From: Nitrososphaerota archaeon | Lineage (GTDB): Archaea; Thermoproteota; Nitrososphaeria; Nitrososphaerales; UBA57 | DNA length: 32,000 nt | NCBI GenBank assembly: GCA_016871995.1 | Contig: VHBL01000003.1 | Location: 1 to 32,000 of the forward strand | Reading direction: 5' to 3' | In this document: one piece after another, positions 1 to 32,000 of the stretch | Numbering within the stretch: the first letter of the stretch is position 1 | Layout of the letters: the number at the start of each line of letters is the position of its first letter | Program-made: the position numbers and the translations under genes | The notes under the pieces: generated by a model | Seen by the model: the letters and a program-made list of their open reading frames with translations, nothing else | What the model was told of the DNA's origin: nothing | Databases searched by the model: none

Positions 1-107
1 TGAGCTTCTGCAGGCTTTATGGAGAGTGTCAATACAGAAAACACAGAGAATAAGAGGATTGCCGCAACTATTACTGCCGCAGACTTGCCTAAACCATTTT
101 GACTCAT
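1..107 (-). CDS. N-terminal fragment of a membrane-anchored or secreted protein; the gene continues past the left edge
   Basis: Reverse-strand ATG at 107-105 reads MSQNGLGKSAAVIVAAILLFSVFSVLTLSIKPAEA... (polar head, ~20-aa hydrophobic helix, A-x-A-like site). The frame stays open to position 1. This is my own translation; the ORF is truncated and so absent from the ORF track. Confidence 0.35.
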   Translation of the reverse strand, partial: MSQNGLGKSAAVIVAAILLFSVFSVLTLSIKPAEA

Positions 108-255
108 TTTAGGTCAACACTCTGCTCAAAACGAGATACTTATATGTTGCGAGTATGAGTATGCAATAAATTGTCTTTATCTAAATATTCGCTCAAAATA
201 TTTTATTAATGTCTGTGGAGATTCCAACAAAATGTAAAGACAAAAAGATAGCATC

Positions 256-266
256 TTTATATATTA
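256..266 (+). promoter_or_regulatory. TATA-like box (tttatatatta) upstream of the DEAD-box helicase gene; implies a ~70-nt 5' UTR
   Basis: Only strong TATA-like element in the AT-rich 108-362 spacer. It sits ~100 nt upstream of the TTG start at 363. Confidence 0.25.
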
Positions 267-362
267 GGGTAGCGCAGCACTAAACAACAAAGGAAGTAAC
301 AGAACGAAGAGGAATAATTCCAATTTATCTGGCTATCTTTTGTAACGAAAAGTGTAAAAACA

Positions 363-1562
363 TTGAGTCAGTTTAAGGAAATAGGAATCGATCCTAGAAT
401 CCTTCGTGCAATTGAAGATCTAGGGTTCAGTGTTCTTTTCCCGATTCAGGAGCAGGCGATTCCTCCCCTGATGGAAGGAAAGGACGTAATAGGACAGTCA
501 CATACAGGTTCAGGCAAAACTGCAGCGTTTGGAATACCTCTGATTTCAAAAATAGAGGAGAATGACAAGCATGTTCAGGCTCTAGTCCTGACCCCAACAA
601 GGGAGCTCGCAGTTCAGGTAGCGAAAGACATCAACGCATATGCAAAGTACACAGAGATAAGGGCTCTTGCAGTATACGGAGGAGAGTCAATAGAAAATCA
701 GTTCTCGAGGCTAAGGGATTTTCCCCGTGTAGTAGTAGCAACTCCCGGAAGATTGATTGACCATTTGAGGAGAGGCTCCATAAAATTAAGCGCCCTGAAG
801 TTCGTAGTGCTAGACGAAGCGGATAGGATGCTAGACATGGGCTTCATAGAGGATGTCGAGTATATTATGGAGAATGCTCCAATCGATATCCAAACAGCAT
901 TGTTCTCCGCCACGATGCCACGTGAGATATTATCACTATCGGACAGGTACATGAGGAACCCCGTGAAGATCCTTCTCAGCAAGGACGAAGTTGGGCTTGA
1001 AGCCATAGATCAATTGTATCTGGTGGTTGACGAGCAGTACAAATTCGATTCTCTATGTAAGATTCTGGCCAAACAGGCCGTGAACCAAGCAATAATATTC
1101 TGTGACACGAAGTGGAAAACCGGAACCCTTGCAACCGAGCTGCAAAAAGCAGGCTATCAGGCTCTGCCAATACATGGAGACCTGACGCAGAGGCAAAGAG
1201 ATAACGCTCTGACGTTGTTCAGGAAAAGCAAGATCGATATTCTAGTCGCTACTGATGTAGCTTCAAGAGGGTTAGACATAAGGGGAGTCAGCCACGTAGT
1301 GAACTTCGATGTGCCAAAAGACCCTCTTTCATACTTCCACAGAATCGGAAGGACTGCAAGGGCAGGAAGGGAAGGGATAGCGATAACTCTTGTTGGCCAA
1401 AAAGAGTATGAAGACTTCGAAAGGATCAAGGGTATGACCAAAATCCCGATAAGGAAGATGCAGGGATTCGTCTCATACGAGATGGAGCCGAAGGTTCTCC
1501 GGGGGAACTTCAGAAGAGGTAACAGGAATAATAGTCCACATAACTTCAGAAGGCGCTGGTAA
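363..1562 (+). CDS. DEAD-box ATP-dependent RNA helicase (TTG start, RG/RN-rich basic tail)
   Basis: Full motif set in order: GQSHTGSGKTAAF (I), PTRELA (Ia), VLDEADRML (II, DEAD), SAT (III), ASRGLDI (V), HRIGRTARAG (VI). C-terminus is RGNFRRGNRNNSPHNFRRRW. Confidence 0.95.
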   Translation: MSQFKEIGIDPRILRAIEDLGFSVLFPIQEQAIPPLMEGKDVIGQSHTGSGKTAAFGIPLISKIEENDKHVQALVLTPTRELAVQVAKDINAYAKYTEIRALAVYGGESIENQFSRLRDFPRVVVATPGRLIDHLRRGSIKLSALKFVVLDEADRMLDMGFIEDVEYIMENAPIDIQTALFSATMPREILSLSDRYMRNPVKILLSKDEVGLEAIDQLYLVVDEQYKFDSLCKILAKQAVNQAIIFCDTKWKTGTLATELQKAGYQALPIHGDLTQRQRDNALTLFRKSKIDILVATDVASRGLDIRGVSHVVNFDVPKDPLSYFHRIGRTARAGREGIAITLVGQKEYEDFERIKGMTKIPIRKMQGFVSYEMEPKVLRGNFRRGNRNNSPHNFRRRW

Positions 1563-1748
1563 ATGGGCAAGACTACATGTTATGTCTGCAAAGCTGGCAA
1601 GGCTCAGGCGTGTAAGAACTGCCAGCAACTGGTCTGCAAGTCTCATAGAGATTTGTATTTCAATGAGACTGTTAGAAATTTTACAATGCTCTGTCAGAAC
1701 TGCGGCAAGAAGATAGCTCCATTTGTGCCAAGACCTAGGTTCAGGTAG
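1563..1748 (+). CDS. Small (61 aa) Cys/His-rich zinc-binding protein, translationally coupled to the helicase
   Basis: ATG directly abuts the helicase TAA (1560-1562). Pattern is C-x2-C-x7-C-x2-C-x4-C-x2-H ... C-x2-C (CYVC..CKNC..CKSH..CQNC). Confidence 0.5.
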   Translation: MGKTTCYVCKAGKAQACKNCQQLVCKSHRDLYFNETVRNFTMLCQNCGKKIAPFVPRPRFR

Positions 1749-1753
1749 AGCCT

Positions 1754-1767
1754 AAAGTATTAATACA
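1754..1767 (+). promoter_or_regulatory. TATA-like box (aaagtattaataca) for the rps24e-rps27ae pair; spacing fits a leaderless or short-leader mRNA
   Basis: AT-rich element centred ~31 nt upstream of the ATG at 1792. Confidence 0.3.
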
Positions 1768-1791
1768 GATGCGTGGTTTCGGTGCATCCTC

Positions 1792-2148
1792 ATGTCTGCA
1801 GAGCTACTACAAGAACAGGAGAATAAGTTCCTCTCAAGGCGAGAGGTTACTGCAAGGTTCACCGGGATCAAGGGTAACCTGAAGAGGAATGAAGCGGCTA
1901 ACTTGATTGCACAGCAGCTCAACATCGACAAGGCCAACGTATTTCCAATAAAGATAGAGTTTGAAGCTGGAAGAGATTCTGCTAAAGGTACCTTCTATGT
2001 TTACAGCGACATTGAACTTGCAAATAAGCATCTTCCAAAATTTCTTATGATCAGATCACTTTCAAAGGAAGAGAGGAAGAAGGCTAGGGAAGAGATGAGG
2101 AAGCCCAAACAAGCAGCACCAGCAGCTGCTACTGCAGAGAAGAAGTAG
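1792..2148 (+). CDS. rps24e: 30S ribosomal protein S24e
   Basis: ENKFLSRREV...GTFYVYSD...A..H.PKFL is characteristic of S24e. The gene sits immediately upstream of S27ae, the conserved archaeal pair. Confidence 0.9.
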   Translation: MSAELLQEQENKFLSRREVTARFTGIKGNLKRNEAANLIAQQLNIDKANVFPIKIEFEAGRDSAKGTFYVYSDIELANKHLPKFLMIRSLSKEERKKAREEMRKPKQAAPAAATAEKK

Positions 2149-2158
2149 GTTTCTATAA

Positions 2159-2422
2159 ATGTCAAAAGCACCAGCACCTCCACCACCAGCTCCAGCAGCC
2201 CCAGCGCCAGAAGCTGTAGCACCGCCTCCTGCTCCGAGAGGGAAGAAGAAGAAAAAGCCGAAGGTCAGCCCTCAAATGTACAAGTTCTACAAGGTTCAGG
2301 GAGACTCGCTAAAGAGGCTAAAGCAGGAATGCCCCAGATGTGGCAAGGGAAGATTTCTTGCAGAACACAAAAACAGACTATCATGCGGAAACTGCAGCTA
2401 CACTTCGTTTAAGAAGTCTTAG
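2159..2422 (+). CDS. rps27ae: 30S ribosomal protein S27ae with a ~36-aa Pro/Ala-rich plus poly-Lys N-terminal extension
   Basis: The C-terminal 50 aa, [38 protein letters not shown], form the S27ae C4 zinc ribbon. The start could alternatively be the internal ATG at 2276. Confidence 0.85.
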
Positions 2423-2548
2423 TTTCTTGCATCAACTTGCTAGAGTTTGCATTTTTGTCTGAATATTTTAGACGTGAAATTAACTTCATCCTTTGAGTCT
2501 ATCTACAAAACGGAAAAATTTTTGACAAATGATACGTTTTGTTAGTAA

Positions 2549-2571
2549 CTTCTACCAGCCCTTGGTAGAAG
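2549..2571 (-). terminator. Hairpin 3 nt downstream of the purA stop, followed on the minus strand by T-rich tracts
   Basis: cttctacca-gccct-tggtagaag forms a perfect 9-bp stem. An overlapping alternative 7-bp stem is agccctt/aagggct. The region lies between convergent genes. Confidence 0.35.
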
Positions 2572-2574
2572 GGC

Positions 2575-3570
2575 TCATCTTCTATCTATCGTGCTGTTAA
2601 CCTCCACACCAGTACCTATCAGGACGACTGGAATGCCAACCTCCCCTTCTACCTTGTCAACAAATTTCTTTGCCCTGCTAGACAGTTTAGAATGCTCAGT
2701 TATGCTTGCAGTTTCGGGAAACAGTACATCGAACTTTGTTATTGCGATACCAGTAGCACTGTTTAGCATAGCAGCCCTCTTGGCAAGTTTCATGCTGAAG
2801 GGAGCTGCTCTCCTTAACCTCCCCGTCACAGTTCCGTATTCTTCCCAGCCCCTCTTCTGCACCTCTTCAGCAGGCAGTTCGCCGTCAAGCTCTCCAGCCC
2901 CGACTCTGGTAACATAAGATTTGCAGACCATTATCACGTCGTCAACCTTCTTGGGCCCAATACCGACATCAGAGCAGATCGCAGACGCGGTCACATCTTT
3001 AGAAGTCACATAGGGATAAGTTCCGTGATAGAGCGAAAGAAAGGTTCCCTGCGTCCCTTCAATGATCAATTTCTTCCCTCGATCTACAACATCATTGACA
3101 TATTGGGCAACATCCCCAACCAAGTTCTTCAGTTTAGGTTCGTCCCTAGCTATCTTGGCGACTCTAAGCACTCTGTCAGAGTTTGCAGGTCCAGTACCTG
3201 TCCCCGTAGTTCCTATCTTCTCCTTTAGGTGCCCAACTTTATCAGCGGCCAGATGCTTCTCCTCAATGATAGAAGCTCCAGAGTCAATAAGGACTCGAGA
3301 TTTTGCATCATACCTGCTAGCCTCGTCGAGCAGAACGTCTGGGTTTACAAGCACTCCAGCTCCGACCATCAGCTTCGCTCTTGACACTATAGCGCTGGGA
3401 AGCATCCTAAGCTTGTACGTCTTTCCTTTATGGACGACCGTATGGCCTGCATTGGGCCCTACACCTCCTCTTACAGCTGTATCTACCTTATCCTTCAAGG
3501 CGAGATACGCAACTATCTTGCCCTTTCCCTCGTCTCCGAAGAATCCTCCAACAATAACGCACGTGGGCAA
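2575..3570 (-). CDS. purA: Adenylosuccinate synthetase, short archaeal type (331 aa)
   Basis: GGFFGDEGKGKIVAYL (GDEGKGK P-loop), GPNAGHTV, GTTGTGTGPA and TKFDVL motifs. Confidence 0.93.
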   Translation of the reverse strand: MPTCVIVGGFFGDEGKGKIVAYLALKDKVDTAVRGGVGPNAGHTVVHKGKTYKLRMLPSAIVSRAKLMVGAGVLVNPDVLLDEASRYDAKSRVLIDSGASIIEEKHLAADKVGHLKEKIGTTGTGTGPANSDRVLRVAKIARDEPKLKNLVGDVAQYVNDVVDRGKKLIIEGTQGTFLSLYHGTYPYVTSKDVTASAICSDVGIGPKKVDDVIMVCKSYVTRVGAGELDGELPAEEVQKRGWEEYGTVTGRLRRAAPFSMKLAKRAAMLNSATGIAITKFDVLFPETASITEHSKLSSRAKKFVDKVEGEVGIPVVLIGTGVEVNSTIDRR

Positions 3571-3612
3571 AAGCTAATCCGCAAAACTCCAGCATTTTAG
3601 CCTATTTATCGC

Positions 3613-4545
3613 TTGAGGCGATCGTTCAGAAGAAACCATGCAGATTTAAATCCTCCCTGCCACTTTCTGATTCAAGTGGCAAGGCAAATCTTCCCCAAGG
3701 CTGTAGGTAGCGTAGCCATAGCATGCTCCTTTATAGTGCTGTTCTACCTATTGCTGAATTTGCAAGTCGCTGCTTCGGGCCAGCAAGGTGACCAGTCTAA
3801 CTCTAACTCCAACCCAAGGGTAGGAGGAGGTGTCTCACAGCAGGCACTCTTGCAGTTAGCAGTCAGAGTAACCCTCATTTCAGATGAGGCCCCATATCTG
3901 AGAGTTCTTTCTGGGTTGCCAGTCCAAGTGTCTTGGCAGAGTCTAAACCCCAATAGTCAGAAGATGGAAACATTCTCTGTTGCAGGTACTACTGACGATA
4001 GAGGGAGGGCAATCTTCAGAATATCTCCAGGTAACTATTCACTGCAGGTTACTTGGAATAACATCAAGGGAAACAGATCTATATACGTTGACCCATCACA
4101 AAGGATTCACCAAGTAGACTGGAACATACAGAGCAAGACGATTTCATCTTACACGCTAGAGTTCAAGGATTCGCGAGGAGATGGGAGGGTTCTAGCAGGG
4201 GAGAGGGTAAGACTTTCATACAAAAGTGATGCTTTGATCAAAAACCCTGCACTTGTAGAAATGCGCATTGATAATCCAAACGCACCGAGAATTGCAGGGA
4301 GTAGACCTTCACAGAAGGTTTCAAGTCTGGCGGTATTAGGAATAACCATTGCGGGAGACCAATCATTGCTTGAGCTGACTCCTATCGACCCGCTGGTGGC
4401 ATTTGATTTAGATCCAGCCGCACTGCCCAGAGCGGCGGTTTACAGTATTAGCGTTGAAGGTCAACCTGTAATTCCAATTAGGGAAACTGTGATACCTGCT
4501 GCAAAGCCCAAAGTAGTTGCAGCACAGGCTGAGGAACTCCCATGA
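3613..4545 (+). CDS. Exported/membrane-anchored beta-rich protein; first gene of the MoxR operon (start uncertain, GTG at 3676 gives a cleaner signal anchor)
   Basis: Hydrophobic segment VGSVAIACSFIVLFYLLLNLQVAASG, then a beta-sandwich-like segment TTDDRGRAIFRISPGNYSLQV (CarboxypepD_reg-like pattern). The stop overlaps the next start (ATGA 4542-4545). Confidence 0.6.
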   Translation: MRRSFRRNHADLNPPCHFLIQVARQIFPKAVGSVAIACSFIVLFYLLLNLQVAASGQQGDQSNSNSNPRVGGGVSQQALLQLAVRVTLISDEAPYLRVLSGLPVQVSWQSLNPNSQKMETFSVAGTTDDRGRAIFRISPGNYSLQVTWNNIKGNRSIYVDPSQRIHQVDWNIQSKTISSYTLEFKDSRGDGRVLAGERVRLSYKSDALIKNPALVEMRIDNPNAPRIAGSRPSQKVSSLAVLGITIAGDQSLLELTPIDPLVAFDLDPAALPRAAVYSISVEGQPVIPIRETVIPAAKPKVVAAQAEELP

Positions 4546-5045
4546 TAGTGAATCCCTTTACCGGTTCTCCGTTATTACAGACATTGCTAGGCCTAATTAT
4601 CTTTCTTGCAGCGTTTAGTGTTATTGGGCTGGTCTTACCGTTGTTTAGGGGGAGGGGCTATGAAGATAATGGAGTCAGTGGCACATTGGGCAAAGGTTAT
4701 CAATACTTTTACGGCACAAAAGAAACACTAGAGAAGCTCAAAAATTTCAAAGAAGCCGGAGAGTTTTCTGAGGGCGCCATCCTAGGCTACAAAGCCTTGA
4801 GAAATTTGTTGCCCAAAGTTAACCTGCTCTCCGAAAACAAGGCAAATACTGAACTTGACATAATAAGCGAAATGATCAGGACGTCGCCAGAGCTGCGAGG
4901 TATTGCCCAGCCGATACTGCAATCATATACATACTACGAGAGGGCAAGGTTCTCCAAGCCGTTAACATCTGAAGAGCTTGATGACGCAATTACAGCCTTT
5001 GACAGAGTGTATTCACACTCTACCATAAAGCGGAAGAGGGGCTAG
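4542..5045 (+). CDS. DUF4129-like membrane protein
   Basis: N-terminal TM helix (LLQTLLGLIIFLAAFSVIGLVLPLF). The C-terminal YTYYERARFSKPLTSEELDDAITAF resembles the DUF4129 signature found next to MoxR/DUF58 genes. Confidence 0.6.
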   Translation: MIVNPFTGSPLLQTLLGLIIFLAAFSVIGLVLPLFRGRGYEDNGVSGTLGKGYQYFYGTKETLEKLKNFKEAGEFSEGAILGYKALRNLLPKVNLLSENKANTELDIISEMIRTSPELRGIAQPILQSYTYYERARFSKPLTSEELDDAITAFDRVYSHSTIKRKRG

Positions 5046-5417
5046 TTGGTAAATTATCTCTTTTTCACAATACTGGGGATAGCCGTGATAACAGCCCTTT
5101 ACACAAGGCGGCTGCTTAAGAAAATGACAATTCCCAATCAGGAGGGATACGTATATGAAAAAAGCGAATCTGCGAAAGGTTTGGCAAAACTAGGCGCAAA
5201 GATTCCAGACTATTCTGGTGCTGTAATTATCATTAGAGAGGAGGCCAAAGCCCAGCTACCGAGGCACAGCGCCTTCGATGCACAGCATATAGCACTAAAT
5301 TCTCTTATCGCAAACTGCACAGCGGTTCTGAACAAGGGTCGTGCCACTAAGGAAAAGTTCGTGGAGCTCCAAGGTACACTTCTTAAGATAAATACAAGTC
5401 ATGAAGTAGAGTTGTAA
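5046..5417 (+). CDS. Small single-TM protein of unknown function (TTG start)
   Basis: N-terminal helix YLFFTILGIAVITALY followed by RRLLKK. Packed between operon genes with 0- and 1-nt gaps. Confidence 0.5.
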   Translation: MVNYLFFTILGIAVITALYTRRLLKKMTIPNQEGYVYEKSESAKGLAKLGAKIPDYSGAVIIIREEAKAQLPRHSAFDAQHIALNSLIANCTAVLNKGRATKEKFVELQGTLLKINTSHEVEL

Positions 5418-5418
5418 C

Positions 5419-6390
5419 ATGGCAGACCTTCTTGCGGCCAAAATTTACGAAAAACTGCAGAATGAGATGTCAAAAGTCATAGTAGGCAAGACGGATGTTG
5501 TTAGACTTCTGACCATAGCTCTGATTTCAGATGGACATGTGCTTCTTGAGGGAGTACCAGGAGTCGCAAAAACACTTATCGCAAAATCGTTCTCAAAGTG
5601 CCTTGGACTTGAATTTAGGAGAATCCAGCTCACACCAGATATGCTCCCAGCCGACATTACTGGGACATTTACCTACAATGTTAGAGATCAGGTATTCGTC
5701 TTCAGAGAAGGCCCCGTGTTCTCTAATGTTGTACTTGCTGATGAAATCAACAGAGCGATTCCCAAGACTCAATCAGCTCTACTTGAGGCGATGCAGGAGA
5801 AACAGGTTACTGTTGAAGGAGTGACAAAGAAGCTCCCCGACCCGTTTATTGTTTTAGCAACACAAAACCCTGTTGAGATGCATGGAACCTATCCTCTACC
5901 GGAAGCACAGTTAGATAGGTTCATGTTCAGGCTCATCATAGCAACTCCAGAAGCGGATGATGAGATCGAAATACTGCGAAAGTCTTCAACTGTAGATGCC
6001 GAAGACTTGCAGAATGTTGTTGGGGTAAGAGACATCATAGAAGCCAGAGAAAACACACGGAAGGAGGTTACTGTGTCGAAAGAAGTGCTGAACTATATAG
6101 TTTCTTTGGTCGGGGCGACAAGAAGGGATGCGGAAAGAGTAATGCTTGGTGCGAGCCCGCGAGCATCAGTACAATTGTTGGCAGCATCAAAGGCACTTGC
6201 AGCACTTAGCGGAAGGAAATATGTCACTCCAGACGATGTCAAGAAGTTAGTATTCCCAGCTTTGAACCACAGAATACTCCTTAATCCAGAATATGTGCTA
6301 AGGACTGCCAATGTTGGTCGCCCGTATGACTACGATGCTCTCAATACTATAATCTCGAGTGCGTTGTCAATAGTAGAGCCACCCAGATGA
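5419..6390 (+). CDS. MoxR-family AAA+ ATPase
   Basis: Walker A GVPGVAKT, Walker B VLADEINRA, then PKTQSALLEAMQE and ATQNP, typical of MoxR/RavA-type ATPases. Confidence 0.93.
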   Translation: MADLLAAKIYEKLQNEMSKVIVGKTDVVRLLTIALISDGHVLLEGVPGVAKTLIAKSFSKCLGLEFRRIQLTPDMLPADITGTFTYNVRDQVFVFREGPVFSNVVLADEINRAIPKTQSALLEAMQEKQVTVEGVTKKLPDPFIVLATQNPVEMHGTYPLPEAQLDRFMFRLIIATPEADDEIEILRKSSTVDAEDLQNVVGVRDIIEARENTRKEVTVSKEVLNYIVSLVGATRRDAERVMLGASPRASVQLLAASKALAALSGRKYVTPDDVKKLVFPALNHRILLNPEYVLRTANVGRPYDYDALNTIISSALSIVEPPR

Positions 6391-6395
6391 TTTAG

Positions 6396-7697
6396 TTGCT
6401 TACAAAAAGAGGTATAGCCTTCCTTAACTCAACGTTCGCTCTGGTAGTAATAGCAAGTTTTGGCTTCGATCCACTGTTCACGCCTATATCGCTGATAATG
6501 CTGACGGTGCTCGGCGTAGAAACTATGCTTTATGCAAAGAGCCTTAGAGCTCTTCGATTGACAACCGCAACCAGAAAGCTCTCCGCCGAAAGCGCCTTCG
6601 TTGGAGATACTATTTCTGTAGATCTTGAGATAGAAAACAAGAGCAGGGGATCTTTGGGGCCAATAGTCGTAATAGATCAGATGCCACGAGGTTTCAAGAC
6701 AGCCGCATCTACACAGGATTGGATTCTTTCCATTGATGGCCGCTCCAACCAGCTGATTTACTACGAAATAGAACCATTGCAGATAGGAGACTGGAAATTT
6801 ACAGGCGTTGAGATCACCTTAACTGATAGATTTGGAATATTCAAAACAGTAAAGAGTATTCCTTGCGAATCTCGCATCAAGGTCTACCCAGACATGAGAA
6901 AAGGTGAGGAACTCTTGAAAGGGAGAATTCATTTGGGCATAAGGCCGATAAGACGTTCAGCGATTTCGACTCCACATGGTTCTGAATTTAGCGGAATCAG
7001 AGAATATTACCCCAGTGATGATGTTAGGATGATAGCATGGAAGGCGATGGCAAAATCCGCGATTCAGGAACCAAAGACGAAACAACACGAAAACGAGCAG
7101 GCCATAAACACAATTCTTGTGATATGCAATTCAGAAACTTCGGGAGAGGGTAATGTAGGTAGCAGGAAACTTGACAAGATAGTAGAAACTGCGATAATTT
7201 TCTCTTATCTCGCTTTGAAAACCGGAGGAATGTTCCATGTGGTCTTCTCCCGCGATGGTAAGGTAGAGCGAGTTTCAGGGAGACCTCTTGAAATGGCAAC
7301 TAAGCTCTACAACATAGAACCCGATCCGAAGGCCGATATTGCTGCTTTAATACGCTATGCATCAAAGATAACGCAGTCACGCTCGCTGTTGCTAACAACG
7401 GTAGATTCTCCGTATCCACACAAAATCAATAGTTCCTTCTTTAAGGGTGCAATGATTTCGAATCACTTCTTGCACATCTTGCTTCTTGACACTGCAAGTT
7501 TCTTCCCCATAGAGAGCCCTGATAAAGTCCTTACGATGGCCAGGAACGTTCTTGCTTCAAGGGAACTTGGACACTTAAGGCGGTTACTTTCAGAGTTGTC
7601 AGAGGAAGGAATAACAGGACAGCTCTGTGGTAAAGACGACCTTATGGCCAAGGCAATGGAAGTATTCTCAAACGCAGGAGTGATTATAGAAACTTGA
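6396..7697 (+). CDS. DUF58 (degenerate VWA-like) protein, the usual MoxR partner
   Basis: Two N-terminal TM helices and the DUF58 signature FSGIREYYPSDDVRMIAWKAMAK. TTG start. Confidence 0.88.
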   Translation: MLTKRGIAFLNSTFALVVIASFGFDPLFTPISLIMLTVLGVETMLYAKSLRALRLTTATRKLSAESAFVGDTISVDLEIENKSRGSLGPIVVIDQMPRGFKTAASTQDWILSIDGRSNQLIYYEIEPLQIGDWKFTGVEITLTDRFGIFKTVKSIPCESRIKVYPDMRKGEELLKGRIHLGIRPIRRSAISTPHGSEFSGIREYYPSDDVRMIAWKAMAKSAIQEPKTKQHENEQAINTILVICNSETSGEGNVGSRKLDKIVETAIIFSYLALKTGGMFHVVFSRDGKVERVSGRPLEMATKLYNIEPDPKADIAALIRYASKITQSRSLLLTTVDSPYPHKINSSFFKGAMISNHFLHILLLDTASFFPIESPDKVLTMARNVLASRELGHLRRLLSELSEEGITGQLCGKDDLMAKAMEVFSNAGVIIET

Positions 7698-8662
7698 AGT
7701 TTAGTCTAGTTTTAATCGGGCTATTTGCTGCGATGGCTCTGCCGTATCTTTCGCTTATAATCGTCTCTAATTACTTCTCATACATCTGGCTAGTAGTAAG
7801 GACATTAGGCGAAGTCAAACTTCACTCTATATCAGCACTGATGGCACTGGCATCCGTGGCAGCATACACATTTCGAATTTCAAGGGGTTCTGGTGCAGTT
7901 CAGGATTCTTCAATAATAGCAACATTAACTGTGCCAGTCGTGCTACCGTCTTTGCTCATGGTTGGCTTGTTATTGACTCCTATGCAGGAACAACTTCCCG
8001 CATATTTTTCATCTGCTGCTGATTTGTACTTGGTAGGAATTGCGAGTCTATCAATAGTCCTTCCACTTTTATCCATCATCAACCAAGCATCAATAATGTT
8101 TCTGAACAAGGGAAGTGCTGCAAGTGCCGTACTTATGACGATGATTAACTACGGCTTGATTGCTTTCGTAGGTGTAGTAGGTTCCGAACCACTACCACCA
8201 GAGGGACCAAGCAAGGGCTTGCAGGTTATGGGTGCAAGGATACTTGTGGACTTTTACGCCTTCATGCAATTTCTGATTTCAAGTTTACTAGGCTTAGAGC
8301 AAATAACCAGTTCTCCTTTGGGGAGCGTACCTTGGCTGGCCTCTCCAGACAGGATATTAAATGCGACAATCTTCGCCATAGCATCTGCAGTGTATTTCTA
8401 TTATAGACTGTATCAGAAGAGGGCTGAAGAGGAAGGAGCCCTGACTCTTGTAAAAAGCGGGGGGCCAATGGCAGTAAGCCTGCATAGTATAGGATTCGCG
8501 ATCTTTGCTGCTGTGCTTATAGACGCAGGATTAATATTGGCAATTTTGCTTACTGTGCAGCAATTGCAGCTGGCAGTAGAGCTGTCGATAGTGTTGATGA
8601 TGGCGATGATAATGATACTCGGGTTTGCGGATAGGCTGATGCCAAGGTGGTTTAGGGGATGA
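7694..8662 (+). CDS. Polytopic integral membrane protein (about 8-9 TM)
   Basis: Hydrophobic throughout. The start overlaps the DUF58 stop (TTGA) and the stop overlaps the next start (ATGA). No transglutaminase Cys-His-Asp motif seen. Confidence 0.65.
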   Translation: MKFSLVLIGLFAAMALPYLSLIIVSNYFSYIWLVVRTLGEVKLHSISALMALASVAAYTFRISRGSGAVQDSSIIATLTVPVVLPSLLMVGLLLTPMQEQLPAYFSSAADLYLVGIASLSIVLPLLSIINQASIMFLNKGSAASAVLMTMINYGLIAFVGVVGSEPLPPEGPSKGLQVMGARILVDFYAFMQFLISSLLGLEQITSSPLGSVPWLASPDRILNATIFAIASAVYFYYRLYQKRAEEEGALTLVKSGGPMAVSLHSIGFAIFAAVLIDAGLILAILLTVQQLQLAVELSIVLMMAMIMILGFADRLMPRWFRG

Positions 8663-10362
8663 AGAAAGCATTATTAATATTGGCGCTCTTGCTAATTCCT
8701 CTACTTCCTCTCCAATTGGCTGAAGGTGCCAACCCACCTTTCAAGTTCAAAGTTGGGTACTCTGCTGAGAAGATGTTCGATGCTACCACAGGCGTTCCTG
8801 TTTTTATCGCGGGAGAGACCATTTGGATTTATCCCGGAGAGCCGATAATAGTAAGCATTTCCAGGCCAGATGGGCGACCTGCAGCCGCTGTACCATTGGG
8901 TGAGCATCCATACCCCCTGTACACTTTCAAGGACACAGATATACTTGGGACATGGCTTTTAAGAATAGAATCCAGAGCCGGGCAATTCACCTTTCCAGTA
9001 GAATTTGTTCAGCAGTCCATAAAGCCTGATGGACACGAAGCAAAGTTCTCACTAGAAGAAGATTCGCTAGGAATAAAAGGCATAATTAGCTTCAGCCCAC
9101 CAGAAATTCCCTCATCAACGGAAGTCATACTTGTCAGAAAGAGCAGAAATGAGTCATTGGTAAATATTGCTACCAACGTAACGATAGGAGGTTCGCAGGT
9201 AGTTCTTCAGATAACCAAGGGAGAAGGAGCTGTTACTACATTGAGAGTCTCTCCTTATGCTCCCATAGGAGGAGTTGATTACGAGGCTGATGTTGCAAAT
9301 GGACCCGTGTTTACTACATGGGCCGACATAATCATGGAGATTCCTCTTACAAAGAGGACAGGTCGCTCGCTGATAGTAACCTACGTAGACGATGCGATAG
9401 CAAGAACTCCTAAGGTAGCTACACAGCTACCCGGTCAACCAGAGAATACTCTAGCTCTGAGAATCTCTCCAAGGGGAACAGCCGAAGATTCCGCAACGGT
9501 GCCTACAAAATATGGAAGGGCTACATTAAACGTATACATGCAACAGGGAGCTACGATAAATATCGTCAAGATTCCACTAGTGATACTACCGGGCAGGGTG
9601 GTCATACAACCTGCAGCGACATCTTCTGCAGCACCATTTGCACAACCTCTTCCATATGAATTCCTTGACCCTCTTGGCGACCTTTCTGCTTATGACATAA
9701 TATTGGCTACCAAGATAAACGGTCTTGACAATGTTTGGAGCACTAGTATAACTCCTCCTCTAGCTTCTCTTAAAGTTACAAACACTATAGGCGGAGAAGC
9801 AGTTTCTAACTATGACGTAAATTTCACATCTGGCGTTATTCAGAAGACAAAGGTTGGTGAGACAACATTCGTCCTACTACGGGAAAGAAGAGTTACAACA
9901 TCTTACAACCTTGCTATTGATGGAATTCTTCAAAAGGAAGGTGAATTCCAGCCTGCAACAGTAACGCTTTCACAGCTCTCGGAGGTTTCGGTATTTGCCA
10001 GCCAGGGAAAAGTCCAATTTACTATCATGGGAAGCTTAGGCATACCTGCACCAGCAGGCAACATCACAGTATACAAAGTAACGGGAAACTCGTTTGCCGT
10101 AGTAAAGGAACTCATCTGGCCTGGCGGGGGTTCTGTTAGTACAACTCTTCCCCAAGGAACTTACAGGGCCACCGCTAAAGTTCTGGAAATCCAGCAGTCT
10201 AAAGATTTTGAAGTCAAACAGCCCATCACTTCGGTAGACATCCAGATGCAAAACCTATTCACTAGAGATGAGTTTAACTTGGTTGGCGCCTCTTTGGTGA
10301 TAATGTCTTCAGAGATTGTGTTTGCGATACTGGTCTGGAGAAGAGCACTAAGGTCTAAGTAG
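8659..10362 (+). CDS. Large exported protein with signal peptide and a C-terminal TM anchor plus basic tail
   Basis: Signal MKKALLILALLLIPLLPLQLAEGA. Beta-rich body (TLPQGTYRATAKV). C-terminus is DEFNLVGASLVIMSSEIVFAILVWRRALRSK. Confidence 0.75.
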   Translation: MKKALLILALLLIPLLPLQLAEGANPPFKFKVGYSAEKMFDATTGVPVFIAGETIWIYPGEPIIVSISRPDGRPAAAVPLGEHPYPLYTFKDTDILGTWLLRIESRAGQFTFPVEFVQQSIKPDGHEAKFSLEEDSLGIKGIISFSPPEIPSSTEVILVRKSRNESLVNIATNVTIGGSQVVLQITKGEGAVTTLRVSPYAPIGGVDYEADVANGPVFTTWADIIMEIPLTKRTGRSLIVTYVDDAIARTPKVATQLPGQPENTLALRISPRGTAEDSATVPTKYGRATLNVYMQQGATINIVKIPLVILPGRVVIQPAATSSAAPFAQPLPYEFLDPLGDLSAYDIILATKINGLDNVWSTSITPPLASLKVTNTIGGEAVSNYDVNFTSGVIQKTKVGETTFVLLRERRVTTSYNLAIDGILQKEGEFQPATVTLSQLSEVSVFASQGKVQFTIMGSLGIPAPAGNITVYKVTGNSFAVVKELIWPGGGSVSTTLPQGTYRATAKVLEIQQSKDFEVKQPITSVDIQMQNLFTRDEFNLVGASLVIMSSEIVFAILVWRRALRSK

Positions 10363-10891
10363 TGAGAATCTCTTCTTTCTTTATAGGAACTTGTTGCTTT
10401 GATCGCAGATAAAGCACGGCTGCAAAACCTAGCACCCACAGCATGCCGAAGAATATGCTTGCAAGGTTAAGGAAATGGTACCCTGCAGCCTCGCCTAATT
10501 GCTCTCCAAGAGTCCGTATTTTTCCTCTCAAAGTGTCCATGCCTATTTGATAAGCCTCCTGCTCCCTAGACAATCCTCCAATAGCTCTTGCCAAGTCTAT
10601 CAAGCCAGTCATATCATTCTGTATGAGCCCAAAATCCGTCCTTGTGGTTGGGAACCACCAGACAGGGTTGCCTGATTGTGGAATTAACACTCTTGATTTT
10701 TGAAGCGCATCGGCCATCAGGTCTGGAGTTGGTGCAGTTTCAGCCCTGCTTAGAAATGCCTTGGCGCTGTCTATAGAATAATATGATTCTAGGTAGTGAT
10801 TGTACACTAGGACGGCTCCAACTACGATGAACACCAGTAATATTGCGTTGTAGACTTTCTGGCTCAAATCTCGACTGGCAATCCATAGCAC
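10355..10891 (-). CDS. Bitopic membrane protein (TM at both ends, helical middle); last gene of the sortase/GT2 operon
   Basis: GTG start abuts the GT2 stop (TAA|GTG). N-terminal helix ILLVFIVVGAVLVY and C-terminal helix IFFGMLWVLGFAAVLYL. Confidence 0.6.
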   Translation of the reverse strand: MLWIASRDLSQKVYNAILLVFIVVGAVLVYNHYLESYYSIDSAKAFLSRAETAPTPDLMADALQKSRVLIPQSGNPVWWFPTTRTDFGLIQNDMTGLIDLARAIGGLSREQEAYQIGMDTLRGKIRTLGEQLGEAAGYHFLNLASIFFGMLWVLGFAAVLYLRSKQQVPIKKEEILTT

Positions 10892-12337
10892 TTATGCCTT
10901 ATATGCAATTCCTGTCTTAGTTGAATGAGCTATCGTCAGAACTGCCACGTAGGTAAATCCAAGAGTCAGAAGGACGATATACGGAATGACGAAGAAGTTT
11001 CCCGTTATTATGGCTACCATGAAGGCATAGACACCGTACAGTGCCAGTGCTATTTCCGCCAATGTGGTTTTTGTGAACGGGAGGACGTACTTCTTGTCTT
11101 TCCAAGTGTCAGTATTCTTTACTATTCCAAACTTTGGCGTTCGCAGGAACTCGCTCGGCTTTTTGATCAGACCCTCTACCACCGCCCTCGAATTGTTGAC
11201 CGATATTCCTGCTCCAAACAATAGCAGGTAGAAATAGTTGGATAGTTTTAGAGGCCATTTATTGCCGTAAATCTTCCAGAGCGAGTATGTGAATATTGGA
11301 GGGCTGATAACTAGCGTTGCGACCAAGCCAGTTTGGGCAGCAATTTCATAACGTCCTAGCATAAGAGCGGGAAGGATTAGCAGGTGTGCAATTACCAGAG
11401 GGTGTACGATGTGCCTGGTCAGCTGTACGAAAGCTTGAACCTTCGTAATGTATGGAACTCTTGCTGTTAGTATCTGTTTTAGCAATCTTCTTGCGCACTG
11501 AATTGAACCTTTGGCCCATCTGAACTGCTGCCTTTTTGAAGCGTTTATCTGGACAGGTAATTCTGCAGGGCACGAGACATTGTGCAGGAAGACCAACTTC
11601 CATCCTCTTAGCTGAGCCCTGAAGCTCAAGTCCAAGTCTTCTGCGAGCGAGTCTCTCCACCCTCCAGAATCAACTATGCATTCTTTCCTCCACATCCCCG
11701 CAGTGCCGTTAAAATTCATGAAGAGTGCTGAGTTGCTCTTTCCTTTCTGTTCTACTAGAAAATGCGTGTCAAGATTTATCGACTGAGCCTTAGTGAGTGT
11801 CGAATAGCTCTCGTTAAGGTGCCCCCATTTGACCTGAACCATTCCTATCGATTTAGATGAAAAGTATGGAAGAATGTCGAGCAAGAAATTCTGATGGGGA
11901 ATAAAATCAGCATCGAATATCGCAATAAAATCTCCTCTGGCATCGTTCAGTCCGTATTGAAGGGCCCCAGCTTTGTACGCTATTCTGTTCTCTCTGGTCA
12001 GAACCCTGATAGCAAAACCCTGTTTTATGAACTGCTCAGCCACTGACTTTGTTATCTCCCTTGTCGAATCTGTTGAATCGTCAAGAACCTGCACCTCCAT
12101 TCTGTCCTTAGGGTAATTCAGCCTGCAGACTGCCTGAATTAGCCTGTTTACAACATACTGCTCATTGTAAATCGGGAGCTGAATCGTGACAAATGGGAAT
12201 TTGTCAAGAGGAACCTTCTTTGGAGGATTGCCATTCTTAACGGAGCGATAAAGGAGATAGTACACATTGGCTCCGTAGAATAGCATTATCCACGAAATTG
12301 CAATGTAAACTAGATACAATAAATCGCTTGGAGCCAT
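10892..12337 (-). CDS. Processive family-2 glycosyltransferase, cellulose-synthase/CslA-like beta-glycan synthase
   Basis: PIYNE...VLDDSTD, FDADF (DxD), LAEDLDLS (TED-like) and RQQFRWAKG (QxxRW), flanked by N- and C-terminal TM helices. Confidence 0.9.
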   Translation of the reverse strand: MAPSDLLYLVYIAISWIMLFYGANVYYLLYRSVKNGNPPKKVPLDKFPFVTIQLPIYNEQYVVNRLIQAVCRLNYPKDRMEVQVLDDSTDSTREITKSVAEQFIKQGFAIRVLTRENRIAYKAGALQYGLNDARGDFIAIFDADFIPHQNFLLDILPYFSSKSIGMVQVKWGHLNESYSTLTKAQSINLDTHFLVEQKGKSNSALFMNFNGTAGMWRKECIVDSGGWRDSLAEDLDLSFRAQLRGWKLVFLHNVSCPAELPVQINASKRQQFRWAKGSIQCARRLLKQILTARVPYITKVQAFVQLTRHIVHPLVIAHLLILPALMLGRYEIAAQTGLVATLVISPPIFTYSLWKIYGNKWPLKLSNYFYLLLFGAGISVNNSRAVVEGLIKKPSEFLRTPKFGIVKNTDTWKDKKYVLPFTKTTLAEIALALYGVYAFMVAIITGNFFVIPYIVLLTLGFTYVAVLTIAHSTKTGIAYKA

Positions 12338-12340
12338 TCG

Positions 12341-13318
12341 CTAACTGCCTTCAGGGCCTGCAACAGGTTGCAAATTAAACTGTCCTCTTCTTTTGTATAG
12401 TGCAGATTCTATTTTGCCGACTGCAAAAAGAAAAACCACAACCCAAGGCAGAAAGAGCATCTCTCCTGCAACGGCATGAAACTCTTCAAACCTTGCCCTG
12501 TCAGCACTTACAAGAAGGACATAGGAAGCAAGCGAAAATATTCTTACGATGTTGATCAGGAAGGTGCCAAATGCGCCGACTGCAAAATAGATAATCCTTC
12601 TTTTGTTTGTCGTTTTTATCTTGATGAGGAATAGGAACATTATGAGAGAATATATCATTATGCTGTGAACTCCTGCTGAAGGCCAGAATACTGAAATCGA
12701 AAACGTGCCATGCATGCCATCAAGAACCATAGTATTGTTCGAAACCGCAACAGAGCCAAGGTTTAATGCGATTATCATTGCGGAGACGCTCCACAGAATT
12801 ATTGGCACAATGGCTTGCAAAGGGCCTAAAGTGTCAAATGGAAAGAAAGCATCTAACGTCAGTATTAGAGCCATCCCAAGAAGATAGACGTTTGCCGATG
12901 CAAGAAACCTTATGGCTTTCAACCCGAATACTGTCGGAATCAGGAAAAGGAGAAACAGGAAGAAGATGATGTAATCCCACAACCATATCCAGCTAAAGAC
13001 AAGTGGAATGTTCAGAGCCTTGCCAGCATTTTCAATAGCTGCGTGTAGCGAAAATTCTGCCCCTATCAAATAAACTGATACAGCTGCGCTAAGAGCTATC
13101 GCTGCGATTATTCTAGAACTGTTGATACGGTTTGATAGGGAGTTTTTAGAATCCAGAAATTCCAGTACCACGAAAAACATCGCAAACAAGAATCCTCCTC
13201 TACCCTGATTCCAAGCTGCTAGGAGCGAGTTGTAATCTAGCGCCGTTATTACAAAAAGTGGGATTGCAAGAGAAAGGAAGAAGAGCCTAGCATTTGAATT
13301 GAGCATTAGTCTAGACAT
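12341..13318 (-). CDS. Exosortase/archaeosortase-family polytopic membrane protein, with Ser at the expected Cys position
   Basis: About 8 TM helices. The block ISVFWPSAGVHSIMIY resembles the family's ...C-x-G..S block. NIVRIF follows 45 residues later (conserved Arg), then FHAVAGE. Sits in an operon with the GT2. Confidence 0.7.
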   Translation of the reverse strand: MSRLMLNSNARLFFLSLAIPLFVITALDYNSLLAAWNQGRGGFLFAMFFVVLEFLDSKNSLSNRINSSRIIAAIALSAAVSVYLIGAEFSLHAAIENAGKALNIPLVFSWIWLWDYIIFFLFLLFLIPTVFGLKAIRFLASANVYLLGMALILTLDAFFPFDTLGPLQAIVPIILWSVSAMIIALNLGSVAVSNNTMVLDGMHGTFSISVFWPSAGVHSIMIYSLIMFLFLIKIKTTNKRRIIYFAVGAFGTFLINIVRIFSLASYVLLVSADRARFEEFHAVAGEMLFLPWVVVFLFAVGKIESALYKRRGQFNLQPVAGPEGS

Positions 13319-13319
13319 G

Positions 13320-13793
13320 TCAAGCCTTAGATTTTGCAGGGAGATATGACAGTGAAGAGTTTCCCGAACTGTGTTTCTTGTAAGCCCGCAGGACGTTCTT
13401 TGTATATGATTCTACATCGGCCTTATGAACTTCCTTATCATTAAACCATCTATATTCGCCCAATTCTCTGTTGTCAAGTTTAACATCGCTATTGCTGGCT
13501 CTGCAGAGGAAGTCAAAAAATAGATAATGCATGGGCTTGTAATATTCTTCAGAAAATATGGCTTCCTGCACCAAGAGCAGTTTGATCGGGATGACATCCA
13601 AGCCTGTTTCCTCCTTGACTTCCCTGACAATTGCCTGCTCTGCACTCTCCCCGACTTCTATATGCCCTCCTGGCACTGTCCATTTCTGATGTTTCCACTT
13701 TGGAGACTTTACAAGCAAGATCTTATCGCTGTTGATGATTAATGCACCAACCGTTGGCTCTGGGAACTTCTGCGACATTTGCAATCCATGCAA
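13320..13793 (-). CDS. Nudix hydrolase (likely true start at Met6, 13778)
   Basis: Nudix box GGHIEVGESAEQAIVREVKEETGL. The stop is 1 nt from the archaeosortase ATG. Confidence 0.88.
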   Translation of the reverse strand: MHGLQMSQKFPEPTVGALIINSDKILLVKSPKWKHQKWTVPGGHIEVGESAEQAIVREVKEETGLDVIPIKLLLVQEAIFSEEYYKPMHYLFFDFLCRASNSDVKLDNRELGEYRWFNDKEVHKADVESYTKNVLRAYKKHSSGNSSLSYLPAKSKA

Positions 13794-14082
13794 ATTGCGG
13801 ATATATGAACTGAGTTGCTAGAGCGCCGTTGTATATTGAGTGTTGCATACATACGCATGACTCTCCCGTATGAGGGCACTAAACGCCCTTGTGTGCAAAA
13901 ACTAAGACGGGTGGGGCCTAACATGCGATCAGCTTTCTCTGTCTTAATTGTCTCATGGTGTAGAGTAAGCTTCTGCAACTGTATGAGATCATTGCCGTGT
14001 CATTATTGGCCTCTGATTAGTTGAGTGATAACATATAGCATTGACAAATCCTTATTAGAGTTCCAGCATCAAAGAAGGAAGA

Positions 14083-14394
14083 ATGTCTTCACAGGGCATA
14101 CCTGCAGAGAAGAAGCTGACGTTAGCGGACAGATTGGGATTGATCCAGTTCGATGTTGATTCTCAGCCCTTCATTACAGTCGATACCAATACTTGCAGAA
14201 GCTGTGAAAAGAAACCTTGCTTGTATGTCTGCCCTGCAACTGTGTACACGCTTGAAAATTCCGAACTCGTTTACAATGCTGAAGGCTGCATGGAGATGGG
14301 AGTATGCCAAATTGTTTGTCATAGCATAGGCAAAGGGGCAATAAACTGGAACTATCCCAGAGGGGGAAAGGGAATTTCCTTCAAGTACGGATAA
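14083..14394 (+). CDS. fixX: FixX-type ferredoxin-like protein
   Basis: DRLG...F.VD...HI...CR.C..KPC...CPA..Y... and C.E.G.C..C, about 100 aa, the typical FixX/ETF-QO-associated ferredoxin pattern. Confidence 0.8.
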   Translation: MSSQGIPAEKKLTLADRLGLIQFDVDSQPFITVDTNTCRSCEKKPCLYVCPATVYTLENSELVYNAEGCMEMGVCQIVCHSIGKGAINWNYPRGGKGISFKYG

Positions 14395-14425
14395 CTCTGC
14401 TGAAACAATATTCCAGCTAATAATC

Positions 14426-14440
14426 AAAATTTAATACATA
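14426..14440 (+). promoter_or_regulatory. TATA-like box (aaaatttaatacata) for radA
   Basis: Centred ~28 nt upstream of the ATG at 14461, consistent with a leaderless transcript. Confidence 0.3.
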
Positions 14441-14460
14441 CTCTGCAAGGTCAGTGGGCT

Positions 14461-15462
14461 ATGTCAACAGAGGAGCTTGAGCTCGACAGTTTAGAGGGTG
14501 TCGGACCCGCAACAAAGCAGAAACTACTTGACGCTGGAATTCACACGGTTCTTGACCTTGCGGTTAGAGGGCCTACAGACGTTGCTGATTCTGTAGGCTT
14601 TGATATGGCCCGTGCCATAGAGCTCTGCAACAAGGCCAGAGGCAAACTTGTCGAACTTGGAATATTAGAGAAGGACTTTGTTTCTGCAAGCGAGATTTAC
14701 AAGAGGAGGCAGAACATAGACAGGATAACGACAGGAACAAAGAACCTTGACGAGCTGTTAAGCGGAGGAATTGAAACCCAAGCAGTGACGGAGTTCTACG
14801 GTGAATACGGCTCAGGAAAGACCCAGTTGTGCCATACACTCTGTGTCATGGTGCAACTTCCCAAAGAACTTGGAGGCTTAGATGCTGGTGCTCTATACCT
14901 AGATACAGAGGGTACTTTCAGACCTGAAAGAATTGCAGGTATAGCAAAGGCTAGAGATTTAGATGCAGACCAGACGCTTGAGAGGATTACGGTCGCTAAA
15001 GCCTACAACAGCGCACATCAGGAGCTGATAATTCAGGAACTGGGGAGGGTTCTAGACCAGAATCACATAAAACTGGTCATAGTAGATTCTGCAGTGGCAC
15101 ATTTCAGGGCAGAGTTTTTGGGAAGAGGGACATTGGCAGACAGGCAGCAAAGGCTGAACAGGTTCATGCACCTCTTGGTAAGATATGCTGAAACGAGGAA
15201 CATAGCAGTAGTTGTAACTAATCAGGTTCAGGCACAGCCAGACCAGTTCTTCGGCGACCCGACAAAGGCTACCGGCGGGCACGTGGTTGCTCACACAAGC
15301 ACCTACCGTATATACTTGAGAAGGGCAGGAAAGAACAGGATTGCGAAGATGGTAGACTCGCCATACCACATGGAGAGGGAGATTCCGTTCATACTCAACG
15401 AGAAGGGTGTTGACGACCCAGCAGAGGAAACTGCGCCCAAGAGAAGCAAGCAGAGCGCATAA
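14461..15462 (+). CDS. radA: DNA repair and recombination protein RadA
   Basis: N-terminal HhH (LEGVGPATKQKLLDAG), Walker A GEYGSGKTQ, Walker B KLVIVDS, VVVTNQV. No intein. Confidence 0.95.
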   Translation: MSTEELELDSLEGVGPATKQKLLDAGIHTVLDLAVRGPTDVADSVGFDMARAIELCNKARGKLVELGILEKDFVSASEIYKRRQNIDRITTGTKNLDELLSGGIETQAVTEFYGEYGSGKTQLCHTLCVMVQLPKELGGLDAGALYLDTEGTFRPERIAGIAKARDLDADQTLERITVAKAYNSAHQELIIQELGRVLDQNHIKLVIVDSAVAHFRAEFLGRGTLADRQQRLNRFMHLLVRYAETRNIAVVVTNQVQAQPDQFFGDPTKATGGHVVAHTSTYRIYLRRAGKNRIAKMVDSPYHMEREIPFILNEKGVDDPAEETAPKRSKQSA

Positions 15463-15494
15463 ATTTATAGCAGAGCTAGGATCGGCGTTCAGAA

Positions 15495-18215
15495 TTGGCA
15501 TTGAGGAAACTGCTCGTTGGATGGCTTCTGGTAATTCTCCTGCTCCCAATAGTAGCGACCAGCATAAACGCGCAGCAGCAATCAGATCCGACAAGAACCT
15601 ATGACGAAGTTCTGAGCTTGAACGTAGTCAGCAATGTTGGACTGTGGAAGATTAAAGAAGTAGGAGTCAACGTTTCATCTCTGAAAGTTTCTGCTGCTGA
15701 AAACATAGCAAACGTGCAGGAATATGAGCTTCTATTCACAAAACATTCCGAATACGACTCAAGGGTTGAATTCTTTAAGTCTTACGGCTACAATGTTCTA
15801 GGTTTTGACATTCTTCCCCAGCAGGGCGCGGTACTGCGGGTTAACACTCCATCGTTGGAAGCTGCTAGGCAAGTCGCCACAGTGTTAGAGAATACCTTCA
15901 GGTTGAGCTTCATCCTCATAAGGAGCACCGGGAACAACCATCTTTTCTATTCCGGCGCTGAACTGGGAAGACCTCAGGATCAAAAGTTCTTGCCGATAAA
16001 CCTCTGGAACCTGTTTACTGGAAGAGGTGGATTCGATAGGTTGGTGACTATGGACACCTTCCAGATCAACCCAGTGCCGATGCTTGCATTATACGGAAAA
16101 CGAGAAACATCAGGCTTCACTTATACCATCTGGGTTGGAGGAATAACTGCTGACGCAACGGCCAATTCAGCCATAAGGTACGACAACTTCTTCCAGTTCA
16201 TACAGACAGGAGGAATAAATGCTTCAAGAACGGCAAAGACATCCACGATAGAGTTCAAGACCTTTGGTCAGTTGGTAACACCTCAAGATAAATACGATTT
16301 TGCCCATGTCCCAGATGTTAGAGGGAGCACAGCAGTCTCTCTGATGTCGCCGAATGAGAATAGGTCGAGGTTCAATTTCGACTACAAAAGGACTCCAGGC
16401 AATCTTGTTGTCACTAGGTCTGTCGACAAGACAGCAGCTGTCGCTGGGGAGACTCTGGAATACAGGATAAGGTTTGAGAACACAGGGCCTGTAGGGCCTA
16501 CGGCTGGCGGCACATCAATAGATTTCGTAAATGCGAGAGAAACATGGTTGCAACAACACTTTGATGTCGTACGTGCAGAGTCGAACTTTACAATAAGGAA
16601 CCTCGAACCAGGTACATCAAAGACCTTCGTCTATATCTTGCGTGCAAGGACCACATCTGAAGCTGTAGCATCCACGAGCCAAACGGATAGCACCTTCAAC
16701 TTCAACTACACTGTTGCTAACAGGAAGTTCACTTCGACCGTAATGGCAAACGATATGAACATAGTTCTGAACAGAGGGGCAGCGGCCCTAGTGGCCGAAG
16801 CCTCTGTAACAGAGTATTACCCTACGACACCGGGGAACTCAAGCCTTGTCCTGCTGATAAGAAATGGAGGAACGCGAACTGCATTTAATGTAAGAGCGTT
16901 CTTGGGCGACAATCTGATAACTACTGTGCCTTCAGTCGCACCGGATCCAGTCAGGCCAGAGAGAGTTACAACCCCAATACCTTTCGACAACTTCGCTCTT
17001 AAGAAGCGCGACCTGTTCTGGAGGATAGAGTGGACTGATGACAACAGAGTCCAATCAGTAAGGTCAAACACGATACCTATCTTTGAAAACTATACTTCCA
17101 CGGCAGTGCCCAAGCTGTCTGTGGAAAAGACTTCGGTGCAGAACAAGACAAAGGGCGACGGGATATATGAAACTAAAATTACCATAAGGAATGGCGGCAA
17201 GACGCCTACTGGAGCATTCGAAATACTGGACTTTCCTCCAAAGGGAACGACATTTTCATCTGGAGACTTCTCGCCTTCTGGGCAAGGAGTTTCTACGATA
17301 ATAGACAACATACTGCCAAATTCCAGCAAGACGGTATCCTATCTTAGCAGGGGACTATCGAAGATCAACATAATCACTGGTCCTGCATTTCTCAGGTTCA
17401 AGATAGGAGAGCAGACTTCGGAAGTACTTACCAAGTCTATAGTAAGTGCTGATGCTGTAGTACTTGAAAAGACTACTAACACGCAGAAGGGCTTCATAGG
17501 CTACAACTTTACCGCAAATATCAGCCTCAAGAACGAGGGCGTGGAAAGCATCTACAACGTTGCGATAGACGGTAGGGATTCTCCGCTAAGAGTCGTCAAG
17601 GGAGACAATGTTGCGGCAAACGAAACTCTGGCTCCTGGCCAATCCGTCAACCTGCAGTACAGCCTCCAAACATTCAGAGGACAGAACGCTTCCCAAATTG
17701 GTGCCTATGCAAGGTTCACTCTTGCAGGTGCCATACTGGAAACTGCTACGAAAGCCATCCCTATAGAAGTGTACAACGCGCCTCAAGTTAGGATAAGGCT
17801 CTCAGAGCCCGGCATATTGGATAACAGGCCTTACACCGTACTCCTTGAGATTGAGAACCCTGCCCCTATCTCGATAAATTCACTTTCAATTGTGCCTAAC
17901 GTTATTGAAAACTTCAGAATCAGTGGAGGAGACCTAGGTGCTCAAGTTTCAAGGCAGATGGCTCCGGGAGAGAAGATTACGGTGTCAGCAACAGGAATGA
18001 GCACTCAGCCCAACAAGCCGATGCGCTTTGCTCCAAAGATAACCCATGTTTACGAAGGTCAGACCGTGAACGTGCCAATCGCGGAGCTCAATGTAGTCGT
18101 TGGCGAGGATGTCATGGCAAGGTTTTCGCTGCCAGTAGGAGCTGGGATTGCGATAGTTCTAGTGACATGGATACTTGTCAGAAGAGCTGTGCAGAAACCA
18201 GAGGAAAAAGATTAG
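15495..18215 (+). CDS. 906-aa exported surface protein with repeated CARDB/DUF11-like Ig-fold modules and a C-terminal TM anchor
   Basis: Signal LLVGWLLVILLLPIVATSINA. Repeated segments such as VDKTAAVAGETLEYRIRFENTG, VEKTSVQ...YETKITIRNGG and LEKTTN...FTANISLKNEG. I count 13 N-x-S/T sequons. C-terminus is FSLPVGAGIAIVLVTWILVRRAVQKPEEKD. TTG start. Confidence 0.8.
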   Translation: MALRKLLVGWLLVILLLPIVATSINAQQQSDPTRTYDEVLSLNVVSNVGLWKIKEVGVNVSSLKVSAAENIANVQEYELLFTKHSEYDSRVEFFKSYGYNVLGFDILPQQGAVLRVNTPSLEAARQVATVLENTFRLSFILIRSTGNNHLFYSGAELGRPQDQKFLPINLWNLFTGRGGFDRLVTMDTFQINPVPMLALYGKRETSGFTYTIWVGGITADATANSAIRYDNFFQFIQTGGINASRTAKTSTIEFKTFGQLVTPQDKYDFAHVPDVRGSTAVSLMSPNENRSRFNFDYKRTPGNLVVTRSVDKTAAVAGETLEYRIRFENTGPVGPTAGGTSIDFVNARETWLQQHFDVVRAESNFTIRNLEPGTSKTFVYILRARTTSEAVASTSQTDSTFNFNYTVANRKFTSTVMANDMNIVLNRGAAALVAEASVTEYYPTTPGNSSLVLLIRNGGTRTAFNVRAFLGDNLITTVPSVAPDPVRPERVTTPIPFDNFALKKRDLFWRIEWTDDNRVQSVRSNTIPIFENYTSTAVPKLSVEKTSVQNKTKGDGIYETKITIRNGGKTPTGAFEILDFPPKGTTFSSGDFSPSGQGVSTIIDNILPNSSKTVSYLSRGLSKINIITGPAFLRFKIGEQTSEVLTKSIVSADAVVLEKTTNTQKGFIGYNFTANISLKNEGVESIYNVAIDGRDSPLRVVKGDNVAANETLAPGQSVNLQYSLQTFRGQNASQIGAYARFTLAGAILETATKAIPIEVYNAPQVRIRLSEPGILDNRPYTVLLEIENPAPISINSLSIVPNVIENFRISGGDLGAQVSRQMAPGEKITVSATGMSTQPNKPMRFAPKITHVYEGQTVNVPIAELNVVVGEDVMARFSLPVGAGIAIVLVTWILVRRAVQKPEEKD

Positions 18216-19288
18216 CGCTCCCTTTTGCCCTCTACGAATTCGATGAACCTTCTCTTCGCCTCTTCGTAGGGTAGTTGTTGAGGGGGATGCTTGAAGCAGT
18301 ATGAGGAGACACTGGTCAGCGATCCTGAAACGCCTCTCTCCAGCCCCAATGCTGTTCCTCTAATTGCGTCTATCATTATACCTGCACTGTTGTAAGCATC
18401 CACGACATGCAGTTTCAAGTCTATAGTTAGGGGGATGTTTCCGAAATACCTCCCTTTGAGGTAGACGTAGCATATCTTGTCGTTGTCGAGGAAGTTGACG
18501 TAATCGCTAGGGCCTATTCTTGTTGGGACATCGTACGGAGCCATAGCCCTTACTGCACTTGTCTTACTCTCCCTCTTATCAACTAGCCTGCTCTCTTCGA
18601 GCATGTTCAAAAAGTCCGTATCCCCTCCAAGGTTCAACTGGTAGGTTTCATCGACCTTCACTCCCCTATCCACGCAGAGCTTTACGATAGTTTTGTGCAG
18701 AACTGTTGCGCCGAGCTGGCTCATCACATCATCCCCTGCAACTGGCAGGGAAGCCTTGGAGAACTTCTGCTCCCACTCCTCGTTGGAAGCGATGAATACG
18801 GGCATAGCGTTGACGAATGCAGCCTTTGCTGCTATAGCCTGTGCAGCATAGAACCTTGTCGCTTCCCCGCTGCCTACTGGAAGATAATTTACTACAATGT
18901 CGGCTTGAGCGTCAGAAATAGTGTCAGAAACTTCTGTAGGTTCAACTTTATCGAGGGGGACGACATCTTTAAGATACTTTCCTATGCCGTCAAGTATCTT
19001 TCCCTTCTTCACCTTTACGCCCAGCCTTGGCACATCCGTTATTTTGATTGTATTGTTGGGCTTCTCGAAGATCGCTTCAGAAATGTCTTTGCCAACTTTC
19101 TTTGCATTCACATCAAAGGCTGCAACAAATTCTATGTCTCCCGGTTCATAGCCTCCAAGCGAATAACTTGTCAAGCCAATGGAATCTTCTTCGCCCCTAA
19201 TCTTGTAGTATTCGGCGCCTTGAACCAAGGCTGAGGCGCAATTGCCTACCCCTACCAGAACAACCCTAATCTTTCGCAAAGCTGACAC
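18212..19288 (-). CDS. ino1: myo-Inositol-1-phosphate (inositol-3-phosphate) synthase, GTG start
   Basis: IRVVLVGVGNCASALVQGAEYY N-terminus and LNLGGDTDFLNML, as in prokaryotic Ino1-type MIPS. Confidence 0.92.
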   Translation of the reverse strand: MSALRKIRVVLVGVGNCASALVQGAEYYKIRGEEDSIGLTSYSLGGYEPGDIEFVAAFDVNAKKVGKDISEAIFEKPNNTIKITDVPRLGVKVKKGKILDGIGKYLKDVVPLDKVEPTEVSDTISDAQADIVVNYLPVGSGEATRFYAAQAIAAKAAFVNAMPVFIASNEEWEQKFSKASLPVAGDDVMSQLGATVLHKTIVKLCVDRGVKVDETYQLNLGGDTDFLNMLEESRLVDKRESKTSAVRAMAPYDVPTRIGPSDYVNFLDNDKICYVYLKGRYFGNIPLTIDLKLHVVDAYNSAGIMIDAIRGTALGLERGVSGSLTSVSSYCFKHPPQQLPYEEAKRRFIEFVEGKRER

Positions 19289-19301
19289 TTCGGTATTCTA
19301 T

Positions 19302-19318
19302 ATTCATAATAACCTTTC
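19302..19318. repeat. Left copy of a perfect 17-bp direct repeat (attcataataacctttc) bounding the GC-rich island; candidate attL/target-site duplication
   Basis: Identical 17-mer at 25784-25800. Its reverse complement (ttattatgaat) supplies the TATA-like element ~10-25 nt upstream of the ino1 GTG. Confidence 0.7.
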
Positions 19319-19326
19319 TGAAAGGT
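19312..19326. repeat. Perfect 7-1-7 palindrome acctttc-t-gaaaggt straddling the left repeat/island junction
   Basis: Read directly from the sequence. Absent from the right junction (acctttc-ctactgc). Confidence 0.6.
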
Positions 19327-19341
19327 AAACTTAATTGGGTC

Positions 19342-19365
19342 AGGTTGACTTGCCCAACCTACCCT
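19342..19365. repeat. Copy 1 of an imperfect 24-bp direct repeat (aggttgacttgcccaacctaccct)
   Basis: 22/24 identical to 19512-19535. Can fold as a ttggg/cccaa hairpin. Confidence 0.55.
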
Positions 19366-19511
19366 CCCCCATCTTTTTGACAACTTGGCGGGCCCGAAGG
19401 GTCTTGACCCAGAAAGTGAGTCAACTAGCCTATTGGAGGAGGGCGTCAGACCTCCTTCCCAATTTTAAGTCATCTTTTGATGAGTTGCGGTTGGTTTTAA
19501 CTCAATAGGCT

Positions 19512-19535
19512 AGGTTGACCTGCCCAGCCTACCCT
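19512..19535. repeat. Copy 2 of the imperfect 24-bp direct repeat (aggttgacctgcccagcctaccct)
   Basis: 170 bp from copy 1. Can fold as an aggct/agcct hairpin. An inverted partial copy, gtcaactagcct, lies at 19420-19431. Confidence 0.55.
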
Positions 19536-19658
19536 TCAACACATTCTTAACAAATAGCGTGTCCGATACAAGAACGCTTTGCTTCAGACGGTGTGAATAG
19601 AACGAAGACTTGCCAATTACTAGGACGATGAAAGGTGATCCTTTAGCTCGGAGATGAA

Positions 19659-20201
19659 TTAATCATGGCTATGATGTGGCACGACGGGCATCTGGCAACA
19701 CCAAAACTCTCGCAGCGGGGCCTGCATTCTTGCCATAATATCGACTCCTCCTGCGTCGAATCCTACCGAATTATTTCCCTCTACAAGGAACAGCGAAATC
19801 TCACTTGAACGCTTGGGTCTTGAAATATCATCGGAGTGATCTAACACGGTGTACAGTTACTTCAATCCGTTCTTGAGCGAATTCCAGAGAGGCCAGAGTG
19901 GTAGGCATCTAGGGTCAACTCCGGGTGAGACAAGACCACCAATGTTGAGGAACATGACTAGATCGTCTTCGAGGACAGGATCGTGAAGCCCGTCGAGTAT
20001 CTTTCTGAAACTGATTTCTTTCTCCGCGTACTTACCGCTTGGTCCCCCAACCAAAAGCCCACGAAGGAGCGCTGTCCGGCGATCTACAACATGACAGATG
20101 TCATCTGGATGTGTGCCAGGATTGTCTAGCTGCACGAGGCGCCGCTGAAATGAAGCCCGACCGAAGTCCGCAGAATCGGCCATCAGTGGAGAAAGAGTCA
20201 T
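19659..20201 (-). pseudogene. Cyclase/kynurenine-formamidase-family gene (PF04199-like) interrupted by an in-frame TAA; probably decayed
   Basis: ORFs 20201-19857 and 19847-19659 share one frame and are separated only by a TAA (19859-19857) plus 3 codons. NPGTHPDDICH resembles the HxGTHxDxPxH metal motif, with the first His and the Pro lost. VGFDAGGVD resembles the distal G.D..S.D block. The N-terminal region is short. Confidence 0.45.
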
Positions 20202-20227
20202 TAGGTCTATCGAGCCACTCCGGGCTT

Positions 20228-21055
20228 GTGGACGACGGCGACCTGCGGGAGCTACTGACCAAGTTCGGACTCACCCTGTCCGAAGCGGATGTCTTCATCA
20301 CCCTCGCGCAGCTCAGGAAATCGGGAGGCGGATGGGTAAGCGGAGCCGAGCTGGCAGAGCTGGCCGGGAAGCCCCGCGTAAGGGTATACCAGATAATTCA
20401 GGCCTTGGTTGGGCTCGGCCTCGTCCAGGCCAGCTTCGGGAGGCCCAAGGAGTATTCGGCGGAGCCGCCCCAGGTCGCGATGAGGAAGCTGGTCGCGGCT
20501 CAGGAGAGTAAGCTCAACGAACTGGCCCACCTCGAACAGCCGGCCGTCGAGGAGCTCCTGAGGCTGCCTCCCCTGGAGGATGGTCAAGGGGCCGGGAGGA
20601 GGTCGAGGATGTCGTTCAACATCGTTCAAGGGATTCCGAACATCCAAACCGCGATAAAGAGCGTCCTCAGATGCGAGGGTGCCTCCGTCGTGGTCAACAG
20701 GCAGTCCGTCGACCAGCTTGTCCCGACGCTGGGGTACCTGAAGGATGGACCGAGGTCGTTACGGCTCCTCGTCACGGGCGGGGCGGCCATGCCCAAATAC
20801 GCGCGCAGGATAGGAAGGAAGGGCAGGCAAGTCGAGGTGAGGCGTCTCGCAGAGGAGATGCCGACGACGGTGCTCACGGAGATGACGTTCGTGCTCCTAC
20901 TCTACTCTGTCGAGAGCTACAGGCCGAAACCCCTATCTCGGCCAAGGGACAGGTCCACTGCCTCGTACTGCGTCTCGGTGTCGGACGATTCTTACCTGAA
21001 GCAGGCGGGGTGCCTCTTCCAGTCGCTCTGGCGCTCAGCCGGGGGAGCATCTTAA
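20228..21055 (+). CDS. TrmB-family transcriptional regulator (wHTH plus C-terminal domain); GTG 20228 proposed as start, ATG 20150 possible
   Basis: LLTKFGLTLSEADVFITLAQL...SGAELAELAGKPRVRVYQIIQALVGLGLVQASFGRPKEYSAEPP, followed by the coiled segment LVAAQESKLNEL, is the TrmB N-terminal pattern. The 5' part of track ORF 20039 overlaps the divergent gene. Confidence 0.8.
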   Translation: MDDGDLRELLTKFGLTLSEADVFITLAQLRKSGGGWVSGAELAELAGKPRVRVYQIIQALVGLGLVQASFGRPKEYSAEPPQVAMRKLVAAQESKLNELAHLEQPAVEELLRLPPLEDGQGAGRRSRMSFNIVQGIPNIQTAIKSVLRCEGASVVVNRQSVDQLVPTLGYLKDGPRSLRLLVTGGAAMPKYARRIGRKGRQVEVRRLAEEMPTTVLTEMTFVLLLYSVESYRPKPLSRPRDRSTASYCVSVSDDSYLKQAGCLFQSLWRSAGGAS

Positions 21056-21090
21056 AGGCAGGTGTGCCGAATACTGATGGAACTGAGCCC

Positions 21091-21783
21091 ATGCCCAAGC
21101 TTTATGGAGTATATCTCGACCTCTATCTGAGGGCCGTGTTGGACAAGGACAAGGCGGAGGCATTCTCCGTCATCAACGGCTTCCTCAAGATGAATTCAGA
21201 TCCGGCGAAGGCATTCGGGATGATTGCCGCCGCCCAGACGGAGGTGGGCGACCTCTGGGCTAGCAACGCGATCAGCGTGGGCGACGAGCATTTCGCGACC
21301 GAGGTTGCGCTGGAGGCGATAACGGTGATAGCGAGCCAGTTCAGGCCGGCGAGGAGGGACGGCGCAAGGACCGCTCTCGTCGTAGGAGGAGTCGAGGGCG
21401 AGTTCCACCACGTCGGGGCGAGGATGTTCGCCGCATCGCTGGAGATCGAGGGCTGGCGGGTGGACTTCCTGACGAATCTGTCGACGAAGCATCTCTTGGA
21501 TTACGCAAAGGGGCGCAAGGGGAAGATAGACCTGGTTTCGCTGGGAGTGAGCCTCAGGCTGAACCTGCCCGCGCTCGAAACGGCCCTCGCCGATCTCCGC
21601 AGGCTGCCTGAACTCAGGGAGACAGTGATAATCGTGGGAGGGAGCATCTTCAGGGACCCGAGGCTGAAGAGGCGCCTCATAAAAGCGAAGGGGCACGGCG
21701 CGCTGGCGAACTGCGTCTGCACGACACTCGACGAAGGCATGAAGGCTGCCATGCGCCTCACGGCAGGCAGGCTGGCAGTGTGA
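21091..21783 (+). CDS. Stand-alone cobalamin-binding protein (B12-binding_2 helical bundle plus Rossmann B12 domain), CarH/LitR-sensor-like but lacking a DNA-binding domain
   Basis: W56-x9-E66-H67 (DLWASNAISVGDEHF; tgg at 21256, gag-cat at 21286-21291). E104-F-H106-H-V-G109 (ExHxxG; His codon at 21406-21408). An S/L-rich segment about 41 residues later and IIVGGSIF. ATG 21091, or GTG 21064, lies 8-35 nt after the TrmB stop. Confidence 0.85.
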   Translation: MPKLYGVYLDLYLRAVLDKDKAEAFSVINGFLKMNSDPAKAFGMIAAAQTEVGDLWASNAISVGDEHFATEVALEAITVIASQFRPARRDGARTALVVGGVEGEFHHVGARMFAASLEIEGWRVDFLTNLSTKHLLDYAKGRKGKIDLVSLGVSLRLNLPALETALADLRRLPELRETVIIVGGSIFRDPRLKRRLIKAKGHGALANCVCTTLDEGMKAAMRLTAGRLAV

Positions 21784-21828
21784 TTCGGGAAGAAAAGGTA
21801 TTTGGTCTGGCCGGGAGCACGCCCATCC

Positions 21829-22309
21829 ATGCAGCAGCTGCCATACCTATTCGCGGAGGGCCTCGCCTTGGGCCTTCTGTCGACAGCGGTAATGACACTC
21901 TTCGAGCTGCCGGCCTGGAGGAGGTGGGGGTATACGGGGAGTCCTCGAGTGGCATGAGAACGAGGAGATCTGCGCGAAGCTTGGAGGGAGGGGAGGCGGG
22001 ACCAACTATGCGGGGGTCTTCGGGCTGCACTTCATCAACGGCGGAATAGCGGGAGGATCTTTCCCGGTTATCAGGCAGACCTTCCCGATATTCGGGTCCT
22101 TGCCGCTGCCTCATTACGGCCTCCTCTTCGGCGCCACCCTCTGGATTCTCAAGCTTCTTCCCATCCACAGGCCTATAACGGGTCTCAGCGTATGGAGGCA
22201 CCCTCTGGGACGCGGTCCCGCGCTGGTGAGCATCGCAGGACATTTGATCTATGACTTGACCATGGCCTTGCTCGGCACGCTCTTGTACTGGCCGAATGTT
22301 AGTTTGTAA
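21829..22309 (+). pseudogene. Small (~160 aa) 4-TM membrane protein split by a +1 frameshift at a G5 run
   Basis: Frame 1 reads MQQLPYLFAEGLALGLLSTAVMTLFELPAWRRWG... and stops at 21955-21957. Frame 2 is open from 21896 and continues ...GIRGVLEWHENEEICAKL...LPHYGLLFGATLWIL...WPNVSL* (end matches track ORF 22100-22309). Removing one G from ggggg (21926-21930) fuses them. Confidence 0.5.
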
Positions 22310-22363
22310 GTTTCTATGCGAAATTACAATCTGGTCATAAGGCGTGCGTTTCTTACCTTAGCC

Positions 22364-22810
22364 ATGCAAAAAACCATAACTAAAGACATCATCGACACCG
22401 CGGCGGACGCGGGGTCGTTCAAGACGCTGGTTGAGGCCTTGAAGGCAGCCAACCTCGTAGAGACACTGAAGGGGAGAGGCCCGTTCACCGTCTTCGCGCC
22501 GACTGACGAGGCATTCGCGAAGCTTCCGAAGGGAACGGTCGAGGGGCTCCTCAAAGACATACCGAAGCTGACGGCGATCCTGACCTATCATGTTCTGCAG
22601 AACAGGGTCTCAGCGAAGGAGGTTCTCGCCATGACCTCGGGAGGCAAGACTCCAGCGGTCGAGACGGTACAAGGGAGCACGGTTACCCTCCGGTCGAGGG
22701 GAATACTCTCAAAGATCGTGTACGTGAACGACGCGAAAGTCGTGAAACTTGATGTGGAGGCCAGCAACGGCATCATTCACGTCATAGACAATGTGATCCT
22801 GCCTCCTTAA
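22364..22810 (+). CDS. Fasciclin (FAS1) domain protein (track ORF starts at 22316; Met17 at 22364 is more likely)
   Basis: [48 protein letters not shown]...LTYHVL...[13 protein letters not shown] matches the FAS1 H1/YH/H2 blocks. No obvious signal peptide. Confidence 0.85.
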
Positions 22811-22967
22811 GGCAGGGGCCTTTTTTTCTTGGTGATGTTGCTTGGGACATACCGTCCCACGGGTCAAGAGCTCTTCTTTTTCTGGTCGGTGGCAGGAGAC
22901 CTGGAGCCGGGGTGGAGGTGCTCTGAATTATTTCTCGCTGGAAGGAATGCCAGACAGCAAGGATGGC

Positions 22968-24014
22968 ATGCATCTTATGAAGGCGCTAATCGCGGGCGTA
23001 GTCGCAAGTGTCGCCTTTGCGTCTGCATTTTCTCCTTTCGCCCTCGGCCATGCACCGCTAGGTGCGGGAGACAACGAGGCCCTTGGCGACGCCACCCTGA
23101 TTCCCAACGCTGAGAAGTCATGGGCAGTCTATGCAGAGCTTCACGAAGCAGGGGAGGCCCAGTACTACAAGTTCGACGTGACCTCGGGCCAGAGGCTCTA
23201 TCTGATGCTCTATGCCTCCCCTGGCGATGCAGACGCCGGTTTCCTTCCACACATGGCCTTGATGGCGCCGGGAATCGACGATGAAGGTTCGCTACCCAAA
23301 TATGTCATTCTGCCGGAAGGCTACGGGTACAGGACTGTTCCAAGCAAGCGGGCCGAGAAGCCGAGCTACGAGGCCTTCGCGCCGGGCAGCTTCTACTCCC
23401 TCTCCGAGTTGCGCTTCGAGGCGGGGCAGGGCGGGACGTATTATGTGGTCGTGTTCGAAGAGAAAATGGGAGGTCGCTACGGGCTGGCCGTAGGCGAGCA
23501 GGAATCATTTACGATTGAGGAATACCTACTCATTCCGTTCAGCACGCTGAATGTCTACCTTTGGTCGGGGCAGAGCCCAATACAAGTCATCGCCCCGATG
23601 GCCGCGGTAGTTGCAATAGGGATTGTGACGCTCTATCTAGCTCAAGTAAGGACAGCTGTCACCCGTTCTGCGGGATCCGCGCTTGCATATGTCGCAGGCC
23701 TGATATTCGTGGGGAGCGCGGCCGTGAAGATCTACGTTATGCTCGTCGCCCTCAGCTGGACCGGATTGGTAGGCGATGCCATGCTAACCGTGACATTCGT
23801 CTTGGCGCCGCTCGGGATAGGAGCGTATGCCATGAAGTACAGCCTCGGCGGCAGACATCGGAGCCAGAGGGTTAAGATGGTCATCTTCGCTCTCCTTGGG
23901 TTGATATCGTGGGGAGGTTTCCTCGTCGGTCCGGCCATAGCCGTCGCTGCCGCCATAACCCCGAGTTCGGGCGGCCAGCAGCGGACCTCACTGCATCGAG
24001 AGCAGTCAGGCTGA
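22968..24014 (+). CDS. Membrane protein: signal peptide, ~210-aa exported beta domain and ~5 C-terminal TM helices
   Basis: From Met43 of the track ORF: MHLMKALIAGVVASVAFASAFSPFALG|HAPLG..., then a PPC-like segment (AQYYKFDVTSGQRLYLMLY...GGTYYVVVFE..GGRYGLAVG), then hydrophobic helices to the end. Confidence 0.7.
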   Translation: MHLMKALIAGVVASVAFASAFSPFALGHAPLGAGDNEALGDATLIPNAEKSWAVYAELHEAGEAQYYKFDVTSGQRLYLMLYASPGDADAGFLPHMALMAPGIDDEGSLPKYVILPEGYGYRTVPSKRAEKPSYEAFAPGSFYSLSELRFEAGQGGTYYVVVFEEKMGGRYGLAVGEQESFTIEEYLLIPFSTLNVYLWSGQSPIQVIAPMAAVVAIGIVTLYLAQVRTAVTRSAGSALAYVAGLIFVGSAAVKIYVMLVALSWTGLVGDAMLTVTFVLAPLGIGAYAMKYSLGGRHRSQRVKMVIFALLGLISWGGFLVGPAIAVAAAITPSSGGQQRTSLHREQSG

Positions 24015-24055
24015 ATGCTCGGTGAAAGGAAGATGTTGCGGTCGCTGACATAAGC

Positions 24056-25345
24056 ATGAAAGGAATGACGACTATTCTGGTCACGGGGGCAAACGGCTTC
24101 GTAGGTCGGAGGCTAGTCACAAAGCTGCTCTCGGACGGCAAGTACAAGGTAAGGTGCCTGATCAGGCATCCTGACGTCGGTGCTGAGCTTGGAGATGTCG
24201 AAAGGGTCGTGGGGAACGCGAACGACTACGAGAGTCTCATGCGTGCTCTGACCGGCATCGATGTGGCATTCTACCTGATTCATTCTATGGAGGGCTCATC
24301 ATCAAATTGGGAGCGGTTCGAAGAACGAGACCGAACGATGGCGCGGAACTTCGCGAAAGCCTCGACGAGCTGCGGGGTCAAGAGGATCATCTATCTCGGT
24401 GGCCTTGCATCAGGAGACGAATCGGCTCTCTCGAGGCATATGAGGAGCCGGCGGGAAGTGGGAGAGATCCTTCGGACTTCAGCCGCCGCCGTGACTATCT
24501 TTCGCGCGGCGGTGATATTGGGGGGAGGAAGCGCTTCATTCGAGATGATGTCCCAGCTTGTCGAAAGGCTGCCGTTCATGGTACTCCCGAGGTGGGTAAC
24601 GAGCAAACTCCAGCCAATCGCGATAGAGGACGTCGTGACCTATCTAGCGGAGTCGGTAGGAAACGAGCTGACATCCGGTAGGGATTTTGACATCGGCGGT
24701 CCAGACATTTTAACATACCGTCAGATGATGGAGCGCTACGCGAGCAGGACCCACAAGAGGTTCCGCCCACTGATGCTTCCGTTCCTGACGCTCAACCTCT
24801 CATCCTACTGGGTCGACCTGGTCACGGACGTCAACGCGTCACTTGCAAGGCCGTTGGTGGAGAGCCTCAGCAAGGACGCGGTGGTAGCAGATGATTCGAT
24901 AAAGCGCGTAATGCCCTTCAGGCTCGCATCCTACGAGGAATCAATAGACGCCGCCCTGCGCGAAAGGAAGCCGAGGGAGAACTCCAGAAAGTCGAGGGAC
25001 ATCACTCCGCTCTTGCTCGTCCTGGCCGCCTTGGGCTTGACGACGCTCGTAGCCGGTTCGCTTCCTGAACTGCTCGGTTCACTGTGGACCGGGCTGGTAT
25101 TGCTTTGGCTCGTCGGCATTGGATATTCGCTCTTCTTCTTGCGTTTCGGAGCCCGGATGGGAGCACTTTCGGCTGGAGTCGTCGCCTGGCTCGCGCTAGC
25201 TTTCTGGATGCTCGACGCGGCGGTGGCGGTTCAGATGGCCGTTTCAGAATCAGGTTCGGCCATCGCGAGGGACATCGTCGGAATCGTCCTGGCAGCGGCA
25301 ACTGTGCTTCTGTCCCACTTTAGCTTTCATGAGAGAAGGGAGTGA
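24056..25345 (+). CDS. NAD(P)-binding atypical SDR/NmrA-like domain fused to a ~4-TM C-terminal domain
   Basis: ILVTGANGFVGRRLVTKLL (GxxGxxG Rossmann) plus an epimerase-like body. The last ~110 aa are hydrophobic (LLLVLAALGLTTLVAG..., VLLWLVGIGYSLFFL...). Confidence 0.85.
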   Translation: MKGMTTILVTGANGFVGRRLVTKLLSDGKYKVRCLIRHPDVGAELGDVERVVGNANDYESLMRALTGIDVAFYLIHSMEGSSSNWERFEERDRTMARNFAKASTSCGVKRIIYLGGLASGDESALSRHMRSRREVGEILRTSAAAVTIFRAAVILGGGSASFEMMSQLVERLPFMVLPRWVTSKLQPIAIEDVVTYLAESVGNELTSGRDFDIGGPDILTYRQMMERYASRTHKRFRPLMLPFLTLNLSSYWVDLVTDVNASLARPLVESLSKDAVVADDSIKRVMPFRLASYEESIDAALRERKPRENSRKSRDITPLLLVLAALGLTTLVAGSLPELLGSLWTGLVLLWLVGIGYSLFFLRFGARMGALSAGVVAWLALAFWMLDAAVAVQMAVSESGSAIARDIVGIVLAAATVLLSHFSFHERRE

Positions 25346-25510
25346 GGTCTTGCCATGGGCGGGTTGCCGGGGTTCGGTCAGGGTGCGAAATCCTGTATCT
25401 GTCGAGCACAGAGTTGTTGACTGATCGGAAGAATAGTTGGCTACTGCAAACCTCGTCCCGACGTCTGAAAGGGCACCTGTTATAGCCGTCTGGGAGATTC
25501 AAGATGGCCA

Positions 25511-25699
25511 TTAAAACGGAGCGAAGATTCCCACGAAGGCAATATAGGGGAGCATCGTCTTGGCAACGATGCTGAGGATGATGTAATATCTCTTGACGTA
25601 CAGATAATCCCTCCGGCGGCCGACTCCCCCGTCTTGCAGTACCGTGTTCACAGCGAATTTGTTGAAGAGGACCAAGTAATCGATAAAGTCCTCGAGGGG
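25511..25699 (-). pseudogene. Possible 3' remnant of a truncated membrane-protein gene in the island's right arm
   Basis: My translation of an open frame with no plausible start: PLEDFIDYLVLFNKFAVNTVLQDGGVGRRRDYLYVKRYYIILSIVAKTMLPYIAFVGIFAPF*. It is preceded directly by a TAA. It looks more protein-like than the 129-aa track ORF in the same region. Confidence 0.25.
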
Positions 25700-25783
25700 T
25701 TAGTTCCAAACTGAGAGGTCAATTCTCAAGGCTTTAGGAATGTCTGAAGGATAAAAAAATAAGTTTACATTTGTCTAAACTTA

Positions 25784-25800
25784 ATTCATAATAACCTTTC
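25784..25800. repeat. Right copy of the perfect 17-bp direct repeat (attcataataacctttc); candidate attR
   Basis: Identical to 19302-19318. cataataa lies ~25-33 nt upstream of the ATG at 25820, and ggaggg lies 3 nt upstream of it. Confidence 0.7.
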
Positions 25801-25819
25801 CTACTGCACTGGAGGGAGA

Positions 25820-26632
25820 ATGTCAGAATACAGAAGCACTATTGAAAAAGCATTCAGGAAACTCTATGCAGAGTTTTCAAGTGTCAGAAGCGATTCTAAA
25901 ATTGCCAGTATTGTTGGAAGGGGTGCATCTGGAGACATAACGCATGTAATAGACGCCATGGCTGAAAAGATACTCATCGAATCCTTCAGAAAAGAAATGC
26001 CTGATTGTACAATAGTTTCCGAAGAAATCGGCATCGTCAAAGGAAAGAACGATGCTCCAATTGTACTGATGGATCCAATAGATGGTAGCACCAACGCCGT
26101 TAGGGGCCTTCCCGTATTCTGCGCTACCGCAGGAATTCTTGAAGATAGAAGTTTCGGTAGCATGGAGGCTTCTGGCACAATCGACCTTGTCACCGGCGAA
26201 GTTATTGTCGGAGATGAAGATGGTACGTATGTAAATGGAACAAAGGCAACTCTTAGCAAAGTTTCCAGACTGCAGGATGCCATAGTTTCGTACGAAGTCA
26301 AGGTCAGAGTCGAGAGACCGAAAAAGATGATCAGCAAGATGTACGAGCTCATCACCAAGACAAAGTATCCCCGGGTTCTTGGCTCTGCAGCCTTGGAGAT
26401 TGCTTATGTTGCAATAGGGAGGATGGATGCATATGTCGCACCGGGGAACCAGCTCAGAAGCTACGACTGCCTTCCATCGATATTCTTGGTAAAGTCTGCA
26501 GGCGGCTTCGTTGAAGGGATTGGCCAAAACACTGATTCCGTAGATGTCATGTCAAGGGAGAGAGTTTCTTTTGTCGTTGCAGGAAACAGGACTCTCGGGA
26601 AGATTCTCGCTAAAGAGTTTTCATCGCTATAG
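25820..26632 (+). CDS. suhB: Inositol monophosphatase/FBPase-family phosphatase
   Basis: IVSEEIG (metal-binding EE), LMDPIDGSTNA (DPIDGT motif) and the C-terminal ...YDCLPSIFLVKSAGG (WD.AAG-like) block. Confidence 0.88.
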   Translation: MSEYRSTIEKAFRKLYAEFSSVRSDSKIASIVGRGASGDITHVIDAMAEKILIESFRKEMPDCTIVSEEIGIVKGKNDAPIVLMDPIDGSTNAVRGLPVFCATAGILEDRSFGSMEASGTIDLVTGEVIVGDEDGTYVNGTKATLSKVSRLQDAIVSYEVKVRVERPKKMISKMYELITKTKYPRVLGSAALEIAYVAIGRMDAYVAPGNQLRSYDCLPSIFLVKSAGGFVEGIGQNTDSVDVMSRERVSFVVAGNRTLGKILAKEFSSL

Positions 26633-26663
26633 GGGAAGGTTAATTGCGTAGTCCGATTTCTCC

Positions 26664-27122
26664 GTGCTAAAAGGGAACTCTATGGAAGAGCGCTCAGCAG
26701 GTGCGGTGCTGTTCAGGAGGGAGAATGGGGCAGAGATGTTTCTGCTTTTGCATTACCCTGCTGGACACTGGGACTATCCAAAGGGGAACATAGAGAGGGG
26801 AGAGCAGGAACTGGAAACTGTGCGCAGGGAGATCAAGGAAGAAACAGGGATTGAAGATATCGTCATAATCGATGGCTTCAAGAAAGTCATTGAATACAAC
26901 TACAAGAGGGATTCTGCCTTTGTCCACAAGAAAGTTTCCTATTATGTTGCTGAATGCAAGACTTCCAGTGTGACGATATCTTTTGAGCACAAAGGGTATC
27001 AGTGGCTTGGCTACGATGCAGCTATGAAGAGGCTTACCTTCAAAAATGCTAGGATCGTCTTACAGGCAGCCTACGAGTTCCTCAAGAAATCGGAACCCAA
27101 GACTCTCGACAGATACGTCTAG
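26664..27122 (+). CDS. Nudix hydrolase, Ap4A-hydrolase-like (GTG 26664 in the track; ATG 26682 is likely)
   Basis: SAGAVLFRR...FLLLHYPAGHWDYPKGNIERGEQELETVRREIKEETGI (Nudix box). Confidence 0.88.
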   Translation: MLKGNSMEERSAGAVLFRRENGAEMFLLLHYPAGHWDYPKGNIERGEQELETVRREIKEETGIEDIVIIDGFKKVIEYNYKRDSAFVHKKVSYYVAECKTSSVTISFEHKGYQWLGYDAAMKRLTFKNARIVLQAAYEFLKKSEPKTLDRYV

Positions 27123-27825
27123 CAGCTTCTCTAGGGTCTTCTGCTTCTATTATCGTTCTTCCGACGATCAGGAAATCGCTGCCGGCTTTGATAGACTTCT
27201 TTGCGTCCCCTCCCTGAGCACCTATACCAGGAGAGAAGATCAAGATCTTCTTTGGCAGCATCTTTCTGACTCCTGCTATCTTCTCTGGAGAGGTTGCTCC
27301 AACGACGACTCCGGCAGCCTTCCATGCTATTGCCCTTGCTACGAACACCTCGAAGACTCTCCTTTTTGAGCTTAATGTCAAGCCGTAGCCGTCTTTGGCT
27401 GCTGGATGGCTCATGTATGTTAGCAGGATTATCCCATTACTAGTTTTCTTTGCAACTTTGAACGCAGCATCAAGTGCTCCGTCATAGCCGACGAAGGGGT
27501 TCGCTATTACCGCATCGAAACCCGCATCAAAAAGAATCTTCACTGCTGCTTCGTTGGTGCTCCCTATGTCGTTCAGCTTGATGTCCGCTATAGTCTGGAG
27601 ATCTCTATTATGAGCAGCTTTGTTGATCTTTGATATGTCGTCTGAGCTGAGCGGAAGCAAGAGGTGGAAGTTCACCTTTACTGCGGATATGTAGGGTACA
27701 GTTTTTTCTATCAAATCTATTGCATGCTTTTGCAGATGGCTCTGGTCAGCGATGTCAAGTGCCAATACAATTCTGCTGTAATGTTTCTCTGCTGATCCAA
27801 GTATTCTGCTTGAAAAATCACTCAA
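27082..27825 (-). CDS. pyrF: Orotidine 5'-phosphate decarboxylase
   Basis: RIVLALDI, KVNFHLL, ADIKLNDIGSTN (D-x-K-x-x-D), IFSPGIGAQGG, LIVGRTI. Confidence 0.9.
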   Translation of the reverse strand: MSDFSSRILGSAEKHYSRIVLALDIADQSHLQKHAIDLIEKTVPYISAVKVNFHLLLPLSSDDISKINKAAHNRDLQTIADIKLNDIGSTNEAAVKILFDAGFDAVIANPFVGYDGALDAAFKVAKKTSNGIILLTYMSHPAAKDGYGLTLSSKRRVFEVFVARAIAWKAAGVVVGATSPEKIAGVRKMLPKKILIFSPGIGAQGGDAKKSIKAGSDFLIVGRTIIEAEDPREAARRICRESWVPIS

Positions 27826-27827
27826 TT

Positions 27828-28514
27828 CTACAAATCTACCATCGGATGCTTGTTTGCCAGCTTGATGACCTTGATGAATGCGTAGCCGTGTTCCTCTATT
27901 TTGTTAGTGAATGAAGTTCCGTCCGTCTTCTGCATGGAATATTTCAGGAAACTCTCTGGAGCTGCATCCAGCCTGACGAAGAAGAATAGCGATGCTTCTT
28001 CATAGTCATCAATTCTTGCAAATGCACCTGCAACCCATTTTTTGTTCGTCTCGAACGCGTATAGCGGTATGGGAGGCTCCTCGAATATCATTTTGTACGA
28101 GCTGATCTTTGCAAGGCTTGGGAGGTCTGAAACTTCCATCGAGAGAAACTTGTCCTTGATTTCTTGCCCAGAATAAAGTGCTTTCTCAAAAGGTGCTGGC
28201 ATCTTCTTGATGGCTATGATCGGGGCATATACGAAGGTCGGGTTATTGGCAGAATCTGTCAGGAGAGCTTCTTCAGTGCCGTAAAGGTTTCTGTATCCAA
28301 GATGGGCTTTTCTTTCCTTGCTCTTTGTGTAATAGAATATGGGCCTGCCCATGAAGAGGTCAAATTGTACTGATAAGACGATCTCTCTTTCTGATTCTAT
28401 CGCAAAGACTGGTAATGGCGCTCTCTCTATTGCACAAGCAAGCCTAGCAAGGTCTTTGATGCCTGCAAGCTCCACAAAGCACGGAGGCTTGGTCTCTTTA
28501 TCTGGCTTTGACAC
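27828..28514 (-). CDS. Hypothetical protein (228 aa), 2 nt upstream of and co-oriented with pyrF
   Basis: Long ORF with host-like composition and tight packing. I recognise no motif. Confidence 0.6.
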   Translation of the reverse strand: MSKPDKETKPPCFVELAGIKDLARLACAIERAPLPVFAIESEREIVLSVQFDLFMGRPIFYYTKSKERKAHLGYRNLYGTEEALLTDSANNPTFVYAPIIAIKKMPAPFEKALYSGQEIKDKFLSMEVSDLPSLAKISSYKMIFEEPPIPLYAFETNKKWVAGAFARIDDYEEASLFFFVRLDAAPESFLKYSMQKTDGTSFTNKIEEHGYAFIKVIKLANKHPMVDL

Positions 28515-28625
28515 GAGCTAAGTTCTCTTACTGCTCGTTAAATAAGTTTGGGAATACAGCAGTTTGTTATAAAATAGAAAAGTTGAAGGTTCAGAAAAGT
28601 GGCATAGAGTTAACTATGTGATAAA

Positions 28626-30125
28626 TTGCTCGGGGAAAGAATAATGATCCCAGCACAAAATCAGAAGATGGATCGCTCGGCATGGATGACGCTTTCCGTC
28701 CTAAGTTGCTTGGGGCTGGTAACTTTGTACGGCGAAACGATGGTGCTGCCAGCGATACCTGATTTTATTAGTGACTTCAATATTACATACAATACATCGT
28801 CTTGGATACTCACTGCGTTCCTGATAGCAGGAGCAGTCATGACTCCTATTGCTGGCAAGCTGTCAGACATCTACGGCAAGAAGAGAGTCTTGCTTACAGT
28901 GTTGGCCATCTATTCTGGAGGGTTATTGATAGCAGGGTTTGCTAACAGCATAGAGATCATGATCGCTGCAAGGGTTGCGCAAGGTGTAGGTTTCTCCATG
29001 TTTCCAATAGCCTTCGGAATCGTCAGGGAAGTTCTTCCTATACAGAAACTTGCAATGGGCCAGACGATCTTCGGCTCAACATTTTCTGGCGGGGCTGTAG
29101 TAGGTCTTCTCGTAGGAGGAATCATAATTCAGAACTATGGATGGCACTTTACTTTCTTCTCAGTCTTTCCCGTTGCCGTAATAATTGGGCTTTTGATCCT
29201 TAAACTCGTTCGCACTAGTCCGCCAGTCTTTAACATGCCGGGAAAAGTAGAGGGGAACCCGAACAAGTCGCTCGATCTTAAAGGAACAGTTGCATTGGCT
29301 TCTACAGTCACATTCTTTCTAGCAGGGATTTCCGTTTTGGAGGGCAGCATCTCTGAATCGGTTATAGGTCTTGACATAATCGGACTATTTGCAGTCGCAG
29401 TGATTTCGTTGGGGCTGTTCATGGTCATTGAAAAGAAAACGTCCGTACCTTTGATTGATTTTAAGTTGATAACTCACAGAATGCTCCTTCCTACCACTAT
29501 AATACTGATGCTCGTAGGTCTCTGCACCTTCATGGTCTACCAGACGATACCGATTCTGATAAGGAGCCCGAAGCCATTTGGGTTTGGAGGTGATGCGATC
29601 GTCACTGCCGGCGTGCAGCTTCCATTCATGATAGTTCTCCTAATTGGAACAATAGGGTCAGGTCTTGTACTAAACAGACTTGGCAATCTAAGATTAACGG
29701 TAGTAGGAACTTCCTTGAGCATGATAGGATTCTTCAGCCTGCTTGTATTCCATCAATCAGAATTGATGGTTACCATAACTCTGTCCATAATAGCTGCAGG
29801 ATTGTCACTCGCCTTTACTGGCGGCTTCAACATAGTGCTGGTATCTGCACCAGTACAATCAACTGGGATAGCTCTTGGCATGACCCTGCTTCTTAACTTG
29901 ATAGGGCAGTCCGTTGGACCAACGGTAGCAGCAATCTTTCAGCAAACCTATCAAGGGAGCATAGAGGGAGTTGGCAGATTTCCTACAGCCGAGGCGTATA
30001 ACATGATATTCCTTACAGCTGCTATAATTTCACTTACATCAGTTGTCCTTGCATTGACATTAAGCAGAAGGAAAGTTGCTCCAATTCCTGCTGGTAGTGG
30101 TCACACAATGCCTACAAGTTCCTAG
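28626..30125 (+). CDS. Major facilitator superfamily transporter, 14-TM DHA2/EmrB-like (likely start ATG 28640)
   Basis: GKLSDIYGKKRVLL (MFS motif A region), ARVAQGVG, and about 14 hydrophobic segments. Confidence 0.9.
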   Translation: MLGERIMIPAQNQKMDRSAWMTLSVLSCLGLVTLYGETMVLPAIPDFISDFNITYNTSSWILTAFLIAGAVMTPIAGKLSDIYGKKRVLLTVLAIYSGGLLIAGFANSIEIMIAARVAQGVGFSMFPIAFGIVREVLPIQKLAMGQTIFGSTFSGGAVVGLLVGGIIIQNYGWHFTFFSVFPVAVIIGLLILKLVRTSPPVFNMPGKVEGNPNKSLDLKGTVALASTVTFFLAGISVLEGSISESVIGLDIIGLFAVAVISLGLFMVIEKKTSVPLIDFKLITHRMLLPTTIILMLVGLCTFMVYQTIPILIRSPKPFGFGGDAIVTAGVQLPFMIVLLIGTIGSGLVLNRLGNLRLTVVGTSLSMIGFFSLLVFHQSELMVTITLSIIAAGLSLAFTGGFNIVLVSAPVQSTGIALGMTLLLNLIGQSVGPTVAAIFQQTYQGSIEGVGRFPTAEAYNMIFLTAAIISLTSVVLALTLSRRKVAPIPAGSGHTMPTSS

Positions 30126-30127
30126 TG

Positions 30128-30400
30128 CTACTCTTCGTCTTCTTCCTCTTCGATCTTAACAGACAGCACCTTGATGGTATCTCCGTCTACGGAAATTCTA
30201 TGGTCTTCCCTGCTCTTGTTTACATGAAGGAACCTCTTCAGATAAGTCTTGACATCAGATTTCCTGACCTCTCCTTCAACCGAAACCTTATCGTCCGATG
30301 CAGAGGATTTTATCCCAGCCTTTTCTTCGAGAAACTTCACTAGGTCTGCTGACTTGTCCTTGAGGTCGCCGAGCTGTATCTCCATGGCTTTATTCGCCAT
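30128..30400 (-). CDS. Small (90 aa) Lys-rich protein with an acidic EEEEDEE tail; architecture resembles ribosomal protein eL22
   Basis: LVKFLEEKAGIK...VSVEGE...VKTYLKRFLHVNKSREDHRISVDGDTIKVLSVKIEEEEDEE compared from memory with human eL22 FEQFLQERIKVNGK...VTIER...[26 protein letters not shown]...[19 protein letters not shown]. Confidence 0.55.
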   Translation of the reverse strand: MANKAMEIQLGDLKDKSADLVKFLEEKAGIKSSASDDKVSVEGEVRKSDVKTYLKRFLHVNKSREDHRISVDGDTIKVLSVKIEEEEDEE

Positions 30401-30680
30401 AGTTTTCGCATTATAACCATTTCCTAGCTTAAAGTAGTATACTCTACCAACCGGGATAATTGTGTTGCAACAACGTATAAGATGTATGAGGGATGGTCAC
30501 TTTTTCACACGTAGGATATATTTTGTTAGTAATTTTTGAGTTCAAGTAGGTAGGGGGCTCATTATACAAGCAAGCTTTTCAGCAGATTAGTCAATAGCAA
30601 TGACCTAAAAATATTTTACAAAAGAGCTGTAATAAAAACAGCCGAACAGTTGATAAGTCTCCTAGTACTATTATCAGGTA

Positions 30681-31130
30681 ATGCCCCTGCAGGACAACTA
30701 TTCTCGGATGTACCATCTGATAGTTTCCGCGCACGGAGATGGTCTGTCGCAAAGAACCCTGCTGGACATGATGAAACTCAGGAGCAACCAAGTTTCCAAA
30801 ATAGCCCTTAAACTAGAAAGGAGCGGCCTAGTGAAGAGGGAGAAGGCCCTTGAAGATGGGAGATGGACATACATTCTGAAAGCGGTCGATGCGATTAGCC
30901 TCGGGCCCTACGAATCTATGCCATGTATAACCTGCCCCTACGAAGATAAATGTAGGCCTGACGGTATAATATCTCCGCAGATCTGCGCCCTTGAAACCTA
31001 TCAAAGAGGAATAGCACAGTGGGTGCTTGAAGAATTTGAGGGGGAGAAGAAGATCAGAACCATGCAAAAGGCTGTTGTAGAAGTAGCTCAGAAAGATGCA
31101 AAGAAAAACATTAAAATTTCAAATCGATAG
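30681..31130 (+). CDS. TFE-beta / RPC34-like transcription factor subunit (winged helix plus 4-Cys Fe-S-type domain)
   Basis: wHTH GLSQRTLLDMMKLRSNQVSKIALKLERSGLVKRE...RWTYILK, followed by PCITCPYEDKCRPDGIISPQIC...W. This is the C-x2-C-P-x4-C-x3-G-x-I-x-P-x2-C pattern of the RPC34/TFE-beta family known in Cren- and Thaumarchaeota. Confidence 0.75.
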   Translation: MPLQDNYSRMYHLIVSAHGDGLSQRTLLDMMKLRSNQVSKIALKLERSGLVKREKALEDGRWTYILKAVDAISLGPYESMPCITCPYEDKCRPDGIISPQICALETYQRGIAQWVLEEFEGEKKIRTMQKAVVEVAQKDAKKNIKISNR

Positions 31131-31173
31131 CAAAAAGGTGCAGTTTTTATCTAACTTATTGCATATTATATCC

Positions 31174-31302
31174 ATGGCTCAAGAATCTATCTCCCGATGC
31201 AAAGACTGCGGGGAGGAGATAATCTGGATACGTACAGAACTGGGCAGGTTTGTACCATTTAACCTGTCTGGAACAATACACATCTGCCCAGCAAAGAAAT
31301 GA
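31174..31302 (+). CDS. Possible 42-aa zinc-finger miniprotein
   Basis: From the internal Met of the track ORF: MAQESISRCKDCGEEIIWIRTELGRFVPFNLSGTIHICPAKK (C-x2-C ... H-x-C). The upstream part of track ORF 31096 overlaps the preceding gene. Confidence 0.4.
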   Translation: MAQESISRCKDCGEEIIWIRTELGRFVPFNLSGTIHICPAKK

Positions 31303-31418
31303 TTCGACGATTGCCGAAGGTATAAGGGCACAGAGCTAACCTTTAATCCCAGGAATTATACTACATGTCATGAGTACAGTGAGAAAATACTCTGCTGTAT
31401 CAAAAAGGAGGCAAACCT

Positions 31419-31649
31419 GTGCCTAAAGCTTTCGTTCTAGTTACGTCTGAGCTAGGAAAAGAAGGTGAGGTACTGGAAAGCTTGAAGAAGATTCAGGGGA
31501 TAAAGGAAGCGCACAACCTTTACGGGGTATACGATGTGATAGCACAAATAGAATGCGCTAACGAAGCCGATCTCCGGAATATCGTTACTAACAGGATACG
31601 GAACGTTGGCAACGTAAGAACAACAATGACCTTGATGGTTGCAGAGTAA
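31419..31649 (+). CDS. Stand-alone Lrp/AsnC-type ligand-binding (RAM) domain protein, GTG start
   Basis: AFVLVTSELGKEGEVLESLKKIQGIKEAHNLYGVYDVIAQIE...RTTMTLMV has the beta-alpha-beta-beta-alpha-beta RAM pattern, 76 aa. Confidence 0.8.
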   Translation: MPKAFVLVTSELGKEGEVLESLKKIQGIKEAHNLYGVYDVIAQIECANEADLRNIVTNRIRNVGNVRTTMTLMVAE

Positions 31650-31699
31650 TTTTTGGGCCTTACTGCAACGTTTTTCATTTAACGTTTCTAACACAATGC

Positions 31700-32000
31700 G
31701 TGCGACATAGAAGCCTCGGACAGCATTTCATTGATGATGAAGAAATCCTGAAGAGAATGGTTGCACTAGCACAGATACAGCATAGTGACAGAGTTCTTGA
31801 AATAGGCGCTGGCAAAGGTTCACTTACAAAAGAGCTCTGCAGAACTGGGGCAAAGGTAACATCTTATGAGATAGATAGGAGGTTGTTTCCAGAACTGGAA
31901 TCTAAATTCGTCAATATTAGCAATGTACGATTGATAAATGGTGACGCTTTCAAAAGGGATATCATCTTTGATGTTTTAGTAGCAAACCTGCCATACTCTA
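31700..32000 (+). CDS. ksgA: 16S rRNA (adenine-N6,N6)-dimethyltransferase KsgA/Dim1, 5' part; continues past the right edge
   Basis: My translation from GTG 31700: VRHRSLGQHFIDDEEILKRMV...RVLEIGAGKGSLTKEL...EIDRRL...NGDAF...VANLPYS. This covers the LGQHFL, SAM-binding E.G.G.G.LT and NLPY motifs. It has no stop inside the window, so it is absent from the ORF track. Confidence 0.9.
   Translation, partial: MRHRSLGQHFIDDEEILKRMVALAQIQHSDRVLEIGAGKGSLTKELCRTGAKVTSYEIDRRLFPELESKFVNISNVRLINGDAFKRDIIFDVLVANLPYS

Follow-up and report, generated by a model that had tools for sequence, protein, structure and literature searches.

A lineage-specific operon in Nitrososphaerota combines the genes for a thaumarchaeosortase and a predicted processive membrane GT2

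In the analyzed window, a stretch of 32,000 nucleotides from a Nitrososphaerota archaeon, a sortase and a membrane GT2 synthase are encoded together in a small operon (Table 1). The operon is lineage-specific and joins two widespread but uncharacterized thaumarchaeal envelope genes. With evenly balanced confidence we regard it as a cell-envelope operon, uniting a sortase and a GT2 that are both widespread in Nitrososphaerota and unlinked in the ammonia oxidizers (AOA). Finding these two normally distant genes in one operon is a first hint, from gene context, that they work together and that protein sorting may be functionally coupled with glycan export. The thaumarchaeosortase family is already curated, and bacterial cassettes with sortase and GT2 (XrtG, XrtP) are already known.

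Table 1. Positions of the operon genes and the adjoining features in the window, with the basis of each assignment
Feature	Position	Strand	Basis
Nudix hydrolase, operon gene 1	13320..13793	-	Pfam NUDIX, 80.8 bits
Thaumarchaeosortase, polytopic membrane protein of the exosortase/archaeosortase family, Ser214 at the nucleophile position	12341..13318	-	TIGR04297, TIGR04178
Membrane GT2, processive synthase class (BcsA/CslA/HAS-like)	10892..12337	-	Pfam, motifs, AF2 fold
Two-TM protein, detached C-terminal module of the synthase	10355..10891	-	Homology to fused GT2s
Seven-gene block	3613..10362	+	Pfam AAA_3/MoxR, DUF58; conserved beside the operon
Intergenic region, putative operon promoter	13794..14082	.	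A/T-rich element, read by eye

Four minus-strand ORFs are arranged from 13793 to 10355 in the order Nudix, sortase, GT2 and two-TM module. Each junction was read directly: GCT TGA c ATG TCT between Nudix and sortase (TGA at 13322-13320, ATG at 13318; 1-nt gap), AGT TAG cga ATG GCT between sortase and GT2 (3-nt gap) and GCA TAA GTG between GT2 and the last ORF, where the GTG start of the module abuts the TAA stop in the same frame (0-nt gap). The ORFs, coordinates and gaps given in an earlier sequence-only reading of this DNA are thus present. For the Nudix ORF, which had been listed with a TTG start at 13793, an in-frame ATG at 13778 appeared likelier when read by eye and is probably the true start. 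The A/T-rich TTCATATAT at 13809-13801, also picked by eye, lies 23-31 nt upstream of this ATG and is a candidate promoter element. A promoter just upstream of the Nudix gene would drive the co-transcription of all four genes.

The Nudix box GGHIEVGESAEQAIVREVKEETGL is intact in the translation of the first gene. None of the NCBIfam equivalogs reaches its cut-off, the best one being NudC (65.8 vs. 158 bits). Among solved structures, plant NUDX1 and enzymes of the MutT type are its nearest relatives, with E-values of about 1e-11. An analogy to GDP-mannose mannosyl hydrolase had been proposed for this gene, but the corresponding model NF011963 yields only 29.7 bits where 146 are required, and many other Nudix models score higher. 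The protein is to be addressed as a generic Nudix hydrolase. Nudix orthologs with 56-83% identity precede the sortase gene at the loci L001, L002, L082-87 and L093-96.

Four divergent lineages, whose sortases are 48-87% identical, retain the operon, always next to a convergent MoxR/DUF58 block. The DNA upstream of the Nudix gene differs between them: the window has RadA/ferredoxin genes at this position, L082 menaquinone genes, L085 Tat genes and L001 other ORFs. As the gene order recurs in these lineages with differing upstream DNA, comparison of the loci indicates that it is not due to chance. The gaps are looser in L082, with 203 nt and 77 nt according to its gene calls, which was counted against a coupling; there too the last ORF abuts the GT2 stop codon.

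Beyond the closest related lineages the picture changes. Among 80 species-representative sortase loci the operon was found in only two, and no GT2-profile match was obtained near the sortase in any of the remaining 78 AOA-type loci, 45 of which have at least 3 kb of flanking sequence on both sides. The sortase of AOA is monocistronic in the loci examined and has unrelated genes on either side, for instance Nre and DinB, and the fused GT2 of AOA is located away from it amid exosome and NAD-kinase genes. Judged by their neighbors, sortase and GT2 of AOA occupy separate housekeeping neighborhoods. Likewise, no sortase was found nearby in L098-L100, lineages with a split GT2. The expected co-occurrence of the four genes therefore holds for the closest relatives, but not across Nitrososphaerota.

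In a phylogenetic tree the operon-bearing sortases form one clade, which is sister to the AOA sortases. Since this clade is monophyletic, the case for a coupling rests on what was probably one ancestral rearrangement. This leads to the main alternative, in which the adjacency is inherited and not functional: the rearrangement would have put two independent housekeeping envelope genes behind the Nudix gene, and the order would since have been passed on by descent. The sortase, with protein substrates encoded elsewhere in the genome, and the glycan-making synthase would act separately. The monophyly fits this explanation, as do the separation of the two genes at 78 of 78 AOA-type sortase loci and at the GT2 loci L088-90 and L098-100, and the lack of an encoded sortase substrate within the block. 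However, the block has persisted down to about 50% protein identity, while at least three exchanges of its upstream flank took place, even among relatives with 79-88% identity. Furthermore, the junctions in the window are only 0-3 nt long and independent sortase-GT2 pairings exist in bacteria. We consider the inherited adjacency a possible, though somewhat unlikely, explanation.

In the convergent block, three genes encode single-TM proteins and the others a MoxR AAA+ protein, a DUF58 protein, a protein with 8 TM helices and a secreted protein of 567 aa, which is anchored by a TM helix at its C-terminus. The gene for this 567-aa protein and the gene for the two-TM module share 8 nt at their 3′ ends (10355-10362). 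The gene order of the block is the same beside the operon in L001, L002, L081, L082/83, L093 and L097. The block may be part of the same system.

The second gene of the operon had been assigned to the archaeosortase family, and profile searches confirmed this. NCBIfam model TIGR04297 "thaumarchaeosortase" matches residues 28-311 with 260.8 bits (cut-off 250), and the superfamily signature TIGR04178 matches residues 209-303 with 43.2 bits (cut-off 23). These two were the only models matched by the sortase; the XrtG model did not match. NCBI and JGI list its database relatives under the name thaumarchaeosortase, and by these profile matches the protein is a bona fide member of this already curated family. 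All of 19 thaumarchaeosortases carry S214, R259 and H281; across 16 sequences including distant relatives R259 is invariant and H281 nearly so. The Cys nucleophile of exosortases is absent from the window sortase, which carries a Ser at that position (WPSAG, Ser214), whereas more distant relatives show WPCAG. Because this Ser is invariant in the 19 family members, the alignment identifies it as a subfamily trait and not as decay of the window copy. The AF2 model (pLDDT 83) is all-helical except for one small beta-sheet, and no fold match was found for it in the PDB. A literature search returned no paper on the function of a thaumarchaeosortase, in agreement with the earlier statement that such a system has not been characterized in archaea.

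The cognate signal of the thaumarchaeosortase is presumably PEFG-CTERM, as annotated in NCBIfam. Proteins with PEFG-CTERM have been reported for AOA (PMC6593220; bioRxiv 10.1101/175141; PMC9122916). In no ORF of the 32-kb window does a PEFG or PEF motif precede a TM helix with a basic tail behind it, and no PEFG-type C-terminus is encoded beside a thaumarchaeosortase in the window or in the examined loci. In addition, no CTERM model matched the two secreted, C-terminally anchored neighbor proteins. The absence of a sorting target from the window counts against a coupling of sortase and GT2.

The third gene was claimed to encode a synthase-type GT2, which is borne out by its motifs and its fold. 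The motifs PIYNE, DDSTD, FDADF, EDLDLS and QQFRW are all found in the translation, and the D, DxD, ED and QxxRW residues (D86 D87, D142/D144, E233 D234, Q270 R273 W274) are invariant in 24 GT2 orthologs, as are K122 A123 G124. The same holds for F397, R399, T400, P401 and K402 of F397-L-R399-T400-P401-K402, a loop placed between TM helices by the AF2 model (pLDDT 87, pTM 0.87) and likened by eye, without superposition, to the BcsA gating loop FxVTxK. Five to six TM helices are present. Pfam matches were obtained to Glyco_tranf_2_3, Glyco_trans_2_3, Glycos_transf_2 and Glyco_transf_21. BcsA is the top sequence match in the PDB (8e-19), and Foldseek aligned the model to BcsA with a TMq of 0.66-0.68, the value of 0.68 applying to an alignment of 494 columns with E 4e-21, and to hyaluronan synthase with a TMq of 0.63. 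Motifs and model together characterize the GT2 as having the catalytic motif set and the predicted fold of processive, membrane-translocating beta-glycan synthases. More specific identities were rejected, as the scores stay far below the cut-offs for CelA (100.6 vs. 699.1), PRK11498 (72.8 vs. 992) and PgaC (96.6 vs. 422.3). A PilZ domain was not found in the GT2 by Pfam scan, and no Pfam family of Wzx/Wzy-type flippases, polymerases or co-polymerases occurs in the 27 window ORFs scanned.

Instead of exporting a polymer, the GT2 might be a lipid- or carrier-directed glycosyltransferase, which would act on the glycolipid head groups of thaumarchaeal membrane lipids or, like the crenarchaeal PcManGT, on a dolichol-linked glycan, with the sortase joining proteins to the glycosylated lipid, similar to a GPI anchor. 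GDGT lipids that bear hexoses are abundant in Nitrososphaerota. Its identity of 50-56% to the orthologs of Nitrosocaldus, Nitrososphaera, Nitrosotalea and Nitrosopumilaceae suggests a housekeeping role, the match to Glyco_transf_21, the ceramide glucosyltransferase family, reaches 6e-8, and the membrane mannosyltransferase PcManGT (PDB 6yv7) is among the best sequence and fold matches (6e-12; TMt 0.73-0.78). The ArtA substrates of Haloferax are lipid-anchored (PMC9385802). On the other hand, the best full-length folds are the polymer synthase-translocases BcsA and HAS, and QxxRW, the FxxTxK-type loop, the number of TM helices and a conserved two-TM module fit a channel-forming synthase. We consider a lipid-directed GT2 improbable, although it is only weakened by the fold comparison because none of the solved structures available was a lipid GT2 of this class.

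The last ORF had been described as bitopic, which does not hold: it has two hydrophobic TM helices (13-31 and 143-161) with a loop of about 110 aa between them. Its sequence is related to residues 518-649 of a 673-aa GT2 of Nitrosotalea (E 1e-27) and residues 597-753 of a 763-aa GT2 of Nitrosocaldus (E 1e-26), and such fusion proteins of GT2 and module, with roughly 670-760 aa, occur across Nitrososphaerota. Across 31 sequences the loop retains the motifs LP..GNPVW.FPT..TDF and eA.PY.YVS, and no relatives of the module (∼150 aa) outside its GT2 family were detectable in the libraries searched. On the basis of this homology, the ORF is the synthase's own two-TM, predicted extracytoplasmic module, split here and fused in AOA. 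It is very doubtful that the sortase acts on the C-terminus of this module as an XrtG-like dedicated target and so processes or activates the synthase. In favor of this, the genes for module and sortase lie close together in this clade, the C-terminus of the module looks tripartite with a conserved pre-TM motif (eA.PY.YVS / GEAAGYHF), a TM helix and then R/K residues, and XrtG cassettes encode a CTERM target beside sortase and GTs. Against it, the AOA module is part of a GT2 fusion encoded far from the sortase, a long tail of about 17 aa follows the last TM helix, no CTERM model matched even at E up to 10, and PEFG-CTERM is annotated as a separate signal in AOA.

A plausible target of the Nudix hydrolase is a precursor linked to a nucleotide or diphosphate. 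If sorting and glycan export are coupled, the synthase with its module would polymerize an NDP-sugar and extrude the glycan. The Ser-type sortase would work at the outer face and cut secreted proteins, which in AOA are presumably the PEFG-CTERM proteins, at their C-terminal anchor. It would then transfer them to an envelope acceptor made by the synthase or dependent on its product. The bacterial sortase-GT2 pairings may, by analogy, serve as a precedent for such a coupling.

The window sortase shares the invariant Ser/Arg/His with the thaumarchaeosortases of Nitrosopumilus, Nitrosotenuis, Nitrosotalea and Cenarchaeum. In contrast to the monocistronic AOA genes, its gene takes the second place in an operon of four, together with that of a predicted glycan synthase. 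The superfamily signature TIGR04178 is also common to Archaeosortase A (ArtA) of Haloferax volcanii, which recognizes PGF-CTERM instead of PEFG. According to mutagenesis work in Haloferax, the nucleophile of ArtA is reportedly a Cys, compared to Ser214 in the window sortase. ArtA is the experimentally supported model for the C-terminal cleavage and lipid attachment of surface proteins (PMC5744192; PMC9385802). Its substrates depend on lipid-synthesis genes (PMC9385802), and its partners are lipid-synthesis enzymes, whereas the operon partner of the window sortase is a GT2 synthase.

The pairing of a sortase with a synthase-type GT2 is less unprecedented than initially assumed, as "XrtG-associated" and "XrtP-associated" GT2 families are already curated in NCBIfam and the XrtG cassette of Lactiplantibacillus comprises four genes for a CTERM protein, a sortase and two GTs (PMC12854382). 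These are compact cassettes with an exosortase-family gene beside a membrane GT2, as in the window. The window GT2 matches both families at family level but stays below their cut-offs (TIGR03111 47.9 vs. 363.95; NF053846 46.5 vs. 520). Instead of a recognizable CTERM target next to the sortase, the window has the Nudix gene and the split module of the synthase. By these scores the likeness is architectural only.

With the BcsA/HAS/CslA/CesA class the window GT2 shares D, DxD, ED and QxxRW and, judged by eye, a loop of the FxxTxK type. Like BcsA-BcsB and PgaC-PgaD it has an additional membrane-anchored extracytoplasmic partner, which is the two-TM module of about 150 aa; unlike BcsA, it has no detected PilZ domain. 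PcManGT of Pyrobaculum calidifontis is likewise an archaeal membrane GT2, with a minimal cellulose-synthase-like fold, but it has about 350 aa and fewer TM helices, whereas the window GT2 has 481 aa in addition to the 178-aa module and gives full-length alignments with BcsA and HAS.

The sequence-only reading had joined four minus-strand genes, coding for a Nudix protein, a sortase homologue, a GT2 enzyme, and a small membrane protein, into one operon, and ORF translation showed all four to be real at the coordinates listed in the table. By direct reading of the DNA, the Nudix and sortase ORFs are joined by TGA-c-ATG and the sortase and GT2 ORFs by TAG-cga-ATG. The TAA of the GT2 ORF is followed at once, in the same frame, by the GTG of the last ORF (10889-10894). 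The listed Nudix start is TTG 13793, but ATG 13778 is the more plausible one. An A/T-rich candidate element, TTCATATAT, was recognized by eye 23-31 nt upstream of this ATG, within the 289-nt gap between the Nudix gene and a divergent ferredoxin-like gene. Rfam and tRNA scans of the whole window revealed no RNA family and no tRNA.

Coordinates and strands of the genes discussed. Positions refer to the window except for L102, the contig of the sortase relative P0254.
Feature	Position	Strand	Remarks
Nudix ORF	13320-13793	-	operon gene 1
Sortase homologue ORF	12341-13318	-	operon gene 2
GT2 ORF	10892-12337	-	operon gene 3
178-aa membrane protein ORF	10355-10891	-	operon gene 4
Seven-gene block	3613-10362	+	three single-TM proteins, MoxR AAA+, DUF58, 8-TM protein, 567-aa secreted protein with C-terminal anchor
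906-aa secreted protein	15495-18215	+	DUF11/CARDB/BatD-like repeats, C-terminal TM helix and RR tail (...PVGAGIAIVLVTWILVRRAVQK)
myo-Inositol-1-phosphate synthase (MIPS)	18212-19288	-	
Inositol monophosphatase-family gene	25820-26632	+	
Second Nudix gene	26664-27122	+	
NHL/Vgb-like beta-propeller ORF beside P0254	L102 3877-4488	-	ends ...PEFSVNTPVLIAVIFAAALVVGKARDRRK (PEF, TM helix, basic cluster)

The Nudix box of the first ORF is intact in the translation. No NCBIfam equivalog model is approached, the best being NudC with 65.8 bits (cut-off 158). The suggested analogy to GDP-mannose mannosyl hydrolase had to be given up, as the corresponding model scores 29.7 bits against a cut-off of 146. 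The nearest solved structures are plant NUDX1, a prenyl-diphosphate and oxidised-nucleotide hydrolase, and MutT-type enzymes (E ~1e-11).

The sortase matches the NCBIfam model TIGR04297 "thaumarchaeosortase" with 260.8 bits (cut-off 250) and the superfamily signature TIGR04178 with 43.2 bits (cut-off 23), which upholds its placement among the exosortases and archaeosortases; the Pfam match to Exosortase_EpsH is sub-threshold. The thaumarchaeosortase family is already curated, and the sortase of the window is an ordinary member of it. Database relatives of this name are found in Nitrosopumilus, Nitrosotenuis, Nitrososphaerales, and others, and relatives are encoded in at least 508 GTDB species-representative genomes. 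A typical representative of the type found in ammonia-oxidising archaea (AOA), with 45% identity, is also present on contig BMAH01000059.1 (locus L039), deposited as 'Gammaproteobacteria bacterium BBSC-SA02', which probably reflects mis-binning or archaeal contamination.

In 19 aligned members, FWPSAG(V)HS, N256..R259, and H281 are invariant. Distant relatives from an exhaustive profile search (334 representative clusters) were added to a second alignment, in which relatives also scoring on the ArtC, ArtD, XrtX, and XrtG models show WPCAG where the members have WPSAG. Ser214 therefore takes the place of the Cys presumed to be the nucleophile in exosortases and archaeosortases and, judging from the alignments, is a fixed subfamily trait, with Arg and His being retained. 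Due to this change the chemistry may differ from that of ArtA and the exosortases. The AF2 model (pLDDT 83) is all-helical except for a small sheet of three strands immediately ahead of the Ser. A sequence profile search against the PDB gave no match at E up to 1, and Foldseek of the model against the PDB returned only noise (best E 0.14, TM about 0.2). Ten longer homologues (409-642 aa) were scanned for fusions to Nudix or GT2 domains and contain neither; one of them carries a Yip1 domain.

The conservation of the neighbourhood was analyzed in 80 sortase loci fetched from GTDB species representatives, and the operon arrangement was found in only two of them, L001 (79% identity) and L002 (48%). 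The remaining 78 loci are of the AOA type, labelled Nitrosopumilaceae, Nitrosotenuis, Nitrosarchaeum, Cenarchaeum, Nitrosopelagicus, Nitrosotalea, Nitrosomirales, and similar. A GT2-family profile scan was negative for all 78, 45 of which extend at least 3 kb to either side of the sortase. On annotated AOA contigs the sortase stands alone, with Nre on one side and a convergent gene for a DinB-type polymerase on the other. The GT2 gene, there fused to the module that forms the last ORF of the operon, is located among exosome, ERCC4, PIN, and NAD-kinase genes on a Nitrosopumilaceae-type contig and a Nitrosocaldus contig, and three further lineages have a split GT2 and module with no sortase nearby. 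Within the clade of the window, the order Nudix-sortase-GT2-module is kept on every contig that extends far enough. Conservation of the four-gene neighbourhood, which the sequence-only reading had named as a check, holds for this clade but not for the AOA-type representatives.

The operon occurs in four lineages, consisting of the window with L001 and L093-97 (sortase identity 79-87%), L081 (66%), L082-84 (50%), and L002 with L085-87 (48%). A metagenome scan for close relatives yielded five loci, all of the window's own subgroup. Upstream of the Nudix gene, the window has the ferredoxin-like gene, RadA, and a DUF11 surface protein of 906 aa, L082 has menaquinone genes, L085 has Tat and EMC3-like genes, and L001 has other ORFs without a RadA match. 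Neighbour-joining places the operon-bearing sortases in a single clade, sister to those of AOA, so that the operon probably arose once. It has since been retained, down to about 50% identity, as its surroundings were reshuffled. A residual ferredoxin-GT2 synteny was rejected, since the 103-aa ferredoxin-like ORF of the window has no BLAST match to any ORF in the GT2 loci L088-L100, the ORFs preceding the GT2 gene among them.

In L002 (6507-7103), L082 (6777-7292), L085 (6689-7156), and L087 (139-645), a soluble, helical-looking protein of ~155-171 aa precedes the Nudix gene on the same strand. It has no Pfam match on record, is absent from the window and L001, and may be a fifth operon member in the more divergent lineages. 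In about 25 of the 78 AOA-type loci, a MIPS gene follows the sortase ~3-8 kb downstream, which may reflect a lipid head-group link or nothing more than synteny. Additionally, the GC content of the window is 0.56-0.62 at 20001-25000 and 0.41-0.50 elsewhere. This region, encoding a TrmB-like regulator, B12-binding-domain, fasciclin-domain, and unknown 390-aa proteins as well as a 429-aa NmrA/NAD(P)-binding protein, resembles an island acquired by horizontal transfer.

The seven-gene block next to the operon is reminiscent of Bat/MoxR-DUF58 modules. It is also kept in the clade wherever the far side is visible, and is always convergent with the sortase operon. The genes for its 567-aa protein and for the two-TM module overlap tail-to-tail by 8 nt (10355-10362), likewise in L081. 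The C-terminus of the 567-aa protein (10240-10362) has a TM helix with a Glu embedded in the membrane and the motif E.V.A.LVWR[RK]AL, which is conserved even in homologues with 37% overall identity, whereas the residues before the helix are not. This pattern suggests a specific intramembrane partner, and the helix resembles one kept for an interaction more than a signal that is cleaved off. The 906-aa surface protein is located 1.7 kb from the operon, outside the conserved block, and has no homologue among the fetched loci.

The loci were also searched for sorting signals. Both secreted neighbours, of 567 and 906 aa, have a C-terminal TM helix and a basic tail, but no conserved motif precedes the helix. 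A scan for such tails in all ORFs of 102 loci found mostly the sortases themselves, a PEF/PEFG scan found none in the window or beside any fetched thaumarchaeosortase, and the CTERM models gave no match in the neighbours even at E up to 10. For basal or Cys-type relatives, two context contigs of 1.4 kb and 5 kb were available. The latter (L102), carrying the nearest Cys-type relative P0254, has a PEF-tailed neighbour and no GT2 gene, and the tail reads as a classic sorting signal adjoining its sortase. PEFG-CTERM is presumably the signal paired with thaumarchaeosortase, following the NCBIfam annotation. Among the PEFG-CTERM proteins reported from AOA are S-layer-associated proteins and a multicopper oxidase anchored in the membrane, and co-expression with amoABC and nirK is reported (PMC6593220; bioRxiv 10.1101/175141; PMC9122916).

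An envelope operon is the most likely overall reading of these genes, the identity of the parts being shown and the mechanism being inferred. The synthase and its module would polymerise and extrude a glycan, and the Ser-type sortase would process C-terminally anchored secreted proteins at the outer face. The operon would then reflect a functional dependence of the two, e.g., with the glycan or a glycolipid as acceptor or matrix. Such a coupling is supported by the persistence of the block through rearrangements, by the very tight junctions, and by independent precedents in bacteria. The main rival is that the adjacency was inherited and has no mechanistic link. Against coupling, the evidence is gene context from probably one evolutionary event, sortase and GT2 are unlinked in every AOA locus examined, PEFG-type proteins are missing from the window and from the surroundings of the fetched thaumarchaeosortases, and the two secreted neighbours have no conserved motif before the TM helix. 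Mere inherited adjacency is on balance doubtful, but has to be taken seriously.

The GT2 motifs quoted in the sequence-only reading are all present in the translation. The enzyme matches Pfam GT2 families and, more weakly, Glyco_transf_21; the CelA and PgaC models match only far below their equivalog cut-offs. Scoring of residue conservation across 24 orthologues identified as invariant the UDP-binding D86 D87 and K122 A123 G124, D142 and D144 (DxD), E233 D234, Q270, R273, and W274 of QxxRW, and the loop motif F397-x-R-T-P-K402. The AF2 model (pLDDT 87, pTM 0.87) aligns full-length to BcsA (E 4e-21, TMq 0.68) and hyaluronan synthase (HAS; 0.63), with further fold matches to plant CesA and archaeal PcManGT, and the top PDB match by sequence is also BcsA. 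The description as "synthase-type" is therefore well supported, and the enzyme belongs to the processive-synthase class but to no curated equivalog. Alternatively, it might be a lipid- or carrier-directed transferase supplying a glycolipid acceptor, in line with its high conservation, the GT21 match, and the similarity to PcManGT. This is rendered improbable by the loop motif, the extracytoplasmic module, and the full-length match to BcsA and HAS, in a comparison that contained no solved lipid GT2 of the class.

A protein search found GT2 orthologues with 50-56% identity in Nitrosotalea, Nitrososphaera, Nitrosocaldus, and Nitrosopumilaceae, most of them 670-763 aa long. The extra C-terminal ~150 aa of the long orthologues are homologous to the 178-aa ORF of the window (E 1e-27 and 1e-26), which has two hydrophobic helices (13-31 and 143-161). 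Hence, this ORF is a detached synthase module and not the independent bitopic protein initially proposed. The loop between the helices contains a nearly invariant LP..GNPVW.FPT..TDF, eA.PY.YVS is conserved immediately ahead of the last helix, and the module is probably extracytoplasmic. A single in-frame stop parts GT2 and module in the window (TAA/GTG), L001, L082, L093, L097, and L099, the two ORFs are in different frames or overlap in L002, L081, L098, and L100, and in AOA they form an uninterrupted fusion. Stop-codon readthrough or recoding was rejected, because the stop is a TAA and the ORFs of other lineages are out of frame or overlapping, which shows that the split is genuine. Either splitting or fusion has happened repeatedly in this gene, or its junction is still evolving. 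The two states represent a natural experiment on how the synthase is built. It is very unlikely that the sortase targets the C-terminus of the module itself, in the manner of a dedicated-target cassette.

The Nitrososphaerota are a globally important phylum and among the most abundant archaeal groups on Earth, and the GT2 synthase, 50-56% identical across families, is similarly widespread as the sortase. A literature search turned up no functional paper on either gene, and both the operon linking the two genes and the split-versus-fused relationship of the module appear undescribed in the literature searched. A clade-restricted operon joining genes that are unlinked elsewhere is classic evidence for a testable functional link, which in this case would tie the sorting of proteins by their C-terminus to a conserved envelope glycan or glycolipid. 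Should the substrates be, as presumed, the PEFG-CTERM copper proteins that AOA co-express with their ammonia-oxidation machinery, this link would bear on the surface retention of the latter. It is conceivable, albeit unlikely, that the operon reveals the missing partner of thaumarchaeosortase, with the Ser-type sortase attaching PEFG-CTERM proteins to a glycan or glycolipid product of the conserved GT2 synthase. Such a cell-wall-like or GPI-like anchoring would be widespread in Nitrososphaerota and operonic only in this clade, and its AOA substrates would include the membrane-anchored multicopper oxidases co-expressed with amoABC.

With contextual evidence for its mechanism, the envelope operon is a concrete, testable lead on two widespread uncharacterised envelope genes. 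Bacteria are already known to have cassettes of a sortase and glycosyltransferases. NCBIfam holds curated "XrtG-associated" and "XrtP-associated" GT2 families, and an XrtG cassette of Lactiplantibacillus is described as consisting of a CTERM protein, the sortase, and two glycosyltransferases (PMC12854382).

Follow-up and report, generated by a model that had tools for sequence, protein, structure and literature searches.

The window analyzed here, a stretch of 32,000 nucleotides, derives from an uncultured Lake Tanganyika Nitrososphaerota (thaumarchaeon) in which a 6.5-kb insert occupies the promoter common to ino1 and an inositol monophosphatase (IMPase) family gene (Table 1). The insert is bordered by two direct copies of the 17-mer ATTCATAATAACCTTTC, both on the forward strand. 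These are its sole occurrences in the window, even with 2 mismatches allowed, and the repeat was absent from 100 dinucleotide-preserving shuffles. Deletion of 19319-25800 places the two start codons 49 bp apart (30 + 19 bp). The perfect repeats, the identity of the two genes, and the divergent pair of about 49 bp that excision would restore, all described in an earlier note on this DNA, are borne out.

Table 1. Features of the insert and its borders, in window coordinates
Feature	Position	Strand	Remarks
ino1 (myo-inositol-1-phosphate synthase), left flank of insertion	18212..19288	-	GTG start; PF01658, E 2e-28
Left 17-bp direct repeat copy, attL-like	19302..19318	+	With ATAGAAT on the ino1 side, intact 24-nt promoter core
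A-end, non-coding backbone segment	19319..19850		Host-like GC, 47.4%; first ~60 bp and both hairpins homologous to L004 insert
Left inner inverted box GAAAGGTAAACTTA	19320..19333	+	1-2 nt from left repeat; identical in L004 insert A-end
Hairpin module 1	19332..19384	+	GGGTCAGGTTG-ACTTGCC-CAACCTACCC, then C-rich tract and T-run; covariance model R1, 67 bits
Hairpin module 2, degenerate copy without T-run	19502..19554	+	Covariance model R1, 58 bits
GC-rich foreign cargo region	19851..25380	+	58.6% GC
TrmB-family HTH regulator, near-orphan	20150..21055	+	PF01978, E 3e-11
B12-binding-domain protein	21010..21783	+	PF02607 and PF02310; overlaps TrmB gene by 46 nt
Single-domain fasciclin protein	22364..22810	+	PF02469, E 6e-38
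Membrane protein	22947..24014	+	Gene call; PF04151 match below threshold
NmrA/YbjT-type NAD(P)-binding protein, hydrophobic C-terminus	24056..25345	+	PF13460 and PF05368
B-end, backbone segment	25381..25783		Host-like GC, 46.7%; last 116 bp (25670-25785) 82% identical to other end of L004 insert
Right inner inverted box CAAATGTAAACTTA	25760..25773	-	Spacer TAAGTTTAGAC between box and right repeat
Right 17-bp direct repeat copy, attR-like	25784..25800	+	19 nt upstream of IMPase ATG
IMPase family gene, right flank	25820..26632	+	ATG start; PF00459, E 2e-28

Homologues of ino1 (64-94% identity) occur in 80 Nitrososphaerota loci. The empty site expected by the earlier note is present in two related Nitrososphaerota MAGs, L005 (gap of 52 bp) and L006 (66 bp), each with a single 17-mer copy inside a conserved 24/25-mer, and the compact divergent ino1/IMPase pair is kept in more distant Nitrososphaerota. 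These comparisons show that such a compact pair is the ancestral state. Its intergenic region holds one conserved 24/25-nt core, (G)GAAAGGTTATTATGAATAT(A/G)GAAT, and the insert falls inside this core, with 17 nt of it on both sides.

The window comes from a metagenome assembly and one Logan assembly breaks at 25337-25363, as might be seen if a short repeat common to both had led to the contig of a GC-rich organism being joined to a thaumarchaeal one. Against such a chimera, the probability of which is negligible, contigs from several other Lake Tanganyika libraries and three assembly pipelines run across both junctions at 100% or 99.99% identity (a 50-kb contig from JGI, 35- and 50-kb contigs from Logan, and a 118-kb contig from ENA). 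An identical IMPase is found on 15 contigs and an identical NmrA-like protein on 13; all contigs examined among those align colinearly to the window at 99.93-100% identity, and each junction is crossed by the large contigs, of 35-118 kb. The Lake Tanganyika population contigs sampled include no empty allele, and the insert is fixed in that population as sampled. That foreign DNA was inserted at an ancestral compact site is almost certain.

The earlier note had regarded the whole 6.5-kb insert as a GC-rich island with a core (~19850-25380) of 62-68% GC. The compositional deviation is real, and it is strong in GC, GC3, and tetranucleotide usage, but the quoted range is too high: the 5.5-kb core averages 58.6% GC (55-63% per 500-bp window), and the flanks of the island have 45.6% and 44.7%. 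The five cargo genes have GC3 values of 0.68-0.78, compared with 0.46-0.58 in seven host genes, and the tetranucleotide distance from the host profile is 0.40-0.64 within the island and 0.17-0.25 outside it. Composition sets the core apart from the island ends as well as from the host. Only the inner 5.5 kb is foreign, while the end segments (~530 and ~400 bp) are host-like in GC and common to a different insert in a relative (see below). The insert is thus shown to be two-part, with a backbone of host-like composition and a compositionally foreign five-gene cargo.

The TrmB-like regulator has one homologue (37% identity) in a search of 5.8 billion proteins, not counting a shorter call of this very gene whose product is 100% identical. 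The B12-binding protein matches CarH and corrinoid-protein models weakly. By inspection, the membrane protein appears to have a signal-like segment at the N-terminus, an ectodomain that is weakly PPC-like, and transmembrane helices at the C-terminus. The best homologues of the fasciclin protein are 71-72% identical; one is named Nitrososphaerales, and the top one lies in a 66%-GC contig. Those of the NmrA-like protein are 45-56% identical (closest, 54-56%), and its matches with an organism name are all thaumarchaeal (Thaumarchaeota, Nitrososphaeraceae, Nitrosopumilales, Nitrosopolaris, and Thermoproteota). The contigs read for relatives of these two proteins have 55-66% GC, and one of them, L107, is archaeal by its uS10. 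The donor search proposed in the earlier note thus places the nearest cargo homologues (37-72% amino acid identity) mostly in GC-rich archaeal contigs. We infer that an archaeal lineage of high GC, probably Nitrososphaerales, donated the GC-rich genes to the backbone. This transfer may have preceded or followed integration, for example by exchange via the conserved end modules.

The A-end of the insert includes an inner inverted box and a 53-nt hairpin module that is present twice (hairpin of ~28 nt with a stem of ~10 bp), and the B-end includes a 116-bp conserved block and an inverted box. The spacer at 25773-25783 and the right box overlap by one base. Within 1.17 Mb of thaumarchaeal loci, the hairpin module is found in just these inserts, and nine metagenome contigs also carry it. 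The hairpin and TAAG-box module adjoins unrelated flanks elsewhere, upstream of rpS8e and beside trkH, and no common core sequence was found beside it at these loci. Three pairs of 98%-identical contigs lose synteny at the module edge (two pairs) or 45 nt past the module (the third), with homology breakpoints at the module 5' edge, at the module T-run, and 45 nt after the module, respectively. Judged from these sequence comparisons, the hairpin module appears to belong to the element.

A third relative, L004, carries a different 2.6-kb insert (7390-9981) with toxin-antitoxin cargo at the same point. Homology between the two inserts, in flipped orientation, covers the inner box plus hairpin (86%), hairpin two (85%), and the B-end block (82%). 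Each has two directly repeated hairpin modules, and the DNA between and after the modules is non-homologous. The junctions follow one asymmetric plan in both lineages, whichever way the interior faces: on the IMPase side an 11-nt spacer separates the repeat from the box, and on the ino1 side 0-2 nt lie between the two. The sister lineage is thus shown to carry an element of its own at this point, one that shares the backbone ends but differs in cargo and has its interior flipped. Because the end segments are host-like and common to the different L004 insert, the 17-bp repeat would be the scar left when the element integrated, and the GC-rich genes need not have arrived in that event.

A four-taxon test on ino1 and IMPase (1875 sites; informative sites split 55/32/30), in which the species tree is built on just these two genes flanking the insertion site, places the empty L005 as sister to the occupied L004 in 950/1000 bootstraps. 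The insert would therefore have been gained twice, or gained once and then precisely lost, and the pattern of occupied and empty sites across the relatives points to a minimum of two site-specific events. The divergence of the end modules (82-86% identity) is similar to that of the flanking chromosome (80-81%), which would also fit one ancient, now immobile insertion. It is extremely improbable that the block itself is ancestral and was lost by the relatives. Precise deletion between the 17-bp repeats would restore the observed empty site, and one such loss, in L005, is among the two histories allowed by the test; however, in the outgroup L006 and in no fewer than nine Nitrososphaerota of greater distance, the two genes form the compact pair or are adjacent, with no insert, and the cargo GC3 is far from that of the host, with no drift toward it.

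No integrase, transposase, or Cas1 domain was detected in any island ORF or in the window ORFs scanned, and no tRNA or tmRNA was found, including at either border, in agreement with the earlier note, which had seen neither a tRNA target nor a tyrosine or serine recombinase. No Rfam family was found, and the L004 element encodes no integrase. The lack of mobility genes and the ordinary cellular-type cargo would suit a one-off illegitimate insertion, in which foreign DNA was caught at a break and the repeat arose from staggered-end fill-in, with no mobile element involved. This account is very unlikely, as it leaves unexplained the second, different insert with homologous end modules at the same nucleotide position in L004, the host-like backbone ends, and the presence of the module at further loci.

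The insert quite probably belongs to a mobile family whose ends are conserved. As a whole, we lean toward interpreting 19319-25783 as an integrated site-specific mobile element without a recombinase, non-autonomous or decayed, that has att-type 17-bp repeats and was later remodelled by inversion and cargo exchange. Conservative site-specific recombination would have taken place between the 17-bp core of the element (attP) and the promoter (attB), and the interior may have flipped later through recombination between the two inner inverted boxes. Neither element nor any window ORF scanned encodes an integrase, and the recombinase is therefore hypothetical, possibly supplied in trans or since lost. 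In support of the element, 17 bp is the median att length of thaumarchaeal integrated elements, and an intergenic target is also precedented (15/68; PMC6563490). The choice of att-type recombination over target-site duplication chemistry is tentative and falls just short of an even chance. The opposite interior orientations are not predicted by a single tyrosine-recombinase att core and need an extra inversion, and the L004 repeats are just 13/18 identical, against 17 perfect positions in the window. The module beside unrelated flanks is more in keeping with a transposon of loose target choice than with an integrase that uses a single attB.

This kind of insertion is already known in these archaea, and its ends are unusually structured. 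Like the thaumarchaeal cryptic integrated elements (CIE) and other iMGE of Krupovic et al. 2019 (PMC6563490), the insert has short flanking direct repeats, an intergenic target, an empty site in a related genome, cellular-type cargo, and a site re-used by unrelated cargo. Unlike those elements, of which CIE are defined by their integrase, it encodes no integrase and no replication or other MGE hallmark gene, is small (6.5 kb versus a median of 17 kb), and carries inverted boxes and a repeated hairpin module at its ends, which are undescribed in that paper (PMC6563490). Compositionally deviant cargo, border direct repeats, and an empty site in relatives also recall classical tRNA-targeting genomic islands, but here neither border has a tRNA gene and a bidirectional promoter serves as target.

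Mobile insertion cassettes and other non-autonomous, cargo-carrying transposon derivatives hold passenger genes between conserved ends, lack a transposase, and occur in either orientation. The insert resembles them in these respects, and differs in that no cognate IS with matching ends was identified, its ends are not clean terminal inverted repeats, and its repeat is long (17 bp). A cassette of this sort or a mini-casposon-like one, non-autonomous and bounded by inverted repeats, could have entered a preferred target through a transposase or family-1 casposase encoded elsewhere, with the 17-bp repeat as a staggered-cut duplication and no att core; we consider this doubtful while granting it a real chance. 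Both elements have, close to each end, imperfect inverted boxes (AAAGGTAAACTTA / AAATGTAAACTTA), an interior in either orientation relative to the flanks is natural for symmetric ends, and same-family modules sit beside unrelated flanks at other loci. However, the boxes are subterminal, at 11 nt versus 0-2 nt from the repeat, an asymmetry conserved in both lineages, and the same search finds inverted repeats of equal or better quality elsewhere in the window. The repeats of the two elements are also of unequal length.

The casposase variant draws on Nitrosopumilus family-1 casposons, which share the host phylum, site-specific insertion, a duplicated target, an apparent repeat of more than 13 bp, and inverted sequences near the ends (PMC8464041). 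The first 13 nt of our repeat, ATTCATAATAACC, match the experimentally defined 13-bp target-site duplication of the Ca. N. koreensis AR1 casposon, ATTGATAAAGAGT, at 8/13 positions (including A1, T3, A11, and the ATAA ruler at 5-8, with TTT next, as in the casposon target), which is weak evidence, promoter DNA being AT-rich. In vitro, the casposase of that element integrates DNA without terminal inverted repeats of up to about 4 kb, and its apparent repeat (22 bp) was likewise longer than the true duplication (PMC8464041). Unlike these casposons, which target the 3' end of ef-2, the insert lies in a promoter, has subterminal, asymmetric boxes, and encodes no casposase; Cas1, PolB, and transposase are all absent from the island and window ORFs scanned.

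Integron attC sites measure 55 nt or more and are conserved in structure, with an R''/L''/L'/R' architecture, and archaeal integrons were reportedly found in 2022. Integron gene cassettes resemble the insert in having variable segments between conserved, directly oriented hairpin-forming sites at a fixed chromosomal location. If the 53-nt modules were recombination sites, variable segments including the GC-rich block could be swapped integron-like by a recombinase encoded elsewhere, and the 17-bp repeat would be part of an older platform. The paired direct modules with non-homologous DNA between and after them, the breakpoints at or near the module in the three contig pairs, its restriction to these inserts within the 1.17 Mb, and stem changes that are all wobble-compatible on one strand speak for such an exchange. 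Nevertheless, it is clearly unlikely: an IntI-like gene is lacking, the hairpin keeps its sequence and not just its structure, is much shorter than attC, and lacks its R''-L''...L'-R' layout, no compensatory double changes occur among the module copies compared, no repeats mark the boundaries of the GC-rich block, known module copies number about a dozen, and a conserved terminator at the element ends would explain the same data.

Under the favored reading of an integrated site-specific element, each flanking gene would keep a proximal promoter, since the TATA-like CATAATAA/TTATTATG is part of the 17-mer that was duplicated. The hairpin and T-run ~20 nt inside the ino1-side repeat may block transcription from the duplicated promoter into the island.

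The insert that parts ino1 from the inositol monophosphatase (IMPase) gene belongs to a well-known kind, also seen in Thaumarchaeota: a genomic island left behind by a site-specific element. The interpretation of the earlier note that it represents a real insertion is supported. The 17-mer ATTCATAATAACCTTTC, described in that note as a perfect direct repeat bounding the insert, is exact and occurs exactly twice in the window, a count that did not change when 2 mismatches were permitted (0 in 100 shuffles). Both gene domains were found, and deletion of one repeat copy together with the intervening DNA places the start codons 49 bp apart, the geometry of 30 plus 19 nt matching the divergent pair that had been proposed. 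GC content is 58.6% in the cargo and 45.6% and 44.7% in the flanks, so the GC-rich core holds (58.6% versus ∼45%), while the original estimate of 62 to 68% was somewhat too high. The five cargo genes have GC3 values of 0.68 to 0.78, compared with 0.46 to 0.58 for host genes, and the tetranucleotide distance to the host profile is 0.40 to 0.64 inside the island versus 0.17 to 0.25 outside, confirming that the island core is foreign by composition. The outermost 532 bp (47.4% GC) and 403 bp (46.7% GC) of the insert, called here the A-end and B-end, are not GC-rich.

Coordinates of the island, its boundaries and related features (L numbers are related loci or metagenome contigs)
Feature	Locus	Coordinates	Strand	Remark
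ino1	Window	18212-19288	minus	myo-inositol-1-phosphate synthase domain, GTG start
Left 17-mer	Window	19302-19318	plus	13 nt upstream of ino1 GTG
Left repeat/element junction	Window	19310-19327		perfect 7-bp palindrome ACCTTTC-T-GAAAGGT
Island	Window	19319-25783
A-end	Window	19319-19850
114-aa and 62-aa ORFs	Window	19659-20201	minus	same frame, one stop codon between
GC-rich cargo	Window	19851-25380
Gap holding orf161	Window	21784-22363	minus	580 bp; doubtful ORF only
Contig overlap	Window	25337-25363		27 nt, SRR16108672
B-end	Window	25381-25783
Right 17-mer	Window	25784-25800	plus	19 nt upstream of IMPase ATG
IMPase	Window	25820-26632	plus	inositol-monophosphatase family
Contig stops	Window and L110-L112	window 1-362		several assemblies
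DUF433/DUF5615 pair	L004	8961-9553		PIN-like, Mut7-C
Native ino1 promoter	L034, L040, L053	about 9960-10000		distant Nitrosopumilales
Module breakpoint	L088	681-846
Module breakpoint	L096	715-847
Module breakpoint	L089	4587-4684		versus L093
Module breakpoint	L092	1690-1810		versus L097/L098
ParB-associated gene set	L106	3-6084		ENA ERZ27251359, 55% GC
NmrA-like gene and neighbor	L107	10001-11608		64% GC archaeal, as L108 and L109

The window belongs to a 118-kb ENA metagenome contig, and identical copies of the IMPase and of the NmrA-like cargo protein were identified on 15 and 13 contigs, respectively (ENA, JGI, and Logan; several libraries). All contigs examined are colinear with the window at 99.93 to 100% identity, and contigs of 35 to 50 kb cross both junctions. 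The identical cargo proteins are present on a 522-kb contig. Since both junctions are reproduced by contigs from several libraries and assemblies, an assembly chimera, an artifact that the earlier note had raised, is rejected as very unlikely. Two of the JGI samples appear in a Lake Tanganyika depth-profile study (PMC8245535). No empty site was found among the contigs of the window population, so the insert appears fixed there. In the Logan assembly of SRR16108672, one contig ends and the next begins where the GC-rich cargo meets the B-end, the two overlapping briefly, and a branch in the assembly graph at this point could reflect population heterogeneity at the cargo/backbone joint. Contigs of several assemblies also stop 362 to 406 bp upstream of the DEAD-box helicase gene, which suggests a repeat or variable region directly past the window start.

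A scan for ino1 with one genome per species yielded 80 loci, overwhelmingly Nitrososphaerota/Thaumarchaeota metagenome-assembled genomes (MAGs) going by their record titles. The closest three by ino1 identity, from groundwater and other MAGs, are L004 (94%), L005 (92%), and L006 (90%). IMPase and ino1 are divergent neighbors in L005 and L006, with gaps of 52 and 66 bp that hold a single core, (G)GAAAGGTTATTATGAATAT(A/G)GAAT, which is conserved while the adjoining DNA on each side is not; the compact pair is kept in more distant members too. These comparisons indicate that the compact promoter is ancestral and that the island was inserted into it, as the earlier note had held, the empty site being present in both L005 and L006. 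The reverse history, an ancestral block lost by the relatives, is highly improbable. Pairwise identities make L004 and L005 the closest pair, and L004 grouped with L005 in 950 of 1000 bootstraps of a four-point test (1875 aligned sites from ino1 and IMPase only, the genes flanking the site; informative sites, 55/32/30), in which L006 was the fourth and most divergent taxon. Because L004 is occupied, its partner L005 is empty, and the occupied window lineage branches outside the pair, the same nucleotide position must have received either two insertions or a single insertion that was lost precisely in one case. On the tree from the two flanking genes, either history implies site-specific recombination at the inositol promoter rather than accident; a one-off illegitimate capture would be a most unlikely origin.

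The second occupant of the site, in L004, separates IMPase and ino1 by 2.65 kb, and its AT-rich cargo is unrelated to that of the window: besides small ORFs, it includes a DUF433/DUF5615 (PIN-like) toxin-antitoxin pair, a typical addiction module. The two inserts share ∼57 bp containing the box AAAGGTAAACTTA and a hairpin motif (86% identity), a second hairpin copy (85% identity), and, at the other end, a 116-bp block with the inverted box at its end (82% identity). Divergence is alike in the end modules (82 to 86% identity) and the flanks (80 to 81% identity). The backbone ends are native to the recipient clade. The interior is flipped relative to the flanking genes: in the window its hairpin end adjoins ino1, whereas in L004 it faces IMPase. 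Nevertheless, when written in one orientation, both lineages have the same asymmetric junction plan: repeat, 11-nt spacer TAAGYYTARAC, and box on the IMPase side, and box, 0 to 2 nt, and repeat on the ino1 side. The two repeat copies agree at 17/17 positions in the window and at 13/18 in L004 (GGAAAGGTTATTATGAAT versus GAAAAGACTTAATATGAAT).

Integrase, transposase, Cas1, PolB, and tRNA were all absent from the island, the L004 insert, and the scanned window ORFs, and ARAGORN detected no tRNA in the 32-kb window; the earlier observation that neither a tRNA target nor a recombinase gene is visible is borne out by these scans. Integrase remnants were likewise missing at a Pfam E value of ≤5 from the stop-interrupted minus-strand ORF at the left backbone/cargo boundary, the B-end reading frame, and orf161. 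A split SSV-type integrase across the reconstructed junction was excluded by inspection, as there are stops in all frames. Viral contigs scanned with the hairpin motif, A-end, B-end, and empty-site core gave no match, and BLAST of the whole island returned nothing in phage records and only generic fasciclin-domain similarity in plasmid records. Contig extension toward a recombinase beyond the window start stopped, as several assemblies end about 360 to 410 bp upstream of the helicase gene.

Comparison with described systems places the island nearest to the thaumarchaeal integrated mobile genetic elements and cryptic integrated elements (Krupovic 2019), with which it agrees in its flanking repeat (17 bp and exact, for att sites of about 8 to 26 bp) and in the empty site of close relatives. 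Cryptic integrated elements are defined by an integrase inside, whereas the island lacks a recombinase domain, as does the rest of the scanned window, and it misses the formal definition only through this lack. Other hallmarks of mobile elements (replication, capsid, and conjugation) are absent, Pfam and NCBIfam identifying only TrmB-like HTH, B12-binding, fasciclin, and NmrA/SDR domains. Unlike tRNA-targeting genomic islands, it has no tRNA or tmRNA at its border.

The reading we tentatively favor, at slightly under an even chance, is conservative att-type integration, in which a 17-bp core would be common to element and promoter and the recombinase would have been supplied in trans or since lost. 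It is favored because a 17-bp intergenic repeat is typical of thaumarchaeal integrated elements (median att, 17 bp; 15/68 intergenic; PMC6563490), because an asymmetric junction plan conserved in both lineages is unexpected of equivalent transposon termini, and because the degenerate repeat of L004 is expected if attP and attB were only partly identical. The flipped interior would then stem from inversion between the two inner boxes, and the foreign cargo from exchange inside the conserved ends.

The strongest competing reading is an insertion of the duplication type, carried out by a transposase or family-1 casposase. It is less probable but is supported by the inverted boxes, the two interior orientations, the hairpin-module family beside unrelated flanks, and the likeness of the repeat to the target site duplication (TSD) of the Nitrosopumilus koreensis casposon in 8/13 positions, ATAA ruler position, and following TTT (PMC8464041). 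This match is low in information, however, and the enzymes are absent: the casposase (a Cas1 homologue) and family B polymerase of family-1 casposons have no counterpart domain in the island or window. Casposon terminal inverted repeats abut the TSD, whereas the unequal, subterminal 13- to 14-nt boxes of the island lie 1 to 2 nt and 11 nt from the repeats and are no better in quality than other local inverted repeats. Aligned with the 13-bp TSD (ATTCATAATAACC followed by TTTC versus ATTGATAAAGAGT followed by TTT), the repeat has ATAA at positions 5 to 8, but it is 17 bp long, its leader is TAT instead of TTT, and T13 is not conserved. IS-type transposons and mobile insertion cassettes are recognized by clean terminal inverted repeats, a TSD of fixed length, and several copies per genome. 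An alternative parse along these lines gives an 8-bp duplication (ATTCATAA) and 24-nt ends with 71% similarity, but on the ino1 side the outer half of the end is identical to target DNA; no other copy of the insert ends is present in the window.

Two copies of the hairpin motif AGGTTGAMYTRCCCRRCCTAC are present in the window, each within the left end of the island, and two more in the L004 insert; the other 80 thaumarchaeal loci have none. A single metagenome scan returned 12 matches, 9 of them true copies, on contigs of 42 to 47% GC, with the extended consensus GGGTTAGGTTGACTTGCCCRACCTACCCTTCCCCTATTTTTGA. Folding of 12 copies gave a stem of ∼10 bp and a conserved 7-nt loop (∼28 nt in all), in which stem changes are all one-sided and wobble-compatible, with 0 compensatory. 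Rfam gave no match at the gathering threshold for the window, nor at an E value of ≤1 for the island left end and the L004 insert. When 1.17 Mb of related DNA was searched with a covariance model, no additional copy emerged, and the module is therefore rejected as a general host terminator. Three pairs of 98%-identical contigs lose their homology near the module: L088/L096 at its 5′ edge, L092/L098 at the T-run, and L089/L093 45 nt past the module. Several copies have a TAAG box and an inner-box variant in front. Together with the absence from the 1.17 Mb, these features argue that the module is a hallmark of a small family of variable insertions. In L088, two copies in inverted orientation lie about 60 to 70 bp apart with TATATAA in between, and in L092, L097, and L098, the module lies about 30 to 40 bp upstream of the rpS8e start; elsewhere, it adjoins trkH.

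That the modules themselves serve as cassette-exchange sites is improbable. Integrons combine IntI with attC sites (R''-L''...L'-R', 55 nt or more), whereas the island has no integrase and a far smaller hairpin; attC identity is rejected on size and layout, and the attC-like GTTRRRY/RYYYAAC matches are in the wrong order and absent from variant copies. Similarly speculative is the hypothesis that the two inserts and nine metagenome copies form an undescribed recombinase-less cassette family of Thaumarchaeota, recognizable by a 53-nt hairpin/T-run module accompanied by a TAAG box and an inverted box. An enzyme acting in trans, either a family-1 casposase that accepts non-casposon DNA or a hairpin-recognizing recombinase not yet described, would insert such cassettes at promoter cores, flip them, and re-load them with cargo; Nitrososphaerota would then possess a natural platform for gene capture. 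As a search target in complete genomes, the module offers a route to the missing recombinase and a test for a dedicated gene-capture site.

The cargo encodes a TrmB-family HTH protein, an overlapping B12-binding-domain protein weakly similar to CarH and corrinoid proteins, a fasciclin protein with a single domain, a membrane protein bearing a weakly PPC-like domain, and an NAD(P)-binding protein of the NmrA/YbjT type that has a hydrophobic tail. The collections searched contained no near-identical donor. Homologues of the NmrA-like protein are 45 to 56% identical, and all organism-named matches are thaumarchaeal (Thaumarchaeota, Nitrososphaeraceae, Nitrosopumilales, Nitrosopolaris, and Thermoproteota). 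Two of its better relatives lie on a 64%-GC contig, archaeal by uS10, and, together with fasciclin repeats and genes for B12-binding and ParB proteins, on a 55%-GC contig. Fasciclin homologues are 71 to 72% identical (one named Nitrososphaerales), the best adjoining a TrmB gene on a 66%-GC contig, and the TrmB-like protein is a near-orphan with one homologue at 37%, besides a 100%-identical shorter call of the same protein. Homologue identities, names, and contig GC suggest that the donor was most likely a GC-rich archaeal lineage, probably within Nitrososphaerales.

On the 55%-GC contig (L106), the ParB-family gene adjoins a three-repeat fasciclin gene, the NmrA-like gene (54% identical to that of the island), and the B12-binding gene, and this related gene set may reside on a plasmid-like element. 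The closest NmrA-like homologues (L107 to L109) are immediately followed downstream by a pyrimidine-dimer-glycosylase-like gene (PF03013; MSMEG_6728 family), and this neighbor, with the pairing of regulator and B12-binding protein, only hints at a light- or damage-responsive envelope module. No Pfam family matches the 114-aa and 62-aa ORFs at the backbone/cargo boundary, which may represent a pseudogene. In the stretch that separates the B12-binding gene from the fasciclin gene, orf161 has third-position GC no higher than that of its first and second positions and no family match. A search for repeats at the cargo boundaries found one common 10-mer, at chance level.

Within the duplicated 17-mer lies an AT-rich element, CATAATAA/TTATTATG, that belongs to the conserved core. 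All 24 nt of this core remain on the ino1 side, and the IMPase side keeps 17 nt and its own leader with GGAGGG. Both genes have thus probably kept a proximal promoter, and this would account for the tolerance and fixation of the insertion. The first hairpin, together with its T-run, begins ∼20 nt inside the island, adjoining the ino1-side 17-mer, and could stop transcripts started in the former IMPase direction. Four details go beyond the routine and offer a concrete handle on the missing recombinase: insertion into a bidirectional promoter core, a second occupant with flipped interior, foreign cargo enclosed by host-like ends, and a hairpin module that recurs at synteny breakpoints. Mobile elements of uncultured freshwater Nitrososphaerota have seldom been dissected, and here occupied, empty, and second-occupant sites are found together, with foreign genes delivered to a housekeeping bidirectional promoter and neither promoter apparently destroyed. 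Local backbone ends and foreign cargo are separable, so the cargo need not have arrived when the repeat was formed. A TrmB-like HTH and B12-binding regulator pair and envelope proteins between inositol genes also call for caution in synteny-based inference of operons and regulons.

Xer-exploiting integrative elements (IMEX) integrate through host Xer at the chromosomal dif site; the 17-bp core is only weakly palindromic by eye. AAAGGT, part of the palindrome at the left repeat/element junction, is present again in the repeat and the ino1-side inner box (AAATGT in the IMPase-side box) and may be a candidate half-site for protein binding. The native ino1 promoter of distant Nitrosopumilales, AAACTTAAAT(T/G)ATGAATAC, resembles the window junction of element end and target, AAACTTAAT followed by TCATAAT, with the 7-mer TTATGAA/TTCATAA inverted; this likeness may be chance in AT-rich DNA, or the element core may derive from such a promoter.

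Follow-up and report, generated by a model that had tools for sequence, protein, structure and literature searches.

A TrmB-family regulator paired with a stand-alone cobalamin-binding protein: a candidate two-protein light switch in Nitrososphaerota

Introduction

Can a cobalamin-based photosensor act on archaeal transcription through a DNA-binding protein that is encoded by a separate gene? The question is raised by two adjacent genes on contig VHBL01000003.1 of a Nitrososphaerota archaeon (GCA_016871995.1), of which positions 1 to 32,000 (32,000 nucleotides), referred to here as the window, were analyzed. An initial annotation, made from the letters of this DNA, had read the two genes as a TrmB-family regulator and a CarH-like B12 photosensor module and had regarded their combination as novel. 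In the literature searched, cobalamin photoreceptors are characterized only in bacteria, almost always as single-chain MerR fusions, and no earlier description of a TrmB/cobalamin-sensor pair was found. Nitrososphaerota include ammonia oxidizers, and their light sensitivity is ecologically important. A pair of sensor and TrmB that acts on few genes through a defined operator would offer a tractable case of light-regulated transcription in Archaea beyond the haloarchaeal systems. The sequence comparisons and structure models presented here mark the pair as a strong candidate for an archaeal light switch made of two proteins.

Results

Both genes were located where the initial annotation had placed them, at 20228-21055 (+) and 21091-21783 (+). 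The first encodes a TrmB-family regulator of 275 aa in which a wHTH at the N-terminus is followed by a long coiled-coil helix (residues 81-112) and, at the C-terminus, a PLD/Nuc-like domain. Its GTG start at 20228 fits the homologues and was chosen by one gene caller (275 aa), while another took the ATG at 20150 (301 aa). The product matches TrmB (PF01978) in Pfam at E 2.5e-11 and 43.7 bits against a cutoff of 25.6, and the recognition-helix Tyr is kept as Y54; NCBIfam TrmB/TrmBL1 matches cover only the N-terminal 90-110 residues, with 15-25 bits against cutoffs of 500-650. In Foldseek searches, the AF2 model (pLDDT 84) matches TrmBL2 (5bpd) over its full length at E 1.4e-14 and TrmB (3qph) at E 1e-9, and its C-terminal domain matches both the N-subdomain of the TrmB EBD (2f5t) and Nuc/PLD (Zucchini) folds. 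As modelled, the architecture, length and fold of the protein are thus TrmBL2-like. The sugar-binding effector subdomain PF11495 gave no Pfam match, and with a C-terminal domain that lacks a ligand-binding subdomain the regulator has no obvious signal input of its own. The subfamily is sharply bounded, with 10 representatives at E<1e-30 among 1.84 billion sequences followed by a cliff (exhaustive phmmer), and the C-terminal half of the protein is specific to this tiny subfamily.

The second gene encodes a stand-alone cobalamin-binding protein of 230 aa, predicted to consist of a four-helix bundle and a Rossmann domain; the bundle begins at residue 2, and neither a MerR domain nor any other DNA-binding domain is present. 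In Pfam it matches B12-binding_2 (PF02607) above the cutoff (E 9.4e-10), while its match to B12-binding (PF02310; E 2.5e-7, 31.0 bits) is slightly under the cutoff of 32.1. Of the profiles that the initial annotation proposed to search, PF01978 and PF02607 thus matched above their cutoffs, PF02310 fell just short and PF11495 gave no match. The sensor carries the motifs G53-D-L-W56-x9-E66-H67, combining GxxW with W-x9-EH, and G103-E-F-H106-H-V-G, with VSL and GG184 blocks after the latter. When the profile of the archaeal sensor family was aligned with the CarH cobalamin-binding domain by hhalign (probability 95.9%, E 5.7e-9; CarH sequence verified against PDB 5c8d/3whp), W56, E66, H67 and H106 fell on W131, E141, H142 and H177 of Thermus thermophilus CarH (TtCarH), so that the proposed adenosyl-pocket and axial residues do occupy the CarH motif columns. 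The lower-ligand region pairs with TtCarH G-E-R-H177-E-I-G, GxxH included. W-x9-EH and GE[FY]H are invariant in 35/35 archaeal family members that cover these regions; their conservation in 35 members and the recurrence of the gene pair in related loci (see below) argue that the motifs are not due to chance.

At the sequence level, the direct match to TtCarH is weak (E ~3e-3, profile against PDB), and the best sequence and structure matches to the sensor domain are photocobilins (SasPcob 8j2w, AbDPcob 8j2y). The archaeal family profile matches photocobilins 8j2w/8j2x at E 1.5e-27 and CtMerR (8jbs) at 1e-20, and methyl-transfer corrinoid proteins reach 1e-12 with the same profile. The AF2 model of the sensor (pLDDT 85.8) superposes best on the dark-state photocobilin (8j2w) and on the cobalamin-binding domain of CtMerR (8jbs), with TM-scores of 0.77-0.78; across CarH/LitR and CtMerR the TM-scores are 0.64-0.78. 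Among solved structures, light-responsive AdoCbl domains are accordingly nearest in both sequence and fold, since photocobilins and CtMerR bind AdoCbl and respond to light (PMC11796333, PMC10979010). The dimer-interface element of CarH is mostly absent: the window sensor reads TNLST at the position of TtCarH GPDTP in the hhalign alignment, and the canonical GxxxP was found in 4 of the 35 archaeal homologues and is missing at that position in the other 31. GxxxP is part of the SignatureFinder light signature, and the CtMerR Pro packs on the adenosyl group of the adjoining monomer (PMC11796333). TtCarH H132, the His beside the Trp that forms the bis-His light state, corresponds to A57 in the sensor (hhalign); this position is variable in CtMerR and photocobilins too (PMC11796333), and H132 is therefore not a universal feature. 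The sensor subfamily is small and sharply bounded. All 49 of its close representatives (182-261 aa) contain PF02607 and PF02310 only, whereas in bacterial relatives the domain occurs in fusions with MerR/HTH_17 or a histidine kinase.

The TrmB stop (21053-21055) and the sensor ATG (21091) are separated by a gap of 35 nt without a T-run, confirming the upper value of the spacing given in the initial annotation. The pair is present in ~36 archaeal loci, in which all named genomes belong to Nitrososphaerota and the hosts come from soil and peat. Searching from the sensor, a full-length TrmB homologue (33-38% identity) was found 0-1.3 kb away in all archaeal loci with enough flanking sequence; searching from TrmB, the sensor gene adjoins it in 25/25 usable loci. 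The neighborhood predicted to be conserved thus recurs without exception from either protein. Three arrangements occur, namely TrmB followed by the cobalamin-binding domain gene (CBD), CBD followed by TrmB with a 4-nt overlap (L003), and a divergent orientation (L010/L024/L047). The core module consists of fasciclin beside MMPL-TrmB-CBD, with heliorhodopsin in some loci, and the sensor is usually the final gene of the MMPL-TrmB-CBD operon. MMPL is missing from the window, L003 and L010, yet the sensor and TrmB genes remain paired there. No DNA-binding protein other than TrmB is shared by all loci. L008/L009 carry an HTH_45 gene and a gene for a receiver domain between sensor and TrmB, and other partners are therefore possible. 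Neither the 76 sensor-family matches nor the ~250 TrmB matches included a natural TrmB-CBD fusion, so direct contact between the two proteins has no Rosetta-stone support. Carotenoid and photolyase genes, the classical CarH/LitR targets, occur in none of the loci, and photosynthesis genes are likewise absent from every locus.

A candidate operator, the 24-bp palindrome TGTAAGTTTCTATGCGAAATTACA, lies at 22305-22328 and fits the consensus TGTAAnTT-N8-AAnTTACA with 0 mismatches. The TATA-like TCATAAGG follows it at a distance of 6 nt and the fasciclin ATG (22364) at 35 nt, and it is the sole operator match within the window. The motif (<=2 mismatches) was found in every related locus that retains the fasciclin or MMPL promoter, and matches with <=1 mismatch number 20 in 270 kb against ~0.04 expected. 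In most relatives, one such site would be shared by fasciclin and the divergent MMPL-trmB-cbd operon. The gene behind the operator in the window (22364-22810, +) encodes a fasciclin-domain protein of 148 aa when counted from the gene-caller start (PF02469, E 6e-38); an alternative longer ORF, starting at 22316, would open inside the operator. Directly after the fasciclin stop, a GC hairpin followed by a seven-T run (22797-22827, +) resembles a terminator. The protein is 51-71% identical to the products of fasciclin genes beside the pair in other loci, and fasciclin is accordingly a candidate conserved target gene of the module. The earlier suggestion that the neighboring fasciclin and membrane genes could form the regulon is strengthened by this conserved palindrome.

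Further genes follow on the same strand. A membrane protein of ~350 aa (22947-24014, +) combines a weak PPC-like domain at the N-terminus with transmembrane helices at the C-terminus and shares 47% identity with the product of the gene after fasciclin in L003. It is followed by an NmrA/SDR-like NAD(P)-binding protein of 429 aa with a hydrophobic C-terminal region (24056-25345, +; NAD_binding_10, E 7.9e-19), which is 46% identical over its full length to the product of the gene after fasciclin in L037 and 45% identical to that of an NAD-binding+DUF2867 gene in a planctomycete locus (L020). Heliorhodopsin genes are part of the module in L003 and in L010/L024, and in the latter they stand behind an operator. 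In the window, a remnant of the last 54-55 heliorhodopsin codons (25511-25675, -) keeps the SxxAK retinal-lysine motif, has stop codons upstream and matches the L003 heliorhodopsin over residues 221-275 at 56% identity (tblastn, E 1e-14). Between the sensor gene and the operator, a frameshifted membrane-protein gene of ~160 aa (21829-22309, +) changes frame near a G-run at ~21930; the frameshift is identical in two independent assemblies, and the gene has no Pfam match and no counterpart in other loci. The module in the window is therefore partly eroded, being without MMPL, without the upstream operator, with a truncated heliorhodopsin and with a frameshifted neighbor, and no promoter for trmB-cbd was identified in the window.

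GC content is 56-62% over ~20050-25400 and 41-49% in the flanks, and the 17-bp direct repeat ATTCATAATAACCTTTC brackets the segment, with a left copy at 19302-19318 (+) beside the myo-inositol-1-phosphate synthase gene and a right copy at 25784-25800 (+), 20 nt upstream of the inositol monophosphatase gene. Both features support the view, put forward in the initial annotation, that the pair sits on a foreign island. Scans of the window for Rfam families and tRNAs returned nothing, indicating that neither a riboswitch nor a tRNA integration site is present. The minus-strand ORFs at 19659-20201 have no Pfam match and no homology to any locus, and were rejected as MMPL or integrase remnants on these grounds. 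The window host itself is archaeal-like and encodes a RadA-type recombinase.

Discussion

The architecture of the two proteins, their conserved motif columns, their strict co-occurrence and an operator at a fixed promoter position lead us to favor, by a modest degree, the reading of the pair as a two-protein light-responsive transcription switch, that is, a split CarH. From this evidence we infer cofactor binding, a light response, sensor-TrmB contact and operator recognition by TrmB. The 230-aa protein would be the photosensor, binding adenosylcobalamin with H106 as lower ligand and W56, E66 and H67 forming the adenosyl pocket. The TrmB-like protein would be the DNA-binding half and would recognize the 24-bp palindrome abutting the fasciclin TATA/BRE, a site that in most relatives would also serve the divergent MMPL-trmB-cbd operon. 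Light-driven cleavage of the Co-C bond may alter the shape or oligomeric state of the sensor and thereby its contact with the regulator, probably via the ligand-less C-terminal PLD-like domain of TrmB, and may thus switch the expression of fasciclin and MMPL and, in some lineages, of heliorhodopsin, MFS and SDR genes. The sign of this regulation would depend on where the site lies, as the regulatory outcome in the TrmB family is set by site position relative to BRE/TATA (PMC4158304). By analogy, the position upstream of TATA suggests activation, whereas repression through BRE occlusion is equally possible because the operator overlaps the BRE. A more specific version of the split-CarH reading is conceivable but somewhat short of probable. 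According to it, the pair would be the first archaeal B12 photoreceptor, a hetero-oligomeric split CarH in which a sensor without the GxxxP dimer contact docks on the dedicated C-terminal domain of TrmB, and light would switch a bidirectional promoter via the 24-bp operator, with a regulon of fasciclin, MMPL and, in some loci, heliorhodopsin.

The same neighborhood could arise if the two proteins were co-regulated without contact, with TrmB autoregulating alone and the B12 protein being cargo that acts on another target such as MMPL, heliorhodopsin or a membrane protein, or that serves as a photoprotective cobalamin carrier. The usual last place of the sensor in its operon and the other regulators between sensor and TrmB in L008/L009 would suit such an arrangement, as would the fact that direct interaction is backed by genomic linkage only, with no fusion. 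We nevertheless consider it unlikely, because sensor and TrmB stay paired where MMPL is lost and where their order is inverted or divergent in several lineages, because both families are equally narrow in distribution, and because the regulator lacks a ligand-binding subdomain and an obvious input of its own. A pair that senses cobalamin supply, in which the sensor reports corrinoid status to TrmB and light has no physiological role, appears rather improbable. Any AdoCbl-binding domain also reports cofactor availability, CarH requires AdoCbl for DNA binding (PMC4557120), and in Halobacterium a TrmB has been connected with genes of cobalamin biosynthesis (PMC4158304); moreover, the hosts live in soil and peat, where light is limited. 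However, the ~36 loci contain no genes for cobalamin biosynthesis, salvage or transport and none for B12-dependent enzymes, the window contains neither a cobalamin riboswitch nor any other Rfam family, the conserved cargo of fasciclin, MMPL and heliorhodopsin points to light or envelope functions, and the nearest relatives of the sensor are photoreceptor domains.

The window copy could also be a decaying import that forms no working switch in this genome, even if the module is functional elsewhere. The losses described above, including a heliorhodopsin cut to 55 codons, are in line with decay, and the GC-rich block begins almost exactly at the trmB start codon, so that the native trmB promoter was probably not imported. 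Against this, trmB, cbd and the fasciclin, membrane-protein and SDR genes each have an intact ORF of full length, no invariant residue of the family has been lost, the fasciclin operator is a perfect match and the same sequence was assembled from several samples, which makes decay very unlikely. A methyl-carrier corrinoid protein of the MtaC/MtbC/MttC type is an extremely improbable identity for the 230-aa protein. Such proteins share its two-domain fold, NCBIfam gives weak matches to pyl_corrinoid and MtbC, and JGI labels homologues 'methanogenic corrinoid protein MtbC1'. However, these weak NCBIfam matches reach 24-28 bits against cutoffs of 215-350, the scores across the MtaC/MtbC/MttC/MtgC families are 16-27.5 bits where 215-370 would be required, the profile search puts photoreceptor domains 15 orders of magnitude ahead of corrinoid proteins, the W-x9-EH adenosyl-pocket motif is invariant, and no cognate or other methyltransferase gene was found in any locus.

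Read as a split CarH, the sensor can be compared with several known systems. With CarH/LitR (T. thermophilus, Myxococcus xanthus) and CtMerR it shares the four-helix bundle and Rossmann domain, GxxW and GxxH; however, it has no MerR domain, and DNA binding would be supplied by a separate gene. Photocobilins add a C-terminal biliverdin-binding (photoglobin-type) domain and in some cases a GGDEF output, whereas the archaeal protein ends after the Rossmann domain. The logic of the pair resembles that of AerR-CrtJ in Rhodobacter capsulatus and PpaA-PpsR in R. sphaeroides, in which a cobalamin protein without a DNA-binding domain acts with a separate regulator. Cobalamin serves AerR as chromophore, and AerR interacts directly with CrtJ (PMC6199135, PMC9144470). 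The archaeal pair differs in that the predicted partner is a TrmB/TrmBL2-type wHTH protein instead of the PAS-HTH proteins CrtJ and PpsR, the host is an archaeal cell using TBP/TFB promoters, the sensor retains the full CarH-type adenosyl pocket W-x9-EH and is closest in sequence to photocobilin/CtMerR, and the candidate regulon comprises fasciclin, MMPL and heliorhodopsin instead of photosystem genes.

The regulator shares its PF01978 wHTH, coiled-coil helix and PLD-like domain with the TrmB family (TrmB, TrmBL1/Tgr, TrmBL2 and Halobacterium VNG1451C), with the fold of TrmBL2. TrmB family regulators bind palindromic operators (PMC4158304), but the palindrome found here is unlike TGM (TATCAC-N5-GTGATA) and TACT-N7-8-GAGTA. 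The predicted input is a partner protein instead of a sugar, and the sugar-binding subdomain of the sugar-sensing TrmB and TrmBL1 is missing here.

The cargo provides a further link to light. Light induces fasciclin and MmpL genes in M. kansasii (PMC9861118), and in Azospirillum fasciclin belongs to the RpoE-ChrR photooxidative regulon, as cited in PMC10949492. Fasciclin/MMPL-family cargo is thus also induced by light or photooxidative stress in these bacteria, under a MarR-type CrtR or a sigma/anti-sigma pair, whereas TrmB and a cobalamin-binding protein would take this role here. If the split-CarH reading is correct, Nitrososphaerota would gain a transcriptional light response, fasciclin and MMPL would be linked to light in a third domain-level context, and heliorhodopsin, the function of which is still debated, would be tied to a light-sensor regulon and placed, in some lineages, under its control. 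A two-component green-light switch acting on eukaryote-like TBP/TFB promoters could also serve optogenetics. In the planctomycete locus mentioned above, a stand-alone B12 domain protein occurs together with an ECF sigma factor, two fasciclins, DUF1722 and the NAD-binding/DUF2867 gene.

A stand-alone candidate cobalamin sensor resembling light-responsive proteins

The gene at 21091-21783(+) encodes a 230-aa protein (the sensor, CBD) that matches the Pfam families B12-binding_2 (PF02607, E 9.4e-10) and B12-binding (PF02310, E 2.5e-7; 31.0 bits, marginally below the 32.1-bit cutoff). No DNA-binding domain was detected within these 230 residues, and the helical bundle begins at residue 2 of the AlphaFold model, consistent with the initial annotation of a sensor module devoid of such a domain. 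When solved structures were searched with the window sequence alone, the photocobilins 8j2y, 8j2w, and 8j2x ranked highest (E 2e-14 to 3e-13), followed by the cobalamin-binding domain of the light-responsive AdoCbl protein CtMerR (8jbs, 1e-9) and then corrinoid proteins. A profile built from nine archaeal members of the sensor family (A1) ranked photocobilins (1.5e-27), CtMerR (1e-20), and MttC with other corrinoid proteins (~1e-12), with MetH, AppA, and Thermus thermophilus CarH (TtCarH) at ~1e-3. The AF2 model of the sensor (pLDDT 85.8) superposed best on dark-state photocobilin and CtMerR (TM 0.77-0.78), and on TtCarH with a TM of 0.57-0.68.

Alignment of the A1 profile with the cobalamin-binding domain of TtCarH (hhalign, 95.9% probability; the TtCarH sequence used is the same as PDB 3whp/5c8d except for one residue in the DNA-binding domain) placed W56, E66, H67, and H106 on W131, E141, H142, and H177, which bears out the earlier assignments of W56-x9-E66-H67 as a CarH motif and of a lower-ligand motif containing H106. 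The published light-response signature comprises GxxW, EH, GxxH, and GxxxP (PMC11796333); the window sensor carries GDLW, EH, and GEFH, with TNLST at the GxxxP position. GxxW, W-x9-EH, and GE[FY]H show no variation among 35 archaeal homologues, only four of which keep the canonical GxxxP. The column of TtCarH H132 is occupied by Ala in the window sensor, a position also variable in CtMerR and photocobilins (PMC11796333). These alignments indicate that the archaeal sensor preserves both the adenosyl pocket and the axial ligand but not the element that takes part in the head-to-tail dimer contact of CtMerR. Two further features of the archaeal family, an N-terminal YLxAVLDKD motif that is likewise invariant and an extended DEHFAT block, lie outside the published CarH signature. 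In bacteria, proteins with the DEHFAT motif are fused to MerR or HTH_17, in one case to a PAS-histidine kinase, or else have an uncharacterised domain at the N-terminus.

The TrmB-family regulator and its recurrent pairing with the sensor

The preceding gene (20228-21055, +) encodes a protein matching PF01978 above the cutoff (E 2.5e-11). Homologues align from the GTG at 20228, and one public gene call agrees with this start (275 aa), with an alternative call placing it at ATG 20150. In the AF2 model (pLDDT 84), the wHTH is followed by a helix of 30 residues and a C-terminal domain of alpha/beta type; Foldseek aligned the model along its entire length with TrmBL2 (E 1.4e-14) and next with TrmB, the C-terminal domain resembling the PLD/Nuc-like subdomain, and the original designation as a TrmB-family wHTH regulator is thus upheld by both profile and fold. 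No sugar-binding subdomain was detectable in Pfam and NCBIfam searches, which leaves the protein itself without an obvious small-molecule input. Among 1.84 billion representatives searched exhaustively with phmmer, 10 proteins reached E<1e-30 and 13 reached E<1e-10 (109-303 aa, the shortest of which appear to be fragments); a cliff then follows, beyond which matches cover the N-terminal wHTH only. By this measure, similarity outside the wHTH is confined to a tiny subfamily.

The trmB and cbd genes lie 35 nt apart on the same strand, with no T-run between them. Searching a large protein database with the sensor returned only a small stand-alone family (30-40% identity), and on contigs carrying these proteins a TrmB gene adjoins the sensor gene. 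The same adjacency occurs in five GTDB genomes, all affiliated with Nitrososphaerota (Nitrososphaera sp., Conexivisphaerales, and Nitrososphaerales). The contig of the sole apparent exception (L006) stops 1.16 kb past the sensor gene, and in L008 and L009, which are closely related to it, HTH_45 and receiver-domain genes separate the sensor from a TrmB gene 1.3 kb downstream. A metagenome scan started from TrmB gave 26 loci, with the sensor beside TrmB in all 25 that had enough flanking DNA. Surveying for conserved TrmB and B12-module neighbours, as proposed in the initial annotation, thus recovers the pair from either starting protein. The genes are arranged as TrmB then CBD (sometimes with a 4-nt overlap or a 6-8 nt gap, as in L037, L031, and L033), as CBD then TrmB with a 4-nt overlap (L003), or divergently (L010, L024, and L047), and no TrmB-CBD fusion was present among the homologue matches of either protein. 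In the Nitrososphaera sp. MAG loci L008 (1200-4050) and L009 (5560-8712), an ABM monooxygenase gene, CBD, the candidate operator described below, and an HTH_45 wHTH-receiver domain-TrmB series follow one another, a layout that suggests additional regulatory layers in this lineage.

A conserved palindrome in the module promoters

The most frequent layout of the related loci is fasciclin(-) | MMPL-TrmB-CBD(+), and a second layout, MMPL(-) | TrmB-CBD-fasciclin(-SDR), occurs in L031, L033, and L037 and is shared by the window except for MMPL. Intergenic comparison across loci revealed a 24-bp palindrome, TGTAAnTT-N8-AAnTTACA, whose sole match in the window (22305-22328, 0 mismatches) precedes the fasciclin gene, lending weight to the earlier suggestion that fasciclin could belong to the regulon. 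The palindrome is present in every related locus still holding the relevant promoter, and the archaeal loci (270 kb) contain 20 sites with at most one mismatch versus ~0.04 expected for 14 specified positions. In the divergent layout it lies exactly between two TATA-like boxes (ATAAAAG ... CTTTAAT). Where fasciclin is on the plus strand, 5-8 nt separate the palindrome from a TATA-like box downstream of it, with the ATG ~22 nt further on, implying leaderless fasciclin mRNAs. A longer fasciclin ORF from 22316 would begin within the palindrome, and the gene-caller start at 22364 fits homologues better; a hairpin with a T7 run lies directly 3' of the gene. Further sites occur before an MFS-heliorhodopsin operon (L010/L024) and in the MMPL|TrmB intergenic region of L031, L033, and L037, where the regulator operon is therefore probably autoregulated; this second site is absent from the window.

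All loci have just one DNA-binding protein in common, TrmB, and we therefore infer that it binds the palindrome. Sites of TrmB-family regulators upstream of BRE/TATA are associated with activation and those downstream with repression (PMC4158304). The candidate operator abuts, and probably overlaps, the BRE, a placement compatible with activation as well as repression.

A candidate split light-responsive switch and its alternatives

The reading we favour, with a little more than even confidence, is a split CarH-like switch, in which the sensor would bind AdoCbl and act by protein contact on a dedicated TrmB factor sitting on the palindrome. Speculatively, both the widespread loss of GxxxP and the absence of a ligand domain in TrmB would be compatible with a changed quaternary partner. 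Several observations favour light as the signal. Intact heliorhodopsin genes lie within the module in L003 and L010/L024, and the window retains a heliorhodopsin remnant, described below. In a Planctomycetota MAG locus (L020, JAPKBO010000039.1, 1-7700), a stand-alone B12 protein occurs with genes for an ECF sigma factor and for PQQ beta-propeller, double-fasciclin, DUF523+DUF1722, and NAD-binding+DUF2867 proteins (the last with 45% identity to the window SDR); the locus appears to be the bacterial equivalent of this cargo, controlled by other regulators. Light induces fasciclin and MmpL genes in M. kansasii (PMC9861118), and a fasciclin protein of Azospirillum is tied to the RpoE-ChrR photooxidative response, as cited in PMC10949492.

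The recurrence of the pair is as expected for obligate functional partners and is not proof of physical contact; that TrmB and the sensor are co-regulated, non-interacting neighbours is unlikely. It is also rather improbable that the pair senses B12 supply, a role that would likewise employ a cobalamin-binding sensor. No genes for B12 metabolism, methyltransferases, carotenoids, or photolyases accompany the pair in the loci examined. Public annotations of homologues read 'methanogenic corrinoid protein MtbC1' or 'MerR family light-induced regulator', and corrinoid proteins rank behind photocobilins and CtMerR in both searches of solved structures, by sequence and by profile; a methyl-carrier corrinoid function for the 230-aa protein is very improbable. 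Decay of the module in the window genome, to which we give a low probability, is compatible with the other readings; the window holds a C-terminal heliorhodopsin remnant (25511-25675, -; 54-55 codons, 56% identity to the L003 heliorhodopsin) that keeps the SxxAK lysine motif, has stop codons upstream, and sits shortly beyond the GC-rich block, where GC is host-like, together with a perfect operator match.

For the preferred split switch, the literature searched yielded no account of TrmB paired with a cobalamin sensor, nor of a B12 photoreceptor in archaea, in line with the earlier statement on novelty, and TrmB goes unmentioned in broad surveys of light-responsive cobalamin-binding domains (PMC11796333; PMC8717448). 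AerR-CrtJ, rightly named at the outset as the nearest logic, already exemplifies the overall principle that a cobalamin photoreceptor standing alone can act on a separate transcription factor; what is newly defined here is the candidate operator and regulon.

Genomic island and neighbouring sequence

GC content is 56-62% over ~20050-25400 (trmB to the SDR gene at 24056-25345, +) versus 41-49% in the flanks, and the segment is flanked by myo-inositol-1-phosphate synthase and inositol monophosphatase genes. A 17-bp direct repeat, ATTCATAATAACCTTTC (19302-19318 and 25784-25800), brackets the whole inserted segment, with similarity extending to ~40 nt at 75% identity; duplication of a target site, an attachment site, or a piece of promoter could account for it. 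The GC contrast and the bracketing repeats agree with the foreign island proposed initially. The repeats also enclose host-like GC, spanning ~700 bp at the left end and ~400 bp at the right end (with the heliorhodopsin remnant), and a single clean insertion is therefore not established. Neither an integrase nor a tRNA gene is present in the window. The window TrmB and CBD are only 30-38% identical to their relatives, and SDR and fasciclin 46-71%, with no close donor among the sampled loci.

Several minor features accompany the island. Two ORFs of 62 and 114 aa (19659-20201, -), directly upstream of trmB at the position of MMPL in relatives, have no Pfam match and no homologue in any related locus compared, and are probably non-coding or decayed sequence. 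At 19338-19535, ~170-200 nt lie between two 28-nt direct repeats, GGTCAGGTTGACTTGCCCAACCTACCCT and a copy with four mismatches; the element has an internal 11-bp inverted repeat, and its predicted fold is much more stable than that of shuffled sequence (z -4.5 as DNA), with no Rfam match and no further copy in the window. A frameshifted gene for a ~160-aa membrane protein (21829-22309, +) is broken near a G-run at ~21930, identically in two independent assemblies; it has no Pfam family and no counterpart in related loci, and it ends with a stop codon that overlaps the start of the candidate operator. In L050 (8977-10164), the sensor gene is directly followed by a gene for a phage-type integrase, close to the end of a 172-kb contig, and a SOUL haem-binding gene adjoins fasciclin, a neighbourhood hinting that the module can be mobile.
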